Assembly (NCBI GenBank): GCA_963662465.1
Contig: OY759599.1
Coordinates: 320,001-384,000 of the forward strand
From: Desulfatiglandales bacterium
Lineage (GTDB): Bacteria > Desulfobacterota > DSM-4660 > Desulfatiglandales > Desulfatiglandaceae
DNA length: 64,000 bases
Reading direction: 5' to 3'
The notes under the pieces: model-generated
What the model saw: the letters and a program-made list of their open reading frames with translations, nothing else
The model's database searches: none
Told to the model about the DNA's origin: nothing
In this document: positions 1 through 64,000 of the stretch, piece by piece
How positions within the stretch are numbered: position 1 is the stretch's first letter
Layout: the number at the start of each line of letters is the position of its first letter
Program-made: the position numbers and the translations under genes

Positions 1-1
1 G

Positions 2-1213
2 GTGGATTATCTGGCGGATGAATTTATGAAGGACCAGGGGATTGATCTTCGAAACGACAAGATGGCGTTGCAGCGGCTGAAAGAAGCGGCTGAGAAAGCC
101 AAAATGGAACTCTCGGGATCTCTTGAAACCAGCGTGAATCTGCCCTTTATTACAGCCGATGCCTCCGGGCCCAAACACCTGGATGTTAAAATTACAAGGG
201 CCAGGCTGGAAGCCCTTGTGGGTGAATTGCTGGACCGTCTGGAAGGGCCTTGCAGAACCGCTTTAAAGGATGCGGGGTTGAGTCAGGGGGATATTGACGA
301 AGTGATTCTGGTGGGTGGCATGACCCGTATGCCGGCGGTTCAGGCGCGTGCCAAATCGGTGTTTGGCAAAGAGCCTAACCGGGGCGTTAATCCCGATGAA
401 GTGGTTGCCTTAGGCGCCGCCATACAGGGCGGGGTCTTGAAAGGGGAGGTCAAGGACGTTTTGTTGCTCGATGTGACGCCTCTTTCACTGGGAATTGAAA
501 CCCTGGGAGGCGTGATGACCCGGCTTATTGATAAGAACACCACCATTCCCACCAAAAAAAGCCAGGTGTTTTCCACCGCCGAGGATAATCAGCCCGCCGT
601 TTCCATCCATGTGCTTCAGGGTGAACGGGAGATGGCCGGCAATAACAAAACCCTGGGCCGGTTTGAGCTGGTAGGCATCGCTCCCGCGCCTCGGGGCATG
701 CCTCAGGTGGAAGTGACCTTTGACATCGATGCCAATGGTATTGTGGAGGTTTCCGCTAAGGACCAGGCCACGGGAAAACAGCAGTCCATTCGCATTACGG
801 CCGCTTCGGGGTTGTCCAGGGAGGAGATCGACAGCCTGGTGCGAGAAGCAGAGGCGCACGGCGAGGAGGACAGGCGGCAGAAAGCCTTGGTGGAAGCTCG
901 GAACGGCGCTGATGCCCTGATTTACCAGACGGAAAAATCTCTCTCGGAGTTGGGAGAGCAGGTGCCGTCGGATGTCAGAGGTGAGATCGAGGGCGCCGTG
1001 TCTCAACTCAAGGGCACTCTCAAGGGGGACAACACGGATGAGATTACCCGCTCGGTCGAGGCGTTAAACCAGGCTGCCCAAAAAATGGCGGCCATGCAGC
1101 AGCAGGAGCCCGCGGGCTGCCAGGGGGGGAGCTGTGGTTCCCAGGGAGGCTGTGGCGACTCAGGCTGCCCGGACGATGATGTGGTTGATGCGGAATTCCG
1201 AAATGCAGCGTAA
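2..1213 (+). CDS. dnaK: Hsp70 chaperone DnaK, 5'-truncated by the window edge
   Basis: [60 protein letters not shown] and C-terminal DVVDAEF. Confidence 0.97.
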
Positions 1214-1259
1214 ATCCTTTCCGGTTTAGAAAACAATTGGTTTAGAAAACAACGGGGGG

Positions 1260-1291
1260 GGCGGTGATTCCATAATCACCGCCTTTTTTTT
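1260..1291 (+). terminator. Rho-independent terminator after dnaK
   Basis: GGCGGTGATT-ccat-AATCACCGCC followed by a T run. Confidence 0.85.
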
Positions 1292-1297
1292 GATCCC

Positions 1298-2440
1298 CTA
1301 TTCGATTACATCGGTTTTAAAAAACGTCCGGATCTCCGAATCCGAATATCCGAGCTCCAATAGCATCTCTTCAGTGTCGGCGCCTTTCGGTCCCTTGGCC
1401 TTATGGGCTTCTCCGGGGGTTCGGGATAGCCTGGGCGCGGGGGCGGGCTGGGGTACGCCGTCTATGTCGATGATGATGCCCCGTTCTTTATTGTGGGGAT
1501 GTTCCGCTACCTCGTCCAGGTTCAAGACCGGGGCCACGCAGGCGTCTTTTCCCTTAAAAACGGTGGTCCATTGGTCTCTGGTTCTGGTTTTAAAGACTTC
1601 GGCAAAACGTTCTATCATTTCCGGCCACCGGGTCGTATCATATTGGTGGGGCAGAGATGCGGGGTCCAGTTCAAGACCTGCGAGCAGCTCAGCGTAAAAT
1701 CGTTGCTCTATGGGGCCTACGGCCATGAATTGTCCGTCGGCGGTTTCGTAGGTCTGGTAGAAGGGAGCGCCGCCGTCCAGGGAGTTGGTTCCGATATCCA
1801 GCGTCATGAGGTTGTGCGACAGCATGCCGTGGAACATGGCGGTGAGATTGGCGGCGCCGTCAACCATGGCGGCATCGATCACCTGTCCCTTGCCGGAGCG
1901 GTTACGTTCCACCAGGGCCAGCAATATGCCCATGGCGCAGAACAGCGCGCCGCCGGCGAAATCACCCACCAGGTTGACGGGGGGGAGAGGCCTCTCCCCT
2001 TTTCTTCGGATTAGGGAAAGGGCGCCTGAAAGGGCAACATAGTTGATGTCATGCCCTGCCATGGAAGCAAAGGCGCCCGTTTGCCCCCAGCCGGTGAGTC
2101 GGGCGTAGATCAGTTTGGGATTGCGTTTCAGAGCGTCTTCAGGGCCCAGCCCCAGGGCCTCCATCACACCGGGACGATAGGGTTCCAGCAGGACGTCTGA
2201 CGTTTGCATCATCCGCTTCACAATTTCAATGCCGTCTTCCGATTTAAGGTTTACCCGCATGGATCTCTTGCCCCGGTCAAAGGGGCTTTTTTTCATGATG
2301 TAGGGGATCTCGGGTGCGCCTTTGGTCAACCGGTCCACAATGACCACATCCGCCCCGAAATCCGACAACAACATGCCGCAGTAGGGCGACGGGGCCAGGC
2401 CCGCCATTTCAATGACCTTGATGCCGTCTAAGGGTCTCAT
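1298..2440 (-). CDS. CaiB/BaiF family class III CoA-transferase (alpha-methylacyl-CoA racemase-like)
   Basis: PLDGIKVIEMAGLAP, RGKRS, EPYRPGVMEALGLG, GHDINY, GDFAGG; start taken at ATG 2440. Confidence 0.92.
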   Translation of the reverse strand: MRPLDGIKVIEMAGLAPSPYCGMLLSDFGADVVIVDRLTKGAPEIPYIMKKSPFDRGKRSMRVNLKSEDGIEIVKRMMQTSDVLLEPYRPGVMEALGLGPEDALKRNPKLIYARLTGWGQTGAFASMAGHDINYVALSGALSLIRRKGERPLPPVNLVGDFAGGALFCAMGILLALVERNRSGKGQVIDAAMVDGAANLTAMFHGMLSHNLMTLDIGTNSLDGGAPFYQTYETADGQFMAVGPIEQRFYAELLAGLELDPASLPHQYDTTRWPEMIERFAEVFKTRTRDQWTTVFKGKDACVAPVLNLDEVAEHPHNKERGIIIDIDGVPQPAPAPRLSRTPGEAHKAKGPKGADTEEMLLELGYSDSEIRTFFKTDVIE

Positions 2441-2680
2441 ATTCTTTCCTTCACAAAAAAAACAGGGTTTAGCAACCTTGTTGGGTGAACAACGCAAATC
2501 ATACGGCACATATGAGAATACTGTCAAGGAAAGTGCGTCCACGGAATTTCAAGAGAATATGACGGTCAGGGTTGTAATACGGAAAAACTGAATTAGGTTA
2601 TCCGCTTACCTTGCTGAATCGCGGCGGGGTGTTCTTTTCATAATCGTACAACGTCTGAAAAAGACCCAGGAGATAAAAAA

Positions 2681-3244
2681 ATGACGGACATTTCAGAGAT
2701 CACACTGTACAGCGGCGGCCACAAGGGGACTGAGGCTGAGTTCGGCAAACTTGCCGAGGCCTGGCACATGAAAGAGGTGAATATATCATTTGAAGGGCAC
2801 AATTCCGAGCGTACCCGGGGCGTTTTGATACTGACCCGGGAAGAGCTGCAAAAGGGCGATATCAGCATGGAAATTGTTTCCAAGCTGATGAAACGCAATT
2901 ATTCTCGGACGGATAAAATTCGGAAAATTATACAGTCCCTTTTTCACATGGTCAATAGCGGCTATCACGTTGTTGCGGTCGGGTGGATACAGGAGGACAA
3001 TACCGTCAAGGGGGGAACCGGTTGGGGGGTGGAATTGGCAAAGCTATTCAACCGACCCCTGAGCGTCTATGATCAGGAGCGGAAGGGATGGTTTTCCTGG
3101 GAGAACAACCAATGGGTTGAGAACACGCCCGTGATTGCTTCGGATACGTTCGCCGGCACCGGAACCCGCAACCTTTCCGATGATGGCCGTCAGGCCCTCC
3201 GCGATCTTTTTGTCCGCTCTTTCGGTCCTGAGGCGCAAAAATAA
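2681..3244 (+). CDS. Conserved hypothetical protein, possibly SLOG/MoCo-carrier-like fold
   Basis: RBS AGGAG upstream; SGGxxG, GGTGWGV and FAGTGTR motifs resemble SLOG-family nucleotide-binding proteins (inference). Confidence 0.7.
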   Translation: MTDISEITLYSGGHKGTEAEFGKLAEAWHMKEVNISFEGHNSERTRGVLILTREELQKGDISMEIVSKLMKRNYSRTDKIRKIIQSLFHMVNSGYHVVAVGWIQEDNTVKGGTGWGVELAKLFNRPLSVYDQERKGWFSWENNQWVENTPVIASDTFAGTGTRNLSDDGRQALRDLFVRSFGPEAQK

Positions 3245-3332
3245 TGCCGACTGGGGGATACCGCCGTCCGCCGGCGACTGCCGGCGGTTTGTGTTGACCA
3301 GCCCCGGCGGTGTATGCATGTACGGGGAGGAC

Positions 3333-4502
3333 TTATTCAGAGGGCAGCGTTTCCAGCGGTTGGGTCAACAGAAACTCCCCCTTTTCCACCCATCCTTTGA
3401 GAATATTGGCAATTTCCAAAGCCCTCTTATGGCTGGAGATGGGAACAGAGGGTACTTCCCGTCCGTTAACGTGAATGATGCCGCTTTTCAGATCCGCGTA
3501 GCTGACCTGGGCCAGGCTTTTGCCTTCTCCCTTGGGATAATCGTTGCCGTAATCAATGACCTGCGTATAAATATCTTCATCTGAAACGCCCGTGAATTGG
3601 GCCATTTCCGCATCCAGAATGGGGATGGGGATTCCCAGACCCACGGCAAGGGAACAGCCGTACCCCAGCATGCTGACCCCCACAACCCATCGGGGATCCA
3701 TTTCTTTCATGTTGCCGTTCACCATGAGGGTGCCGGCAGGCGTTAACGGCGTGCCGTTTTCGTGCCGTTTGGCATTGGGGTTGTGCTGGGTTCCCGGCGC
3801 AATGACATGCCCCTGAGCGCCGCCCAGGAAAATACGGGTCCCCAGACCGATGGTGCGGTAATAGGGATCATTAAAAAGAGGACTGAGTTCGCCGGCCGTG
3901 GCATAATTGGCATTGCCGCCGTTGGGCTTTAAAATTCCCATATAGGTGTAGATAGTTTTTTGGGTCAGGTTAATGGCGCAGTTGTAGTTTTGATAAGCGT
4001 TCCGAGGGTTGAGCATCATGGCGTAGGGGAGTTCCGAAAGGGTCACTTTTTTCTTCATCTGGGTCTTGGGGTAGCAATCGGTGCCATAGCCGGTGGCGCG
4101 CAGCTCAACTTTTTTGCCCGCTATCAGATCATGGAGTACGTGGCCGCCCCCATATTTGAATTGCCCGGGGTGAACGCCGTTCAAGGGGTCATCTTCCCTG
4201 GGTTCCGTGGCCCCGATATAACAATCCACCGCTGCCACGCCCCCATAAGCGGGGACGTCGTTTACCCAGGTGCGAGAGGCTCTGATGCCGGGCTTGGTGT
4301 GCCCGAAATTAATAAAGGCGCCGGAAGAACACATGGGAGAAAAGGTTCCCGTGGTGACCACATCCACTTCCCGGGCCGCTTTTTCAGCGCCGTTTTTTTT
4401 GACAATGCCGACCATTTCATCGGCTGTGACCACAACGACTTTTCCTTCTTTAATCTTTCGGTTGATATCCTCAATGGTTTTGGAAACCTTTTTTTGTGTC
4501 AT
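3333..4502 (-). CDS. Homocysteine biosynthesis protein (DUF39, aspartate-semialdehyde sulfurtransferase-like)
   Basis: VDVVTTGTFSPMCSSG, YGGGHV, GTDCYP, NPRNAYQNY, PLFNDP motifs. Confidence 0.88.
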   Translation of the reverse strand: MTQKKVSKTIEDINRKIKEGKVVVVTADEMVGIVKKNGAEKAAREVDVVTTGTFSPMCSSGAFINFGHTKPGIRASRTWVNDVPAYGGVAAVDCYIGATEPREDDPLNGVHPGQFKYGGGHVLHDLIAGKKVELRATGYGTDCYPKTQMKKKVTLSELPYAMMLNPRNAYQNYNCAINLTQKTIYTYMGILKPNGGNANYATAGELSPLFNDPYYRTIGLGTRIFLGGAQGHVIAPGTQHNPNAKRHENGTPLTPAGTLMVNGNMKEMDPRWVVGVSMLGYGCSLAVGLGIPIPILDAEMAQFTGVSDEDIYTQVIDYGNDYPKGEGKSLAQVSYADLKSGIIHVNGREVPSVPISSHKRALEIANILKGWVEKGEFLLTQPLETLPSE

Positions 4503-4743
4503 TGGTAATTGACCTCCCCTGGAAATAAGCAGTCACGCGAAGGCTCACGCCTTGGTAGTAGACTGGAAAAGACAAGAAGGCGCATGATAAGGCTTATTGC
4601 CTTGCATGACAAGAAAAAGTTGTTTTGTTGTTTGGGGGCCTTGGTTTCTTGACTTTCCCAAAGCCTTGCTATAACAATGTCGTCATAAGGTTTTTAGAGA
4701 ACCGTATTTTTGATAACCACTTTTCAGGCTTGTTATTGCCATA

Positions 4744-5568
4744 ATGGGAAAAAATATTAATATAGGAAATCTAACCATCGGCGCAAACGGTCCGTTTTTT
4801 CTGATTGCGGGACCCTGTGTCATTGAAAACGAAGCCGCCACATTGGAAATCGCGGGCTATTTGAAAGCGTTGAGCGAAGACCTCCAACTGCCCATCATTT
4901 TCAAGGCCTCTTACGACAAGGCCAACCGGACTTCCCTGGATTCCTATCGCGGTCCCGGTTTGGAAAAGGGCCTTGATATTCTGCGAAAGGTTAAAACACA
5001 AATCGGGTTGCCGGTTCTGTCGGATGTCCATCGCATCAGCGAGGTGGTGGAAGCGGCCCGGGTTCTGGATGTCATCCAGATCCCCGCCTTTTTATGCCGT
5101 CAGACCGATTTGATCGTGCATGCCTCCCAGTTCGGAATTCCCGTGAACATTAAAAAAGGGCAGTTCATGTCTCCTCTCGAGATGGGGCCGGTCACGGAGA
5201 AAGTGATCGCCGCCGGAAACCGAAACATCTTGATTACGGAGCGGGGAACCTCATTCGGCTACAACAATCTCGTGGTTGATATGAGATCCCTGTCCATTAT
5301 GGAAGCTTTTGGTTTTCCGATTGTCTTTGATGCCACCCACAGTGTGCAGTTGCCGGGCGGCGCGGGAAACTGTTCCGGAGGGCAACGGGAGTTTGTGGCA
5401 TGTCTTTCCAAGGCGGCTGTAGCGGCGGGTGCAAACGGTGTCTTTATGGAAGTGCATCCTGATCCGGATTGCGCGTTGTGTGATGGCCCCAATTCATTGC
5501 CGCTTACAGCGGTAAAACCTCTGGTGGAAATGCTCAAGCGTCTCCATGGTCTGGTTCGGTCGGTGTGA
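4744..5568 (+). CDS. kdsA: KDO-8-phosphate synthase
   Basis: IAGPCVIE, KASYDKANRTS, QIPAFLCRQTDL, DATHSVQLPG, CDGPN. Confidence 0.97.
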   Translation: MGKNINIGNLTIGANGPFFLIAGPCVIENEAATLEIAGYLKALSEDLQLPIIFKASYDKANRTSLDSYRGPGLEKGLDILRKVKTQIGLPVLSDVHRISEVVEAARVLDVIQIPAFLCRQTDLIVHASQFGIPVNIKKGQFMSPLEMGPVTEKVIAAGNRNILITERGTSFGYNNLVVDMRSLSIMEAFGFPIVFDATHSVQLPGGAGNCSGGQREFVACLSKAAVAAGANGVFMEVHPDPDCALCDGPNSLPLTAVKPLVEMLKRLHGLVRSV

Positions 5569-5574
5569 ACGCAT

Positions 5575-6096
5575 ATGGAAGATAAGGCTGCCTGCATAAA
5601 ATTGCTTTTCCTGGATGTTGACGGGGTCCTGACGGACGGCGGCATCACCTTGAATGAAAATGGAGAAGAGCTTAAGACCTTTGATGTCAAAGACGGTTTC
5701 GGATTGAAACTGCTTATGAGGGATGGGGTAGAAGTGGTGATTGTTACCGGCCGCCGGTCTCGGGTGGTTGCCCATCGCGCCGGGGAATTGGGAATCCGCG
5801 AGGTTTATCAAGGGGTTTCCGATAAAGGGGCTCTGTGTAGGCGCTTGATTGCCGAGAAGGGGCTCCAGAAGTTGGAGGTAGGCGCCGTGGGGGATGATCT
5901 GCCGGATCTGGCCATGTTTCGGGAATCCGGTTTTTGCATCACCGTGGCGGATGCCGCCGGGGAAGTTCGAGAACAGGCGGATTTCATCACAAAAAAAAGA
6001 GGGGGTCAAGGCGCTGTAAGGGAGATCTCCGAGTGGATATTAAAGTGCCGCGGACAGTGGCCTAGAATTGCCTTTACAGAACAAAGCAGGGGTTGA
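5575..6096 (+). CDS. kdsC: KDO-8-phosphate phosphatase (HAD family)
   Basis: LDVDGVLTDG, FDVKDG, GDDLPD, GGQGAVREI. Confidence 0.95.
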   Translation: MEDKAACIKLLFLDVDGVLTDGGITLNENGEELKTFDVKDGFGLKLLMRDGVEVVIVTGRRSRVVAHRAGELGIREVYQGVSDKGALCRRLIAEKGLQKLEVGAVGDDLPDLAMFRESGFCITVADAAGEVREQADFITKKRGGQGAVREISEWILKCRGQWPRIAFTEQSRG

Positions 6097-6115
6097 TATA
6101 CTGCAAAAAGGTTCC

Positions 6116-6700
6116 ATGAGACGTTTTGTAAAAAGACATTGGCCTCTTTTGGGCGTCGGCGTTCTGCTTCTGGTGGTGGCCTTCTATTTCGCAAAAGCCG
6201 GTAAAGATTTTTTTAAAACCACCGCGTTTTTGAAGGACGTTATCTCGGGTGAAGGCGTTAAACTGAAGGATATCCATTACCGCCAGGATGATCCGGATGA
6301 AAAAATCAAATGGGTTCTGGATGCCAAGGAGGTCCGTTTTTCCGAAGACCGGAAGACCATTCGGTTTTTTGATTTCTATCTTGAAGTGAAAACCGAAGGA
6401 CAGCCGGCGTTTTCTCTGCGCGGTAAGAAAGGCATTTATCTTAAGGATAGTGGGAAAATTGAGCTTTGGGGCAACCTGGATGGTTTGTACGGGAAACAAT
6501 ATCGGTTTCTTACGGAGTATGTCGTGATTAACGAAAAGGACGGGATTGTGAGCAATGAAGAACCGCTGGAGATATTCGGCCCATTTTTTACGGTCAAGGG
6601 AACAGGGCTTTTTGCTGACCTGGCGGAGAAAAGGATCAAGGTTCTGTCAAACGTTGTGACAACCCTTAACCGGGAGGGGGAGGCATCGGTGCTGCAATGA
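6116..6700 (+). CDS. lptC: LPS export protein LptC
   Basis: N-terminal TM helix, KWVLDAKE, beta-rich remainder; lies between kdsC and lptA. Confidence 0.8.
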   Translation: MRRFVKRHWPLLGVGVLLLVVAFYFAKAGKDFFKTTAFLKDVISGEGVKLKDIHYRQDDPDEKIKWVLDAKEVRFSEDRKTIRFFDFYLEVKTEGQPAFSLRGKKGIYLKDSGKIELWGNLDGLYGKQYRFLTEYVVINEKDGIVSNEEPLEIFGPFFTVKGTGLFADLAEKRIKVLSNVVTTLNREGEASVLQ

Positions 6701-7251
6701 AACGGCATGCAACTTATCTGGGGTATGGCTTGATGGGGCTCTTTTGGCTCCTGACCTTTTCTGTTCCCGCGATGGCGGCTGATCCTCAGAAGAAGGTTGA
6801 AAAAAAGGGCCAGGGGCCAATGGTGATCAACTCCAGGACCCTGGAAGCCGATGACAAAAAAAAGAGGGTGACCTTCTCGGGCGATGTGGAAGCCAAACGA
6901 GATGATTTTACGGTATTCTGTCAAAATCTGGTGGTGCTTTATGTGAAATCCGACGAGCAAAAAGGCGCAGAGGGGGTTTCGGCTCGTATCGATAAAATTG
7001 TTGCCACGGGCGCCGTCAGGATCGTTCGTGCCGAGGGGGGGGTGGCGACCGGAGAAAAGGCTGTTTATTATCAACAGGATGAAAAACTGGTACTCACGGG
7101 AAAGCCGGTTGTGAAGCAGGGAGAAGATTTTGTTGAAGGGGATGTGATTACCCTTTTCCTGAAAGAGGATCGGAGCATCGTGGAGAGCGACAAGGATAAA
7201 AAGGTCCGGGCCGTCATCTTTCCAAAACAGGAGAAGGGTCAAAAGCCTTGA
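6697..7251 (+). CDS. lptA: LPS transport periplasmic protein LptA
   Basis: Signal peptide; OstA-like TFSGDV, ATGAVRI, LVLTGKP, VEGDVI. Confidence 0.9.
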   Translation: MKRHATYLGYGLMGLFWLLTFSVPAMAADPQKKVEKKGQGPMVINSRTLEADDKKKRVTFSGDVEAKRDDFTVFCQNLVVLYVKSDEQKGAEGVSARIDKIVATGAVRIVRAEGGVATGEKAVYYQQDEKLVLTGKPVVKQGEDFVEGDVITLFLKEDRSIVESDKDKKVRAVIFPKQEKGQKP

Positions 7252-7982
7252 AGACGGCGTCCCAAATGCTCCAGGCCGAGGGCCTTGTCAAGGCCTATGG
7301 TGGTAAACGGGTCGTGGATCGTGTCAATGTGACGGTCAAGCGGCAGGAGATTGTGGGTCTTCTGGGACCCAACGGGGCGGGAAAAACAACCACTTTTTAC
7401 ATGGTGGTGGGGCTTACGCGGCCGGACGAGGGCCGGATTTTCCTGGACGGCATGGACATTACACAAGATCCCATGTTTAAAAGGGCCAGGAAGGGTGTCA
7501 GCTATTTGGCGCAAGAGCCATCGGTATTCCGGAAACTGACTGTTGAGCAGAATCTTCTTGCCATCCTCGAAATGCTCCATCTGCCTGTACAGGAAAGAAA
7601 AGAACGACTGAAAAGAGGCCTCAGGGAGTTGACGATTGACCACCTGGCTAAACAGAAAGCGATGTCCCTTTCAGGTGGGGAGCGGCGAAGGCTTGAAATA
7701 TCCAGAGCCCTGGTGACTGAACCCAGGTTCATGCTTTTGGACGAACCCTTTGCCGGCATTGATCCTTTGGCCATTAATGATATTCAACAGATTATCCGTC
7801 AGCTGAAAAAACGGGGTTTGGGCGTTATCATTTCAGATCATAATGTACGTGAAACATTGAATGTTTGCGATAAGGCCTATATCATCAATCAGGGACGGAT
7901 CATCGAACAGGGCGCCCCGGATGATATCGTCAAAAGTGATCTGGCCCGGAGCGTTTATCTGGGGGAGAATTTCAATCTCTAA
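7248..7982 (+). CDS. lptB: LPS export ABC ATPase LptB
   Basis: GLLGPNGAGKTT, LSGGERRRLEI, LLDEPFAGIDP, DHNVRETL. Confidence 0.97.
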   Translation: MKTASQMLQAEGLVKAYGGKRVVDRVNVTVKRQEIVGLLGPNGAGKTTTFYMVVGLTRPDEGRIFLDGMDITQDPMFKRARKGVSYLAQEPSVFRKLTVEQNLLAILEMLHLPVQERKERLKRGLRELTIDHLAKQKAMSLSGGERRRLEISRALVTEPRFMLLDEPFAGIDPLAINDIQQIIRQLKKRGLGVIISDHNVRETLNVCDKAYIINQGRIIEQGAPDDIVKSDLARSVYLGENFNL

Positions 7983-8013
7983 GTAGTTTCTTTGTGGAAT
8001 TGTTGAATCTATT

Positions 8014-9537
8014 ATGGCGTTAGAACTAAGACAATCTTTAGGCCTCACCCAACAGCTTGTGATGACTCCACAGTTGCAACAGGCCATTAAGCTCTTGCAG
8101 TTGTCGAGGCTTGAACTCCTTGAAACCGTTTCCCAGGAGATGGAGGAAAACCCCATTCTGGAAGAAATGACCCAGGGAGAGATCGATGGGGATGATGGCG
8201 CTGGGGAAAAAAAGGCGGAATCGGCTCAGGAGCTACAGGCATCCCAGGAGAGAAAATCTGAAAATCCTTCAAATGATGATTCCGGGCCGGATCCTGACTC
8301 TGCCTCATTGCCCGAAGTGACCGTGGAAGAACGGGCGCGGGATGATGTGAATTGGGAAAATTATCTCTCGGAGTATAACACCGGGTATTCCGAAGGATTT
8401 TCCGAAGGTCATTATGAAGAAAAAGATGCGCCGTCCTTTGAGAATTTTACGGCCACCAGGACGGATCTTTTCTCACATCTGCTCTGGCAGTTGAACATGA
8501 GCAGTATGGACGATGAACAAAAGGAAATCGGCGCGCATATCATCGGCAACCTGAATGACGACGGCTATTTGGATACCACCCTGGAAGAAATATCCCAGGC
8601 AACGGGCCATACGCTTGATGATGTTGAGGATGTCCTGCAATTCATTCAGAATTTTGATCCCGTGGGCGTAGCGGCGCGGGATACAAAGGAATGCCTGTTA
8701 ATACAGGTCGCATTTCAGAACCTTGAGGGGACTTTGGCTGAGAAGCTCATCAGGGATTACCTCAAGGATTTGGAGGCGAAACGCTACCACCTTATTGCGG
8801 ATCAACTGAGCGTTTCCATCCAGGATATCCTGGTGGCGGTTTCGGCTATTCAAGCGCTGGATCCCAAACCTGGGCGGGTTTATGCGGCTGAGGAAACCAT
8901 CTATGTGACCCCCGACATTTACGTGGCGAAAGTGGGGGACGGTTACGAAATTATTCAAAATGAAGATGGGTTGCCGAAATTAAGAATCAATGCTTACTAC
9001 AAACGTATTTTGAAGAACAAAGGCCAGGTATCCGATGAAACGAAGGCATACATCCAGGAAAAAATGCGCTCCGCTGCATGGTTGATCAAAAGCATTCATC
9101 AGCGTCAAAGGACGCTATATCGGGTTACTGAGAGTATTGTGCGGTTTCAGGGGGAATTCCTTGACAAGGGCATTGCGTATTTGAAACCGCTGGTGCTGAG
9201 GGATGTGGCTGAAGACATCGAAATGCACGAGTCGACGGTCAGCCGGGTCACCACGAACAAGTATGTGCATACACCCCAGGGGCTTTATGAGCTGAAATTT
9301 TTCTTTAACAGTTCCATCAACAGGGTCAATGGGGATGCGCTGGCATCGGAAAGCGTCAAGGAACAAATCCGGAAGCTTATCAAAGCGGAAGACAAAACCA
9401 AGCCTATTAGCGACAAGGGCATTGAAAAGATGATGCGGGACCTTAACATAAGGGTTGCGCGTCGAACTGTGGCTAAATATCGGGAAGCCATGGGAATCCT
9501 GCCATCCAGAAAGAGAAAGGAAATTCAAATAACCTGA
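8014..9537 (+). CDS. rpoN: RNA polymerase sigma-54 factor
   Basis: MTPQLQQAIKLLQL, HESTVSRVT, RpoN box ARRTVAKYRE. Confidence 0.98.
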   Translation: MALELRQSLGLTQQLVMTPQLQQAIKLLQLSRLELLETVSQEMEENPILEEMTQGEIDGDDGAGEKKAESAQELQASQERKSENPSNDDSGPDPDSASLPEVTVEERARDDVNWENYLSEYNTGYSEGFSEGHYEEKDAPSFENFTATRTDLFSHLLWQLNMSSMDDEQKEIGAHIIGNLNDDGYLDTTLEEISQATGHTLDDVEDVLQFIQNFDPVGVAARDTKECLLIQVAFQNLEGTLAEKLIRDYLKDLEAKRYHLIADQLSVSIQDILVAVSAIQALDPKPGRVYAAEETIYVTPDIYVAKVGDGYEIIQNEDGLPKLRINAYYKRILKNKGQVSDETKAYIQEKMRSAAWLIKSIHQRQRTLYRVTESIVRFQGEFLDKGIAYLKPLVLRDVAEDIEMHESTVSRVTTNKYVHTPQGLYELKFFFNSSINRVNGDALASESVKEQIRKLIKAEDKTKPISDKGIEKMMRDLNIRVARRTVAKYREAMGILPSRKRKEIQIT

Positions 9538-9625
9538 GCGAGGAGAGTAGCGCCATTTGTCAATAGAATGGTTTTTCTGAAAAGGGTGTTTATATTGTTT
9601 ACTCCCAATATCCGGAGGAAATTTC

Positions 9626-10177
9626 ATGGAAATAACGGTAACATTCAGGCATACGGACCCCATAGAGAGTTTGAAGGACTATGCGGAAGAGAAAATTTCA
9701 AAAATAAAGAGATATATCGATGCTCCCTTGGAGGCGCACGTTGTATTAAGCGTAGAGAAATTCAGGCACATTGCCGATGTGACCCTTAGTTTAAATGGCA
9801 CCCGAATCAAGGCGGTTGAAGAAACAGACGATATGTATTCGGCCATCGATCAAGTGATGGACAAGGTCGAAAATCAGGTTAAGAAGCATCTGGGTAAAAT
9901 CAGGAGACATCGCGGAGATGGCGCCAAAGCTGAAGAGGATTCCTTGGTTGCGGCACTGGATGAAGAGATTGAAGACGCGGTTGATATGTTTCAGGGTGAT
10001 TTTTCCATTGAAGTGGAGAAAATGGTTGCAAAGCCCATGGATCCTGAGGAAGCCGCCATGCAACTGGGCCTGCTGCGGCAGGAATTCCTGGTATTTCGAA
10101 ACGCCAAATCGAGAGAAATTAACGTTATCTATAAGAAGGCCGATGGAAACTTCTGTTTGATTGTGCCCGCAGGCTGA
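9626..10177 (+). CDS. hpf: Ribosome hibernation promoting factor (long HPF)
   Basis: DMYSAID, KPMDPEEAAMQL, FLVFRN, NVIY; follows rpoN. Confidence 0.93.
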   Translation: MEITVTFRHTDPIESLKDYAEEKISKIKRYIDAPLEAHVVLSVEKFRHIADVTLSLNGTRIKAVEETDDMYSAIDQVMDKVENQVKKHLGKIRRHRGDGAKAEEDSLVAALDEEIEDAVDMFQGDFSIEVEKMVAKPMDPEEAAMQLGLLRQEFLVFRNAKSREINVIYKKADGNFCLIVPAG

Positions 10178-10217
10178 TGTACTTTTTGGTGAATTGTTCA
10201 ATTTTTTGGTTTATGTA

Positions 10218-10679
10218 ATGAGACTTTCTGAAATTTTAGCTATCGATAACATTATTCCCGAGCTTAAGGCCAAAGACAAGAAGAGTGTTTTAGGAGAGCT
10301 CGCTGAAGTGATCGCCAGATATGACGCTGATATTGATAAAGATGATCTTGTGAAAGTGCTGATTGAACGGGAGCATCTCGGCAGTACGGGCATTGGCGAC
10401 GGCGTTGCTATTCCACATGGAAAACTCAGTTCAGTGACGCAGCCGATGGTGTCCTTTGGCAGGAGCAAAAAGGGACTTGATTTTGATTCCATGGACGGAC
10501 AGCCGGCTTTCCTTTTTTTTCTTCTTCTGGCGCCGGAAAATTCTTCCGGCGTTCACCTGCAGGTCTTGACCAAGATTGCGAGAATTTTAAAAAGCAGCAC
10601 TTTTAGGAAAGAATTAATGAACGTGGGTAGTCGAGAGGAAATTTACCAAACCATTATTCAAACGGATGGAGATACCTGA
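10218..10679 (+). CDS. ptsN: PTS IIA-Ntr-like protein
   Basis: REHLGSTGIGDGVAIPH; start taken at ATG 10218. Confidence 0.9.
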   Translation: MRLSEILAIDNIIPELKAKDKKSVLGELAEVIARYDADIDKDDLVKVLIEREHLGSTGIGDGVAIPHGKLSSVTQPMVSFGRSKKGLDFDSMDGQPAFLFFLLLAPENSSGVHLQVLTKIARILKSSTFRKELMNVGSREEIYQTIIQTDGDT

Positions 10680-10728
10680 ACTTCTTTTTGGCATTGAATG
10701 CCTAATGGATGAGGCTTTGACATAACCA

Positions 10729-11130
10729 ATGGTCGGATTACTTATTATTTCTCATTGCAACCTGGGGCGGGAGTTTTTAAATGCGGCTGAACTTATCCTC
10801 GGAAAACTGGATGCTGCCGATGCCATTGCTGTTACCCAGACGACTGAAAGCAAGGAAATCCTCCAGTCCATATCCGACAAAATTAAAGCGCTTGACCAGG
10901 GTCAGGGGGTTCTTATTCTGACGGATATGTTTGGCGGGACGCCGTCGAATCTCAGCCTTTCTTTTTTAGAGGAGGAAATGCTTGAGGTTTTGACCGGGGT
11001 TAACCTGCCCATGGTGATGGCCGTTGCCGGTGATCGTGACCATTTGACGTTGAGCGAATTGGGGGAAAGAGCAGAACAGGCCGGAAAGAGGAGCATTGCT
11101 TTGGCTGGAAAACTTTTAAAGTCGGAATGA
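10729..11130 (+). CDS. PTS IIA mannose/fructose-family subunit
   Basis: IISH, LTDMFGGTPSN, TGVNLPM. Confidence 0.9.
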   Translation: MVGLLIISHCNLGREFLNAAELILGKLDAADAIAVTQTTESKEILQSISDKIKALDQGQGVLILTDMFGGTPSNLSLSFLEEEMLEVLTGVNLPMVMAVAGDRDHLTLSELGERAEQAGKRSIALAGKLLKSE

Positions 11131-11227
11131 TGCTTTTTTAGTTTTCGCTATGCCATCTTTCCTGACACCCTTACTATTGTCTTGTTAGAACATTATGAAT
11201 GCTACGCATTGAAAAAGGAGGTAAGCA

Positions 11228-12226
11228 ATGGCTTTAAAGGTGGCTATTAACGGTTTTGGCCGCATCGGAAGGATGGTTTTCAGAGCCGGTTTTTATAATC
11301 CCGATATTGATCTGGTTGCCATCAATGATTTGACGGACACGGCGACCCTGGCGCATCTGTTGAAATACGATTCGGTCCACGGCGTGTTTCGTGAAGATAT
11401 ATCCAGCACGGACCGTTCACTGGTTATCAACGGCAAAGAGATTGAGATTTATTCTGAAAAAGATCCCTCCAGGTTGCCATGGGGCGATCTGGGGGTTGAA
11501 ACGGTTTTTGAGTGTACAGGGCTTTTCAGGGATCGGGAGAGTGCATCCGGCCATTTGGATGCCGGCGCCGAAAAGGTGATTATCTCAGCCCCCGCCAAAT
11601 CTCCGGACATTACGGTGGTGATGGGGGTAAATGAGCAGGAGTATGATGCCAAGACCCATCATATTGTATCCAATGCCTCTTGTACGACCAACTGTCTGGC
11701 GCCTGTCTGCAAAGTTTTGCTGGATCATTTCGGCATTGAAAAGGGGCTCATGACCACGACCCATGCGTATACCGGAGATCAACGCTTGCTTGATTTTCCC
11801 CATAAGGATCTGAGGCGGGCCAGAGCTGCCGCACTGTCCATGATTCCCACCACAACGGGCGCCGCAAAGGCCGTTGCACTGGTTTTGCCCCAATTGGATG
11901 GAAAATTGAATGGTATGGCCATCCGGGTTCCCACACCCAATGTTTCGGTTGTTGATCTTGTGGTCCAATTGACAAAGACGGCTACGGCTGATGTGGTCAA
12001 TCAAGCCATGAAAGAGGCCTCGGAGACCTCCCTGAAAGGAATACTCGGTTTTTCCCATGAGCCGCTGGTCTCCATTGATTTTAATGGCGCCACCGTTTCA
12101 TCGACCGTGGACGGTCCCTCCACCATGGTTATCGGGGATATGTTGAAAATTCTGTCCTGGTACGATAACGAATTCGGATACTCCAGCCGGATGGTGGACC
12201 TGGCGATTTACATGGCCGGTTGTTAG
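11228..12226 (+). CDS. gap: Type I glyceraldehyde-3-phosphate dehydrogenase
   Basis: [26 protein letters not shown]. Confidence 0.98.
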
Positions 12227-12308
12227 GGCAAAAAGATGCATTCTTAATAATAAGGGTCGTTGAAGATAACGCTTATTTCGAAGAAATTTCAGGGAAGGAT
12301 GAGAGAAA

Positions 12309-13079
12309 ATGTTTGAAAGAACGCCTATGATTGCCGGTAACTGGAAGATGAACCTGAGTCTTGAAGGCGCCGTGGCGCTGGCTGAAGCCGTAGGTTCCGG
12401 GATCGGGGATGTATCGGATGTCGAGGTTTTGGTGGCGCCTCCTTTTACGCACCTTGCCGCGGTGAAAGGCGCCATTGATGAGACGAAAATTTTTCTTGCC
12501 GGGCAGAATATGCATTGGGAAATGACCGGCGCTTATACCGGAGAAATTTCAGGAAGGATGCTTCAGCAGTCCGGTTGTACCCATGTGATTTTGGGGCACT
12601 CGGAAAGGCGGATGCTTTTTCACGAAACGAGCGAGGTGATTAACCTCAAGGTCAGGGCGGCTTCTTTTCTCGGGCTTATCCCCATTGTTTGTGTGGGGGA
12701 AACCCTTGAGGAAAGGGAATCCGACCGGACGTTTGAAGTCATTAAAGCGCAGTTGGATGTATCCCTGGATAATTGCAAGGCGGATCAGATGATGCCGACC
12801 ACCACCATTCTGGCCTATGAACCGGTGTGGGCGATTGGGACGGGAAAGACCGCCACGCCTGAGCAGGCACAGGAAGTGCATCAGTTTATCCGACAATGGA
12901 TCGAGAATACGTTTAATTCGGGTACGGCAGCCCAGGTCAGGATACTCTATGGCGGCAGTGTAAAACCTGAGAATGTTAAGGCTCTCATGGCCGAGCCGGA
13001 TATTGACGGTGCTCTGGTGGGTGGCGCAAGCCTCAAAGGCGATTCTTTTGTTCAGTTGATCCGTTACAAAGAGGCATAA
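12309..13079 (+). CDS. tpiA: Triosephosphate isomerase
   Basis: AGNWKMN, GHSERR, AYEPVWAIGTG, YGGSV, LVGGASL. Confidence 0.98.
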   Translation: MFERTPMIAGNWKMNLSLEGAVALAEAVGSGIGDVSDVEVLVAPPFTHLAAVKGAIDETKIFLAGQNMHWEMTGAYTGEISGRMLQQSGCTHVILGHSERRMLFHETSEVINLKVRAASFLGLIPIVCVGETLEERESDRTFEVIKAQLDVSLDNCKADQMMPTTTILAYEPVWAIGTGKTATPEQAQEVHQFIRQWIENTFNSGTAAQVRILYGGSVKPENVKALMAEPDIDGALVGGASLKGDSFVQLIRYKEA

Positions 13080-13176
13080 AGGGGGAAAATTTTTGTTGCA
13101 AAAAAAAATGTAATGATTTATACCTCTCTGATTAACCATTGCAGCACCTATTGTTTTGAAAGAAAGAGGGTCATGG

Positions 13177-13509
13177 ATGTTCCCCGTTTTGATTGTATTG
13201 CATGTTTGCGTGTGCGTGGCGCTTATTTTGATTGTTCTCCTTCAGAAAGGAAAAGGCGCGGGAATGGGTGCCGCCTTTGGGGGATCAAGCCAGACGGTTT
13301 TTGGCAGTAGCGGTGCAACCTCTTTGTTGCACAGAGTAACCACGGCCGTTGCGGTCGTTTTTATGTTAACTTCTCTGGGCTTGTCTATTTTTATTGGGAA
13401 GGGTGCCAATACTTCTGTTATGAAGGATGTTCATCCCGTAGAGGCAACTTCTGAGGCTCCCAGCCCTGCGTCGCCGCCGATAAGCGACAATGCGCAGGAC
13501 AAGCAATAG
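13177..13509 (+). CDS. secG: Preprotein translocase subunit SecG
   Basis: Two TM segments, VLLQKGKGAGMGAAFGG; typical tpiA-secG-tRNA-Leu order. Confidence 0.95.
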   Translation: MFPVLIVLHVCVCVALILIVLLQKGKGAGMGAAFGGSSQTVFGSSGATSLLHRVTTAVAVVFMLTSLGLSIFIGKGANTSVMKDVHPVEATSEAPSPASPPISDNAQDKQ

Positions 13510-13528
13510 TGAGGTATGTTTTTATTGT

Positions 13529-13615
13529 GCCGAAGTGGTGGAATCTGGTAGACACGCTATCTTGAGGGGGTAGTGGGCTACGCCCGTGCGGGTTCAAGTC
13601 CCGCCTTCGGCACCA
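13529..13615 (+). tRNA. tRNA-Leu(GAG)
   Basis: Acceptor GCCGAAG/CTTCGGC, anticodon arm CTATC-TTGAGGG-GGTAG, long variable arm, GGTTCAAGTCC T arm, encoded CCA. Confidence 0.97.
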
Positions 13616-13652
13616 TAAAAAAATCAAATACTTACATGAACAGGCTGCTTTT

Positions 13653-14822
13653 TTAAGTGGCCTGTTTTTCGTTCAAGGTAACATTTTGGGTAACATTTTT
13701 GAAAAACACCTCCAGGCTGTTAACAGCGTTCCGGGTGTCTTCCAGGTCAACCGTGTTGTATCGATCAAACATTTCCCGTGTTGAATGGCCGGTAATCGCC
13801 ATGATAACGCTTTCCGGTACACCTGCCTTTCGCATATTCGTGTTGAACGTGTGCCGTAAGTCGTGAAAAACGAAACCGCCTTTCTCGAAACGGCCATAAA
13901 CGATATCTGATTTCTTGCAGGCTTTTACCAATCCGGTCCTAATATCGGAAACAGGTTTTCCCCGAAAAAGGAAAATATGCTTGTCGTGAATATGCCGGGT
14001 AACATTTTTTAACATTTCATGAAGTTCATCGCTTATCGGAATTGACCTTTTTTCATTATCCTTTGTATCAGAAGCCTCCAGGTTGATGAAACGGTTTTTC
14101 ATGTCAACTTTATCCCATGTCAGATTCAGGATTTCCCCACGACGCATTCCGGTGTAATATCCCATGGTGATAATTTCCCGGATATGCCGGGTTGAATTTC
14201 CACAAAGCCGGGTGAATTCGTCATGGGTCAAAATCCTATCCCTGATATCCGTGCCTTTTTTGAGAACATTCTTGACGACCTTAAACGTCCGCATAGTCTC
14301 GCCACTGATCATTCTATTGTCGAATGCCTTTGAAACCATGGTTCTTGTTTTGCCGATCTCATGGTCAATGGTCGCTGGGGCCATGCCTGCTTTAAGGCGG
14401 ATCGCCTGATAGTTCTCCAGGTCCGCCGGGGTGATCTTGGCAATAATGGTTCCGCCATAAACTTTGTTGAATTTCACGAGGGAAATGCGGATTGTATCGA
14501 ATGAAGCCAAAGCCTTCACCTTTTCCAATTTCAGATACCAGTCGGTCAATTCCTGAAACGTCATCTTAGCATCGGCCTTGATATCGAAAAGACGGCCTTC
14601 CTTTTTCTGAGTCTTTTTTTTTCCGTCCGCCGCTCGGGCCTCCTCAATGGACGTGCCCACGGGTTCCTGTTTCTGCTTGCCGCTGGGTAGTCGGTAACTG
14701 ATCCAGTATATGAGCTTTTTCCCTGACTTGGCCTTATTCAAGTCAGATCCGCACATTTTGCAGAGCTTATTTTTAATGGATTGCCGGGTTTTGCATACCG
14801 GGCATTGAGCCAGAATTCCCAT
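13653..14822 (-). CDS. int: Tyrosine integrase with N-terminal zinc ribbon
   Basis: TGMRRGEI, TK, FHDLRHT, ITGH, RY catalytic motifs; CPVC..CKMC at the N-terminus; adjacent to attL. Confidence 0.95.
   Translation of the reverse strand: MGILAQCPVCKTRQSIKNKLCKMCGSDLNKAKSGKKLIYWISYRLPSGKQKQEPVGTSIEEARAADGKKKTQKKEGRLFDIKADAKMTFQELTDWYLKLEKVKALASFDTIRISLVKFNKVYGGTIIAKITPADLENYQAIRLKAGMAPATIDHEIGKTRTMVSKAFDNRMISGETMRTFKVVKNVLKKGTDIRDRILTHDEFTRLCGNSTRHIREIITMGYYTGMRRGEILNLTWDKVDMKNRFINLEASDTKDNEKRSIPISDELHEMLKNVTRHIHDKHIFLFRGKPVSDIRTGLVKACKKSDIVYGRFEKGGFVFHDLRHTFNTNMRKAGVPESVIMAITGHSTREMFDRYNTVDLEDTRNAVNSLEVFFKNVTQNVTLNEKQAT
13675..13700 (+). promoter_or_regulatory. Putative integrase arm-type sites (GGTAACA repeats)
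   Basis: aaGGTAACATTTTgGGTAACATTTT near attL; GGTAACA recurs in tandem at about 33398-33420 near attR. Confidence 0.7.
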
Positions 14823-14908
14823 AAATACCGCCTCCGAAAATATACGATTGTTTCGGGTATTGTTTCATGGTATCATGTCTTCATCCATTTAGGGAAAGGG
14901 AAATTACC

Positions 14909-15163
14909 ATGGGCGCCACTATCACATTTGACACCTTCGAAAACGTCAAGAGACTAAAAGCCGTCGGTTTCACGGAAGAGCAGGCTGCCGAACAGACAAA
15001 AATCATCAGCGAACTTCTGGATGAACAGCTTGTAACAAAGCAATATCTTGATATACGCCTTAAAGAGCTTGATGCCAGCGTTACAACGAACATCATCAAA
15101 TGGGTTGCCGGAATGCTGGTTGTCCAGGCTGGCGTTGTTGCCGCTTTGGTTAAGCTTCTGTGA
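14909..15163 (+). CDS. DUF1640/CCDC90-like coiled-coil protein with C-terminal TM helix
   Basis: FDTFENVKRLKAVGFTEEQA; hydrophobic C-terminus; paralog at 52421. Confidence 0.8.
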   Translation: MGATITFDTFENVKRLKAVGFTEEQAAEQTKIISELLDEQLVTKQYLDIRLKELDASVTTNIIKWVAGMLVVQAGVVAALVKLL

Positions 15164-15293
15164 TTTTCATCGTTTCCTATGCCGAAACATCCGCGCCTTT
15201 CCCATCAACTCTTCCGTGCCGGCCATAAACGCCACGGCCAGGGCGCCCAAAACAGTCCGGGCCCCTGGGGTTGTCTGGCCATGACAAGTGATA

Positions 15294-15788
15294 TCATGCC
15301 GCCATTTGCGCTTCCTGGAATTCCAGGGCCTCTTCCGTTGGCTCCTCCACTGTTCCGTATTTCTTTTTCAGGTACAGCTCCGCCAGATGGGCATACGCCT
15401 CGCGTTCCTCTTTATCCAACAGGAACACGCTCATGGATTTTTTAATTTTATCCGGCAACTGTAGAAACTGCCATTGCAGCTCATGGCAAGCTCGGTTTTC
15501 CATAACGTTTCGCGTCTCGGTCCGGAAGTCGTCCGCGGGGGACTTCCCACGGTATTCTTTTTTGAAAAAGCTGTCCAGGGCGTCCCATCGAAGCATGCAC
15601 GACCAAAGGGTGGTGGTCACTGAGTGTACAAGCGGTGTGTCCCTCAGCTCCCCTCTTTCCCACATGGTCGTCAACATCTCATGGATCAATTTCATGGGTT
15701 CCTTTACGGCGATTTCAAGTTCCTGTTGATAATCCAAAACATCCGGTTTTGTGCCGTCCTTGTGTTCGTAGAATGCCAAATTGTCCAT
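15294..15788 (-). CDS. Hypothetical protein
   Basis: 164-aa ORF with AGGAGG RBS; last of three co-oriented genes. Confidence 0.7.
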   Translation of the reverse strand: MDNLAFYEHKDGTKPDVLDYQQELEIAVKEPMKLIHEMLTTMWERGELRDTPLVHSVTTTLWSCMLRWDALDSFFKKEYRGKSPADDFRTETRNVMENRACHELQWQFLQLPDKIKKSMSVFLLDKEEREAYAHLAELYLKKKYGTVEEPTEEALEFQEAQMAA

Positions 15789-15799
15789 TGTGTTCCTCC

Positions 15800-16021
15800 T
15801 TAGGATTTCTTCCTGCCCGCAATGGCCTTTTTCCAGATTTCATCTAACGCCCTATCTGCGACATCAACCATCTTATGCAAGATAAAATCACCCCTGGTAT
15901 CTTCAGCCGTGGCCCCGATCGCGCTTGCCATCCATTTCACCTCATGTGCGAAATTGTAATAGTCGTGGTACAGCTCATCAAATAAAGACCAACTGACCGT
16001 GTTTTCATTCTCTGTGGTCAT
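15800..16021 (-). CDS. Hypothetical protein
   Basis: GGAGG RBS; ATGA overlap with upstream ORF. Confidence 0.7.
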   Translation of the reverse strand: MTTENENTVSWSLFDELYHDYYNFAHEVKWMASAIGATAEDTRGDFILHKMVDVADRALDEIWKKAIAGRKKS

Positions 16022-16401
16022 TGTGCCACCTCCTTTTCCGGTTTACACAGGACGCCAATGGGAACACCGCCGTCATAGGTGATTTCATCTCGCATCGGCG
16101 TGTCTATGAAAAACCTACCCCCCATGGCTTCCTCAATAAGATCACATGCCTTTTGAACCTTCAACTTATTGGCTTCAATCAAAGCCTCGCATACAAATCC
16201 AAAATTTTCATAGGCATCATCACCTATCATATTAACGAGTGACTCCATTTGTTTCAGTGGTGTCATCATGAAATCTTCAAGGCAGATTCGGAATGCTTTT
16301 GTTTCATTTCCGTATTGGTTCAGGTAAATTGGGTTCCAATTATCGTCTTTTATGATTTCGGGTTTCTGTGTTTCCGGGGAGTAGTTTTCTTTCTGAGACA
16401 T
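16018..16401 (-). CDS. Hypothetical protein
   Basis: GGAGG RBS before ATG 16401 (MSQKEN). Confidence 0.7.
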   Translation of the reverse strand: MSQKENYSPETQKPEIIKDDNWNPIYLNQYGNETKAFRICLEDFMMTPLKQMESLVNMIGDDAYENFGFVCEALIEANKLKVQKACDLIEEAMGGRFFIDTPMRDEITYDGGVPIGVLCKPEKEVAQ

Positions 16402-16416
16402 GCTGCAACCTCCAAT

Positions 16417-16488
16417 AAAAAAGCGCACAAGATGTCTCATGGTGTATTAAACCATTCCGGGCCTCACGGCTGCCGGCATCTTGTGCGC
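16417..16488 (-). ncRNA. C4-antisense-like three-way-junction RNA (putative)
   Basis: 12-bp closing stem GCGCACAAGATG/CATCTTGTGCGC, GTGA (GNRA)-capped inner stem, ATGGT-ttaatac-ACCAT stem, then a U run. Confidence 0.45.
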
Positions 16489-16626
16489 GAATATTTTGTA
16501 TAAATAAAAAATGCCATTTACGGTTGGCCTCCGAATACGTTTTGAGAGAAACCCACAAATACCCCGTTGCCGCCTGCTCGTCAAGGTTTTTTTTAGCGGG
16601 CCGAAAAATCGGTTGGCTTCCCCGGT

Positions 16627-18085
16627 AGATCGCCTTAATTTTAAGGAGATCTTTTAACCGCCTCATTTTTGAGGCGGTTGAATTCCCCGGCTTCCAAACG
16701 GTCCAGGGCCTCGGGGTGGTCTCTGGATAGGCGGCGGAGTAGGTAGGTTTTGCCTCTGTCTTGTTTGGGCTTATCATTATTAAAACGGGTAGCGTCACTA
16801 CCTGTTTTAATACCCCTTCCAGGTCCAGACTTACCCTTACCTATTTCCTGTTTGGGTAGCGGCATCTCCCGGGCGGCGGAAATAGCATCCCTCAGCGGCA
16901 CCTCGAAATCCGGGTCCTTGATCTTCAGCCAGGCAACCGCCAGATCGGCTTAATTCTCAGCCGATCTTTTACACCTGGCAGGGAAGAGACCGCCTGAATT
17001 TTAAGGCGGTTAAATACGTCGATCTGTGCTTCTGGTTCAAGTTGGGTGAGGGGGCGGACTTGGGATTCATTGGTGGGCTGAATGTCCCCCATGGGGGATA
17101 AAAGTTTTTGGACTTTCGCAGAATCTATCAACCGATATACGTGTGATTTCCTTATTTCCCACCGATCCCGGCAATAATCCTCAAACGTCGAGTACTGCTC
17201 ACGGTAGAGGCGGGAAACAACCACGATCCCCCGCCAGGCTTCACCAGAGCCCCCGTGTTGGTCGTTCGCTGTTCAACCCTTACATGGGTATGGGTATTTT
17301 AAGAAACGGTTGTTTTTTGTCTCCCCGGTCTGTTCCATAGCGTCAATGACCTGGACCACCTCTGCGGCTTTCTCTGCGGTCTTGCCGGACATTCCTACTT
17401 TCGCCGCTGCCAGGTCTCGGGAATCACCTTTTACTTCCGGTAAATTTTCCGGAAGTGAATCGCCTTTATACTGGACTGCCTGCCTCACCTTAGCCCGCGC
17501 CGCCTCGATCTCCTTCAGCTTCGTGAACTCCCGGGCCTTCTGCTCGTTGTTTTACGCATTATCAGAGGCGTTTAGAAAAACGTATACGCTTATCATACAA
17601 ATAGGCTGAATTTCGGCGGATATTCCTTTGCCTGTTTATGGGTGATCACTTCCCCGGCTTCGGCCTTTTCGATTGCTTCGGTACGGGCAGACGCGGGGGT
17701 GCTGTTTTGGGCAAGGAGATAAAGGGCGGACCTTGAAATGTCTGAATTACCAAATTTTGGTAATTTATCCGCCACATTCATCATGTTTTGAATCGTTTGA
17801 CGTTCCCACGGAAAATTGGCCTCACAGCAATTCATAAACTGCCCATGTTCCAACCTTTCCTTGACTTCCAGCAGGTCACGGCCGTTCTCCCAGATCGTTT
17901 GAGAAGTACGGGCAGATTCGGGGGGTGCGTAGGCGTTTGATGGTCCTTTCTGATTGCCCGGTTTCTTCGGCAATCTGTGCCACGGTGGCACAGTTTCCGT
18001 TCGTTGGGCCTTCCTTCACGCCCCGAATCTCATAAAGCCGCTTGATCGCCCGCGCCATGGAAGACGTTGACAACTGCCGCCGCCG
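16627..18085 (-). other. Array of five phage DNA-binding gene fragments (ParB-like, HTH, DUF3102-like), each with an internal palindrome, plus four linker palindromes
   Basis: Fragment palindromes at 16778-16812, 17085-17098, 17433-17456, 17745-17765, 17975-17993; linker palindromes at 16627, 16656, 16942, 16989. Confidence 0.75.
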
Positions 18086-18153
18086 TCCATCCATACCCAC
18101 CTATGCCTTTAACCGATAACGCTTAACCTCGGCAATCTGACAGGCTGCAAGCC

Positions 18154-18381
18154 TTAATAATCCGCATCAAGTTCCCTTGTGTCTGAATCTTGAAAAATAG
18201 CGCCGATCAACTCATATATGCCGTTCATATCTTCCATTGTGGTGGTGTCGCCTGATTCAAACAGCTTGCATTCAGAACATGGAACAATGGCCACCCTATG
18301 GTTTGCTGAATAGCATAGACATCGCCAGTAATGCTTACAGTCATACCGCCTTTTGGCCTTCAGGGGTATCCGTTTGATCAT
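18154..18381 (-). CDS. Small Cys-rich protein coupled to terL
   Basis: ATG overlaps the terL stop (ATGA); CKHYWRCLC and CSEC motifs. Confidence 0.6.
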   Translation of the reverse strand: MIKRIPLKAKRRYDCKHYWRCLCYSANHRVAIVPCSECKLFESGDTTTMEDMNGIYELIGAIFQDSDTRELDADY

Positions 18382-19789
18382 CTGCTTAACCAGGATGGCC
18401 GTTTGTATTGGTGGGACTTCGTTTGCGCCTTCAGCGGCCTCGGGGGCCTCTTGTGGTTGGGTTGCCGTTTTGCCATGTAGACAGGCTTTTGCAGCACACG
18501 CACACCGCCGGCACATTGCGGGTCCGCCGCCGCCAGTGCGTAAATCTCACAGTCCAACCAGTGATTAGGGCCGGAAACGTGCCACTCGATCTTGCCGTTT
18601 CGATGGACTCTTTTTTCCTCTGAAATGATGTGCTGGGCATAGATTTTGCCCACGTCCTCATGAAGATACCAGGCGCCCGGTTCCCCCTGGGCAAGGCCAA
18701 TGCGATAATGGAGGGCGTCTTTGAGCTGGTCCGTGTTCAACAAAAACAGCCGTAAGCCGCCAGGGATAGCCATTCCAGACCGGCCAGGCATCCGATCTAT
18801 GACGGAAAACTTAATTCGTTCGGTGGTTTTCCAGGATTGACCTTTCACACCAAAAGCGATCCCATTCCCATTGTTTCGGAGCCAGGTGTAGCACTCTTCA
18901 GTCATGGTGAAGCCTTCAGATCCTTCGCCGCCGCCTGTGTCGATAAATGCACGCCATATGCCCATGGATTTCTCAGAATCCACAATGGGATAAGTATCTT
19001 CAAAAACTATCTGTCGAATATCATCCCAACTTTGAGCCTCGCCATATCGGATAAGCCAGGAGGTCATATCACGCCGCCAGGCTCTGACAACGTAATAGAA
19101 CGAAAACTTTTGAACATCGATGCCGCAAGTGAGTGCCACCACATCCGCCGGAACAGTCAGCGGCGCCAGGTCGGTTTTGCATTTCAGGATATCATCGGTT
19201 TTTTTGACTGTGAGGGTTTGCTTCCACTCTTGGCATAGCCAGCCATTGCGGAAATTCATCAAACGTCCGATGTCGTCTTTTGAATCCAGGAATTCGTAGG
19301 CGATATCGCCCCAGCTGAGAAACGGCGAATACAGGCTGTTCAACTGAAAACCAACTGATTCAGCCTCCTCAAATGGGCTATCTTCCTCTGATTGCCATTG
19401 CCCTTTCCTCAACATCTCAGGCTTATCATTATCCAGGATTTCTTTTTGACAGTGAGCGCACTCATAGCGGGCTGCACGTTTGATCTTCAGCCGGGTTGAC
19501 TGTTCGCTCGTATCTCCGAAGCTGGGCCATTTGATTTGCTCAAACACAAGTAGCTGCAAGCCGCCACAGTGCGGGCAGGGGACAAAGAATTGATATTTTA
19601 AATCACAATCCCGATGATATCTGGAAATGAGTCCACCTTCCACTGTGGGACTGGAAACAAGCACGGTTTTTCGGGTGTATTGGAAGGTCTTTTGCCGTTC
19701 CATCGCCAATTTAATGGGATCTGCATCTTTCCCAGAAAACTGCGGGAAGGTGCTTACCTCGTCACAGAAGACATTCTCAATGGGCATTG

Positions 19790-21795
19790 CGCATAAGTCT
19801 AAATGTTGTGGGGTTGTATAACCCATCAAAATTAAAAGGCGTTTTCGGTAAACAAGAATGCATTATGAACATTCATAACTTGAATCCAAGGTAAGTCAAA
19901 TGTTTGGCCGTTGGCTAATTCAAAGGGACTTTTATGAGCATTTTTTGCGCCAGGTAAAAATGGGACAAAATTCCTGATAGTCGCATGTGCTCGAAAAAAA
20001 AGACTTGCCCATTTCTTATCTCGAAAACTCTCAATTTGTTTTAGTTTACGTTTGATTCCTTTTAAATAATTGTCAACAATGGAGGTTGTTTGTTTTATCC
20101 CATTTCTATTTTTATGAGAGGTATAATGAGTGGCATTTTCTTTTAATTCTACTACCCTCTTTTTTAGTAATGGATGAGAAAATGCATCGTCATCTAATGC
20201 CTTAATCTTTACTTCCAAGTTAACTTTAGATGTGGATGTTTTCAAAACTTTCTTAAATTTTTTATAAAGCTTGTCCACTTCTTGGTCGGTACATTTTGAT
20301 TCTTTTTGATATTTTGATAGTGCATCGTAGAAGTTTTTCAAACAATGACGATGGCAATATCCGACCCAAATGTTATGGAATACGGTCTTGATAGCATTGG
20401 TTGAGGCTTTCCACTTATCTTTTGTTACACCAAGGATTTTGAAGTCGATTTTTTGCAAAAAATCCTCAAATGAACCGCACAGGTTTTCTTCATCAACATG
20501 ATCAACATAATCGGAGTGCCATACTAATAAATTTTCAGGATCGACCATAACTACAGAATAAGTTCTTAAATTTGGTTCTTTTTCAAAGCCCTCATCTTCC
20601 TGTAGATATCCTGAGCCTTTCACTCCTGCTCTTGTTAGTATTGTTGCAGGATGAAGTGTTCCTGCCCATCGATTCCAGTTCAAGATGGTCTGTTTGCTTT
20701 TGACACTTTTTTTGCCAATAATTTTAAGGCTTTCGATGGCTCCTTGAATGCTCGCATTAAAACGGTACATATTCCGAAATACGTGCCCAATAATCTCTAT
20801 ACCAAAATTCTTTTCCCTTGGGAGAAAGCTGGGAACAAGAGAGAACTTTTGTTTGCACTTCCGGCATTGTATCATGCGGATTGGGAATGTCTGTTGTTCT
20901 CCTCCATTCATTATTGTTTTTCGAGGATTCCCGCGGAAACCAGATAAAATATATTCTTTAGGTCCAGAACATGTTGAATTATGGCCTGTGTGGTGATCAT
21001 ATTTATCGAGTTTATCTAATACTTCAATGCGAAACTTCTTACTATCTTTTACGAGAGCATGATAGCTTTCGGTGTTATTATAAGGAAAGATATATGTTTG
21101 ATTTCCTCGTTTAGAAACAAGGTCTTCCATTTTCTTTTTTACATTTTCGATTATGGATTTATCAAAAGATTTTAACATCCCTATCTCAAATGCAATACTG
21201 ATTGTACTATCACGACTTTTTACATTATTCAATTTTTTAGTAATATTACTTATCATTGAACGAATTGAATAAAAGATTCTAATTTTCTGTCGATCCCGTT
21301 GTGTTTTTGGAATGCTTTTTTTCCCTTTTATTGGCTTACAAATATCCCATAATTGACTTATTAACCTACCAAGTTCATCAATAAGAGCAGACAATGTTAC
21401 ATAAAAATATTGCAATGATTGAAACATCTCCCTTTCATTGATCCATGATCTGATGGCATTAATGCATTTCTCAATTTCAAAGAAAATCTCAGGATACTGT
21501 TTTGGATCGTAATAACATTGTCTTGCAAGTCTGTTTTGAGCTTTGTCCAACATTGTCAAAGCTCTCTTAATATTATTAATCATGTGCAACCTCTCTAATT
21601 TAACATAGACTGTTGCACTATGATTATGCACACTTATCAAAAAAAGTCCCTAACTTTTTTCCGCTAAGGCGAATTCAGGAAAAAATGTTTGGCCTCACGA
21701 AATGCGCTTTGATTAGGATATTGATTCTGAACCGTTTAACAGATGAAATAATTTCAATATGTTAGAGTAAACCCCACAACATTTAGACTTATGCG
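19790..21795. mobile_element. IS element (2006 bp) inserted in terL
   Basis: Perfect 26-bp TIR CGCATAAGTCTAAATGTTGTGGGGTT; 8-bp TSD GGGCATTG (19782-19789 and 21796-21803). Confidence 0.95.
19832..21640 (-). CDS. DDE transposase with CxxH motif (Mutator/IS256-like superfamily; family uncertain)
   Basis: Only long ORF inside the TIRs; CRKC, QEDEG, TKD and YCHRH motifs; AT-rich. Confidence 0.8.
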   Translation of the reverse strand: MISVHNHSATVYVKLERLHMINNIKRALTMLDKAQNRLARQCYYDPKQYPEIFFEIEKCINAIRSWINEREMFQSLQYFYVTLSALIDELGRLISQLWDICKPIKGKKSIPKTQRDRQKIRIFYSIRSMISNITKKLNNVKSRDSTISIAFEIGMLKSFDKSIIENVKKKMEDLVSKRGNQTYIFPYNNTESYHALVKDSKKFRIEVLDKLDKYDHHTGHNSTCSGPKEYILSGFRGNPRKTIMNGGEQQTFPIRMIQCRKCKQKFSLVPSFLPREKNFGIEIIGHVFRNMYRFNASIQGAIESLKIIGKKSVKSKQTILNWNRWAGTLHPATILTRAGVKGSGYLQEDEGFEKEPNLRTYSVVMVDPENLLVWHSDYVDHVDEENLCGSFEDFLQKIDFKILGVTKDKWKASTNAIKTVFHNIWVGYCHRHCLKNFYDALSKYQKESKCTDQEVDKLYKKFKKVLKTSTSKVNLEVKIKALDDDAFSHPLLKKRVVELKENATHYTSHKNRNGIKQTTSIVDNYLKGIKRKLKQIESFRDKKWASLFFRAHATIRNFVPFLPGAKNAHKSPFELANGQTFDLPWIQVMNVHNAFLFTENAF

Positions 21796-22271
21796 GGGCA
21801 TTGATTTCAGGTCCGCCGCACTGTTCGCGGTTGCTGCATACCATATGGCGTCGGCAAAGTGCATTTCTCTGTTCTGAAACAGATCCGGGCTCGGGTGCTT
21901 TTTTGATCTGAGGGTAGGACAAGCATTGATCATCGGTTTAACCCTGGTTCGGGAGAACTTGTCCACCACCTGGTCCGTTGGAAGAACATGCAAAATTGAT
22001 CCGCCGGTAATATCCAAAATATATCCCAGCATATTTAATTGAGCTTCACTTTTGCCCAGCTGGGTCGCAAACTTCAGAACCATTAAATGAATGTTGGGTG
22101 CCACAAAGCACTCCATCGGATACCGTAAGTACGGCGTCCGGTCTGTGTTCCAGGGGCCAGGTTCGGCCGATGTGGTCCTGGTAAGAACACGCCTTTGGTC
22201 CGCCCACATGGCCGGGTCTTTGATGTCGGATAGCTGCCAGCCGTCTTTGATCTCGCGTAACAGAGGACTTT

Positions 22272-22910
22272 TCATTTCAATTTTCCTTTCAATGTCGAAG
22301 CGTTTTGACCTTTTGACATATTCGTGAGAATCGCGCCGGTAAGCTCTGAGAGGACTGACTGCATATCCTGGGCAGATAATCCCACCAACTTGCCAGGAGC
22401 CGTCCTGGGGAGCAGGGCCAGGTGTTTCTTCACATAAGATTGCATCTCCCGGAAGGCCACCATCACATCCGCTTTCACGAGCAGGTCCCCACGTTTCAGT
22501 TTGAGTTCCAACTCGGCCAGTTTGGACTTGTGTTTTTTCAACTGTAATTTCCAAAACTCAATATCCGTTTCATCGCCAGGGCCTTTTTTCTTTTGCTTTT
22601 TCGAGTCGATCCAAGCCTGAATATCCGCGAGGCAGAATCCACCATCGGGCCTTGTGGGCATGCCGTCCCTGATCCAATTGGAAACCGTTCTCTCAGTCTT
22701 TTTGAAATGTTTCGCCACCACAAGTCGGCTGTAGGTGAGACCCTCCACCCGTCCGTTTTCGGCCTTTAGGCGCTTCTCCAGGGCGTTGAAAACTCCCATT
22801 TCCGCCGGGGAAATTTTCCCACTTTTTATCTTTTCAAGCAAGTTGTTGAACTGCTTTGTGACAGCGGCCTGGGCAATAGTGGAAATATCTTTGGCCTTAT
22901 CAGGTTTCAA
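22272..22910 (-). CDS. terS: Terminase small subunit (Nu1-like winged HTH)
   Basis: VAKHFKKTERTVSNWIRDGMP HTH, coiled coil AELELKLKRGDLL; ATGA-coupled to terL. Confidence 0.85.
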   Translation of the reverse strand: MKPDKAKDISTIAQAAVTKQFNNLLEKIKSGKISPAEMGVFNALEKRLKAENGRVEGLTYSRLVVAKHFKKTERTVSNWIRDGMPTRPDGGFCLADIQAWIDSKKQKKKGPGDETDIEFWKLQLKKHKSKLAELELKLKRGDLLVKADVMVAFREMQSYVKKHLALLPRTAPGKLVGLSAQDMQSVLSELTGAILTNMSKGQNASTLKGKLK

Positions 22911-22968
22911 AACTAGATCCTCAATTTTTCAGAAATCGGTTTTTCAAAATTCATTTGTGGTGAGGGAT

Positions 22969-23015
22969 TGCGCCTCTAAGCATCGTATATAAAAGAAAGG
23001 CCAGAAAGGACCCGT
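22969..23015 (-). other. Lambda-like cos packaging site (cosQ plus cosN candidate)
   Basis: Minus strand ACGGGTCCTTTC...TACG-ATGCTTAGAGG-CGCA; GGGTCCT equals lambda cosQ; just upstream of terS. Confidence 0.7.
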
Positions 23016-23328
23016 TGATTTCTCACGGCATTCGCTCACTGTACGCCGCCACATCCATCAGGTTCAACGGTAAGCCAGCAACGCATATCCTGGCATGTTT
23101 CATTTAAACGTGTCATGTCATCCATCGTAGCGCCTGTCATAGCCTGATCCATTCCTATTGATTTAAAGCCGGATACCGATGGTTTCGTAAGCCATTGGCT
23201 ATAGGGTCCGGCAACTCCTTTGCTGGTCCGCGCATCGAAAAACGGTTTTCAAGTTGGAAGGGCCGATGTCGCGGTTGTCAGGAGTCCGGGGCCAGTCTCC
23301 CGGATATGCTGCCTCCCTCCCATGTTCG

Positions 23329-23505
23329 TTAAGCGGTCTTGATCTTGCCTTTCACATCAATCAAGAGCGCTCGGATTTCTTCCAGTACGCTGAGCTTTTC
23401 CAACTCCAGCAGCAAAGGGCGGTTGTGGGTAGCGCTCGGGTTCATTCCAAATTCATTGCTGAGATTCTCGAAAATCCTATCAATTTTGTTCTGTTCTTTT
23501 TCCAT
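23329..23505 (-). CDS. Small hypothetical protein (58 aa, MEKEQNKIDRIF...)
   Basis: TAATG overlap with upstream gene; below the ORF-track length cutoff. Confidence 0.5.
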   Translation of the reverse strand: MEKEQNKIDRIFENLSNEFGMNPSATHNRPLLLELEKLSVLEEIRALLIDVKGKIKTA

Positions 23506-24110
23506 TATTCGAGTCCTTTCTGAGCTGTTTCTACGAGGTTTTCAAAGCTGGGTAGCTTGCCATTTCTGATTTTCCAAAGGTCGTTTTGCACCCGGTTCAG
23601 TTTGGCTAAAATGGTGTCGGTCAGATCTTTTCCCGCCTGCATAGCCCGCAAGGACTTGGTCATTCGAATTCGCATGTCGTCATCAAAACCGAAGTTATGT
23701 AACCGCTTCAGGTACAGCCAATCATCAACACCAAAATCCTGTCCGGTTATTTCAAGCCGCAATGCCAAAAATCCAAGAAACGTCGGCATTAAGTGTCCGT
23801 CAACTTCCCCGGTTCGCTGTGCTATCAGGTCTACGCGCCGTTCATCCAGCTCCGCACGGTGGGTCCGGATCTCATCCGCGAGGGTGCGTTCACCTTCATC
23901 CGTGTTTGACCGGATCAGTTTGTTAACATTCTCCAGCTGAAATCGGACATCATCCATGGCTTGTCTCGCAGATCGTACTTTCTCGCTGGGGCTGTCCATG
24001 GCCTTTTGTTCGAGGTCGGCAACCTTCGCCTCCAGATCCGCCTTTGCGGCCAGAAGATCAGCTACCTTTTTGGCCAGGGCCACAGCCGTTTGTTCTGTTG
24101 TTTCAGTCAT
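23505..24110 (-). CDS. Coiled-coil hypothetical protein
   Basis: AGGAG RBS; heptad-rich N-terminus. Confidence 0.75.
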   Translation of the reverse strand: MTETTEQTAVALAKKVADLLAAKADLEAKVADLEQKAMDSPSEKVRSARQAMDDVRFQLENVNKLIRSNTDEGERTLADEIRTHRAELDERRVDLIAQRTGEVDGHLMPTFLGFLALRLEITGQDFGVDDWLYLKRLHNFGFDDDMRIRMTKSLRAMQAGKDLTDTILAKLNRVQNDLWKIRNGKLPSFENLVETAQKGLE

Positions 24111-24124
24111 AATGTGCGTCTCCT

Positions 24125-25129
24125 TTACGCTCGGCCGGGTTGACCGAAAATGAAAAGTTTATGTAACGCCGGATAGTCCCGTACAGCTTGTTTCATAGCT
24201 GATTCAGTCGTGCATCCTTCCCGGTCCTTAATGGACTGCCAAGCCTCGGTAAAGGTCTTGGGTCCCGATACCGCCGCCGGGGTCCGCTGGGTGGCGGTGG
24301 GTGCCGTTGCTTTCGGTGGGATCTGTTTCCCAAACTTTGCGAAACGATCCGCCAGGTAGCGGGCCTTTGCGATTGCTTGGTCCAGGTCCCCGATCTGATC
24401 CGCCAGACCAGAGTCAATGGCCTGGGTGCCGATATAGATCCGCCCCTCGGTGTCCAGAATGCTTTGAACGGGCAGACCACGGTTTTGCGCCACACTGTCC
24501 ACAAACAGGCTGTAAACGTAGTCAACCCCTGCTTGTATGTAGGCTTTTCCGTCTTCAGAAAGCGGCTCAGAATCGTTTCCAATGGTTTTGTATTTGCCCG
24601 CGTAAATGAAGGACCGCTTCACACCGGCTTTTTCATTAGCCACCGAGTAATCATAATGGGCCTGGACAACGCCGATGGAACCAACTTCCCCGGTTTGGGG
24701 CGTGATAATCCAGTCCGCAGAAGATCCTATCCAGTAAGCCGCACTTGCCGCCATTCCGTTTACAAATGTGACCACGGGCTTTTTCTCCGAAGCTGCACGA
24801 ACAATTTCCGCCAGATCGTTGGTGCCGTCCACGGTTCCGCCTGGGGAGTCCACGTTCAAGAGGATGCTTTTAACTTTTGGATCCTTTTTTGCCTGGTTCA
24901 CCTGTTCGCCGATGGTCTGCATGGCGGTCGATCCGAAAAGCATTTGCAACCAGCCGGGCCTCTTGGCCAGCACGCCACGAATGTTGATCACGGCCACGCC
25001 GCCGTCGATGCTGTATTCCGCCGGGTTTTCAACCGTTGTGGGGGCCTTCAGCGATGCCGATTGAATTTGCGCAATGATTCCCGTTAGCCGTTCGGGGATG
25101 AGCGCCCATTTCTCAGTTTGCGTTAGCAT
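24125..25129 (-). CDS. S49 family peptidase (phage head-maturation protease-like) with scaffold-like C-terminal motif
   Basis: VDSPGG, MAASAAYWIGS, VGSIGV, AGKYK, GLADQIG. Confidence 0.92.
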   Translation of the reverse strand: MLTQTEKWALIPERLTGIIAQIQSASLKAPTTVENPAEYSIDGGVAVINIRGVLAKRPGWLQMLFGSTAMQTIGEQVNQAKKDPKVKSILLNVDSPGGTVDGTNDLAEIVRAASEKKPVVTFVNGMAASAAYWIGSSADWIITPQTGEVGSIGVVQAHYDYSVANEKAGVKRSFIYAGKYKTIGNDSEPLSEDGKAYIQAGVDYVYSLFVDSVAQNRGLPVQSILDTEGRIYIGTQAIDSGLADQIGDLDQAIAKARYLADRFAKFGKQIPPKATAPTATQRTPAAVSGPKTFTEAWQSIKDREGCTTESAMKQAVRDYPALHKLFIFGQPGRA

Positions 25130-25588
25130 TTATCTGCCTCCGTTCATGAAGTCTCTGTAAAGATCAGGATGTCTTTTAATGGCCTCGCCCATGGCTCGAT
25201 CCGTCGGTACTCCCGTTTCGGCCTTGATGGCGTCACACGCCTCTAGAAACCGATGCCTCTGCTTCGGGCCAGAGGCCTTCGCCTGGTTCACCTTGCCGAT
25301 GTAATCCGCATGAAGAGCGGGTTTGTCCCGGGCCACTCGTTTCATGGCATCCGTGGTGCTGAGACCTTCCTCTTTCAGTTTTTCAACCTCAGCCAGAAAA
25401 CCGTTTCCCGATGCCGGGGCCTGGGCCTTCCGGGTGGTTTGCCGGGTAACAGCCGGGGACGATGCCGAAGCCTGATTGTCCGCTGCCCGAAGCTCCGCCA
25501 GAATTTTCCGGTGGTCCGCCTGGGTCGCTTCGCTTCCGTCGGGGTTGATTCCAAACTTTTTGAAATTTTGTGTTGCTCGTGATTCCAT
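25130..25588 (-). CDS. Putative scaffold-like protein with two helical repeats
   Basis: Two F-x10/11-G-x-[ST]TxxAM-x6-PxL repeats; a third copy ends the S49 protein. Confidence 0.7.
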   Translation of the reverse strand: MESRATQNFKKFGINPDGSEATQADHRKILAELRAADNQASASSPAVTRQTTRKAQAPASGNGFLAEVEKLKEEGLSTTDAMKRVARDKPALHADYIGKVNQAKASGPKQRHRFLEACDAIKAETGVPTDRAMGEAIKRHPDLYRDFMNGGR

Positions 25589-26349
25589 TTTTCAGTCTCC
25601 TTTTGTAAAAATGCACCCCATTATGGGACGCTGGTTTATTTTGCGCCTAATTCTTGATAGGTTCGCATTCTACTTTTTGCCGCTGCCTCAAATACGCCGA
25701 TTTTTGAGTCCACAAAATCCACTATTGTCGCATGGCTTTGTCCAGGTGAAGGACGCAATCCACGCCCAACGGCCTGAATTAAACGTCCCTTGAATTTCAT
25801 AGGACTTGCCAAAATAACAGATCCCAAAGCCGGTAAATCAAAACCCTCCCCAACCAATTGCGATGTGGCAACCAACGCTTCGCCTTTTCCGGCATTCAGT
25901 TTTTCAACCACTGATTCCCTGGCTTTTTTGCTCAAATCGCCGGTGAGTACCAACGGATTTATATCGAAATCCCGTTCCAGGGCGTCCGCAAGCGCCATGC
26001 ACTGCATCCTCCTGTCGCTTAGGACCAAAGGTATGCCTTCCCCTGTTTTCGCCTGTTGGGCGGCTTCTTGACACACAAGGGCGTTTCTTCCCGTGTCCAT
26101 GGTAAGTTCGGATAACATTTTAGAATATTCGTTCGATGGGTCCCGGTCGGTCGTGAATTGGGTTGAAATCCATTTAACCCGGAAGGCCAAAATGGCGCCG
26201 GATTCTGTCAATACTTTCTGATCAATGCGGTGGGCGGTATCGCCAATATACCATCCGATAAGCCGGGTGAGTTTATCGCGCCGGTACGGGGTGGCTGATA
26301 GTCCCAACATATATTTTGAATCAAACGCGATTATGGCTTCCGAAAAGGT

Positions 26350-28957
26350 CAGAGTTCCTGGTAAATGACCTTTACGCAACTTAACTGTTTGAAATCGTTA
26401 TACTGGAGCTTCTCATAATTTCGTGTGCATTTCAGATTTTAGTGCAGCGTAACTAGCTGAAAATATTAGGTGGGGCAAAATATTTTTTTTATTGACAAAT
26501 GAAAACTGAAAAATTATCTTCAGACCATGATTGTCAAAACAGAAAAAATTAGCGACCTATCCATATGGACCGAGCGGGATTGGAAGGAAAAAATCACTGT
26601 TACGGTTTATCATGAGTATCGTCCTGTCGTCAGTTTCGATCCTGGGAAGATAAATGATAGGAGACTCGCTGCCGTACAACTTGTCGAGCTTGGTTATTGT
26701 AAAAACCGGGTTGCCGGTAAAATCTGTGGGTTTCACCGCAATACGGTTGGCAAACTGCTTCGCACCAAAAGACTTTTAGGTGTTGAGGCCATATTTGAGG
26801 ACAACCGTGGTCCCAAGGCTCCCTGGAAATATATTGGCAGCATTCGCAAAACCATCAAAAAACTTATCCGCGAGAATCCTGACTGGACTGACCAGCAGAT
26901 TGCAAATGCCGCGGAAAAGCAAACTGAAACGACTATTTCGAGAAGTGCTGTAGCTCGTATCAGAACCGCGGACCAAGATGCAGAAACTGAAAAGCCTACA
27001 AAGCATGACTTGGAGCAACTGGCTAAAATTGCGGATAGTATTGATTTGAAGCAACACGACGAGCGACAGCTTTCTTTCAACTTTGAGGCTGATTCTGAGT
27101 TCAAAAAGAAGGTAGATGAATTTGCTGATGAGGATACACCCAAGCCACAAACCGATACAGATAAAGTATTCCTGGATTATCTTCAACAGGGACAACGCAA
27201 TGTCTTTGCCGGCATGCTTCTTCACCATCTGTTTTTAGATCATATCAACTTCCCAAATGCCTTTGATTTGCCTTCTTATTCCAATAATATGTATGATAAT
27301 TATGAAGTGATGGAAACTGTCCTTTTCGGGTTGAACATCGGGTTGCCATCTATCGAATCCCATAAGCTGGTCAACAGTAGGGACATGGGGCTTTTGCTGG
27401 GACGAACCAGTTCCCCCGATGAGACCACTATTCGGTTGCGTTTAAAACAGATGGCCGAGTTCAAGCCCTCAGAGAGCCTGATAGATTATTTCGCAAACCT
27501 GTTTCTATCGTTGGGGTTCATCAACCCAGAGGTGTTTTTTATCGATGGGCACTTCCTTCCCTATTATGGACTGAAAGTTCTATCCAAAGGCTACCATACC
27601 GTGAGACGAATTGTCATGAAAGGAAACGAGATTTATGTTGTCAGCGACCTTGACGGGAAGCCTTTCTTTTCAATTACCGAAGGGTGTGATATCGATTTCA
27701 GGCCGATCATCATAAGAGCGGCCGACAAGATAATCAGCCTGGGTGTCGACCGCCCCATTGTGGTTTTTGATCGCGGTGGTTATGGTGTTCACTTTTTCAG
27801 TCAATTATCGAAAAGGGCTGACTTTATTACGTGGGCCAGGTATGTGAAAAAAGATGAATTGAAAGACTTGGAATATACGAGCTGCTTGATGTTTAATGGG
27901 AAAAGATATCTCATTGCCGAGAAAACAAAACTGATTCGTGAATCGATTTCTACAGCTGCCAAAGAAGGCCGAACAGAGGCAACTTCGACAGAAGTACGTA
28001 TGGTTGTTTTCAAGGAATTGGACAAGGATAGACCTGTGGCAATATATACCAGCAATCATCAAAAGCCTGCTCCTGATATTGCCGCATATATGCTTTCACG
28101 ATGGGGAGAGTCTGAAAACTTTTTCAAAGAGATGATGTCCCTGTACAACTTCAATTATCATCCCGGTTATGATCTTAAAGAACTTGAAGAACAGCCTCTT
28201 GTAGATAATCCTGAGGTAAAAACAATCAAAAAAACGATCAAGGGAATTAAACAAAAGATGGGGCAATTGGCGCTTGCAAAACAACAAACAGAGTCCAAAA
28301 TAGAAGCACGAAAAGATCTTCGTCTTAAAAAAAAGCTAAACACGCTCCAGGAAGAGATAGAGAAATACGACAAAGAGCTTGACGGTTTTCAGGCAGCCTT
28401 AAAAGAAATGCCTGACAAAGTATCGATAATTGAAGTGCTGAAAGGCAGACCAATGAACAAGGCAGATCTGGAGAAAAAGAAGCTCTACGACCTGATACAA
28501 ATGATTGCCTTTCACTCACGCGAGCATCTGGTTGGCCTGTTCCGTTCATGTTATGATGATCCGCGGGATGTGAAACAGATCCTGACAAAGGTCACAAAAC
28601 TCCCTGGTTATGTGAAATTAGTCGGGAAAACACTTGTTGTGCTTTTAGATTGGATAGAGGACAAAAAGCATCGGAAGGCAGCAACAAGATTTTGCCATCT
28701 GATAAACACTATGTCGCCCAAATTGAGAGGTCGCATGGAGTTCGACCTTTATTTTCGCATCTCCTCAATCCCTCAAGTGGGTTATTGCTGTTAAAGCCTT
28801 GCTCATCGTTTCAGCCATCCTACGCAGGGTATCGTGTTTCGACCACATGTAGGGGCGAAAAATCTTTCGCCCTAATGGCCGAAACAATGATCAAGGCCGC
28901 TGTTGAACTAAATGCACAATTTGAATTGAGAAAAAACGTCATTTACTATGATGTCTG
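26350..28957. mobile_element. IS element (2608 bp) inserted in the helicase gene
   Basis: Imperfect 20-bp TIR (CAGAGTTCCTGGTAAATGAC / CAGACATCATAGTAAATGAC); 6-bp TSD AAAGGT (26344-26349 and 28958-28963). Confidence 0.92.
26527..28794 (+). CDS. Large DDE transposase (IS4/IS1634-like superfamily) with coiled-coil insert
   Basis: FIDGH, VFDRGG, RWGESENFFK; N-terminal HTHs; homologous to 52776-54848. Confidence 0.85.
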   Translation: MIVKTEKISDLSIWTERDWKEKITVTVYHEYRPVVSFDPGKINDRRLAAVQLVELGYCKNRVAGKICGFHRNTVGKLLRTKRLLGVEAIFEDNRGPKAPWKYIGSIRKTIKKLIRENPDWTDQQIANAAEKQTETTISRSAVARIRTADQDAETEKPTKHDLEQLAKIADSIDLKQHDERQLSFNFEADSEFKKKVDEFADEDTPKPQTDTDKVFLDYLQQGQRNVFAGMLLHHLFLDHINFPNAFDLPSYSNNMYDNYEVMETVLFGLNIGLPSIESHKLVNSRDMGLLLGRTSSPDETTIRLRLKQMAEFKPSESLIDYFANLFLSLGFINPEVFFIDGHFLPYYGLKVLSKGYHTVRRIVMKGNEIYVVSDLDGKPFFSITEGCDIDFRPIIIRAADKIISLGVDRPIVVFDRGGYGVHFFSQLSKRADFITWARYVKKDELKDLEYTSCLMFNGKRYLIAEKTKLIRESISTAAKEGRTEATSTEVRMVVFKELDKDRPVAIYTSNHQKPAPDIAAYMLSRWGESENFFKEMMSLYNFNYHPGYDLKELEEQPLVDNPEVKTIKKTIKGIKQKMGQLALAKQQTESKIEARKDLRLKKKLNTLQEEIEKYDKELDGFQAALKEMPDKVSIIEVLKGRPMNKADLEKKKLYDLIQMIAFHSREHLVGLFRSCYDDPRDVKQILTKVTKLPGYVKLVGKTLVVLLDWIEDKKHRKAATRFCHLINTMSPKLRGRMEFDLYFRISSIPQVGYCC

Positions 28958-29683
28958 AAAGGTACGGCTCGGGCAGTGGTGGGCCTCATCGACGACGACG
29001 AAACCGAAGTATCTCTTTATCGAGTCCGCGATTTTATAAATGCTCTGTACGGTCGCAACCGTGATATCTCGAATTTCACATTTGCCGCCGCCAATGACTC
29101 CTATTTCTTTTTTGGGAATTCCAAGGAATTGCGTGATCCGTTCACGCCATTGCTCCAGGAGAGTTTTTGTGTGTACGATTACCAACGTTGGTTGTTGCCG
29201 CTCCGCAATCACGAAAAGGGCCATGGCTGTTTTTCCGCTGCCTGTGGGAGACTGCAATGTACCGAAGCGCCGGGAACGAACGGCTTTGACAGACGCCTCC
29301 TGATATGGTCGCAACTCGCCATGAAACCGAAAAGGGATCTCTGGTAATTCCCTGGTACGATCTTCCCATTCAAAAGCAACGTTGTGTTGGCGGGCGATGG
29401 TCGCCAGCTGTCGCACAAAGCCACGGGGTACGATCAGCCGTCCGGGTCCTGGTTCCCAAAAGTGATGTAAATACTCTGGCGTCTCTCCTTGCCAGCGATT
29501 CATTTTCTGATTGTCGATCCACTTCGGGTTTTTGATGGTAAGCCGGTTGATGATTTCACGGCGTACCTGTTCGGGTGCCTCGAAAATTTCAGCTCGGTTG
29601 TTGACGATGATTTTCATTTTTGTTTGTCCTCAAATGTGCATCCCAATAACCCAAAGGCGGAAAGGGTTTTTTAAAATCCGGGC

Positions 29684-29915
29684 TATTACGGATTTAAAAA
29701 CCTCCCCCTTTAGGGGCGAAAAAATCCGTATTAAAAATTACCCTGTTTTCTTAATAATTTCAAACACTTATGTATTACGGATTTGTCATAAATCCGTAAT
29801 AGAAAAAATCCGTATTAAAAATTGATCTGGATATGTAATGTTTTCAATGGTTTACCTTTACTTTTAATTACGGATTTTTACTGTGTCCAAGTGTGTCCAG
29901 GTTAATTACGGATTT
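29684..29915. repeat. Iteron cluster, putative replication origin of element 1
   Basis: Seven copies of TACGGATTT (four forward, three reverse) in AT-rich DNA directly after the primase-helicase gene. Confidence 0.8.
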
Positions 29916-29918
29916 TTT

Positions 29919-32120
29919 TTAAAACCGAATTTGGTTGAAATTCATGTGGTCAAGCGGCACTGTTTTCAACCCCTTTTTTACGGGTCCAACTGACCCCGTT
30001 GACACCTCATTTTCATCCAAAAGATACCCTTCAACCATTGCTTCGATCAGTCCCGGGAATTCCTTTTTCTTAAAGTTCGGGAACTGCTCTTTGATGATTT
30101 CGATAATGTGGTTCACAACCCCTTTTTCGTTTTTAACAAAATCCCGCTGGCTATATTTCATTGGGTTTGCTTCGATCTCGTAATACAGAATTGCAAACAG
30201 TTTGCCTCGCCTTTGGGATTCCAGTGCCGCATATTCCAAAGTCCCGGCTTCGGTTCGTTTGAAAATCAATTTTGATTGCAAGCCAGCTGCGTAATTCGTT
30301 TTCACGATATCGAATGCGATATATCCACGGGGGTCGTCAATTCCATACCGCTGACATTCCGTCTCTGTAACGCCGGTCATGCCGGCAACCCAGCGGCAAC
30401 CGTCCACAATTGCAGACGCTCCACGGCTCATATTCTGGTTCATAGTCGCACCATTGGCTTTTGATACGTGGTGCGAAAACAAGATGGTGAGATTGAATTC
30501 TACGGCCAGGGCTTCAAGGCATGAAATCCATTGGGTGCTGTGATCGTTCGAGTTTTCGTCAAGTCCATAAAATCTTGACTTTGGATCTAAAATCAACACG
30601 TCCAGGGGGTCATGATTTTTGATCGTTTGCCGCAGCCATTCCCAATGTTTTGACCTTACGGGGTTATTATCAGCCAATTCCATAAGGGGGCCTAGACGGC
30701 CAACAACAGACACCACATGTAAATTAGTTGGGAATACGCCTGTTTCGGGCGATATCGTCCACAAGCGGCGGTCCACTTCGACCTGGGGGTCTTCGCCGCA
30801 TAGCATCAAAACTTTTAATTCCTGCGTAACTTTAAGGGGTCCAATGCCGGTTCCGTTCGCCGCGCCGTAAGCAAATTGCTGAAGGAAAAATGTTTTTCCG
30901 GTTCCGCCAGCGGCCATAAGTCCACCCACGATTCCCCTGGTTAATATGGGGCGTCCATAATATTCGAGCAATGCGTCTGGGATTGGTGGCGCCTCTGTGA
31001 TATTTACAGCTGTTTGTTCCGGTGTCAGCGGTGGGAAATCGTCAAATTCTTCAGTGCTAGATTCTTTTTCACCAATACATTTTGAGCAATCAAAAGCGCT
31101 TCCGGGAAATCCCATGCCTTTCATGTAGCTGCAATGGAATGCTGCATCCGCATCGCCTGATAGATAAGCAAACATCTCCTTAAAGTGCTGCAACCGTCGC
31201 TCGGGGGTGGTATATGTGCCGGAATGCGGGTATTTTTCCAGAAACGGCCATACAACGCCGATAGTCCGTTTTTCATCGTAACCAGCGGTGATGAAATATT
31301 TACAAAGATTCAAAACCAACTTATTGAAATTCGTCTTTTCCGTTGTCGGGCATGCTGTCAGAACATAACGGATACATGGTGGGATTTCTTTGGATATACG
31401 GGCCTTTTCGTCTTCTGTAAGCGGGTCAGCCTCCACCTTTTCGGACTGCTCCCGGTAAACGAACTTTTTAGCCTCAAGAAACATGTCGGCCAGGTCCACG
31501 CAAACATCCGGCGTGTCGTCGTCAACGTCAATATTCCTGGGGGCCTTGGTGAGTTCGATCAAAGCCACTTCGGGCAGGTCTTTGAACTCCTCAAGGGTAA
31601 GGGGTACTTTATAACAGCCATTGGCGCGCTTGACATTGGGTAAGCGCCACATGCGGCCACGCTTCATATTAAAGACAGCCATGTCTAATGTGGGCAGATT
31701 AAACGATGTTTTCAGCTCTGCGGCCAGACGCTTGTAAATCTTCGGCAACAACGGATCGCCGGCGTTCGCGCCGAAACACTCCGCCGGGATCTCGACGTGG
31801 ACCCCCTTTTTCCCACTCATGAAAAAACGGAATTCGTACGGGTCCGCTCCATAAAGGTCTGATAGATGAACAAGCGTCAGATCCCGGGCGTTTTGAACCG
31901 CGCCGGGTCCGTCGAAGTCAAGGCAGAAATCTCCACATCTATGGGGTTCCGGGGCGCCGCTGTTCTCCCATGGCTTTGAAACGCTCATGTTGGTGATGAA
32001 CATTGCCCCCTTGCGTAGCGCTGCCTCCCGCGCCGCTGGGGTATCAGGTATGAGCTGCCAGGGGCCTTTTTGTTCGGTTGTCCAATAGCGAAATTGGTTG
32101 ACATTTGAATTTTCAGGCAT
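29919..32120 (-). CDS. Primase-helicase (AEP-like primase, Cys-rich domain, RepA/AAA_25 helicase)
   Basis: LDFDG and SGKKGVH primase motifs; PPCI plus further Cys; AAGGTGKT, ILDP, HHVSK, RGAS. Confidence 0.88.
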   Translation of the reverse strand: MPENSNVNQFRYWTTEQKGPWQLIPDTPAAREAALRKGAMFITNMSVSKPWENSGAPEPHRCGDFCLDFDGPGAVQNARDLTLVHLSDLYGADPYEFRFFMSGKKGVHVEIPAECFGANAGDPLLPKIYKRLAAELKTSFNLPTLDMAVFNMKRGRMWRLPNVKRANGCYKVPLTLEEFKDLPEVALIELTKAPRNIDVDDDTPDVCVDLADMFLEAKKFVYREQSEKVEADPLTEDEKARISKEIPPCIRYVLTACPTTEKTNFNKLVLNLCKYFITAGYDEKRTIGVVWPFLEKYPHSGTYTTPERRLQHFKEMFAYLSGDADAAFHCSYMKGMGFPGSAFDCSKCIGEKESSTEEFDDFPPLTPEQTAVNITEAPPIPDALLEYYGRPILTRGIVGGLMAAGGTGKTFFLQQFAYGAANGTGIGPLKVTQELKVLMLCGEDPQVEVDRRLWTISPETGVFPTNLHVVSVVGRLGPLMELADNNPVRSKHWEWLRQTIKNHDPLDVLILDPKSRFYGLDENSNDHSTQWISCLEALAVEFNLTILFSHHVSKANGATMNQNMSRGASAIVDGCRWVAGMTGVTETECQRYGIDDPRGYIAFDIVKTNYAAGLQSKLIFKRTEAGTLEYAALESQRRGKLFAILYYEIEANPMKYSQRDFVKNEKGVVNHIIEIIKEQFPNFKKKEFPGLIEAMVEGYLLDENEVSTGSVGPVKKGLKTVPLDHMNFNQIRF

Positions 32121-32218
32121 TAAAATGCCTCCATACTTCGATTTTCACTTAAGCCGCCTCGCCTGCAAGCATAGCGGCTTTTCTTTTGAGCTGTCGTTTC
32201 GACAATTCCAAAACCGCT

Positions 32219-32416
32219 TCATGATTTTTCTCCGAATTCCAACAATTCAGATTTCCGAAACCTTCTATATTTCCCGAACCTCAAAACAGGAATAGTACCC
32301 AGCCTGATTTGCCGGTATATCCAATGGGGCCGTACCTGTAAAAATTCCGCTGCCTGTTTGACTGTCCATAACGGTTCCGGTTGTTCGCTATTCTTTGCTG
32401 TTTGCGGTTCTGCCAT
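32219..32416 (-). CDS. Excisionase/AlpA-like HTH_17 protein
   Basis: LWTVKQAAEFLQV..WIY....GTIPVLRFGKYRRF. Confidence 0.88.
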   Translation of the reverse strand: MAEPQTAKNSEQPEPLWTVKQAAEFLQVRPHWIYRQIRLGTIPVLRFGKYRRFRKSELLEFGEKS

Positions 32417-32428
32417 TTTTTTTCTCCT

Positions 32429-32636
32429 TCAATAGATGGTTTCAAAAAGATCGGTGGGCTTACGATCCAGGGCCTTGGCAATACGTCCGGCCTGCTCAAT
32501 CGTTGGTAGCCATCCTGCCGCGGAGCATATACGACAACTGGCTTTCATGAACGCCTGAGCGCCGGGCCAGGTCTCGGGCAGAGGGAATGCCTTTTTCAAC
32601 CATGGCGATTAAGACTTTTTTGTTGCGTTTTACCAT
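32429..32636 (-). pseudogene. Cro-like XRE HTH protein with a 1-nt frameshift
   Basis: SARDLARRSGVHESQLSYMLRGR continues in another frame as WLPTIEQAGRIAKALDRKPTDLF; span of 208 nt. Confidence 0.7.
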
Positions 32637-32667
32637 TTTGGTTTTCTCCTTTCTCAAATGTTGTTAT

Positions 32668-32683
32668 ATCGACGTACGACTAT
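32668..32683 (-). promoter_or_regulatory. Operator copy 1 (ATCGACGTACGACTAT) within a putative sigma70 promoter
   Basis: Identical 16-mer at 33273; minus strand TTGCCT-16 nt-TATAAC. Confidence 0.65.
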
Positions 32684-32702
32684 AAGGCAAAAAAATATGG
32701 AA

Positions 32703-33257
32703 TTATGCCGCCTTTTTTTTCAACAGGTAATCAAACCTGAATTTAACTTCTGAAATATCCAGCGTTCTCTTTATATGTTCCTGGTACGGTGGAACTCCAG
32801 CGCCCACAAGGATGGGTTCTTCAATGAATAACATTTGTGAGACTGTAAATCCTTCATGCTCTACCTGCCATTTTCGGATTTTCCCAAAAGCCCAAAAGGC
32901 AAAGCCGCCGTCAATAGTGCGGAAGATATCAACCTTATAGCTACCAGGTCCAACAAGATCCCATGCCGTCCCTGTTTGCTTCGCCTGATACCCGGGCCAT
33001 AAACCACTGTCTTTCAGCCATGGTTTTAACTCATTCACAATATCCCTTGATTCTGGAATTGAAAAATTTAACTGGTTGACAAGCCAGCCGCCCAAATAAA
33101 TATGAAATGCCTGCTCTAGCGTGAATTGCCGGGCGATGCCACCACTTTGACCGGCAACAGGATCAAGCCCTAAAAACTCACGCCCCCACCTTTTCCACTT
33201 GGGGAATGAGATTTGCAACGCTTCGCTGATATTTCTTGATTCGTATATTTTTTTCAT
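32703..33257 (-). CDS. Putative repressor with N-terminal MerR-like HTH
   Basis: SRNISEALQISFPKWKRWGREF...ARQFT; first gene of the regulatory module. Confidence 0.65.
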   Translation of the reverse strand: MKKIYESRNISEALQISFPKWKRWGREFLGLDPVAGQSGGIARQFTLEQAFHIYLGGWLVNQLNFSIPESRDIVNELKPWLKDSGLWPGYQAKQTGTAWDLVGPGSYKVDIFRTIDGGFAFWAFGKIRKWQVEHEGFTVSQMLFIEEPILVGAGVPPYQEHIKRTLDISEVKFRFDYLLKKKAA

Positions 33258-33264
33258 GTTGGAC

Positions 33265-33293
33265 GTTGTAACATCGACGTACGACTATGTCAA
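33265..33293 (-). promoter_or_regulatory. Sigma70 promoter with operator copy 2 in its spacer; probable leaderless mRNA
   Basis: TTGACA-17 nt-TACAAC, ending 7 nt before ATG 33257; no SD. Confidence 0.65.
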
Positions 33294-33553
33294 GCATTAT
33301 TTTCAACTTTTTTTTCACATCGCTGTATTTTTTTTTGAAAACAGGATTTCCACGGGCAGTATTCCGCGCAGCTCGGTTGGTGGGTCAAAAAATCCAAGGT
33401 AACAAAAAGGTAACATTTAGGTAAAAACACCTCCCTGTTTTGCTTTATTGTCCATTGTTGCCTGGTAGTGCCGTAAGTAAAGCAAGCATTTGGTATGATT
33501 AGAGAAAAAGCCTTGCTTAGTTTTGTTTCTTGTTCGCTAATAGTGGCAAGTTT

Positions 33554-33612
33554 CTATCTTGAGGGGGTAGTGGGCTACGCCCGTGCGGGTTCAAGTCCCG
33601 CCTTCGGCACCA
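33554..33612 (+). repeat. attR of element 1 and attL region of element 2 (tRNA-Leu 3' fragment)
   Basis: Exact copy of 13557-13615; lacks the tRNA 5' part. Confidence 0.95.
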
Positions 33613-33635
33613 TTTTTAATAGTAAATTCAACAAC

Positions 33636-34730
33636 TTAAACACTGTTAAGAGCCCTTTCCCGTTGTGCACCTGTTGTGCACCTAGCTTTTCGGAAAAGGG
33701 CTCTTTTCTTTTCGGCATTCACCTGAAAATATCTATCAAAAGCTTTATTGGTTTCATGCCCCGTTCCGTATTTTTTGATTTCTTCCGGTGTGCAATCATC
33801 CCCTAATGCAACAACTGTTGAATGTTTTGTTCCAGGATACAGGGGTACTCCTTCCACTCCCAAATTCTTGCATGCCATTCTCCAATAGGTGTAAATATAA
33901 TCCTTGCCGAATCTTCCCCTTTTTGATTTATGAACCCCTTTTCTTTTCCCATGACGGAAAAAATACATTTCCTTGTCAATGACTGGCGGGAACGATTTTA
34001 TGATTTCAATGTCTTCATCTAAGAGATAAACTTTTTTCGGTTTTTTTTCTTTGTTATGTGTGATTTCCATTATTCCATTGGAAAGATCAATATCTTTTTC
34101 CTTGATATGGATCATCTCAATCGGTCTTACGTTAACGTAAGTGGAAAGCCATAATGCACCAATATAGATTTTAGAATTAAATGTTGTGATACGTTTCAGC
34201 TCTTCTAAAATTATTCCTTGTGTGGGCTTATCAACTATCTTCCGATATTCGCTTTCATAGGAAATATCAGGAAATTCCGGCATTATTATTTTTATTTTTG
34301 CTCTTCTATTTCTCTTAATTACCCAATTGAAAAATGAATGAAGTGTTGCCTTTATGTTGTGTTTTGATTTATCTGAAAGATGGGCAGGTAGTTGGTCAAA
34401 AAAATCCTCTAATTCAGGATAATCTATTTCTTTAATGTTTGTGCTTTTGAAGTAAACACAAGCATAATTCATATGGTTTTTCAGATTGCGTAAACACCTA
34501 ACCTGTTTTTCCTTTTTTTGTAACCACTGCTCGGATAATGTTCTAAACGCCAATGGTTCCCCTTTTTGAAAATCTCTTTCATCAAAGGTCCCTTCATCAT
34601 GTTTGTATCGTAAAGCATTTAAAAATCTTTCAGCTTCATGAAGATCTTCAAAGCGCTTAAAGACTTTCTGAAAACGAACAATATATTTAGATCCCTTTTT
34701 CCCCTTGTTGTTGATGATTTTCCCTTGCAT
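33636..34730 (-). CDS. Divergent tyrosine recombinase/integrase
   Basis: NVRPIE, YPGTKHS, GHET, FDRY; next to att; start taken at ATG 34730. Confidence 0.8.
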   Translation of the reverse strand: MQGKIINNKGKKGSKYIVRFQKVFKRFEDLHEAERFLNALRYKHDEGTFDERDFQKGEPLAFRTLSEQWLQKKEKQVRCLRNLKNHMNYACVYFKSTNIKEIDYPELEDFFDQLPAHLSDKSKHNIKATLHSFFNWVIKRNRRAKIKIIMPEFPDISYESEYRKIVDKPTQGIILEELKRITTFNSKIYIGALWLSTYVNVRPIEMIHIKEKDIDLSNGIMEITHNKEKKPKKVYLLDEDIEIIKSFPPVIDKEMYFFRHGKRKGVHKSKRGRFGKDYIYTYWRMACKNLGVEGVPLYPGTKHSTVVALGDDCTPEEIKKYGTGHETNKAFDRYFQVNAEKKRALFRKARCTTGAQRERALNSV

Positions 34731-35452
34731 ACAAAACCCCCCGTGTCCCTGATTAGTATCAAGGATATTATATGGAGGATTATTTGCTTTTTTGTCAAGG
34801 GAAATATTCATTTATTATTTATTATTGATATTAATTATGTTTTTTATCTGCAATTATAGCATATTTTTTTGATTTTTCTTCGGGTTTTTCAGGCTTTTCA
34901 GAAGTGAGCTTTTCTTTTCCCTTTTTGAAAATGACGGAATTTATCGAGGCTGTTACCCGAATAAAGGAAAGGTATTAATTCAGGAACGACCTTATTGATG
35001 CCTGTAAGCGGGTGTAGCTGGCGGTGAGAGGATGGTGGTTGATAGGTTAGGGTAGCTCCCTAAATCATCTTGAAAAACGAAGTTATTTTTTATTCAAATT
35101 ACATTGTAATATGAAATAGATAGGCGCAAAAAACGAATAAACGGGCCGCATATTCTAATGATTATGCGGAAAAGAATGGAATGGAAGTTGTGAAGATATT
35201 CAAGGATGATATTTCAGGCACCAAAGAAGACCGACCTGCCCTGGCTGATCTTATGTTTGACCTGGAAGAAAACGGGCATGGTGTCAAGACCGTTATCATT
35301 GAAATGGTCAATCGGCTGGCAAGGGATTTGATGGTGCAAGAATTCATCATTAAGGATTTTCAGAAACACGGCTTCCATTTGATTTCCGCCACAGAAGACG
35401 TGGACCTTCTCAGTGAAGATCCAACAAGAAAGTTAGTCCGACAAGTTTTAGG

Positions 35453-37380
35453 GGGCGACCTGCAGCCCCAGTTTTCTAAGTGACAGTGATAGTCTGTCTA
35501 TGCTGTACCGCAAAATGGCATAAGGTCAACATTAGGATTATCTCTCCGGAGGCAAAGTTTCCGTCGTGCCCATCGAACGGGAACGCCGGAGGTAAGTGAC
35601 TCACTACGCCGTAAGGCGGGTGGGAGAAGGGCTTGAGACCGATGCTCAGATCCGATTTCAGATGCCTAAGCGACGGCCGGCATTTGATTAGACCGAGGTG
35701 GCGTGGCCGTGGGACGAGGGTACCTTAAAGCCTGTAGTCCGGCCCGTTGGGGGAAAAGACGGGATCAAAGTCGAGGCATATTGCGGATAGCCTTGCTGGA
35801 AACGGTTATAAGTGATTAGGTTTGGAGAGGAGCAGAATAGAGAACTGGGGTGACCGGGTGAGATCTTGTGGAAGTCTCGCAGAATGCGAGTAGGGAACTG
35901 GGAACCTGATGCGACCATGAGAAGTCAGCGCCGTCATATTAGGCACATGGGGTCAACCTGTGCCGAAGGACGACACCGTGAAAGGTAGGTAAAGGGATAT
36001 TGCGCGGGCAGGGGTACGTTCCAAGCGAAAACGGCCCGGAACTGGCAGACAGTACCGCCGTGGTATACAGACCTATCTGGTGTAGGATGGTATCAATTGG
36101 CTAAGATTTTACACAGTGTCATAGACAAAGTTTACAACTGGGTCAACCTGGAAAAGGCATCGGCCAAGGTAATTGCCAACCGAGGCAGTGCCGGTGTTGA
36201 CGGCATGGATGTGAAGGCATGGAGAGGCAAACTTAAGGAACACCTGAGCACTTTACGGCACAGACTGATGAACGACACCTATCGGAGCAAGGCGGTCAAG
36301 CGGACTTACATTGACAAGCCTGGCAGCCGGAAGAAGCGCCCACTGGGTATTCCGGTGGTAGTGGATCGCGTGTGTCAGCAAGCTGTGCATGCGCAGCTGA
36401 GCCCTGTGTTTGAAGAATACTTCCACCCAAACAGCTATGGTTTCCGTCCGGGGCGCAGTACACATACTGCTGCCGTCCAGGTTCAGGAGTTGAGAGGCAA
36501 AGGATATGGCTATGTGGTAGATCTTGACATCAGAGGTTTCTTTGACCATGTGGATCATGAAATCCTGATGAAGTTGGTCGGCAAGGTGGTGAAGGATCGA
36601 CGGGTCCTGGGCCTGATACGCGGCTGGCTGACGGCTGGAGTAATGGAGGAGGGCAATATACGCTTTCAGGTCTCCGGCACACCGCAGGGTGGGGTAATCA
36701 GTCCTTTACTGAGTAACATTTACCTCACAGTGCTGGATAATGCGTTGGCGGCAAAAGGACATCCATTTGTCCGATATGCCGATGACGTGGTAATTTTCTG
36801 CCACGGGCGCGAGCAAGCAGACCAAATACTTGTCTATGTACGCCAGGTACTCAGCGAGCTCAAGCTGGAGCTTAACGATGAAAAGACCTGCGTGCGGTCA
36901 TTTTCCGAAGGATTTGATTTTCTTGGATTCCATTTCAATACGCGTGGGATGAAGGTCGGGACCAAATCGCTCAAAGGCCTGTACCGTAAGGTGCGGGAGG
37001 TAACCCGACGGCAACAAGGTGATCTACCTGTGGAATTACTGATAGAAAGGCTCAATCCGATTTTGAGAGGGTGGGGCAACTATCACAAAAGAGGCCGCAA
37101 TGTAGGACTGCTCACAAGGCTGGATAGATGGGTAAGAAAGCGCTTGCGTGCTTATATACACAAGCGTTGGCGTACCACTGAAGGGCATCCGTCTAACAAC
37201 GAACTGGCCCAAAAGGGATTGGTGTCAATGCGAAGCATTATCCGGCCAAGGTGGCATGGTCAATTGCTGCTGTTTGAAGCTCCCCGGATGGGGTAATTCA
37301 CGGGACCGCCGGATGCGGGAAAACTGCCTGTCCGGTGGTAACGGGGGCTTGGCTCTGGCGACAGAGTCATTCTACCCACT
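35453..37380 (+). mobile_element. Group II intron (about 1928 nt)
   Basis: 5' GGGCG; domain V ACCGCCGGATGCGG-GAAA-ACTGCCTGTCCGGTGGT at about 37304-37339; domain VI to CTACCCACT; removal restores the resolvase frame. Confidence 0.9.
36097..37296 (+). CDS. ltrA: Group II intron reverse transcriptase/maturase without endonuclease domain
   Basis: AGVDG, RPLGIP..DR, SYGFRPGRS, DIRGFFD, GTPQGG..SPLL, RYADD, FDFLGF, LNPILRGWGNY. Confidence 0.95.
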   Translation: MAKILHSVIDKVYNWVNLEKASAKVIANRGSAGVDGMDVKAWRGKLKEHLSTLRHRLMNDTYRSKAVKRTYIDKPGSRKKRPLGIPVVVDRVCQQAVHAQLSPVFEEYFHPNSYGFRPGRSTHTAAVQVQELRGKGYGYVVDLDIRGFFDHVDHEILMKLVGKVVKDRRVLGLIRGWLTAGVMEEGNIRFQVSGTPQGGVISPLLSNIYLTVLDNALAAKGHPFVRYADDVVIFCHGREQADQILVYVRQVLSELKLELNDEKTCVRSFSEGFDFLGFHFNTRGMKVGTKSLKGLYRKVREVTRRQQGDLPVELLIERLNPILRGWGNYHKRGRNVGLLTRLDRWVRKRLRAYIHKRWRTTEGHPSNNELAQKGLVSMRSIIRPRWHGQLLLFEAPRMG

Positions 37381-37691
37381 TGCCATTGCTGAGTATGAAA
37401 AGCAAATGCTTGTGAGGAAACTCAAAGCCGCAAGAGATAGGCAAAGGCGGAAAACAGGAAAATGTGAAGGGCGGAAAAACTGGAAGGAAAAAGCGCCGGA
37501 AGTGTTGGCGGAAGTCAAGGCATTGAGAAGGAAAAGAAAAGGAATTCAAAAGAGGATGTCATTTGCTCAAGTGGCGGAAGTTCTCAATGAAAAAGGATTT
37601 CAAAATTCAACAGGTGGTAAGTTCACTGGTAAAGGCGTTTCGAGTTTGTATTCCCGTAACGCATAGCCTATCAGAACAAGAGTTAATCAAT

Positions 37692-37749
37692 AGCCCTACC
37701 CCTTATTGTAGGGCTTTGTTATTACTGTCGATTGTGGGGCATCTGAGGG
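37692..37749 (+). repeat. Imperfect direct repeat with hairpin, copy 1
   Basis: AGCCCTAC..GTAGGGCTTTGTT...TGTCGATTGTGGGGC.TCTGAGGG; second copy at 40397-40451. Confidence 0.8.
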
Positions 37750-37888
37750 CTTCAAGGATGCAAAACAATTTAATGATATTGATTTGAAGGAGTAAATCCT
37801 ATTGGCGTGAATAATATTCACTATATTTTCTTGTTGACATCCATCCCAGAAAGGTTTTTTATATGTATAATAATTAATTTATTGTTAG

Positions 37889-39583
37889 ATGGTTATGAGA
37901 CAAATATGGAGATATGTCATGGCTCTGATATCCAAGCGCGTGAATCCTTACCTTTTTATCTTTCTGCTTATCGCTTTTTTCCTGATTCCCACCATTGGGT
38001 TTGCAGCCACGATCCGTGTTCCAAGCGAGCAAGCGACTATTCAGGCCGGTATTGATGCAGCGGTGGCTGGGGATACGGTTTTGGTGGCTGATGGGACTTA
38101 TACGGGGGAAGGGAATAAGAATATTGATTTCAAGGGGAAGGCTATCACGGTTCAGTCAGAAAATGGGGCCGAGAATTGTATTGTTGATTGTGAAAGTCTT
38201 GGGAGGGGTTTCTATTTTCATAATAAAGAAGGCCCTAGCTCTATTCTCTTTGGATTTACTATAAAGGGTGGTTTTGCTTTTGAAGACAATAATGAAGGTG
38301 GGGGTGGAATATATCTTTTTCGATCATCACCTTCAATTACTTATTGCACTATTACTTTAAATTCAGGTGGGGGTATTTGTTCTAATTATTCTTTTCCTAA
38401 AATTTCTAGCTGCATTATTAGTAAAAATACTGCCGACTATGGTGGGGGAATTCATTTATTTTATTCCTCACCAACCATTATAAATTGCACCATTAAGGAT
38501 AACACTGGTTACAATACCGGTGGTGGGATTCGTTGTTATGAATCCTCTCCGTCAATTATGAACTCTGCAATTACAGAAAATACTGTTCATGGCGATGGGG
38601 GTGGAATTTATTGTGGCTGTTCTTCCTCTCCAGCCATTACAAAATGCAATATTAGTGAGAACGAGGCTTATAATAATGGGGGCGGTATTTATTGCGGTTA
38701 TGGGAACATTAGTAGTTCACCTTCCCCGGACATCCTTGGGAGTATTATCAGAAATAACATAGCAAGAGTTAATGGCGGAGGAATCTATGCATATTACTGC
38801 TATTCAAGAATCATTAACTGTATCATTGCAGAAAACAAGGCTTTTCAAGGCGGTGGTATTTTTGGCTTCTATAGCAATTCGTTAAAAATTATCAATTGTA
38901 CAATTGCTGGCAACAATGCTAATGCTTATGGTGGAGGGATAAAGGCTGATGCCTATGATGTTCTAACCAATTCCATCTTTTGGAAAAACACACCTGATTC
39001 AATATATGGAGATCCCACTACAACCTATTCTGATATTGAAGGTGGATATGCTGGAGAGGGCAATATCCAAAGCAACCCTGAATTTGTTTCGGAAACAGAT
39101 TACCGCTTGTCTGCATCTTCCCCCTGTATTGATACAGGCACATCAAATGGTACACCAAATACAGACATAAATGGCAACCCAAGACCTCAAGGCAACGGCT
39201 ATGACATGGGGGCTTATGAGTCTGATCAGAGCGGTGGTGCAAGACCCACAGTAAATGCAGGTAGTGACCAACAAGTTTTTAACAGCATCAAACTCGATGG
39301 CAGTGCTTCCACGGCCCCTAGTGGTTCCATCACTACTTACTCATGGGCTTTGAAATACCAAGGAAATTCATCGTATGACCGCACAGCAACAGGCGTGAGC
39401 CCAACTGTTTCAACTCTCCAACCTGGTTTCTATGATGTGACTCTAACAGTAACCGATAACCAAGGGTTGACCAATACAGATACCATGCTCTTTTCAGCCA
39501 TGGGCATCAATTGCGACTTCAACGGCGACGGTGACGTAGATGGATCAGACCTTCAAGTATTCTCTACCAATTACGGGAAATAG
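37889..39583 (+). CDS. Secreted right-handed beta-helix protein with PKD domain and dockerin/EF-hand-like C-terminus
   Basis: Signal peptide, TIQAGIDAA..GDTVLVADGTY, repeated GGGI..N, SPCIDTG..DMGAYE, LDGSAS..YSW, DFNGDGDVDGSDL; true start may be a downstream ATG. Confidence 0.88.
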   Translation: MVMRQIWRYVMALISKRVNPYLFIFLLIAFFLIPTIGFAATIRVPSEQATIQAGIDAAVAGDTVLVADGTYTGEGNKNIDFKGKAITVQSENGAENCIVDCESLGRGFYFHNKEGPSSILFGFTIKGGFAFEDNNEGGGGIYLFRSSPSITYCTITLNSGGGICSNYSFPKISSCIISKNTADYGGGIHLFYSSPTIINCTIKDNTGYNTGGGIRCYESSPSIMNSAITENTVHGDGGGIYCGCSSSPAITKCNISENEAYNNGGGIYCGYGNISSSPSPDILGSIIRNNIARVNGGGIYAYYCYSRIINCIIAENKAFQGGGIFGFYSNSLKIINCTIAGNNANAYGGGIKADAYDVLTNSIFWKNTPDSIYGDPTTTYSDIEGGYAGEGNIQSNPEFVSETDYRLSASSPCIDTGTSNGTPNTDINGNPRPQGNGYDMGAYESDQSGGARPTVNAGSDQQVFNSIKLDGSASTAPSGSITTYSWALKYQGNSSYDRTATGVSPTVSTLQPGFYDVTLTVTDNQGLTNTDTMLFSAMGINCDFNGDGDVDGSDLQVFSTNYGK

Positions 39584-39619
39584 GAATATTTGAAATTGAT
39601 TGAAAAACGGGTAATCAGC

Positions 39620-40360
39620 ATGGCGAAAAAATGGTTTTCACAATTCATCTGGCTCTTTGCTGCTCTTTGGTTTATTTTCCCACTGACCTCCCACGCAGCC
39701 ACAGTAGATGTTATTGGCGAGGCAAATTTATCCGATACCACCCTTTCCGTAAATATCTACACCAATACCGCTGCAAATATTCTGAGCTTTGGCATAAAGC
39801 TGACGTACAGCGCCGCTGATCTGACAGTGACCAGCGTGGAAAGAAACAATGACACCTGGTATTTCGGCAATGCTTCAACAACCTATCCCTACATCTCCCC
39901 TGATTCTTCAACCCAAGGAAAGGTGACTATCATTGGTGGGTTGTTGGATACTGGAAACCCTACTGGTGGCGTTACAGGCCAAAAGATTCTATTGGCAACG
40001 GTTAATTTCAATAGAAAAACCGGATCTGCTCCATCACTTTCGCTCTCATACGCCAAGGCAGCGCCATATAAGAATTTCGTCTCCACTACCGGCATTGTTT
40101 ATGACGATATGAGTCAAGGCATTTCATTCAGCGTTGGCTTTGGTTCGACATGTTCGCAGTGTACGGGTGATCCTGTTGAACTCGAAGGCGTTACTTTTGA
40201 AGCTGGAATTGCCTGTGAATGTAAAGCCATCACTTCGATTACCATCGGTCCAAATGTAATAATTAGAAAAGGAGCCAATATCACATTTAATGCTCCGAAA
40301 ATAATTGTCAAAAGCTGGTTTAAAGCGGAAAATGGTTCTATTGTCAAAATGCAGCAATAG
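39620..40360 (+). CDS. Secreted cohesin-like protein with Cys-containing C-terminal domain
   Basis: Signal peptide ending SHA-A; ILSFGIKLTY..LTVTSV..GKVTI..LLATVNF beta-sandwich pattern (inference). Confidence 0.7.
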   Translation: MAKKWFSQFIWLFAALWFIFPLTSHAATVDVIGEANLSDTTLSVNIYTNTAANILSFGIKLTYSAADLTVTSVERNNDTWYFGNASTTYPYISPDSSTQGKVTIIGGLLDTGNPTGGVTGQKILLATVNFNRKTGSAPSLSLSYAKAAPYKNFVSTTGIVYDDMSQGISFSVGFGSTCSQCTGDPVELEGVTFEAGIACECKAITSITIGPNVIIRKGANITFNAPKIIVKSWFKAENGSIVKMQQ

Positions 40361-40396
40361 CTGTGTGATCATTTAGACTTGCCGCCGATACTGGAA

Positions 40397-40451
40397 AGCC
40401 CTACCCTATGTAGGGCTTTGTTGTTTGTGTCGATTGTGGGGCCTCTGAGGG
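40397..40451 (+). repeat. Imperfect direct repeat with hairpin, copy 2
   Basis: Matches 37692-37749. Confidence 0.8.
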
Positions 40452-41253
40452 GTTCTGAGCTGGCATAAAAAAGGGCAGATAGTAGCTGCTACCCCCCTTG
40501 ACCTACCGCAATGGCCTATACCTGCCCCGGCGATGGGCCTTGCTACGCCTGGCTGGCTCCGGTACCAGGTAGCAATCTTGTTATGCTTCTTTTGACCTAA
40601 GACTAACGCTCGATCTGGTTACCCTATTCCACTCTGGAATAATCTAAATTACGCAAATAATGCAGCTTATCATCTACGTCAAGAGTGTTTAATTTGCGTT
40701 TTTGCTCCGGGTCTAACTTACATTTCGCACTAAAAAACCAAGTTTTCAGGGTTTAATGTGTGAAGCGGCCAAAGGGGCAACTTCACAAATAATAGGAGGA
40801 AAAGATTGTCCCGGACAGGGTCAAATTCATGTGCTATGTATATAACACATGAGGCTTGCAAAATTGATGGAAAATAATGTTGTTAAGCGATAAATAAGAT
40901 ATAGTTCCATCCTTTGACTATATTATTACGCCTCATAAAAGTGAACAGGGAGGCGTTATGGAGCAATTTGAAACACGGTTCAAACGAGTCGACTTGGGCG
41001 CTAACCAAAATGGAACCAGTTTTGCTACTCCAAACGGAACCAGATATTGCGCACTGGTCTTTTCCTTTTAGAAGGGTTTTCTTGTAAATTTGTTAGAGGT
41101 TGCATGAAAGAGTATATCAGATGGTATTTTAAAAATGCTGGTGAGACACGTAGCGTTCTGGTTGAAGAATCAGTGATGAGGATACCATCAATATGGTGAT
41201 GGCAGAGAAGAGGGGATTAGATTTTTCGGTTAAGGGCAATGCTTATTGAGGAA

Positions 41254-41451
41254 CTATTTGTCTATGTCATAGTCGTCCGGTAAATTCAGGAGGCCTCCCT
41301 TCGCCAATTGATCCTCAATCAAATATCCAATTTCCCCGTTTTTTTTCAGCTGTAGAATCATCCATTTGGGGAGACGAATGGTGAGCAGTTCACGTCTCAA
41401 ATGTTCCGGTTTCTTTCTTCGGCCGGCGCCTACCCGTTTTCCACCTCTCAT
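41254..41451 (-). CDS. Small DNA-binding protein (RGGxRxGAGR plus RHH-like TIRLP)
   Basis: MRGGKRVGAGRRKK...TIRLPKW. Confidence 0.6.
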   Translation of the reverse strand: MRGGKRVGAGRRKKPEHLRRELLTIRLPKWMILQLKKNGEIGYLIEDQLAKGGLLNLPDDYDIDK

Positions 41452-41492
41452 TTCAAGCTCCGAGACAAGGTAATTTCTGATATTCGTGTAAC

Positions 41493-41538
41493 GAGATTCA
41501 AACAGACCGGTGAGATTCAAACAGACCGGTGATATTCA
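41493..41538. repeat. 19-bp tandem repeat downstream of istB
   Basis: GAGATTCAAACAGACCGGT twice plus partial GATATTCA. Confidence 0.85.
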
Positions 41539-41568
41539 GACCTCAAAACCGGCCCTTTGGCGAACATC

Positions 41569-42288
41569 TCATTTTCTGAGGGAAGGACCATCAATATGAA
41601 TGTTGATGCAGCGATGGTTGAGACGATCCAGCAAGGCATCGACCATGTCCTTTGGTTCAAGCAGCGAATACCATTGTTCAGGTTGAAGATTGGTCGTAAT
41701 AATTGTGGACCGACCGGCTTCATAGCGATCTTTCATGAGTTTAAAAAAGGCGTTCATCTGCTCTTTTTTGAGGGTCAGGTATCCCAGTTCATCGAGCAGA
41801 AGCAGGTCATATCTGCAAAGGGCATTGAGGAGTTTCGGGGTGGACCGATCTGCCAAAGACGCATAGAGCTGATCCAGCAAATCCTGAACATTATAAAAAC
41901 GCCCCCGGTACCCGGCAATAATGGCTTGACGAAGGATCCCCACGGCCAATCCCGTTTTGCCGACGCCGGTTTTTCCATGGAACACGATGTTTTCTCTTCG
42001 GCTGATAAAGTCAAGGCCGGACAACGTCATGATCCGGCTCTTCTGTATTCCCGGCTGAAGATCAAACGGAAAGGAGTTGAGGGTCCATTCCCATGGAAGC
42101 TTTGCAATCTGGACCCGATAGATCATGCTGCGCTCCTGCCGGAAACGTAATTCCTCAGCCAGGAGATTGTAGATGACCTCGTGAATGGAAAAACCGTTCT
42201 TTTCAGCCGAAGCCAACTGTTCTTCGAGAGCCTTCAGCATGCCTTTAAACTTCAAATCAATGAGTAACTGTTCAATTTTCTTTTTCAT
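41569..42288 (-). CDS. istB: IS21-family AAA+ helper ATPase
   Basis: GKTGVGKT, LLLLDELGY, STIITTN, ALLDRL.H, GPSLR. Confidence 0.95.
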   Translation of the reverse strand: MKKKIEQLLIDLKFKGMLKALEEQLASAEKNGFSIHEVIYNLLAEELRFRQERSMIYRVQIAKLPWEWTLNSFPFDLQPGIQKSRIMTLSGLDFISRRENIVFHGKTGVGKTGLAVGILRQAIIAGYRGRFYNVQDLLDQLYASLADRSTPKLLNALCRYDLLLLDELGYLTLKKEQMNAFFKLMKDRYEAGRSTIITTNLQPEQWYSLLEPKDMVDALLDRLNHRCINIHIDGPSLRK

Positions 42289-43667
42289 AGATCAAAAAAG
42301 TCTCCCGCGATATAATCGAGAATAATGTTTTCCAGACGCGACAAATCAAAAAGTCCATATTTAAGCGCCTGTGTTATGGCTTTCAAAAAAGGTTCCCCGG
42401 GATAAGTGCGTTTCAGATGAAGCAACCGACGTAACTTGACCACACCGCGACCGTGACTTCTTTTCTTCAGTTCAGCCACATACTCATCCAGGATGGCATC
42501 CTCTCCCGTCAACAGCTGTTCTTCTTTTGAAGGGATTCGGGGATCTTTTTTTCTTCGAATGGGAACATGGTGACCGGGCAGGGTTGTTCGGGTGTTGCGT
42601 TTATCCAGTATGCGGTCATGTTCCGCCACTTTTGTGTTTTTGTCGTAAACGATGACCTTGAGCCAATGTTTCTGTACTTCCAGGGAGTTCCCAATCAGCG
42701 CTTCAGGGACTGAATAGCGGTTGGTGTCCAAGTGCACATATCCCTGAACATCGGCTACCCTGTGTTCTGCCACATAGACTGGCGGCTGGTATGCCGGTAA
42801 ATCAATGAGATATGGCTTTTCAATGACATAGGCCTCATCCGGCGTCATCCCTAAAGCCCGTTTAAACTTTTTATCGCTTGTATTCCGGCACCAGTCGATT
42901 GCCTGCCGGTTCAAATCCTGCCAGCTAACAAATGTTCTACCGGGAAGAAAATTGTTTTCCACAAAATGAAAAGGCCTTTCCACACGGGCACTTCGATTGG
43001 CGTCTCCTACAGCATGGGCCTCAAACCGGGTTCCATACATATCGCCGAAGTATTTCATTTCAGGCGCAATCAATGCATCAGGCCCGGTGCCGCCGGCCAC
43101 AATAACATTGGTGTTGTCAACCATGCACCGGGAACACACCCCGTCCATAAACTCGAATGCTTTTTTTAGGAAAACCTTGCACTCAAACCGGGTAAAACAG
43201 GGGTAATACTGAATAAAAATCCTTCGGCAAAAGGCCAGGGTCAGGGACGCGCACTGGGTCGACATTTTTTTCCCATTAATGACAACCAGATGGGGTGACG
43301 TATCATGCTGCATCTCCTGACCGGGTTTAAAATGGTATTGGCCCGCCCGTCTTTTTTTACGTTCCCGGATCTCGTACTTTCTCATAATCCAGGTCAGACT
43401 CTGATAAGGGATTTTGATCTGTTGGCGGCTTTCCAGTTCCTCGGCTACTCGCACGGCATTTCCTTTACATTCCTTGAAAAGCTCGCGGATCAACGGGACA
43501 TGTTCTTCATACCGGGAGTTCCTTTGGGGTACCGCCTCTTCGTCATGATCATCTAAAACCTTCGTGACGGTATTGCGACCGGCCTTCAGGGTTTTGGCGA
43601 TGTCGCGCAAACTCATGCCGGTTTTTTTCAATTCCACAATGGCATCTTTTTTGGATTGTCGGATCAT
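42285..43667 (-). CDS. istA: IS21-family DDE transposase
   Basis: N-terminal HTH, PGQEMQHD, VDN, RVERPF, NRYSVP; ATGA-coupled to istB. Confidence 0.93.
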   Translation of the reverse strand: MIRQSKKDAIVELKKTGMSLRDIAKTLKAGRNTVTKVLDDHDEEAVPQRNSRYEEHVPLIRELFKECKGNAVRVAEELESRQQIKIPYQSLTWIMRKYEIRERKKRRAGQYHFKPGQEMQHDTSPHLVVINGKKMSTQCASLTLAFCRRIFIQYYPCFTRFECKVFLKKAFEFMDGVCSRCMVDNTNVIVAGGTGPDALIAPEMKYFGDMYGTRFEAHAVGDANRSARVERPFHFVENNFLPGRTFVSWQDLNRQAIDWCRNTSDKKFKRALGMTPDEAYVIEKPYLIDLPAYQPPVYVAEHRVADVQGYVHLDTNRYSVPEALIGNSLEVQKHWLKVIVYDKNTKVAEHDRILDKRNTRTTLPGHHVPIRRKKDPRIPSKEEQLLTGEDAILDEYVAELKKRSHGRGVVKLRRLLHLKRTYPGEPFLKAITQALKYGLFDLSRLENIILDYIAGDFFDL

Positions 43668-44548
43668 AATTGGGTCGCTTTCTTGAGTTCCAGTGCTTGT
43701 TTTTCTATCTTTTTCACCCAGGTTTTGAGCGTTTGTTTCTTCAACTGATCGCTTTTTGGGTAATGGACATGCGAAACGGTTTTCACCAGACGTTTGAGAA
43801 CCGCATATACCATTTCAATATCCTTGAACCATTTGCCTTCCGGTCCATCATGAACTTCTTTGGCTTGTTTAGACTGGGTTCTTTGTTCGAGAACTTTTAT
43901 GAAAAGGGATGGATTTTCCAGCATGTGGTCTCGAACAGACCGGTTGCTTTTCTGGTAATGTGCGTAGAAACGGGCCAGTTCCCTTGTGGATAGAGGTTCT
44001 TTTTCCAGGTGGGCCAACAGTTTTTGTGCGTCTTCACCGTTGGCGCGCGCCAACGGCGCCATGACACGGCTGGCAGCCCAGGTTGAAAGTGAGCCTGCAA
44101 TCACGGTTCTCAAAATATTTTCCGGCAGGGCTTCAACCAGGTCCAGCCGCCGTTTTACAAAACTCTTGTCGCGCCCTATTCGGGTTGCAATATGGGAGAG
44201 GCTGCACCCAAAACGCCGATGTAATTCCTGAAGTAAAACAGACTGCTCAATGACTTCCCATTGCCGTTCATTGGCCTTGGTTAAAAGCGAAAACATGGCA
44301 TTTTGTTCGTTTTCTTTTGAGAATTGGACACATATCCGGTCCTTTCCACAAGCACAAAGCGCTCGAACACGCAGGTAGCCATCAATCAGAATCAGTTTGT
44401 CTTTTTCTTCAATAGCCAGGGCCGGAACGATCTGCCCGTAAGTTTCGATGGAATCCCTCAATCGCTTTAAAGCCTGGTGATTCATTATCCGGCAATGAGC
44501 GTAACGCAACTCCAGCAAATGAATATCAACGGTTCGGATGGATTCCAT
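43664..44548 (-). CDS. ParB/RepB/Spo0J-family protein
   Basis: LRDSIETYGQIVP, LIDGYLRVRA, HTH IATRIGRDKSFVKRRL; ATGA-coupled to istA. Confidence 0.88.
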   Translation of the reverse strand: MESIRTVDIHLLELRYAHCRIMNHQALKRLRDSIETYGQIVPALAIEEKDKLILIDGYLRVRALCACGKDRICVQFSKENEQNAMFSLLTKANERQWEVIEQSVLLQELHRRFGCSLSHIATRIGRDKSFVKRRLDLVEALPENILRTVIAGSLSTWAASRVMAPLARANGEDAQKLLAHLEKEPLSTRELARFYAHYQKSNRSVRDHMLENPSLFIKVLEQRTQSKQAKEVHDGPEGKWFKDIEMVYAVLKRLVKTVSHVHYPKSDQLKKQTLKTWVKKIEKQALELKKATQL

Positions 44549-44945
44549 ACCCAGTCTCCCGAAAGATTTCCTCTATGGTTTCTCCAAGACTGACCCAATT
44601 TCCTTGCCGGATCTCCTTTACCTGTTTCACAATCACAGGACGTCTGGGAAGCGAAAGAACCTGAAACAGACGGCCATCAAACCCAATCAGATCCTTGTCC
44701 AACAAGCCATCGCGGGCATCGATATATTGATCCAAATGCACCTTTAAAATCCGGCAGATTCTGTCGTAACCATAATAAGAGAGCCCGTTTTTGTCAGATA
44801 CCAACACCAGAAAAATGTAGAGCAGCAGCTCATGATGATTCAGGCTCTCCCAAAAGCCGTTTCTCAAAAAACGATGCTCCAGAAAGCCGAAGCTTCCATT
44901 GATGACACGCACTCTTTCGGGAAAAAGGACTCTTTTTTTGATCAT
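44526..44945 (-). CDS. Winged-helix-like accessory protein
   Basis: LLLYIFLVLVSDKNGLSYYGYDRICRIL; overlaps the parB start. Confidence 0.72.
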   Translation of the reverse strand: MIKKRVLFPERVRVINGSFGFLEHRFLRNGFWESLNHHELLLYIFLVLVSDKNGLSYYGYDRICRILKVHLDQYIDARDGLLDKDLIGFDGRLFQVLSLPRRPVIVKQVKEIRQGNWVSLGETIEEIFRETGYGIHPNR

Positions 44946-44957
44946 TTTTTTCTCCTG

Positions 44958-45377
44958 TCATGGATATGGGGTTTTCTCAAAGCCTGTTACATCTGAAAAA
45001 ACCCTCCCTGCATAAGCACGGCGAGGAAAATGGTCCACAACAACCCCGATCGACCCGCAAAAAAGACAGCTGGGTCGGTTCCCCGACCGCTTTTTGGGTT
45101 CAATATCACAGTCTTTTTGAGGTGTTGAACTATCATCACCAGGGTTCAGTCCATTTTTTTTGGATTTTTTTGTTTTTTCGTACAAACGACGGCGCTCTTT
45201 CCCTTTTTTCGAATTGCGGTATTTCCCCTGAGCTTTCCGGTGCAGCTGTCTTTGGCGTATCCTGCGACATCGTTCCCCACAATAGGCCTGGCCACGCCAA
45301 CACGACCGACAGACGTGAAAAAAGCAACCACAACATCGGCATTGAACCACTCTTAAAAGGACATCTCCCATCATTCC
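44958..45377 (-). CDS. Cys- and Arg-rich zinc-finger-like accessory protein
   Basis: CRCCGCFFHVCRSCWRGQAYCGERC, basic helix, C-terminal CLFCG. Confidence 0.7.
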   Translation of the reverse strand, partial: GMMGDVLLRVVQCRCCGCFFHVCRSCWRGQAYCGERCRRIRQRQLHRKAQGKYRNSKKGKERRRLYEKTKKSKKNGLNPGDDSSTPQKDCDIEPKKRSGNRPSCLFCGSIGVVVDHFPRRAYAGRVFSDVTGFEKTPYP

Positions 45378-45450
45378 GGCCTTGCAATTGGCCGGAAACA
45401 CACTTATATAAAATTGGCGTGTGTGTGGCTTCCGGCTCTATCCGGTGGTC

Positions 45451-45486
45451 AAAAAAGAAGGCCCGAAGCGGCTACTTCGGGCCTTC
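45451..45486 (-). terminator. Terminator-like hairpin upstream of the transposon operon
   Basis: GAAGGCCCGAAG-tagccg-CTTCGGGCCTTC followed by a T run on the minus strand. Confidence 0.7.
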
Positions 45487-47800
45487 ACCATCCATTCTAC
45501 AAAGTAAATCGCATTTCCACTTAACCAAGCCTCTGTCTTGGAAGAAGAAAACCAAATCCAAAGAAAATAGATTTTATAAAAATTTATTGAAAAGTAAATC
45601 TACATCAACGACTCCTTTGCCGCCACTTATGGATCCCTCATCGTCCGCTATACCTGAGGGCCGTACTCACTGGCGGTGACAGTCAATGGTTCAATTTCCA
45701 TTAGCAAACTTGGTTCAGTTTTGATTAGCGTTGAAGGAGTCGATGTATTCCCAATGGTCAAGCATTTTATGGATAAGCTTGATCTGTTCAATCTCTTTAC
45801 AAAGTATGTTCCGGCAGCACCCGATAGTCTCGCGAATCATGCTGAAAGCCTGTGCATATTAACAGCAAATATCATATGCGAGAACAAGCCACTTTACAAG
45901 ATTCAAGAGTGGTTGAGCCAATATTCCGATGGTCTTGTCGAAATGCCACTGGCGGCAAACCTTTTTAATGACGATCGACTTGCCAGGTCCCTTTCGGCGC
46001 TTTTTCGTTCAGACCGCAATTCGTTAATGACCGATGTGTCCGGAAACGCTATTTCTGTTCATAAATTGCTTACAGATGAAATTCATAATGACAGCACAAC
46101 GGTGACATTCATTGATAAATATGATAGCCCCGATTTGGAAGCGGTCAAGCTTAAACATGGGTACAACAAGGATTTCCGGCCTGACTGCAAACAGGTCGTA
46201 TTTGGTCTGAATATCACAGCAGATGGCCATGTTCCGCTGAGCTATAAACTTTTTGACGGCAATACCCCTGATGATGTCACGCATATACCGAACTGGAACG
46301 CTCTTCGTGCATTATTGGAAAAAGAAGATTTTATTTATGTTGCCGATTGCAAGCTGTGCAGCCAAAAGAATTTAAACCATATTGCAGAAAATGGTGGTTT
46401 TTTTATTACAATCGTCCCGAAGGATCGAAAAGAAGTTAAACGTTTCTTAAAGTATCTGAAAAAAAACGATGTAACATGGAAAGACGCTTTTAGCATTGAA
46501 AACTCACGGAAAAAAGGTGAGCTGAACATCTACAAAACATATGAGGCCGAACTAACAAAAAAAGGATACCGAATCATTTTTGTTCACAGCAGCCTAAAAC
46601 AGAAAGAGGATGAAGAAAGAAGACAAAAGAAAATAGAGAATGCAATTGGGAAATTAGAGCAGTTATCACCGAAACTAAATGCGTATCATTTAAAAACCAA
46701 AAAAGAGATCAAAGCAGCCATTGATAATATTTGCAAGGAAATTAAAGGGTTAGTCGATGTTGAGATATTGACTGAGCGCAAACAGGTTAGGGTGAAGGTA
46801 TCTCCCGGTAGGCCTTCCTTCGAAAGCGCCTACAAAAACAAATGGGAATTTACGTACAGCATTCAATGGAAATTAAACGAACAAACCATCGCCGAAACGT
46901 CAAAAACGGATGGGATTTTTCCGTTGATCACCAATACCAAACTTGAAGCCAGCGAAGTATTAGGAAAATATAAAAAGCAATCGTTCCTTGAAAAGCGTAT
47001 GTACACCAAAAAGACTGTTCTGGAAGTAGCCCCTGTTTTCCTAAAGAAGGAAAAGCGCATTGAAGCCATGCTCTTTCTATATTTTGTGGCATTAATGATA
47101 GTATCTTTTATCGAACGAAAAATACGCATGAATATGGCAAACGAAAACATAGAAAAATTGCCGATTTTGCCTCAGGGAATGAATACAAAAAAACCGACAT
47201 GGAACAACATCCGGTACTTCTTTCGGAATGTCCACTACTCGCAGATAGTTCGCGATGGAGTATGCATACAATCAGTAGTGAAAGGACTTAGATTCTTGCA
47301 TGAACAAATTAATCGGCTATTAGAAATCCCAGACACGATATATAAAAACCTCCAGGATGGTTGGTGGCAGTTTCAACATAATTGATCAGAATTTTTTTCG
47401 GAGATATTCAAGAAATATTTTCTGAGCGTGCGAAATGTAAGGTCTAATCTTGGATTATTGATTTTTATATTGTTTTTTTTACGGTTAATCAGTTGGTTGC
47501 GTAAACGCTGCTCCGCCGTTTCCTGGTATGGTGTTTCATATATGGATTTCATGATTTTTCTCCGCGCAAAGTGAAGTGTTGAAATAAATTGTAAAACGCA
47601 ATAGTTGTGCTTTGATAAGATTGCTTAACGCCATCGCCATCTTGGAGCGTGTAAATACAAGATATGGAATCAAGTTGATGGTAATAAATCAATGTAAAGT
47701 TTGGGTTCATTTTCTCAGTGTGAAAACGCAATAATTGTTTTGGAATCTTTAATTATATCAATATGTTTAGATACCTGTTTGAAAAAGAGCCGTATATTCT

Positions 47801-48679
47801 CTACCGGAACCTGGAATAATTTACCAATTTTAACCACTGTAAATCCCACTTACTTTTGGGGCCTTGCTTATGGGATTTGATATAATCCTTTTGAGCTTTG
47901 ATGTATTCAACCAGGTCTGGATAATTAAAAATCCCTTTATAAACTAGGAATTGTTGGGCCATTAATTCCATTGTGATATCATTTCTTGTGGAAAACTTCC
48001 CCCTGGTATTCCAGTTCAACAACCACTTTCCTAATTTTATTTTATTTATTATTTCGCCGGTAAGAAGATATTTCTTGGAATAATCTTCAAACCATTTGTC
48101 GATTTGAAATGCTAATAAATCGCCTATCTCTGTAATACCGGTTTTTTCCGTTACCTGTTTGGGATAGTAGATAAAGAATTCTTGGTGAATTGATGGAAGA
48201 TTAGAAACTTTTGAAACTCTTGCATAACGCCGGAAACCGAAAAACCTGGAAAAGTCCTTCCCGGTGATGGTACCGAATTTTTCTGGATCTGGTTCAAAGA
48301 TTTTATCAAAGTCGTTTTGATCAAAGATGTTTCGGTTTCTGGACCATTTCTTTCTTGTGTTCTTTATAAGTTTTCTTGTTTGTTCATCTGCTTCATTTCT
48401 GGAATTGCAACTCTGATCCTTGGCAATTTCTAAATGAGATATTTTGTAATCTTTGAGTATATGTTCATGGTCGAAAAGGATCTGGAGACAATCAAAAGTT
48501 GGGGCCACTATATCAATCTGTGATCTGTATTTCGTAAATTCCGTGGCTTTGTATTTGCCGTGAATATCAACAGATCTGCAATGTTGCGCCAATAGATCCA
48601 TTGGCAAAGCATCAATGATTGTGTTGGGATATTCCACGCTGTAAATCCAGATCCGATCAAAATAGTATATTGTTTCCAT
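47801..48679 (-). CDS. Hypothetical protein, possible replication initiator of element 2
   Basis: 292-aa ORF; HLEIAKD and YARVSK..HQE loosely resemble Rep_trans motifs (weak). Confidence 0.6.
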   Translation of the reverse strand: METIYYFDRIWIYSVEYPNTIIDALPMDLLAQHCRSVDIHGKYKATEFTKYRSQIDIVAPTFDCLQILFDHEHILKDYKISHLEIAKDQSCNSRNEADEQTRKLIKNTRKKWSRNRNIFDQNDFDKIFEPDPEKFGTITGKDFSRFFGFRRYARVSKVSNLPSIHQEFFIYYPKQVTEKTGITEIGDLLAFQIDKWFEDYSKKYLLTGEIINKIKLGKWLLNWNTRGKFSTRNDITMELMAQQFLVYKGIFNYPDLVEYIKAQKDYIKSHKQGPKSKWDLQWLKLVNYSRFR

Positions 48680-48769
48680 TGCCGCCCCTCAGCGGTATGC
48701 AGGGGCTGGATGATATGAGGGTATCATCCGCCCATTGCCCCATTGGCTGCCCCTGCAAGTGTTAAACTG

Positions 48770-48982
48770 TTAGTCCTCATCCTCTAGCATGATTTCGTGT
48801 AACAAAAATGACACGGCATCCTTGCTTAATTTCCCGGGAAATTGATCCCACGTTGCACCTGGCTCGATTGTAACGGGTAGCACCATTCTTTCCGTCGTTT
48901 CCTTCCCGTTTTCGGTCAACAAAACAATTTCGATTTCACCTGTTTGGCCTTCAATTTTTTTGGTATTTTTAACTTTATACAT
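48770..48982 (-). CDS. Small hypothetical protein
   Basis: AGGGGG RBS; overlaps the stop of the upstream HTH gene. Confidence 0.55.
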   Translation of the reverse strand: MYKVKNTKKIEGQTGEIEIVLLTENGKETTERMVLPVTIEPGATWDQFPGKLSKDAVSFLLHEIMLEDED

Positions 48983-49247
48983 TTTTATTTCCCCCCTTTG
49001 GTATCGGTTTAATCTTCCGTTTCTTCTTTGCTGGTTCTGGTTCTGGTTCCTGCAATTTTTCCAATATGATTTTAATTTCATTTTCTACGGTTTCCGGCAT
49101 GGGAGAAATGCCTCTTAACCACTGAGATAGTTGGCTTTGATTAATTCCAATGGCAAGGGCAAGGTCATATTGTGCTATGCCCACATTGCTTAATGCTTGC
49201 CTATGTGGATGCTCCGTGTATTCGTTCAATGTTATTTTATATTTCAT
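48975..49247 (-). CDS. XRE-family HTH regulator
   Basis: IAQYDLALAIGINQSQLSQWLRG. Confidence 0.8.
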   Translation of the reverse strand: MKYKITLNEYTEHPHRQALSNVGIAQYDLALAIGINQSQLSQWLRGISPMPETVENEIKIILEKLQEPEPEPAKKKRKIKPIPKGGNKNV

Positions 49248-49539
49248 CTTCTTTTCCCCTATAATTTATTTTTGTTTCAGTATAATCATCAAATCACCCC
49301 GTCGTCAATCAATATTTATTTTTATGATGGCGTGTTAGGCTACATTAAGTACAATAATCTCTCTGGCGGTATCTTTAAGGCGGTTTTTTGCCTGATATTT
49401 TTTTTTGAATTATTTTTTCAGGTGAAGATTTCAGGGTGTATTTTCAGGGGGGCAGAATAGATCAAAAGTTGTGCACCTGTTGTTCACCACTGAAAATATG
49501 TTCTGAAAAGATAATAAAAACAGGTGTTTAGTTGGTAAA

Positions 49540-49568
49540 TGCGGGTTCAAGTCCCGCCTTCGGCACCA
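49540..49568 (+). repeat. attR of element 2 and left junction of element 3
   Basis: TGCGGGTTCAAGTCCCGCCTTCGGCACCA followed by sequence nearly identical to 13616 onward. Confidence 0.93.
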
Positions 49569-49935
49569 TAAAAAAATCAAATACTTACCTGAACAGGCTG
49601 CTTTTTTAAGTGGCCTTTTTTTCGTCCAAGGTAATATTTTGGGTAACATTTTGGAAAAAGACCTCCAGCGTTTTAACGGCCTGCCGGGTATCATCCAAGT
49701 CAACCGTGTTGTATCTATCAAACATTTCCCGTGTTGAATGACCGGTAATCGCCATGATAACGCTCTCCGGTACGCCTGCCTTTCTCATATTTGTGTTAAA
49801 TGTATGCCGTAGGTCGTGAAAAATGAAGCCGTCTTTCTTGAAACGTCCATAAACGATGTCAGATTTTTTGCAGGCTTTGACTAATCCTGTGCGGATATCG
49901 GAAACGGGGGTTCCACGAAAAAGAAAAATATGATT

Positions 49936-51678
49936 GGCTCATCGCGGATTAACGTGAAAAATCGATATTTCGAACCAAAGATGTCAGATGTCAAAAGCTC
50001 CGCGTATTCCTACACTCTGCGTGAGAATGCGCTTTGGACGCTCTGCGTCCACTGGGATAAGGCAATGAAGAGCTAATACAAGATGGCTACCGACGCAAGG
50101 CAGGACAGTTTCTCATTTGTATGAACCTTGATTGACTTGATGACTTGATTTTTTATTCATGCTGCCGGCATCATCAAGGTTCAGGCGCTTACCTTGTTGA
50201 CTTGATTTACTTAGGCGCTTGTTATTATGAGCTCTTTTAAACTGTTGACTTTTTTGACTTATCGCGGAGTAACGCGAAAACCCGCGAATTGTGCGAGCGC
50301 CCGAAGCCTGAAGTTTGCAAAATTCCTGTAACCGTAAGCCGAGCGTATCATCGTCCTCAGTCCATTATTGAGCCCCTCGACAAAACCATTTGTGATTCGT
50401 TCGGTAAAATAATTGAGGATCTCCTTTCTCCAGTTTTTGAATGTAGCAACAAATTTGAGCAGGTATTTGTTGCCTGTTCGTTTTGCTTTTAGAACCCATG
50501 CGTCCAAAAAACGGGCTGCTTTTTCTCTGCAATGGATTTTCTCGAATATGGTGCGGAATTCTTCTTTAAGCAGGTACAAGGCGCGAAGATCAGGGCATGT
50601 TTTCAGTATGTTATCCAGATGTTCCGTCTCCTTTGGTGACAGTTCAGCCCGATTGCGTACAAGTATCCAGCGGCTGCCTTTGAGTAGTTTTTTCATTTCA
50701 TCAGAGCTTTCTTTCTGATATTTTGTGCGCAGCTGGGTCAGGCGCGTATTCAATTGTTTCATGACATGGAATCGGTCAACTACCACCTTCGCATGGGGCA
50801 GCTTGCTGCGGGCTGCTTGATCATAGGGCGCCCACATGTCAATGGAAACAAAACGGATAGATTTTTTCTCCATAGGACTCAAGGCTTCTATCCAATTTTC
50901 CAGGGTTTTTTTCTCCCTGTCAGGCAGGATAGCGAGTATGCATTTCCTATCAATATCAGAGATCACGAGTACGAATTGCTTGTGACGCTTTTTGATGGAA
51001 AGCTCATCAATTCCTAAGCCCCTGACAGGATAGGTGGCCGTAGATATCCGTTTCATTGCCGCCCAAAAGTTGAAGATATCTTTTACTGTAGAGTGGCTTA
51101 GCCCTTCATGAACTGCAACAGCCTTGCGGGTGCTTGTAAGACAGGCCTGATAAATATGCTGTTCGAAGGTTATGGATTGCCTGCGGTGGGAATCTACGAA
51201 GGGCAATTCTTCTACAAAAGTCCGACCACAATCTTCGCATTTGAAACGGCGAGAAAGAAAATGTAGGACAGTCTTTTTGCCCCACACATCCAAATGACGA
51301 ATAGATCGAGTTTCTTCTTGATGAATTTTCGTTGAAAGTGAGCCGCAATGTGGACACAAGGCAACCTCCTCGCGATGGGTACACCAAAGATGCAGAACTT
51401 CGTGTTCTCCTTCGCGACGAAGTGCAAACATCTTTACCCCGATGCTTGCAATGCCCAACAATTCGGTCAGAGTTTCATCCGCAACTTCTTTGAATTCTTG
51501 CAGGGTAATTCGCTTCACGGACTTCGCAGCATCCTTTATATAGGATGTAAAACGGGGTAGCAGTTTCATGGAAAATCCTCCTAATGAGCTTTTTCCATCC
51601 TATTTATACCTATTGGGGGAGAAAGTTCTCAAAAAAATGACAGGCGAAACATTTTTTCACGTTAATCCGCGTTGAGCC
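49936..51678. mobile_element. ISL3-family element (1743 bp)
   Basis: 26-bp TIR GGCTCA(T/A)CGCGGATTAACGTGAAAAA; 8-bp TSD ATATGATT. Confidence 0.95.
50259..51569 (-). CDS. ISL3-family transposase
   Basis: CPHCG..RRFKCEDC, GIDE, SIDMW, DRFHV, TNGFVEGLNN, YGYRNF. Confidence 0.95.
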   Translation of the reverse strand: MKLLPRFTSYIKDAAKSVKRITLQEFKEVADETLTELLGIASIGVKMFALRREGEHEVLHLWCTHREEVALCPHCGSLSTKIHQEETRSIRHLDVWGKKTVLHFLSRRFKCEDCGRTFVEELPFVDSHRRQSITFEQHIYQACLTSTRKAVAVHEGLSHSTVKDIFNFWAAMKRISTATYPVRGLGIDELSIKKRHKQFVLVISDIDRKCILAILPDREKKTLENWIEALSPMEKKSIRFVSIDMWAPYDQAARSKLPHAKVVVDRFHVMKQLNTRLTQLRTKYQKESSDEMKKLLKGSRWILVRNRAELSPKETEHLDNILKTCPDLRALYLLKEEFRTIFEKIHCREKAARFLDAWVLKAKRTGNKYLLKFVATFKNWRKEILNYFTERITNGFVEGLNNGLRTMIRSAYGYRNFANFRLRALAQFAGFRVTPR

Positions 51679-52420
51679 ATATGATTGTCGTGAAGATGCC
51701 GTGCTGAATTCCCACAAAGCCGGGTGAATTCGTCATGGGTCATAATCCGGTCCCTGATATCAGCACCTTTTTTGAGAACATTCTTGACGACCTTAAACGT
51801 CCGCATGGTTTCGCCGCTTATCATTCTATTGTCGAATGCCTTTGAAACCATGGTGCGGGTTTTGCCGATCTCATGGTCAATGGTCGCTGGGGCCATGCCT
51901 GCTTTAAGGCGGATAGCCTGATAGTTCTCCAGGTCCGCCGGTGTGATCTTGGCAATAATGGTTCTGCCATAAACTTTGTTGAATTTCACAAGGGATATCC
52001 TGATAGTATCGTATGAAGCCAGAGCCTTAACCTTTTCCAATTTCAGATACCAGTTGGTCAATTCCTGAAACGTCATTTTCGCATCGGCTTTGATATCGAA
52101 AAGACGGCCTTCCTTTTTCTGTGTCTTTTTCTTGCCGTCCGCCGTCCGGGCCTCCTCGATGGACGTGCCCATGGGCTCTTGCTTCTGCTTTCCGCTGGGG
52201 AGCCTGTAACTGATCCAGTATATCAGCTTTTTCCCTGACTTGGCCTTATTCAGATCAGATCCGCACATTTTACAGAGCTTATTTTTAATGGATTGCCGGG
52301 TTTTGCATACCGGGCACTGAGCCAGAATTCCCATAAATACCACCTCCGAAAATATACGATTGTTTCGGGTATTGTTTCATGATATCATGTCTTCATCCGT
52401 TTAGGGAAAGGGAAATTGCC

Positions 52421-52684
52421 ATGGGCGCCACCATCACATTTGACACGTTCGAAAACGTCAAGAGGTTAAAAGCAGTCGGTTTTACTGAGGAGCAGGCTGC
52501 CGAACAGACAAAAATTATCAGCGAATTAATAGAAAACCGCCTTGCCACAAAACAGGATATGGAGTTGATTAGACGTGACATGCGAGAGCTTGAACTCAGG
52601 CTTAAACATGATTTAACAATGCGAATGGGAACAATCTCAGCAGCCTCCATCGCCATTGTTGCCGCCCTGGTTAAGCTTCTGTAG
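52421..52684 (+). CDS. DUF1640/CCDC90-like protein (paralog of 14909-15163)
   Basis: Identical N-terminus and VAALVKLL end; different central and TM region. Confidence 0.8.
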   Translation: MGATITFDTFENVKRLKAVGFTEEQAAEQTKIISELIENRLATKQDMELIRRDMRELELRLKHDLTMRMGTISAASIAIVAALVKLL

Positions 52685-52775
52685 GCCCCTCCCAGGGAAC
52701 CCCAAATAGTCCGGGCCCCTGTGCACAGACCTCGTTACGAGAGGTGGTTTTACCCCCCGATTTTTGGACACTTGC

Positions 52776-54848
52776 CTATTTGAGGGGCGAATTTCCGACT
52801 TCAAGCTGGAGTAATTTTCCAGCGGGGGTGATTACCCTCAACTGACTTAGTTTCCGGCAAAACTGTTTTTGGGCGGCAAGACGACTGGGCTGTTGGAGGG
52901 GCTCAAGACGTACTGTCACTTTCTTATTGTCGCTCCTTATCCAGCCATGGCAATTGGTAATGGCATAGAATAGATCAACATACTCATTCTTGTTTTCGTA
53001 AAGCGGCAGAAGCCACTCTACCATTTGCTTGCGAGCATTCCACACGCTTGCGGTCACAAGGTCAAATAAATACTTGCTTTCATCACAAATACGCTGAAAA
53101 CAAGTGTAATCCTCCAGCCATGAAACATCCACTCTTTCAGGGAGTTGTTTTACTTTCCCCTTCAAGATTTCAACCTCAGACTCCTTTTCTTTGATCTGCG
53201 AAAGGACATTTTGGCGGACACTGTTTTTCCGAGTACTGCCATCTTTATTGAGGACTTCGTTGCTTTTTGACAGCTTTTTATACAGTCCTACAAGCTTTGC
53301 CTTAATTCCGGAAGCCTTCGTCTTGATCTCTTTGAGTTCAGGATTGGCGATTTCCTGATTCTGACTTTCAGTAAACGAATATCCCGGTTGGTAGTTAAGG
53401 GGATGTTTGTCTCCTATATGCTTAAAGGTGTTTTCAGAGGCTCCCCAACGGTTGAGGATCGCCATTGCGCATTGCTCTGTGCCCATTCTGTCCGATGGAA
53501 CATTCGACAGAGCGCAGGTCCGGCGGTTACTGGAAACATTCCATAGATAAATGCGCCTAATCGTTAGAGTTTCAGTTTTCTTTTCATCTACGTCGCAGGT
53601 GAATACCTTTTCCCCTTCAAATATCCGATATGACTTGCCATTTAAACTGAATTCTTCTGTGAACAACTCTTCGTCCAACGCCTTGAGCTTATTGATGTCA
53701 ACATTCTTTTCCCAAGTTACAAAACCGACTCCTGCCAGATTCATTTCATAAAAAAAATTGCCCCCTTGCCCTTCCCGGTCAAATACCATCACCGGTCCTG
53801 GAGTGACTTCTGCCTTCCATTTAATCCCTAACTTAATAAGATAATTACGGATATCGCCTTTTCCCTCCTGAATCTCAAAATCAATGACCCTGCCGCTTGA
53901 ATCGCAAGCAACGATGTTGTTGCGACCCGGAACCATCATCCTCCGCTGCGTATTGAAGGCTTTATGTACTTTGTTTTTCCCGGTATAAGGCAACAAATGA
54001 CCGTCTACAAACCACAGCCATGTGCCGACGAGTCCGGAACGAATTTGCTGGAGGGTAAAATGAGACAGCATCTGGCGTGCTGTATCCAACTTGCAGGCAG
54101 CATAAAGCCATACGCGCGCCTTTGTTTTGCTTGGCAAATTCCGGATGCCAAGGATGAGACCTGCTTCGCGTCCGTGAAGATTTTTCAGTTGCTCGATGGA
54201 GCGGGTATTCTTTGCAATCATCAAGACAAAAGTAAACAATAACTTATATTTATTTCCCAAGAAGGAGGATGTCATCCGCGCCCAGTTATTGAGGTGGATC
54301 AAAGTAATCAGGTAAGTAAAAACGCCCGCATAGCGCGTTGCTTCCCAGCCATGTTTCTCGCTGAAGGGTTGATCTTCCGGGTCAAGAGTGCGGTCGCCGA
54401 AAGGGAGTTCAACTTGTGTATCCAGCCGCTCTCTCTCCCCTTTTCGTATCTGCTCCAGTTGCCTGGCCTTGTTCCCTTTAAGAGCTTCATCGGCATGGGC
54501 TTCACGGTTCTGGCGCAAGGTCGCACCTTTTGAAGGCGTATAGTTGCGGATAAGGCCTTCAAGACCGAAATGTTTCTTTATTTCCTGGTAGTTATGGATG
54601 GTCTGGCGGCTGATGTTAAGCGCTTCTGCAAGATGGGTTTTGGTAGCGCCAAGCTCGGCGGCTTCGACGACAAAAAATCTTTTGGCCACCTTGTCAGAAA
54701 GGTCAGCAGTCTTTACCAAGACGTCATTATGGTAAAGGCTGACGTGCGTTTCGATGTCGTCTTTAAATTTCAGATAGAGCCGCTGGCCGATGAATTTAAG
54801 CGCTTTATCTTCGTTCGATACATCATCGAACAATAATCCCTGGGTCAT
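52776..54848 (-). CDS. Large DDE transposase, same family as 26527-28794; element ends not resolved
   Basis: FVDGHLLPY, VFDREG, RWGASENTFK, LNYQPGY. Confidence 0.85.
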   Translation of the reverse strand: MTQGLLFDDVSNEDKALKFIGQRLYLKFKDDIETHVSLYHNDVLVKTADLSDKVAKRFFVVEAAELGATKTHLAEALNISRQTIHNYQEIKKHFGLEGLIRNYTPSKGATLRQNREAHADEALKGNKARQLEQIRKGERERLDTQVELPFGDRTLDPEDQPFSEKHGWEATRYAGVFTYLITLIHLNNWARMTSSFLGNKYKLLFTFVLMIAKNTRSIEQLKNLHGREAGLILGIRNLPSKTKARVWLYAACKLDTARQMLSHFTLQQIRSGLVGTWLWFVDGHLLPYTGKNKVHKAFNTQRRMMVPGRNNIVACDSSGRVIDFEIQEGKGDIRNYLIKLGIKWKAEVTPGPVMVFDREGQGGNFFYEMNLAGVGFVTWEKNVDINKLKALDEELFTEEFSLNGKSYRIFEGEKVFTCDVDEKKTETLTIRRIYLWNVSSNRRTCALSNVPSDRMGTEQCAMAILNRWGASENTFKHIGDKHPLNYQPGYSFTESQNQEIANPELKEIKTKASGIKAKLVGLYKKLSKSNEVLNKDGSTRKNSVRQNVLSQIKEKESEVEILKGKVKQLPERVDVSWLEDYTCFQRICDESKYLFDLVTASVWNARKQMVEWLLPLYENKNEYVDLFYAITNCHGWIRSDNKKVTVRLEPLQQPSRLAAQKQFCRKLSQLRVITPAGKLLQLEVGNSPLK

Positions 54849-55581
54849 GATTGCCTCGCTTCATTGTTTGCAGAAACGAGAGTATTCCATCCTTCCGGAA
54901 GTGTCAATTAATTTTTACAAATTAAAAAATTTCAAAAATTATATTAATATCTTGCAACTTCGACTGTCCAATTCTCAATTAGAGACACTCTAACTGCTTG
55001 AAAACACGATTGGACCACCGCAAAACCGCCCGGGGCTTAACGAGGTCTGGTGCAAGGGTTCGTCAAAGAATTCACTCCAGACATCCGGGTTGTGAGAAAG
55101 GATCTCTTTTTCAGCTTGTTCCCGGTCGATCACTTCGGCACTATCACGTTCGCCTTGCCATTGGGTCCCATGGCAGAGATAAAAACGTCCATTCAAGATC
55201 TTGACGTGTCGTTTTTTACACCTGGCAGGAAGCACTCGGCTCAATTTTCAGCTCAGAGGCCTCCCCAAAAAAGAGGCGGCCTCTATCTTTCCCCCATACC
55301 GGCAAACACCTGCCTTTCTCAAATTCGTGTTGAATGTATGTCTGCAATTTCTTCAAACGGAAGCGCAAGCCTGGAAAACCAGCCATAAGCAACGAACGCT
55401 CCGATATTTCAATTACTGAAAGGTTCTTGACCGTAAGGTCAATTGATTTTTTTGGGCCTTTTTCCAGTTCTCCAAACGGGAAATACATGGTTGGGTGCCA
55501 GGACAGTGACTATGTCGAGAAGACGCGAGGAGGTTTTAGGGAAAACGGAAATGGGAGATGTGTTTTAGGCGAGGTGATTTG

Positions 55582-55680
55582 CGGGCGGATTTTCACCGGC
55601 CCCACCCTGGGAAAGAAGCCAAGCCCTATCAGGTTCGGGCAGCCCGCGAGTTTTTACGAAAAATGGAGGTGATTCCATGA
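55582..55680 (+). pseudogene. hicA: HicA toxin C-terminal remnant
   Basis: FHRPHPGKEAKPYQVRAAREFL; ATGA overlap with hicB; no N-terminus. Confidence 0.75.
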
Positions 55681-55952
55681 GAGCGATGAAATACAAGGGG
55701 TATTCGGCGCGGATCGAATACAGCGATGAAGATGAATGTTTTGTTGGGCGTGTTGCCGGTATTCGTGATATCATCACTTTCCACAGTGAGCGTGTTGATG
55801 AAATTCGCGGTGAGTTCAAGGAAGCCATAGACTTTTATCTTGCCACCTGTACTCAAAGAGGAGAGGCCCCCAATAAACCCTATTCCGGGAAAATGTTCTT
55901 AAGAGTTTCGCCTGAAATACATGCCGCTGTTGCTACGGCTGCCGAAAAATAG
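55677..55952 (+). CDS. hicB: HicB-family antitoxin, probably C-terminally truncated
   Basis: MKYKGYSARIEYSDEDECFVGRV..PNKPYSGKMFLRVSPEIH. Confidence 0.85.
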   Translation: MRAMKYKGYSARIEYSDEDECFVGRVAGIRDIITFHSERVDEIRGEFKEAIDFYLATCTQRGEAPNKPYSGKMFLRVSPEIHAAVATAAEK

Positions 55953-56184
55953 GACCCAAATCTCTGAAAGAGTCTTGACCAGCCTGTTTTGACGCCGCTC
56001 TCCAACATTTCTTTAAAAAGGGCTTCAGCTCTTTCGGCTCGTAGGTGCTGGTCGCCAGTCTTTCACGGGCAGACTCATTTCTTTCATCAATCTTATACAT
56101 TTGGCATGTAATCTGCTATAACTCAAAAATATCCTTCCACACTATACTATAAATACCCGGTATAAAACCGGGGGGGCTAGATGC

Positions 56185-56972
56185 GCTCCTGGGTCAGCGG
56201 CGCATGGGCAAAACCGAGATCTTCAAACGCGTGGTGAACCGGCTTTTTTTTGAGCAGGGGAATGTGGCTGATCCTTATGGTTGTGTTGTGCCGGTTTACT
56301 ACAGTTTTCGTGACAGTGTTTCAAGCAGCGCTGATTTTGCTGTTGAATACATTGAAAACTTTCTGCGCTGGTTCGCAGCCTTTCGGTTGGGGAATCCGGA
56401 TCTGGCAATGCGCGAATCCATCCGGGGCGAAGATTTAATTGCACTTGTCCGGACGAATCTGTCTATGAGCGCGGGTCTTGAAGAGGCCGTGGCCCTGTTA
56501 GTTGTGAGAGCGGGACCGGCAGGAAGTATCGATCGAGTCCATTCGGGACACGCTGATCCGGTTCTCCCGCGGCGATTTTCTGGAATACATGGAGCTTGGC
56601 GGCTGGTTTCGGACAGTGGATGACCCTATTCTGCTGGAATTCCTGAAGGTCTGGGGCCGCATTGCAGTGGAGGGAAAAAGAGCCGTTGATGTTCAAAATG
56701 ACCTTCGGGCGCGATACCGTACGCTGAAACGCAAGGTCCACGATCCTCTGGGGTATTTGGGTGAAGTGTATATGGCCCAGGTCCTCTGGAACGGCCAGAA
56801 TAAAACGCTTCCCGGCGTCTGGTTCCATTCGGTCGGGGATATTCCGGTCAACTGGCATTTCAGCTTCATTCGTCATCGGGTCAGGCTGGGGGCATCCACC
56901 GAATGCGGGAGAAAGGCGTCCTTTGGTCCGACCGGGCCGATCTGGATGGTTTGCTTGGGTATATGGGATTGA
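56185..56972 (+). pseudogene. Fragmented P-loop ATPase gene
   Basis: LLGQRRMGKT Walker A at the start; broken frames downstream. Confidence 0.5.
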
Positions 56973-57104
56973 AATGCCTGCCGGAGATTGTGGGAGAGGG
57001 GCGAAAAATGGAAACTGACAAGACAACGGCAGGTTCATTGACGCTTCTGAATGTGAAAATTATGCCGCGATGACTTTTTAATTTGAGCAAGGAGGGAGTA
57101 TGCC

Positions 57105-58865
57105 ATGGGAGTTTATGTTTCTTTGAAAATTGTGCCTGCCCGGATCGACCCTGGGGAATGGGCCGATTTCTATGACGAAACCGTTTTGTTTCTTAAAAAC
57201 GGCGACCTGAAGTTTATCGGTCCCAAAGAAGAGAGAATCATTTTGCCGGAGGGTGAATTTAAAAGAATTATTTACAGCCAGGCGTTTGAACAGGTCAAAA
57301 ACGGAAAACGGTCCTGGCATATCAGCGGCGATCTTGAAACCTATGGCATGGGGGAGAGCTTCCTGCTGTACCGCGATTTGTCGCATTATCAAATACAGTA
57401 TTTTCTTAGCAGGGATGACGATAACAAAACCCTTCCGGATACTGACTTCCGGTACGACATCGTGGAAAACCTTGTTTGGGAGTATTTCGAAGGAATCGAT
57501 GCCCCCAAAGACAACAGAGGAACTGGGGCGGATCGAAACAAAGATAAAAATGCCCCTCTTCCCTTCATGTCCACTGTTTTCGATGAAAAAACCCAGGGAC
57601 ACCCCTTTCACTACTATATGCTGGGTGTGGGCATGCTGGCGGAAAACCGGTTTCCCCGTGCGGCTTATGTTTCCGGAAACATTGACCGGTTTCAGGGGGA
57701 AGAGGCACGGGACAAAATCAAATCCATTCTGAACAAGAATGTAAGTCTTCCTTTGTGTACGGACCCGGATGCACTGTTGGAACGGATCATATCGTACCAT
57801 CAAGGCGTGGCTGCCTTGAAGGCCTTCCATGATCTCCTGAGAGATGACGCCGAGCGGGATGCCGCTGTAACGCATCAGGCCGCCATCAAACATTTGGGCC
57901 GGGAAGTGTTTGAAAATTGGTTTTTAGGCCGACTGAAGCACTACGAAAAACCCAGCGTGATGGGCGCCAAGGATCTGATGATGGAATGGCTTAACGCGGG
58001 GCAGCCCCTGGACCGGTTGATCCAGCTCGAATGCCTTCATCCGGATGGCCCCCGGCACGCACCCCTGAAAATTGCTGAAAGCCTGGTGGATCTGTGGTTG
58101 ACCATTGAACCGGAAAAAAGGAATGCATGGCAATCCTTTGACAAGCCCCAGGGGGCCGCGGACACGGTCGCAAGCCAGTTTGGCGGTATTTTTCTCGATA
58201 TGCTGTTAGGGGCCAGAGGGCGGCACATGAAAACCTATATCCCGGCGGATGAGGTTGTTCATGTATTCAGCCGGACTTTCCCTCAAGAGAAGACGGCTAT
58301 TGCTGAAGCAGTTTACCGCACAACCCGTGAACTGGAAGAGACGCATGCGCAGATCAGCAAACCCCTGGCCGACAAGGTTAAGGAAGTTCAGGAAGATCCG
58401 GGTGTGCTGGACGGTGTTCCCATATTGCAACTGGCCGATGAGGCATCCATCACTAAGCAACAACATGACTGGCTGGTTCACTTTGCCTATTTTCTCTCTT
58501 TTCAGTTGGCAGAGGTCAAAAAAGGCAGCGCTGGAACAAAAAGCCTGTTCTTTCATCAGAAAAATCGGGACGACCTATACACCCAGATTGTCCTGGCCAC
58601 CAGCCGTTACGGTCCCAACCTGACTGATCAGGCCTGGCAATGGATCGATCATGAACAGGATATGGACCTGTTGACCACCCTGGTCCTCCTGGCGCTGATG
58701 AATAAATCGGAACAAAAATTCTACAACACCAAAAAGGCTATCATGGAGAAAAAATGGCTTTGTGAAGTCCTCACCCGATTTAGGATGGACACGGAAAAGA
58801 TGCATGAGATCGGAACGTTAATGGATGAAATGCTGAAGGCGAAACAAGAGATTGAAGGAGCGTAA
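57105..58865 (+). CDS. Large hypothetical protein (586 aa)
   Basis: Long ORF with AGGAGG RBS; no motif recognised. Confidence 0.8.
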   Translation: MGVYVSLKIVPARIDPGEWADFYDETVLFLKNGDLKFIGPKEERIILPEGEFKRIIYSQAFEQVKNGKRSWHISGDLETYGMGESFLLYRDLSHYQIQYFLSRDDDNKTLPDTDFRYDIVENLVWEYFEGIDAPKDNRGTGADRNKDKNAPLPFMSTVFDEKTQGHPFHYYMLGVGMLAENRFPRAAYVSGNIDRFQGEEARDKIKSILNKNVSLPLCTDPDALLERIISYHQGVAALKAFHDLLRDDAERDAAVTHQAAIKHLGREVFENWFLGRLKHYEKPSVMGAKDLMMEWLNAGQPLDRLIQLECLHPDGPRHAPLKIAESLVDLWLTIEPEKRNAWQSFDKPQGAADTVASQFGGIFLDMLLGARGRHMKTYIPADEVVHVFSRTFPQEKTAIAEAVYRTTRELEETHAQISKPLADKVKEVQEDPGVLDGVPILQLADEASITKQQHDWLVHFAYFLSFQLAEVKKGSAGTKSLFFHQKNRDDLYTQIVLATSRYGPNLTDQAWQWIDHEQDMDLLTTLVLLALMNKSEQKFYNTKKAIMEKKWLCEVLTRFRMDTEKMHEIGTLMDEMLKAKQEIEGA

Positions 58866-59349
58866 ACTTGTTTGTTATGAGAGTTGCCTTCTTCATGATC
58901 TATCCGAAACGATCTAAACCCCGTGATCAGTTACGAATTTAACATAACCGAAGTGTGAAATCAGCTCAAGAAGTTATTTGCTGAAATTCCGATATAAGCA
59001 TGAGCCGAGGATTTGTTGACGGGAAAAAAAGCGTGCATCCCAATGTTAGCAACGTTCCCGCCAACGCCCATGCGAAAACGCTGCTACTTTATGGAGGGGT
59101 TTGCGCTGTGCTTAAGTCTCTGGTATCCTGGAGGGATTTGGCAGTGTCAAAAAAACATTACCCCAAAAAAAAGATGGGTGGGCATCCTGAAATCAAGCAC
59201 TTAGCTAGATCGAGTCGGAATTTTCCATTTTTTCACCCCAAGCGAAAGAACTTGTCGGAATACCTTGATTTTAATACAAAATATTGTACAATGCCTTCAT
59301 CAGATAACAGGATAGAGTGTTTCTTTAAATATTTGATGGAGGCCGAAAC

Positions 59350-60831
59350 TTGGCAGCAGTGAGTCCGTTTCTTTTTTCGTGGAATGATGTCGAAGCACGC
59401 TCGGATTTGGACCGTTTCTATCTGGTGCGCGATAATCTGCCTGATGAGAATATTGTAGCGGCACTTGAAAAGCGTCGCGGCAATGGGAGAGATGATTTTC
59501 CGATACGCGCAATGTGGAACGCGCTTATTGCGGGAGTCGTGTTCCAGCATGCATCCATTGAATCTTTGATTCGCGAATTGTCCAGGAATCCGGCGTTATT
59601 AGAGGCATGCGGATTTGATATTCTGCCGAGGCAAAAAAAACCGGTAGCTGAACTGAGACGCAATGAGGAAACGGGCCGAATGGAAATCATACGGTCTGAG
59701 AGCGGAAATGCATATTTTTTGGTTCCAGGTAGTTGGAATTTCTCAAGATTTTTAAGGAGCGTCATAGAACTGGAAGAATATGGTAATATGGTCAGCGGCA
59801 TGGTGCGTGGGCTTCGAGAATCCTTAATGACAGAACTCCCTGATTTTGGTTGTCATTTAGGGTATGACGGCAAGGCTATCAACAGTTATAGTACGGGACA
59901 AGAAAGCCGGAAAACCGGTGAAACCTCCGATACGGATGCAGATTGGGGCAAGCATGAAACGAAAGGGACAGACAGTAAAACCGGAAAGCAGTGGACAAAA
60001 GTAAAAAGCTGGTTTGGATATGGCCTTCATTTGATCGCTGATACCCTATATGAAATTCCGGTGGCAGTTCATGTAACACCTGCCTCGCATTCGGAACACA
60101 AGGAACTGCGAAGCATGATCAAAGAAATTTTTGAGGAAACACCGCAGCTTGGCGAGCGCTGTGATGATTTTGTGGCGGACCGTGGTTTGGATTCCGGCAA
60201 AACTAAGGCTCAGCTGTTGGATGAATATGGGATTCGGCCCGGCATTGATACCCGTGAACTGTGGAGAGATGAAAAGAATGAGCCGGGATACGATCCTGCA
60301 AAACCGATCACACGACCTCTTTATCCTGACCGGGCAGATACCATTGTGTATACTGAGAAAGGGACAGTCCATTGTATTTGTCCGGCTACTGGAGAACAGC
60401 GGGACATGGCTTTTTGTGGCTTTGAAAAAAATCGCAATACCCTGAAATATCGTTGTCCCGCAGCTGCAAACGGCTTTTCCTGTGAAGGATGTGGAGAGTG
60501 TTCATCTGCGGGGCAAGTTAATCCCGGAGATTATGGGCGAATTGTCAGAATAAATATCACTGAGGAAGATCGGCGAATCTTCACACCCATTCCCTATGGT
60601 ACGCAGGGTTGGGACCGAGCGTATAATCGGCGTTCTTCTTTGGAGAGAATCAACAGTCGGATCGATAATGATTTTGGTTTTGAGAAACATTACATACGCG
60701 GCCAAGCCAAAATGCAAACAAGAGTTTGCTTGGCCACCGCCGTAATGATGGCAATGGCCCTTGGTCATGTAAGGGCTGGCCGTATTGAGCAAATGCGCTC
60801 CCTTGTACGGCCAATAGCCAGAGCCGCCTAA
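59350..60831 (+). CDS. DDE transposase (IS4/IS5/IS1182-like)
   Basis: RGNGRDDFP, YDGKAI, WFGYGLH, VADRGLD, YNRRSSLERINSR; start codon uncertain. Confidence 0.88.
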   Translation: MAAVSPFLFSWNDVEARSDLDRFYLVRDNLPDENIVAALEKRRGNGRDDFPIRAMWNALIAGVVFQHASIESLIRELSRNPALLEACGFDILPRQKKPVAELRRNEETGRMEIIRSESGNAYFLVPGSWNFSRFLRSVIELEEYGNMVSGMVRGLRESLMTELPDFGCHLGYDGKAINSYSTGQESRKTGETSDTDADWGKHETKGTDSKTGKQWTKVKSWFGYGLHLIADTLYEIPVAVHVTPASHSEHKELRSMIKEIFEETPQLGERCDDFVADRGLDSGKTKAQLLDEYGIRPGIDTRELWRDEKNEPGYDPAKPITRPLYPDRADTIVYTEKGTVHCICPATGEQRDMAFCGFEKNRNTLKYRCPAAANGFSCEGCGECSSAGQVNPGDYGRIVRINITEEDRRIFTPIPYGTQGWDRAYNRRSSLERINSRIDNDFGFEKHYIRGQAKMQTRVCLATAVMMAMALGHVRAGRIEQMRSLVRPIARAA

Positions 60832-60936
60832 TCCAATTTATTTAAAATAGTTATAAATAAATGATTTAATTTAAAAGCATAGGAATTTCCATTTTTGATT
60901 TGGCATATCAAATAGTTGTTGCAGTGATGGCATTAA

Positions 60937-62271
60937 ATGTGTCAAAAAAAGCACATTATGCATATGCCATCAAACCAAAAAATTGATAAGGAGACTTTCC
61001 GGACGATTTTTATTGATCATTGGGAATCATTCAAAGAGCATCATCCAGGGTATGATAATTCGCAATATGAAGATCCGGTTCAGAAAATGCTTGGTTGCGG
61101 CAAGGAAAGCGCCGGATATAGCGAGCACCGGTGTGTTTATTGCGGTGGTGATGTTCGCCGGATAGGTTTTAGTTGCAAGAGCTGTTTTTGTTTATCCTGC
61201 GCCAAGAAATATGTTGACGATTTTGTCAGTCAAGTGAGTAGGGTGCTTCATGGGGGCATGAATTACCGTCACATTGTTTTGACAATTCCCGAGCAACTGA
61301 GAATCGTTTTTTATAAGGCTCGAAATGATGGACGTTTGTTATCGGCTTTTATGAGATGCGGGTACGAATGTTTGGAGGATGTTGTCGGAACGGTTCTTCG
61401 GCGGAAACTGAAAATAGGAACGATCGTCGTTGTTCAAACGCATGGTCGATCCGGTCATTATAATCCGCATTTGCATATCATCATGACAAGCGGTGGGATA
61501 AATGAAGATCTGTGCGGTTGGTTTGATTTAAGGTTCTTCAAGTATGAGATTATACATAAGAAATGGCAGTATCATCTATTCAGAATGCTCAAGTCCCATT
61601 TTAACAGCAGTGCGGTCGATAAACTTATTGATGAGCTGTGGAAAAAATACCCTAAAGGTTTGGTAGCCAATGTGAGCAAGGGTAATGTTCCTGAGACATG
61701 TGGGGGTCTGGCGCGATATTTGGCGAAATATGTTGCATCTCCTCCGATAGCTCTGAGACGGATAATCAGTTATGATGGCCAATATGTTACCTATTGGTAC
61801 AATGATCACATGACAAAATCCAGGAAGGTTGAAACCGTGGAAGTGGATGTTTTTATCGGTCGAATGGTTCAACACATAATGCCCAAAGGGTTCCAGCGGG
61901 TTCGTTATTATGGGCTACAGGCTACGAAAACTTTTAAGAAATGGTCGGAAGTAATACGGAAAGGGATGAAGGCTTTGGGGCGTGGGATTAAAGGAACGTA
62001 TCAAGTCGTAAAAGCGAAAAGATATCGAGAACGTTATAAGGAGATCAGCTCTCAAGATCCTTTTTTGTGTCGTTATTGTGGCCATGAAATGGTGCTATGG
62101 AAGATATGGCATCCAAAATATGGAGTTTTATATGACGAATATGAAAACATCAAAAACGACAGGTACGGCACGGTTACAGGACAAAATGACAGCGGGGGTG
62201 GAAGGCGAGGACTTCCCGTTCGGCCCTCCTCCGGAGGAATATCCTTACCGTTGTTCCCATTGCCGGCATGA
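60937..62271 (+). CDS. IS91-family rolling-circle (HUH/Y2) transposase
   Basis: Zinc-binding CGK..C..C..SCKSCFCLSC, YRHIVLTIP, NPHLHII, YLAKY, RYYG. Confidence 0.92.
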   Translation: MCQKKHIMHMPSNQKIDKETFRTIFIDHWESFKEHHPGYDNSQYEDPVQKMLGCGKESAGYSEHRCVYCGGDVRRIGFSCKSCFCLSCAKKYVDDFVSQVSRVLHGGMNYRHIVLTIPEQLRIVFYKARNDGRLLSAFMRCGYECLEDVVGTVLRRKLKIGTIVVVQTHGRSGHYNPHLHIIMTSGGINEDLCGWFDLRFFKYEIIHKKWQYHLFRMLKSHFNSSAVDKLIDELWKKYPKGLVANVSKGNVPETCGGLARYLAKYVASPPIALRRIISYDGQYVTYWYNDHMTKSRKVETVEVDVFIGRMVQHIMPKGFQRVRYYGLQATKTFKKWSEVIRKGMKALGRGIKGTYQVVKAKRYRERYKEISSQDPFLCRYCGHEMVLWKIWHPKYGVLYDEYENIKNDRYGTVTGQNDSGGGRRGLPVRPSSGGISLPLFPLPA

Positions 62272-62422
62272 AATGAAGGTAAATGAAGCGATAATAGACG
62301 TCGAGATTGCAAAAGCAGAATATGAAGGAAGGAATGTGGAAGGCTTTATGCCCATTCTCGGTTGCCCTCAGTGCAATCGAGAAACAATGAAATATGCGCA
62401 AGGTAGAAAGCCCGCGCGTTAG
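62186..62422 (+). CDS. Small zinc-ribbon protein overlapping the IS91 transposase 3' end
   Basis: CSHC and CPQC; AGGA RBS before ATG 62186. Confidence 0.55.
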   Translation: MTAGVEGEDFPFGPPPEEYPYRCSHCRHEMKVNEAIIDVEIAKAEYEGRNVEGFMPILGCPQCNRETMKYAQGRKPAR

Positions 62423-62702
62423 CGCGCTAAGTTCAATTTAAAGGGATTAGCATGTCCAATTATCGGGTTTTTGGGGTATGTCTTTGGAAACCATAATATT
62501 CTGCTGCCATGTCGCCCTCTCAGACCTCGCGCCCGCGTTTTTTTGGGGCCCAGAACACCCCCGGTACGGCACAAAAACGGTACAGCGCAAACCTCTCTTT
62601 ATGCTTTCCATATCCCCCTGAAAATGATACCCATTTAAACCGGAATGGTGAGAGTATTGACGCTTCTGGTCGAAAACGGGATCAAGAGGGAGGGTAAAAC
62701 GC

Positions 62703-63965
62703 ATGGGACGGGAAAAACTGCATTATGGCTGGATCGTTATTTTCATGGGGTTGCTGACCACCATCGCTGCCCACGGATTCGGCCGTATGGCCTACACCAT
62801 CATCCTGCCCGCCATGAAAGATGGCCTTCAGTTTGACTATACGCAGCTGGGGCTTCTGGGGACCGGCAATTTCATCGGTTATCTGACCATGGCCATTATC
62901 GGCGGGTTTCTGGCGGCTCGCTTCGGCACACGCATTGTCATCACCCTCGCCCTGGTTCTCATGGGAATTACGATGCTGCTGACCGGGCTTGCGGAAACCT
63001 TCGGGTTCGCCTTTGCCATGCGTCTCATGACGGGTCTGGGGAACGGCGCCGCCTTTGTGCCCGCCATGGCTCTGGGGAGCGCCTGGTTTTCGATAGAAAA
63101 ACGGGGGTTTGCCACGGGAATCGTTTCGGCGGGCATCGGGGCGGGGACCCTCGTCAGCGGTCTTGTGGTGCCGCCCATACTGCAGGCATTCGGCACGGAT
63201 GGGTGGCGCATTTCCTGGTATATTCTGGGTGGGGGGGTCCTGGTGATTTCAGGGGTGGTGTTCCTGTTTATCCGCAGTCGTCCGGAAGAAAAGGGACTGT
63301 TGCCGGTGGGGGTTCGGAACGCGGATGGCGGAACGGTTGATGCCGCGCCTAAAAGCAAGGTCTCTTCCCTTGACTGGACAAAGGTTTACCGGATGCCCGC
63401 CGTTTGGTATCTGGGCCTCGTCTATTTTTTTTACGGCCTCTCCTATATCATCTATATGGTGTTTTTTGCCGCCTATCTGGTGAAGGAAATCGGCCTTTCC
63501 CAAGCCTGGGCCGGGTCATTGTGGGCTATGGTCGGGGGGTTGAGCGTGTTTTGCGGCGTTATCTGGGGCAGTATATCGGACCGGCTGGGTCGAAGCCGGG
63601 GCGCCGCCCTGGCCTATTTGGTGCTGGGTGTTTCCTATATCATTTACGCGCTGGTCAGGGTTAAATTTGGGTTTTATCTGTCCGCCATACTGTTCGGCTT
63701 TACCGCCTGGAGCATTCCCACCATCATGGCGGCGGCCGCCGGCGACCTTGTGGGACCGCGGCTTGCGCCGGCGGGTCTGGGATTTGTGACCCTGTTTTTC
63801 GGCATCGGCCAGGCCCTGGGACCGGTACTGGGGGGATATATCGCTGATGTAACCCAGTCCTTCACCATTCCGTTTCTCGTGGCAGGAGGGATTTCACTGG
63901 TGGGCATGGTCTTTTCATTAAAGATCGGCAACTTTGCATCGGCTCAGGGGTCAGCGTCTGTCTGA
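62703..63965 (+). CDS. MFS transporter (YbfB/YjiJ-like)
   Basis: About 12 TM helices; GFGRMAYT, AARFG, SDRLGR. Confidence 0.9.
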   Translation: MGREKLHYGWIVIFMGLLTTIAAHGFGRMAYTIILPAMKDGLQFDYTQLGLLGTGNFIGYLTMAIIGGFLAARFGTRIVITLALVLMGITMLLTGLAETFGFAFAMRLMTGLGNGAAFVPAMALGSAWFSIEKRGFATGIVSAGIGAGTLVSGLVVPPILQAFGTDGWRISWYILGGGVLVISGVVFLFIRSRPEEKGLLPVGVRNADGGTVDAAPKSKVSSLDWTKVYRMPAVWYLGLVYFFYGLSYIIYMVFFAAYLVKEIGLSQAWAGSLWAMVGGLSVFCGVIWGSISDRLGRSRGAALAYLVLGVSYIIYALVRVKFGFYLSAILFGFTAWSIPTIMAAAAGDLVGPRLAPAGLGFVTLFFGIGQALGPVLGGYIADVTQSFTIPFLVAGGISLVGMVFSLKIGNFASAQGSASV

Positions 63966-64000
63966 TGCCATCCCAGGGCCTTCAGCGCTTTGTAGGCATG

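Follow-up and report, generated by a model that had tools for sequence, protein, structure and literature searches.

Palindrome-centred pieces of five phage gene families form a candidate docking-site array in a satellite-like element at tRNA-Leu

Within a 64,000-nucleotide stretch of a Desulfatiglandales bacterium genome (contig OY759599.1, positions 320,001 to 384,000; hereafter the window), a first-pass annotation made from the letters alone pointed to a row of phage gene fragments, each built around its own palindrome. This raises the question of where the pieces come from, why each of them holds a palindrome and what such a row might do for the element that carries it. The region consists of five co-oriented minus-strand pieces of ~160-290 bp with no internal stop codons (F1 to F5, Table 1). 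All five palindromes lie where the annotation had placed them, and the five minus-strand peptides that it had read are present, every one of them open and without a stop. Seven palindromes with a score of at least 9 fall within the 1471-bp region, versus a maximum of two in 400 random genome segments of the same length (0/400 reach seven).

Table 1. Features of the array and of the element that carries it (positions in the window).
Feature	Position	Strand	Remarks
tRNA-Leu(GAG), left attachment site	13529..13615	+	3′ 60 bases repeated at 33554-33613
Tyrosine integrase	13653..14822	-	PF00589, E 1.7e-27
c4-2 RNA	16421..16488	-	RF02944, 45 bits, gathering score 41; directly downstream of array
Possible promoter before c4-2 leader	16556..16584	-	TTGACG, 17 bases, TATTTG; by eye; low confidence
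Linker unit 2	16627..16679	.	Two palindromes, 16627-16652 and 16656-16679
F1	~16675-16949	-	Inner piece of unnamed ~200-230 aa phage protein family; parent aa 81-173 of 224; palindrome 16778-16812
Linker unit 1	16942..17010	.	Two palindromes, 16942-16967 and 16989-17010; 80-85% like unit 2
F2	~17020-17216	-	Helix and site piece, Noc/ParB-like DNA-binding module; parent aa 44-108 of 207; palindrome 17085-17098
F3	17318-17553	-	Piece of phage ParB-like gene; parent aa 90-166 of 480; palindrome 17433-17456
F4	~17622-17913	-	Piece of DUF3102 gene; parent aa 30-127 of 331; palindrome 17745-17765
F5/F4 junction	17906..17924	-	19-base near-copy (89%) of F4 3′ arm motif
F5	17925-18085	-	Helix-turn-helix piece of ParB-HTH-MT-A70 gene; 129-183 of 513-codon frame; palindrome 17975-17993
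Terminase large subunit (gpA type)	18378..22275	-	PF20454, PF05876; split by IS at ~19790-21795
Terminase small subunit	22272..22910	-	phrog_57, E 1.6e-17
S49 peptidase	24125..25129	-	PF01343
Helicase	25636..29617	-	PF00271, PF04851; split by IS at ~26349-28959
Primase-like protein with AAA_25 domain	29919..32120	-	PF13481
Right attachment site, tRNA 3′ end copy	33554..33613	+	60/60 identical

Four further palindromes, absent from the first-pass annotation, lie in the linkers and form a two-palindrome unit that is duplicated on either side of F1. The array is therefore not wholly "repeat-free", as it had been called, although no regular direct repeats between the pieces were found in it beyond this duplicated linker. 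A single near-identical copy of linker unit 1 occupies the same slot in the sister element L043. The 19-base near-copy at the F5/F4 junction is best read as the likely trace of an earlier F4-type unit that has since been deleted. A 31-base inverted repeat (71%) flanks the F5-F4-F3 block at 17263-17293 and 18091-18121. No Rfam match was found inside the array, and promoter and terminator scans did no better there than on shuffled sequence (2 vs 2.4 and 7 vs 3.9 ± 2.6, respectively).

The array sits in a 20-kb element (~15.4 kb minus two IS) that is bounded on one side by the tRNA-Leu gene and on the other by 60 bases repeated from the 3′ end of this gene. As expected of a satellite, the element has an integrase, an attachment-site duplication and its own replication genes (the AAA_25 primase-like gene and the IS-split helicase). 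Neither capsid, portal or tail families nor cas families were found among its scanned proteins, several of which match no family at all. This copy is probably immobile by itself because two IS split the large terminase and the helicase; many further IS copies are present elsewhere in the genome. The array lies upstream of the c4-2 RNA and ends ~140 bases from it. The possible promoter before the c4-2 leader is absent from the output of the consensus scan; the sister element L024, in which this leader is conserved, has TTGACA/TATGAT at the matching place. A satellite marker (15294-15788) was found in two of 209 related genomes and in no viral contig searched.

A CCDC90-like small gene, at 14867-15163 and again at 52379-52684, lies at the end of the element and matches 16 places in the genome, often near integrases or tRNA genes. 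Beyond the right attachment site more elements are stacked (33636-52343). They include another integrase at 33636-34811, the reverse transcriptase of a group II intron at 36097-37296 and transposase-like genes; at 49600-52343 the first integrase recurs as a copy (89-95%) that an insertion has split.

One account of such a region is a single decayed or frameshifted gene, or else a chimera of the assembly, and we give it practically no weight. It would suit the common orientation of the pieces and the weak cross-matching of the DUF3102 and F2 models. Each piece, however, covers ~12-42% of the length of its own full-length family, and the single decayed gene is thus rejected: as first proposed, the pieces come from five unrelated families, each with separate full-length genes. 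The chimera is rejected as well, with the junctions lying inside contigs of sequencing run X1 (possibly the source sample) that match the array region without differences (15200-17656 and 17628-19200); these two contigs overlap by just 29 bases, so that no single one bridges the 17628-17656 point.

Two of the five families are of the ParB type (F3 and F5), one is DUF3102 (F4), one is a Noc/ParB-like module (F2) and one has no name (F1). F1 is 52% identical to P0001 and has 971 relatives at E ≤ 0.001, and its parents are short proteins of 200-230 aa in which no enzyme domain was seen (no common Pfam family in the Atlas). F2 is 69% identical to its parent L045, and the module occurs at the N-terminus of diverse phage proteins. 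F3 matches phrog_12047 (E 1e-4), and its parents P0015-P0018 carry PF02195; two database proteins, P0013 and P0014, are F3-like truncations that end near the last residue of F3. F4 matches phrog_1733 (E 3e-13) and is 82% identical to P0002, with 11 longer relatives of which two have MT-A70. F5 is 69% identical to its parent L128, which carries both ParB_N and MT-A70. PF02195, the ParB CTPase domain, is found in the parents of F3 and F5 only and is absent from the 27 F2 frames and 11 F4 parents scanned. A methyltransferase family was found in 16 of 27 long F2 frames and DUF5131 in one, with nothing in the other ten; these frames were hand-picked from 74 loci, and many other parents are short and have no methyltransferase.

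We then asked whether the palindromes belong to the array or to the genes from which the pieces derive. In the F2 family a palindrome occurs at the same codons in 63 of 74 unique full or partial loci (six duplicates left out) versus 38 of 291 control windows, and in the F1 family it occurs at the F1 place in 11 of 13 distinct loci versus 4 of 52 controls, one locus without the motif and one duplicate being left out of that count. All six full-length F3-family loci (L156-L161, five distinct) have a palindrome in the matching stretch, as does the single parent fetched as DNA for each of F4 and F5. Its sequence varies between members of the parent families. The site occurred once per record in all six parent records with a match, out of ten record searches, four of which used another record's pattern; most of these records are incomplete. 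One of 26 pattern matches (L151) looks like a chance match, and no usable pattern came out of an F1 alignment of 44 rows. That every piece keeps a palindrome, the observation on which the first reading had leaned, is correct, but because palindromes are native to the parent genes their presence is inherited and only their central position needs explaining.

The F2 family offers a view of what the palindrome may be for. A scorable site was present in 87 of 101 F2 domains, and helix positions W+8, W+9 and W+5 covaried with bases -7, -4 and -6, respectively (mutual-information z 25, 24 and 17), versus z of at most 4.2 for 14 upstream control positions in the same analysis. At W+9, Arg is paired with C (78 of 82 half-sites), Gln or Lys with A (60 of 68) and Glu with G (9 of 10); at W+8, Tyr or His is paired with T (99 of 100). 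Among pairs with less than 30% background identity, the same three residues came with the same three bases in 26/26 cases, versus 2% of 465 pairs with none in common, counts that are descriptive because the pairs are not independent. Upstream relatedness does not predict the site (rho between background and site, -0.05). The spacing of W+5, W+8 and W+9 fits one face of a recognition helix, and the F2 piece in the window retains a helix and a site that obey the code.

Because helix residues predict palindrome bases regardless of relatedness, each F2-family protein very probably binds the palindrome within its own gene. Covariation strongly indicates such self-addressing for F2; for F1, F3, F4 and F5 we infer it from the position of the palindrome alone. 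The proposal that the palindromes are intragenic operator- or parS-like sites is supported in that they behave like binding sites within genes, as covariation showed for the F2 family only. The predicted F2 module (pLDDT 92.7) resembles the DNA-binding domain of Noc, ParB and Spo0J with moderate scores, Raf1 scoring as high: the best Foldseek hit was Noc at E 0.075 (TM 0.73 on 6y93_B), with none at E ≤ 0.001, and structure comparison gave Z 8.6 for Spo0J (rmsd 3.1, 109 aligned) and Z 9.9 for Raf1. We claim no fold for F1, since the model for its family was poor (pLDDT 56, best Z 4.6).

Helix and site vary as one cassette, as shown by a DUF3102 gene in run X1 that is ~90% identical to both arms of F4 and differs from it only in an 84-base core that contains the helix and the site. 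The depth of this gene is double that of the host contigs. Such a pattern brings to mind silent antigenic-variation cassettes such as pilS and vls, in which promoterless variable cores lie between conserved arms. The pieces could accordingly be donor cassettes, a library of helices with their sites that recombines into helper genes and switches their specificity. In favour of this idea, conserved arms flank a variable core in each piece, the core is the sole difference between the X1 gene and F4, and the helix and site of F2 are matched and follow the code. In contrast to pilS and vls, however, no expressed recipient locus was found inside the element, the families are unrelated, so that five recipients would be required, and arrays of bare sites without any helix exist (L039, below). 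We regard this alternative as improbable.

If the palindromes are native to the parents, why do all five pieces contain them? Random pieces of the same five lengths would all hold the site with a probability of ~0.004 (a rough estimate), and the enrichment of retained pieces for the site, whose absence would have counted against the first reading, is supported. A full-length DUF3102 model of 332 positions run against 209 related genomes found seven pieces, all within positions 30-127, plus two weak other matches; five of the seven have a clear palindrome (score at least 7), and the same model found no complete DUF3102 gene in these genomes. Most other searches were queried with the site region, and detection is therefore biased toward pieces that hold the site, longer models having been used in a few searches only. 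Pieces that lack the site also exist: C1:7734169 and L195 (F2 5′ arm), C1:4711259 (F3 3′ arm), L022 (F3 5′ arm), L043 (F5 3′ stub) and C1:3041211 (a coiled-coil piece). In L040, L211 and the second piece of L215 the palindrome is weak or degraded.

Centring could arise without any function. A stretch of phage DNA covered by its protein would survive degradation of the remainder and, by way of microhomology, fill a break at an integration site or in a cargo slot. Such neutral capture accounts for the centring and size of the pieces, for the several families involved and for the many single pieces near tRNA genes. At L040, L041, L042, L188, L212 and L215 a piece neighbours tRNA or host genes, and the DNA fetched there contains no intact satellite. 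The arm-only stubs and decayed pieces also agree with it, as do sister elements that have no piece. We consider neutral capture the main alternative, though an unlikely one, for three reasons that concern the sites and the slot: it would not easily yield the four related linker palindromes, the filling of a single slot ahead of the same leader time and again (window, L024 and L043) or the evenly spaced bare palindromes of L039.

The slot differs between sister elements in the number and identity of its pieces: it is filled in the window, L024 and L043, whereas L032 and L033 carry no piece, so that the array is dispensable. L024 and L043 also have cargo genes in the slot. In L024 (4324-5606) this cargo includes a SecB-family gene after two genes without a known family, an arrangement reminiscent of toxin-antitoxin-chaperone modules. 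F5-type pieces with different palindromes were found in the same slot of L024, in a remnant in L005 (followed by an F4 stub), in L127 (two in tandem) and in L220, and tandem pieces of one family or leftover sites in L076, L130, L138, L141, L145 and L215, records that include Synechococcus, Solirubrobacterales and Actinomadura. At least two extra palindromes were present at 6 of 21 fragment-class F2 loci (window included), whereas among 85 full genes two had as many (Fisher p 7e-4), with three unclassified loci dropped and L068 and L118, full genes with insertions, counted as fragments. A search of 209 related genomes with the DNA of the array gave a match in ten, covering short parts only, and F1 was found in this genome alone among the 209.

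The locus L039 (2945-3340; G032:C55) contains ~15 bare palindromes of 18-20 bases at ~25-base spacing, mostly with an ACGT centre; 13 came from the palindrome scan and two more were found besides. It belongs to a satellite with a capsid gene, a small terminase and a primase, and the palindromes lie upstream of the integrase and before an F2 piece. Their fit to known F2 sites (10.8 of 18) is no better than that of shuffled palindromes (9.4 ± 1.9), and a pattern made from them was found in no viral contig. A second multi-family array was observed in L127 (430-1260): a piece of ParB type that contains two palindromes, an F2 piece on the opposite strand and two F5 pieces in tandem. An upstream piece may resemble a Rha-type antirepressor.

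All five pieces are free of stops and fall in frames of 71-132 aa that start with GTG, and translation of the pieces could conceivably yield short dominant-negative peptides, which would poison helper dimers or compete for the helper's site. Open frames are also expected from recent capture, however, the GTG starts differ from those of the parent genes, and relatives of the pieces are often truncated, frameshifted or on the opposite strand (L127, L145 and L040). We consider translation into such peptides very improbable.

The reading that we favour, and hold to be somewhat more probable than not, is that the array collects captured docking sites, turns them over and is maintained because they engage the proteins of helper phages. 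The parent genes would encode "self-addressed" DNA-binding proteins that recognise a palindrome inside their own coding sequence. The palindrome neighbours the codons of the recognition helix, and helix and site would be inherited and swapped together as one short cassette. On the many long parents that carry a methyltransferase, the address would direct this enzyme to the phage's own DNA. The satellite would gain site-centred pieces by recombination and tandem addition and lose them by deletion, as the junctions and sister elements suggest, and the captured pieces would be retained as places where helper-phage proteins dock.

Three uses of docked proteins may be considered. The one ranked first, which we put forward as a possibility, is that the satellite is loaded and marked in the way that the DNA of the helper is; F1 does not fit such marking, because its parents are short and no enzyme domain was seen in them. 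Ranked second, and somewhat more doubtful, is that the sites titrate a protein whose phage has a single site. The third, less likely again, is that binding beside the c4-2 leader senses the helper. No resident gene with a matching site was found: at up to two mismatches the sites of F1 to F4 occur only in the array and that of F5 has two weak look-alikes, and the co-occurring X1 DUF3102 gene has a core other than that of F4. More generally, satellites and other small elements might run a protein-free memory of helper phages, in which private addresses are captured and updated so that the element is taken as "self" or disarms the helper; we hold this broader proposal to be plausible but tentative.

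CRISPR arrays are likewise tandem sets of variable, phage-derived pieces that record encounters. Unlike them, the array described here has no regular repeats, and its pieces are 160-290 bp long, are picked for their content and would serve as double-stranded DNA sites. Cargo hotspots and CI/c4-type RNA are features of P4-like and PICI satellites. The present element shares with these its integration at a tRNA gene, integrase, primase, small packaging set, c4-2 RNA and variable slot, and differs in that the slot holds non-coding site cassettes and in its gpA-type terminase and S49 peptidase.

The array would work like the parS sites of ParB/Noc-type proteins. In ParB-parS and Noc-NBS, specificity is set by a few interface residues, four in one study (PMC7383237). 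The predicted helix-turn-helix module, the size of the palindrome and the small number of specificity residues are similar here (PMC7383237). In contrast to ParB-parS and Noc-NBS, the site lies inside the gene's own codons beside the helix and is widely variable, the parents of F2 and F4 have no CTPase domain, and the array is made of sites cut from several foreign genes. BisD of ICEclc, a ParB-like protein, loads at intragenic palindromes named bisS and acts on distant promoters; inrR and ssb contain these sites, bisD does not, and the protein that they serve is the element's own (PMC12409273). BisD-bisS is thus a model for the sensing use, with the difference that the sites in that account are not captured foreign ones (PMC12409273). 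The ParB fold of phages is often fused to DNA methyltransferase domains, with anti-defence roles suggested, and the parents of F3 and F5 belong to this fusion type (PMC12704722). The main text of that paper does not contain the word stem "palindrom", and the available text mentions neither self-sites nor satellite arrays (PMC12704722). The literature searched, which comprised main texts with few subscription papers among them, contained no arrays of fragments or sites in satellites and no self-sites in these families.

Judged from sequence comparison, the array appears to be a new kind of feature, probably a functional one, and the recurrence of arrays across elements points to a hitherto undescribed means by which satellites may dock, sense or distract phage proteins. 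If true, it would be an acquired phage-interaction module built from double-stranded binding sites, not from genes or guide RNAs. The many orphan ParB-like, DUF3102 and methyltransferase-fused phage proteins would gain a candidate target, namely a site within the gene of each that is readable through a residue-to-base code, and a natural set of orthogonal protein-site pairs would be on offer. The code, if it holds, would reveal from sequence the phage to which each captured site responds and would make helper-satellite pairs predictable. Even if the pieces are neutral, their centring on the site would be a footprint of protein positions on phage DNA.

Two F2-family genes, 43-50% identical, are present elsewhere in the genome. 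A full-length F2-family gene lies in a transposon-like element (L002:7026-7700; G000:C1:399025-399700); its site has the half-site core in common with F2, and its close relatives reach nine copies in other genomes. A prophage-like region (L001; G000:C1:10000-21200) encodes a gpA terminase and an S49 peptidase together with an F2-family gene of full length that has a palindrome of its own. This region is a possible helper, but the palindrome is unlike that of F2. At L213:790-1500 (G176:C12), a frameshifted DUF3102 gene carries its own palindrome, with more strong palindromes nearby.

Follow-up and report, generated by a model that had tools for sequence, protein, structure and literature searches.

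Positions 40993-45736 of the window (the whole 64,000-nucleotide stretch of DNA that was analyzed) hold what is, with near certainty, an active IS21-family insertion sequence that has recently expanded. We read this element as an IS21 variant that belongs to a large ParB-carrying family, apparently undescribed in the searched literature: no description of a ParB-carrying IS21 subgroup was found among the literature searchable here. The observation made in the initial annotation, that of a single mobile unit with extra genes around istA and istB, was confirmed, and the interpretation given to it there was supported in part. The element begins with CTTGGGCG... at 40993 and ends with ...CGTTGAAG at 45736. 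The features of the element and of its insertion site are as follows.

40993-45736, minus strand (the strand of its genes): complete IS21-family element of 4744 bp, with identical termini in 21 full-length genomic copies
40986-40992, no strand: target-site duplication GAGTCGA, left copy, 7 bp
45737-45743, no strand: target-site duplication GAGTCGA, right copy, 7 bp
45737-47385, with the first 35 bases at 40958-40992, plus strand: host gene, an IS1634-family transposase (NF033559) split by the element
45686-45736, minus strand: upstream terminal inverted repeat with two direct repeats of about 19 nt, 24 nt apart, conserved in relatives
45571-45598, minus strand: promoter-like site TTTACT-16-TAAAAT, a consensus match only, in a block conserved among relatives
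45457-45486, minus strand: 13-bp GC-rich hairpin and T-run resembling an intrinsic terminator, located after the promoter-like site and before the first gene
44958-45401, minus strand: Zn-ribbon protein, 147 aa, with eight invariant Cys (CxxC-x6-CxxC-x6-C-x3-C ... CxxC) and an FPRR motif
44526-44945, minus strand: winged-helix protein, 139 aa, HTH_36-like (PF13730, 23.3 bits, below the cut-off of 25)
43664-44548, minus strand: ParB-like protein, 294 aa, with a divergent ParB N-domain, a ParB HTH domain and a family-specific C-terminal region
42285-43667, minus strand: IstA DDE transposase, 460 aa, with D122, D184 and E230 invariant in 26 sequences
41569-42288, minus strand: IstB AAA+ helper ATPase, 239 aa (PF01695, E 3.5e-59)
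41254-41520, minus strand: small basic protein, ORF of 88 aa, with a conserved core of about 65 aa from an internal Met (41254-41451)
41493-41530, no strand: 19-nt tandem duplication that two of the 21 copies carry, upstream of the small gene's conserved core
40993-41043, minus strand: downstream terminal inverted repeat with two direct repeats of about 19 nt, 24 nt apart

The 8.16-Mb host genome contains 21 full-length copies of the element, all with the termini CTTGGG...TTGAAG, so that the ends CTT...AAG proposed initially are found in every copy. All six ORFs are intact in each of them, only 17 SNP columns were observed across the whole set, and 19 copies are 4725 bp long. Duplications of 5-8 bp flank 17 copies (5 bp in one, 6 bp in one, 7 bp in eight and 8 bp in seven), and none was observed at the remaining four. 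The proposal of one mobile unit bounded by a 7-bp duplication was thus borne out. In the RNA-library contigs, three different flanks abut position 45736, and the 19-nt tandem duplication is absent from the contigs of runs X1 and X2. The two ends form a 44-nt imperfect inverted repeat (40999-41042 and 45687-45730, 77% complementary), and no further copy of the 19-nt terminal motif was detected inside the element at up to five mismatches. Among six aligned sequences, the upstream end begins with CTT in five, that is, in all those that reach it.

The plus-strand ORF ending at 47385 encodes an IS1634-family transposase (E 4.7e-73), and the translation of 40958-40992 supplies an 11-residue protein start. 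Removal of the element together with one copy of the duplication leaves an open frame of 529 aa spanning the junction, as expected from the claim that excision restores the host transposase. Moreover, a metatranscriptome contig (run X4) joins 40985 directly to 45737, skipping 4751 bases, and the empty site must therefore exist elsewhere.

The genes are read from the minus strand in the order Zn-ribbon protein, winged-helix protein, ParB-like protein, IstA, IstB and small basic protein. This order and the ATGA overlaps at the ParB/IstA and IstA/IstB junctions, read directly in the sequence, agree with the initial annotation; the winged-helix gene additionally overlaps that of ParB by 23 nt. IstA matches NF033546 with 129 bits (E 1.9e-37), below the curated cut-off of 160, and its family profile matches the IS5376 IstA structure 8b4h (E 5e-30), in an alignment that pairs the D, D and E columns. 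IstB matches NF038214 (225 bits, above the cut-off of 200) and the IS5376 IstB structure 8q3w (E 2.7e-34). The Zn-ribbon protein belongs to no Pfam or NCBIfam family, and a fold search returned no match for it. The predicted model of the winged-helix protein (pLDDT 78) matches winged-helix structures in fold searches; its top match is the N-domain of a staphylococcal plasmid initiator (4pta_D, Z 8.0, rmsd 5.1, 92 residues aligned), followed by the N-domains of DnaB and DnaD at Z 6.4-7.3, Z scores of 7-8 being common by chance. The small gene, initially described as DNA-binding, is real and conserved, but its core begins only at the internal Met; neither Pfam nor NCBIfam gave a match, and its DNA binding is putative.

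The ParB-like protein carries a ParB HTH domain (PF17762, 29.0 bits, above the cut-off of 22.6), matches TIGR00180 with 44 bits, below the cut-off of 58, and has M. xanthus ParB (7bnr, E 3.5e-7) as its best solved match. Of the canonical GERRxRA box, its family has just G57 and R60 invariant, with A63 nearly so; the E and the first R of GERR are replaced by Y and by L or K, and the alignment to solved ParBs shows no ENLQR box as such. The family has an invariant set of its own (LRY.H.R, SI..YGQ..P and E98/E101). Because the canonical nucleotide-pocket boxes are altered, clamp behavior cannot be assumed for this protein, and its initial description as a CTP-dependent clamp is uncertain. No ParA-like ORF was identified in the element from the ORF list and Pfam.

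No common sequence was seen among the 17 insertion sites flanked by duplications, which are spread across the chromosome in both orientations, and neither an attachment site nor a fixed distance from a recognized sequence was found among them. Since they lack a consensus, site selection of the Tn7 type, as proposed in the initial annotation, is not supported. ParB might instead mark or capture DNA for IstB, either by loading at the ends and spreading on the flanks, with target immunity as the outcome, or by tethering the target DNA; this would be a Tn7- or Mu-like arrangement without sequence-specific sites. The ParB fold and the HTH are present, and AAA+ partners of DDE transposases are a known control point for immunity, a question described as open for IstB in the accessible part of PMC11208146. 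Additionally, none of the 21 full copies lies inside another or within 20 kb of one, which is weak evidence because only about 1-2 such pairs are estimated to be expected by chance. We consider the DNA-marking explanation improbable, however, as the 17 sites show no target consensus, the CTP-pocket residues of solved ParBs, GERR and ENLQR, are not retained, and no sign of spreading was observed.

The gene set is conserved well beyond this genome. In loci fetched with ParB itself, and therefore subject to ascertainment bias, IstA lies directly 3' of ParB in 73 of the 76 with room for it and IstB comes next in 54 of 58. At least 73 of 85 such loci have a Cys-rich ORF ahead of ParB, and other Cys-rich types were seen at two of the remaining loci inspected. 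The linkage of ParB, IstA and IstB persists down to about 42% ParB identity, so the extra genes do not represent cargo. In an IstA-led search covering 400 further genomes of the phylum, a sample that is independent of ParB but small, each of the three loci whose IstA is at least 50% identical has ParB upstream; the possibility that close istAB homologs mostly lack the accessory genes, named initially as a refutation, was thus not borne out. At 31-36% IstA identity, ParB was present in two loci, not seen in L210, which has an in-frame stop, and absent from L189; one further locus is cut by a contig end. In a quick IQ-TREE run, the ParB-linked IstAs formed one clade of 56 rows (SH-aLRT 99; 55 rows with ParB and one at a contig end), separate from canonical IS21. 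The ParB-bearing family comprises 498 clusters at 50% identity (E<=1e-30).

The proposed five-gene order was retained in its ParB-IstA-IstB part and in the Cys-rich ORF, whereas the winged-helix gene was present in only 13 of the 85 loci. The small gene was detected by profile in 5 of 24 loci and is missing from some close relatives, including those of 4400-4464 bp. As these two genes are often missing, not every accessory gene is essential; both are optional and were added by the element's own sub-branch. The Zn-ribbon and ParB genes upstream of istA-istB are almost certainly fixed, vertically inherited components of the subgroup.

Pairwise distances in 42 elements showed Mantel correlations (r) of 0.965 for ParB-IstA, 0.954 for ParB-IstB and 0.975 for IstA-IstB. 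The dN/dS values of all accessory genes range from 0.07 to 0.42 (0.11-0.31 for ParB and 0.17 for the small gene), and judged from these ratios ParB is under purifying selection. These data bear on the idea that the extra genes are passengers or are left over from a plasmid or phage maintenance module (a Rep-like winged helix with ParB) and serve the host or an extrachromosomal form of the element, not transposition. The plasmid-initiator match of the winged-helix protein, at a Z score within chance range, and the DnaG-type zinc ribbon or IstA-primase fusion in sister elements would agree with such an origin. Nevertheless, the fixed position, the overlaps, the single clade, the co-divergence and the purifying selection over hundreds of lineages make it very unlikely, and neither ParA nor features of a replication origin were seen in the element; searching 72,556 plasmid records at E<=1e-8 likewise detected no ParB of this type. 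A variant in which the ParB/Srx domain is a nuclease cutting the second strand finds no nuclease motif to rest on.

The upstream non-coding region exists in two forms, one in the window and L106 and the other in L016, L104, L108 and L109. The stem of the terminator-like hairpin is invariant in all six aligned relatives and its loop is variable. The Zn-ribbon protein of the window is 87% identical to that of L106, which has the same upstream form, and 42% identical to those of L016 and L109, which have the other. Compared with L105, it is only 40% identical (dS 1.39), whereas the neighboring genes are 83-94% identical (dS 0.22-0.32). No ParB binding site was found, the four terminal repeats being the sole repeated motif in the element, and no palindromic operator or parS-like palindrome was recognized in the element or in the aligned upstream regions.

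It could be argued that ParB, the Zn-ribbon protein and the winged-helix protein form a purely transcriptional autorepressor or silencer that binds near the upstream-end promoter and takes no part in the transposition reaction, keeping transposase expression low and lowering it further as copy number rises. KorB of IncP plasmids is the model for such a repressor. The genes do lie 5' of istA, and both the promoter-like block and the leader terminator beside them are conserved; the Zn-ribbon gene and the upstream region travel together; weak matches to the KorB domain occur in family members and in type II ParB (precomputed PF08535); and the coexistence of 21 intact, near-identical copies calls for some dampening. 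On the other hand, the divergence of ParB tracks that of IstA and IstB as closely as these two track each other, although a repressor need co-evolve only with its operator. ParB is moreover translationally coupled to IstA, and no palindromic operator was found in the element. Taken together, we regard a role confined to repression as rather unlikely.

The explanation that we favor, tentatively and as a whole, is that of an IS21 subgroup in which ParB is a cofactor acting on the element's DNA and the Zn-ribbon protein is an operator-binding regulator. We infer the biochemical roles of the ParB, Zn-ribbon, winged-helix and small proteins; their probable point of action is the DNA of the element itself or the transpososome. 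The chemistry would be carried out by IstA and its helper IstB, as in IS21 and IS5376, with IstA binding the paired 19-nt terminal repeats, and staggered cuts at integration would produce the 5-8 bp duplications at essentially any sequence. ParB, presumably made together with IstA by means of the ATGA overlap, may be a dimeric DNA-binding cofactor at sub-terminal or internal sites that helps to assemble or license the IstA/IstB transpososome and would have no role in choosing chromosomal targets. The gene of the fast-evolving Zn-ribbon protein, the upstream end, the promoter-like block and the leader terminator travel as one module, and the protein is most likely the operator-binding regulator of the element; InsA of IS1 is a comparable regulator. 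A pure repressor would be just as compatible with the upstream position and the DNA-binding domains.

Several known systems resemble parts of this element. Tn7, Tn5053 and Mu likewise combine a DDE transposase, an AAA+ regulator and extra DNA-binding subunits in one operon (TnsB-TnsC-TniQ/TnsD, TniA-TniB-TniQ and MuA-MuB), but the present element is much smaller and has neither cargo nor an attachment site. No Pfam match linked its Zn-ribbon or winged-helix protein to TniQ/TnsD, and fold searches gave generic winged-helix matches or nothing. With the ParB, Spo0J, Noc and KorB clamps it shares an N-terminal ParB/Srx-type domain followed by a ParB HTH domain, but its ParB reads DGY(L/K)Rxxx in place of GERRxRA, with the G and the second R alone invariant, has no ParA partner in the element and lies inside a transposase operon. 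TasParB, found with TIGR-TasA, is a ParB-like conserved operon partner of a DNA-targeting system not involved in partition; there the partner protein is unrelated, no transposase is present and, in the accessible part of the source, the function is unknown too (PMC12045711).

A sister group lacking ParB has homologous winged-helix and type-2 Zn-ribbon genes directly 5' of istA-istB, with an IstA that is about 25% identical and falls in another clade, closer to canonical IS21. This family is very large, its winged-helix protein forming at least 7988 clusters at 90% identity, and every listed cluster that has a source name goes under hypothetical protein or conserved domain protein.

Canonical IS21 elements contain two genes only and usually have the termini 5'-TG...CA; duplications in the family are 4-8 bp long, and IS21 itself measures 2131 bp. 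The present element resembles IS21 and IS5376 in having an IstA DDE transposase gene that overlaps the IstB AAA+ gene after it, in the several short repeats of each terminal inverted repeat, in its short and variable duplications and in the lack of a strong target consensus. It differs in having three genes upstream and one downstream of istAB (six ORFs in 4.7 kb), in its CTT...AAG termini and in a conserved C-terminal extension of IstA, about 100 residues beyond the alignment with that of IS5376. In a relative on plasmid pHRM2a, the RefSeq label of IstA is merely "helix-turn-helix domain-containing protein". As two genes and TG...CA ends are taken as usual rather than defining, membership in the IS21 family stands and the element is a variant of it.

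The insertion at 40993-45736 of the window (minus strand, 4744 bp) is securely an IS21-family element. Its ends lie at 40993 (CTTGGGCG) and 45736 (CGTTGAAG), and the sequence GAGTCGA is found on either side, in agreement with the single mobile unit and 7-bp target-site duplication proposed in the initial annotation. Each end carries two repeats of about 19 nt, located 24 nt apart within a 44-nt imperfect inverted repeat. The interrupted host gene encodes an IS1634-family transposase, and the expected restoration of its frame was confirmed by excising the element and one duplication copy, which yielded a spanning frame of 529 aa. Six closely packed ORFs are encoded on the minus strand, from 45401 to 41254.

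ORFs of the element (window coordinates)
44958-45401, minus strand: Cys-rich (Zn-ribbon) protein, 147 aa
44526-44945, minus strand: HTH_36-like (winged-helix) protein, 139 aa
43664-44548, minus strand: ParB-like protein, 294 aa
42285-43667, minus strand: IstA, 460 aa
41569-42288, minus strand: IstB, 239 aa
41254-41520, minus strand: small ORF, 88 aa, with a conserved core at 41254-41451

The winged-helix gene and parB overlap by 23 nt, and the ATGA overlaps already described for the ParB/IstA and IstA/IstB junctions were both found. IstB matched PF01695 (E 3.5e-59) and NF038214 (225 bits, cut-off 200), and IS5376 IstB structures could be aligned to it (E 2.7e-34); its prediction as the IS21 helper ATPase is unambiguous. 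IstA matched NF033546 with an E value of 1.9e-37 and a score of 129 bits, which is under the cut-off of 160. A profile built from 26 family members aligned to the IS5376 IstA (8b4h) with an E value of 5e-30 and with the three catalytic columns in register, and residues D122, D184 and E230 are invariant in these members. As judged from its sequence, the IstA of the element is a divergent IS21 transposase, and it has about 100 extra residues at its C-terminus. An Rfam scan of 40900-45800 returned a sole match, Mu-gpT-DE, below the threshold (20.7 bits against 49, E 0.23), which was put down to chance.

The single-contig 8.16-Mb host genome contains 21 full-length copies with identical termini and all six ORFs intact, as well as partial or interrupted further copies, and the element is securely active. 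As the 21 copies differ at only 17 SNP columns, the burst of copying is recent. Nineteen copies are 4725 bp long, without one unit of a 19-nt tandem duplication, and two are 4744 bp long. This duplication (window 41493-41530) is also missing from the matching RNA-library contigs of two sequencing runs (X1 and X2). Flanking duplications were found in 17 of the 21 copies, and their length is 5 bp (one copy), 6 bp (one), 7 bp (eight) or 8 bp (seven). The four copies without a duplication are located on the host contig (G000:C1) at 3972926, 4239691, 5347739 and 5892000; a comparison by eye of their flanks for reciprocal exchange revealed no matching pairs, and these copies may record deletions or inversions that the element caused. 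Additionally, metatranscriptomic contigs from four runs of one study carry near-identical sequence over most of the element. One of these contigs joins 40985 to 45737 and represents an empty site, and contigs of three runs extend past 45736 into flanking DNA, with three distinct flanks in all. Because DNA can occur in such libraries, we read these contigs as support for the presence and mobility of the element rather than for its expression.

The copies are distributed all round the chromosome in both orientations, and the 17 reconstructed targets share no common motif; the Tn7-like site selection suggested in the initial annotation is therefore unsupported. The GC content of the flanks ranges from 0.32 to 0.59 (genome, 0.495). 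In 8 of the 21 copies both flanks lie in repeated DNA, i.e. other ISs, which may simply be tolerated sites in an IS-rich genome. A role of the ParB-like protein in immunity or target capture appears distinctly unlikely.

The conservation of the operon was surveyed with the ParB-like protein as the query. Among species-representative genomes, 68 loci were recovered. Copies in strain NaphS2 (84-86% identity) account for many of them; 100%-identical copies in three MAGs, and relatives of 44-56% identity in Desulfobulbaceae and others, were also found. The ParB proteins of L013, L014 and L015, from MAGs labelled Desulfobacteraceae, Deltaproteobacteria and Desulfatiglandales, are 99.7-100% identical; horizontal spread in the very recent past would account for this, and so would close relatedness or mis-binning of the genomes. 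A ParB profile scan of metagenomes recovered at least 508 relatives among 600 candidate stretches, 80 of which were kept, and the family forms 498 clusters at 50% identity (E<=1e-30). Altogether 96 loci were annotated with custom HMMs: 16 genome loci (one per lineage) and the 80 metagenome loci.

Among these ParB-fetched loci, 76 offer 400 nt or more of space for IstA, which lies directly 3' of ParB in 73 of them (all but L084, L147 and L164), and IstB comes next in 54 of 58; since the loci were fetched with ParB, the counts show the linkage of ParB and not the share of IstAs that are accompanied by it. A Zn-ribbon ORF is located 5' of ParB in 73 of 85 loci. It belongs to the type found in the window (type 1) in 15 of them and to a second Zn-ribbon type (type 2) in 58, and the two types have only an N-terminal Cys pattern in common (hhalign probability 73%, E 3e-5). 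In two of the 12 loci scored as missing this ORF, inspection revealed other Cys-rich ORFs at the position. The operon architecture belongs to the family and not to this element alone; the winged-helix gene is present in only 13 of 85 loci, within the sub-branch of the window. The small gene was detected by profile in 5 of 24 loci, and the relatives L106 and NaphS2, with lengths of 4400-4464 bp, do not carry it. As an independent check, an IstA-led search was performed in 400 other genomes of the phylum.

IstA relatives found in the IstA-led search
Three loci in genomes G109, G318 and G206: IstA identity at least 50%, ParB upstream in all three
L204 and L208: IstA identity 31%, a more distant ParB upstream
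L210, with one in-frame stop: IstA identity 32%, no ParB seen upstream
L188: IstA identity 32%, upstream region cut off by a contig end
L189: IstA identity 36% over residues 77-460, ParB absent

In a quick IQ-TREE phylogeny of 71 non-redundant IstAs, all ParB-linked IstAs group in a single clade with an SH-aLRT support of 99; of its 56 rows, 55 have ParB and the other is L188. L189, which is without ParB, is sister to this clade, and the canonical IS21 of an E. coli plasmid is found with other two-gene elements on the opposite side of the tree. L025, a ParB-labelled row outside the clade, is a different IS21 that adjoins a ParB element by chance. Across the 42 elements with all three proteins, the pairwise distances of ParB correlate with those of IstA at r 0.965 and with those of IstB at r 0.954, nearly as closely as IstA and IstB correlate with each other (r 0.975); the Mantel p is 0.001 for each pair, in a test that is inflated by related sequences. 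The distances gave no sign of ParB swapping between elements. The dN/dS ratio is 0.11-0.31 in ParB, 0.09-0.18 in IstA and 0.05-0.12 in IstB; among the other accessory genes, the winged-helix gene gave 0.07-0.30, the Zn-ribbon genes 0.17-0.42 and the small gene 0.17. The Zn-ribbon and ParB-family proteins are securely fixed, selected components of this branch, and it is very unlikely that the accessory genes are passengers or serve replication-linked roles.

The ParB-like protein scored 29 bits against the Pfam ParB HTH model (threshold 22.6), and its closest solved relative is the Myxococcus ParB (E 3.5e-7). Alignment of 22 members revealed the N-domain invariants Y16 (in L-R-Y-x-H-x-R), S33, G38-Q39, P42, D56-G57, R60 and E101. 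Compared with solved ParBs, the family shows G-Y-L-R-x-x-A in place of G-E-R-R-x-R-A and does not retain the ENLQR box; a pocket seems to be under selection, but the use of CTP cannot be taken for granted. About 95 residues at the C-terminus are specific to the family, and longer family members (338-509 aa), searched for fused transposase or Zn-ribbon domains, contain only ParB-type domains. The ParB type of the window (type I) gave no match in PLSDB plasmids at E<=1e-8. In the search for a parS-like site, the terminal-repeat motif was found only at the four terminal positions, and the upstream hairpins seen by eye in the window are conserved no further than its closest relative.

The known roles of the ParB family are partition, nucleoid occlusion and silencing. 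In the element, ParB would be co-translated with IstA and co-evolving with IstA and IstB, and it most likely acts on the element's own DNA or transpososome. A more specific, and unlikely, proposal is that this ParB-family protein, possibly a nucleotide-gated clamp, was recruited as a third core subunit of the DDE-transposase/AAA+ machine, gating IstB and IstA; it would load at the element ends and mark "self" DNA or bridge both ends.

Eight cysteines are invariant in the Zn-ribbon protein, which also has an FPRR motif in its C-terminal part. Its model (pLDDT 70) gave no fold match by Foldseek (top match YacG, E 4.7) or VIA-align (top Z 4.4, helical hairpin only), no Pfam or NCBIfam family was found, all its Atlas neighbours are unnamed, and its profile returned only ribosomal Zn-protein noise from PDB (E>0.4). 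In comparison with L105, the winged-helix, ParB, IstA and IstB proteins of the window are 83-94% identical (dS 0.22-0.32), whereas the Zn-ribbon protein is only 40% identical (dS 1.39), and its gene is the exception to vertical descent. The upstream non-coding regions fall into two groups, one with the window and L106, and the other with L016, L104, L108 and L109. Since the identity of the Zn-ribbon protein to that of the window follows this grouping (87% in L106, 42% in L016 and L109), the upstream end and the Zn-ribbon gene are exchanged as one module. The segment 44958-45736, compared with L104, L105 and L016, shows the separate ancestry of this end and gene from the rest of the element, which indicates recombination between related elements. 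Comparison of the upstream region among relatives at 64-91% ParB identity revealed that the terminal repeats are kept upstream of the first gene, together with two further features.

Conserved features of the upstream region (window coordinates)
45598-45571, minus strand: promoter-like TTTACT-16-TAAAAT, within a block conserved among relatives
45486-45457, minus strand: 13-bp GC hairpin followed by a T-run, with an invariant stem and a loop that varies among relatives

The terminator-like hairpin is strictly conserved between the promoter-like block and the first gene, and it could attenuate the element's own transcript or shield the element from transcription that enters from outside. The Zn-ribbon protein, which is exchanged along with the end that bears the promoter, is most likely a regulator. 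That the accessory proteins are purely repressors is possible but doubtful.

The winged-helix model (pLDDT 78) has a winged-helix fold. Its best Foldseek matches, CRP-type domains and N-domains of staphylococcal plasmid initiators, are weak (E 0.015-0.04), and the VIA-align matches to 4pta_D (Z 8.0, rmsd 5.1, 92 aligned) and to the N-domains of DnaB (Z 7.3) and DnaD (Z 6.4) lie in a range that is common by chance. Its profile found nothing among PDB sequences at E<=1. The family comprises at least 7988 clusters at 90% identity, and those with a source name among the matches listed are all called hypothetical protein or conserved domain protein. When 400 other genomes of the phylum were searched with a winged-helix profile, 26 gave matches; IstA is the next gene in 17 of the 27 loci found, 24 of which have room for it. 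An IstA clade of its own, closer to canonical IS21, contains a type-2 Zn-ribbon, winged-helix, IstA and IstB without ParB. Loci of this very large ParB-less group in other genomes, with both accessory genes immediately 5' of istA-istB, are L190, L191, L194, L195, L197, L206, L216-L231 and L244, and Caballeronia plasmids also have this arrangement, annotated as "hypothetical protein".

A second, distant ParB-IstA-IstB type (ParB type II) is present in the host genome and others, including L211, L204 and plasmid pHRM2a, and ends with a DnaG-type (CHC2) zinc-ribbon gene. At G000:C1:8094669-8099109 (L211), L204/L208 and NC_012109.1 (L213), its IstA is 31% identical to that of the window. In RefSeq, the pHRM2a IstA is named "helix-turn-helix domain-containing protein" and the IstB "ATP-binding protein". 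A third lineage, L212 (G000:C1:5957365-5961449), encodes an IstA of 901 aa with Toprim domains at residues 785-865, i.e. a predicted IstA-primase fusion with a C-terminal Toprim/primase-like region.

In the conserved core of the small protein, a basic stretch (MRGGKR..GAGRKKK) precedes a short segment that resembles a strand and a helix. Three separate IS21 lineages in the host genome encode this basic protein, which is about 65 aa long (MRGGKR..GAGRKKK..TIRLP.WM), at window 41254-41451 (minus strand), L211:5383-5610 and L212:4197-4653. The three lineages are the ParB type I, ParB type II and IstA-primase elements, the last with two tandem copies between istA and istB, and the protein is missing from close relatives of the window element.

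The modules of the sister lineages include a winged-helix protein, whose best but weak fold match is to the N-domains of plasmid initiators and of DnaD/DnaB, a zinc ribbon of the DnaG type and an IstA-primase fusion. With the unlikely proposal of ParB as a third core subunit, they would point to a whole IS21 branch that brings its own factors and couples strand transfer to replication or partition-like DNA handling. Such elements are overlooked in public annotation, where the IstA of a relative is named as no more than an HTH protein and accessory genes are labelled hypothetical. In the full-text literature (ISfinder, TnPedia and subscription journals lie outside this scope), we found no paper that associates IS21 or IstAB with an accessory gene of the ParB-like, Zn-ribbon or winged-helix kind. 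Should ParB participate in transposition, the element would be an accessible example of a partition-type DNA-binding protein built into a transposase system, and would help to address the immunity and regulation of IS21. ParB-like genes have been described in other settings, mobile or DNA-targeting (PMC8813620, PMC12045711). IS21 is presented, in PMC11208146, as the current structural model of an AAA+ ATPase activating a DDE transposase and as a minimal two-protein system; the elements described here form a large natural IS21 branch in which two to four extra DNA-binding proteins are fixed parts of the operon.
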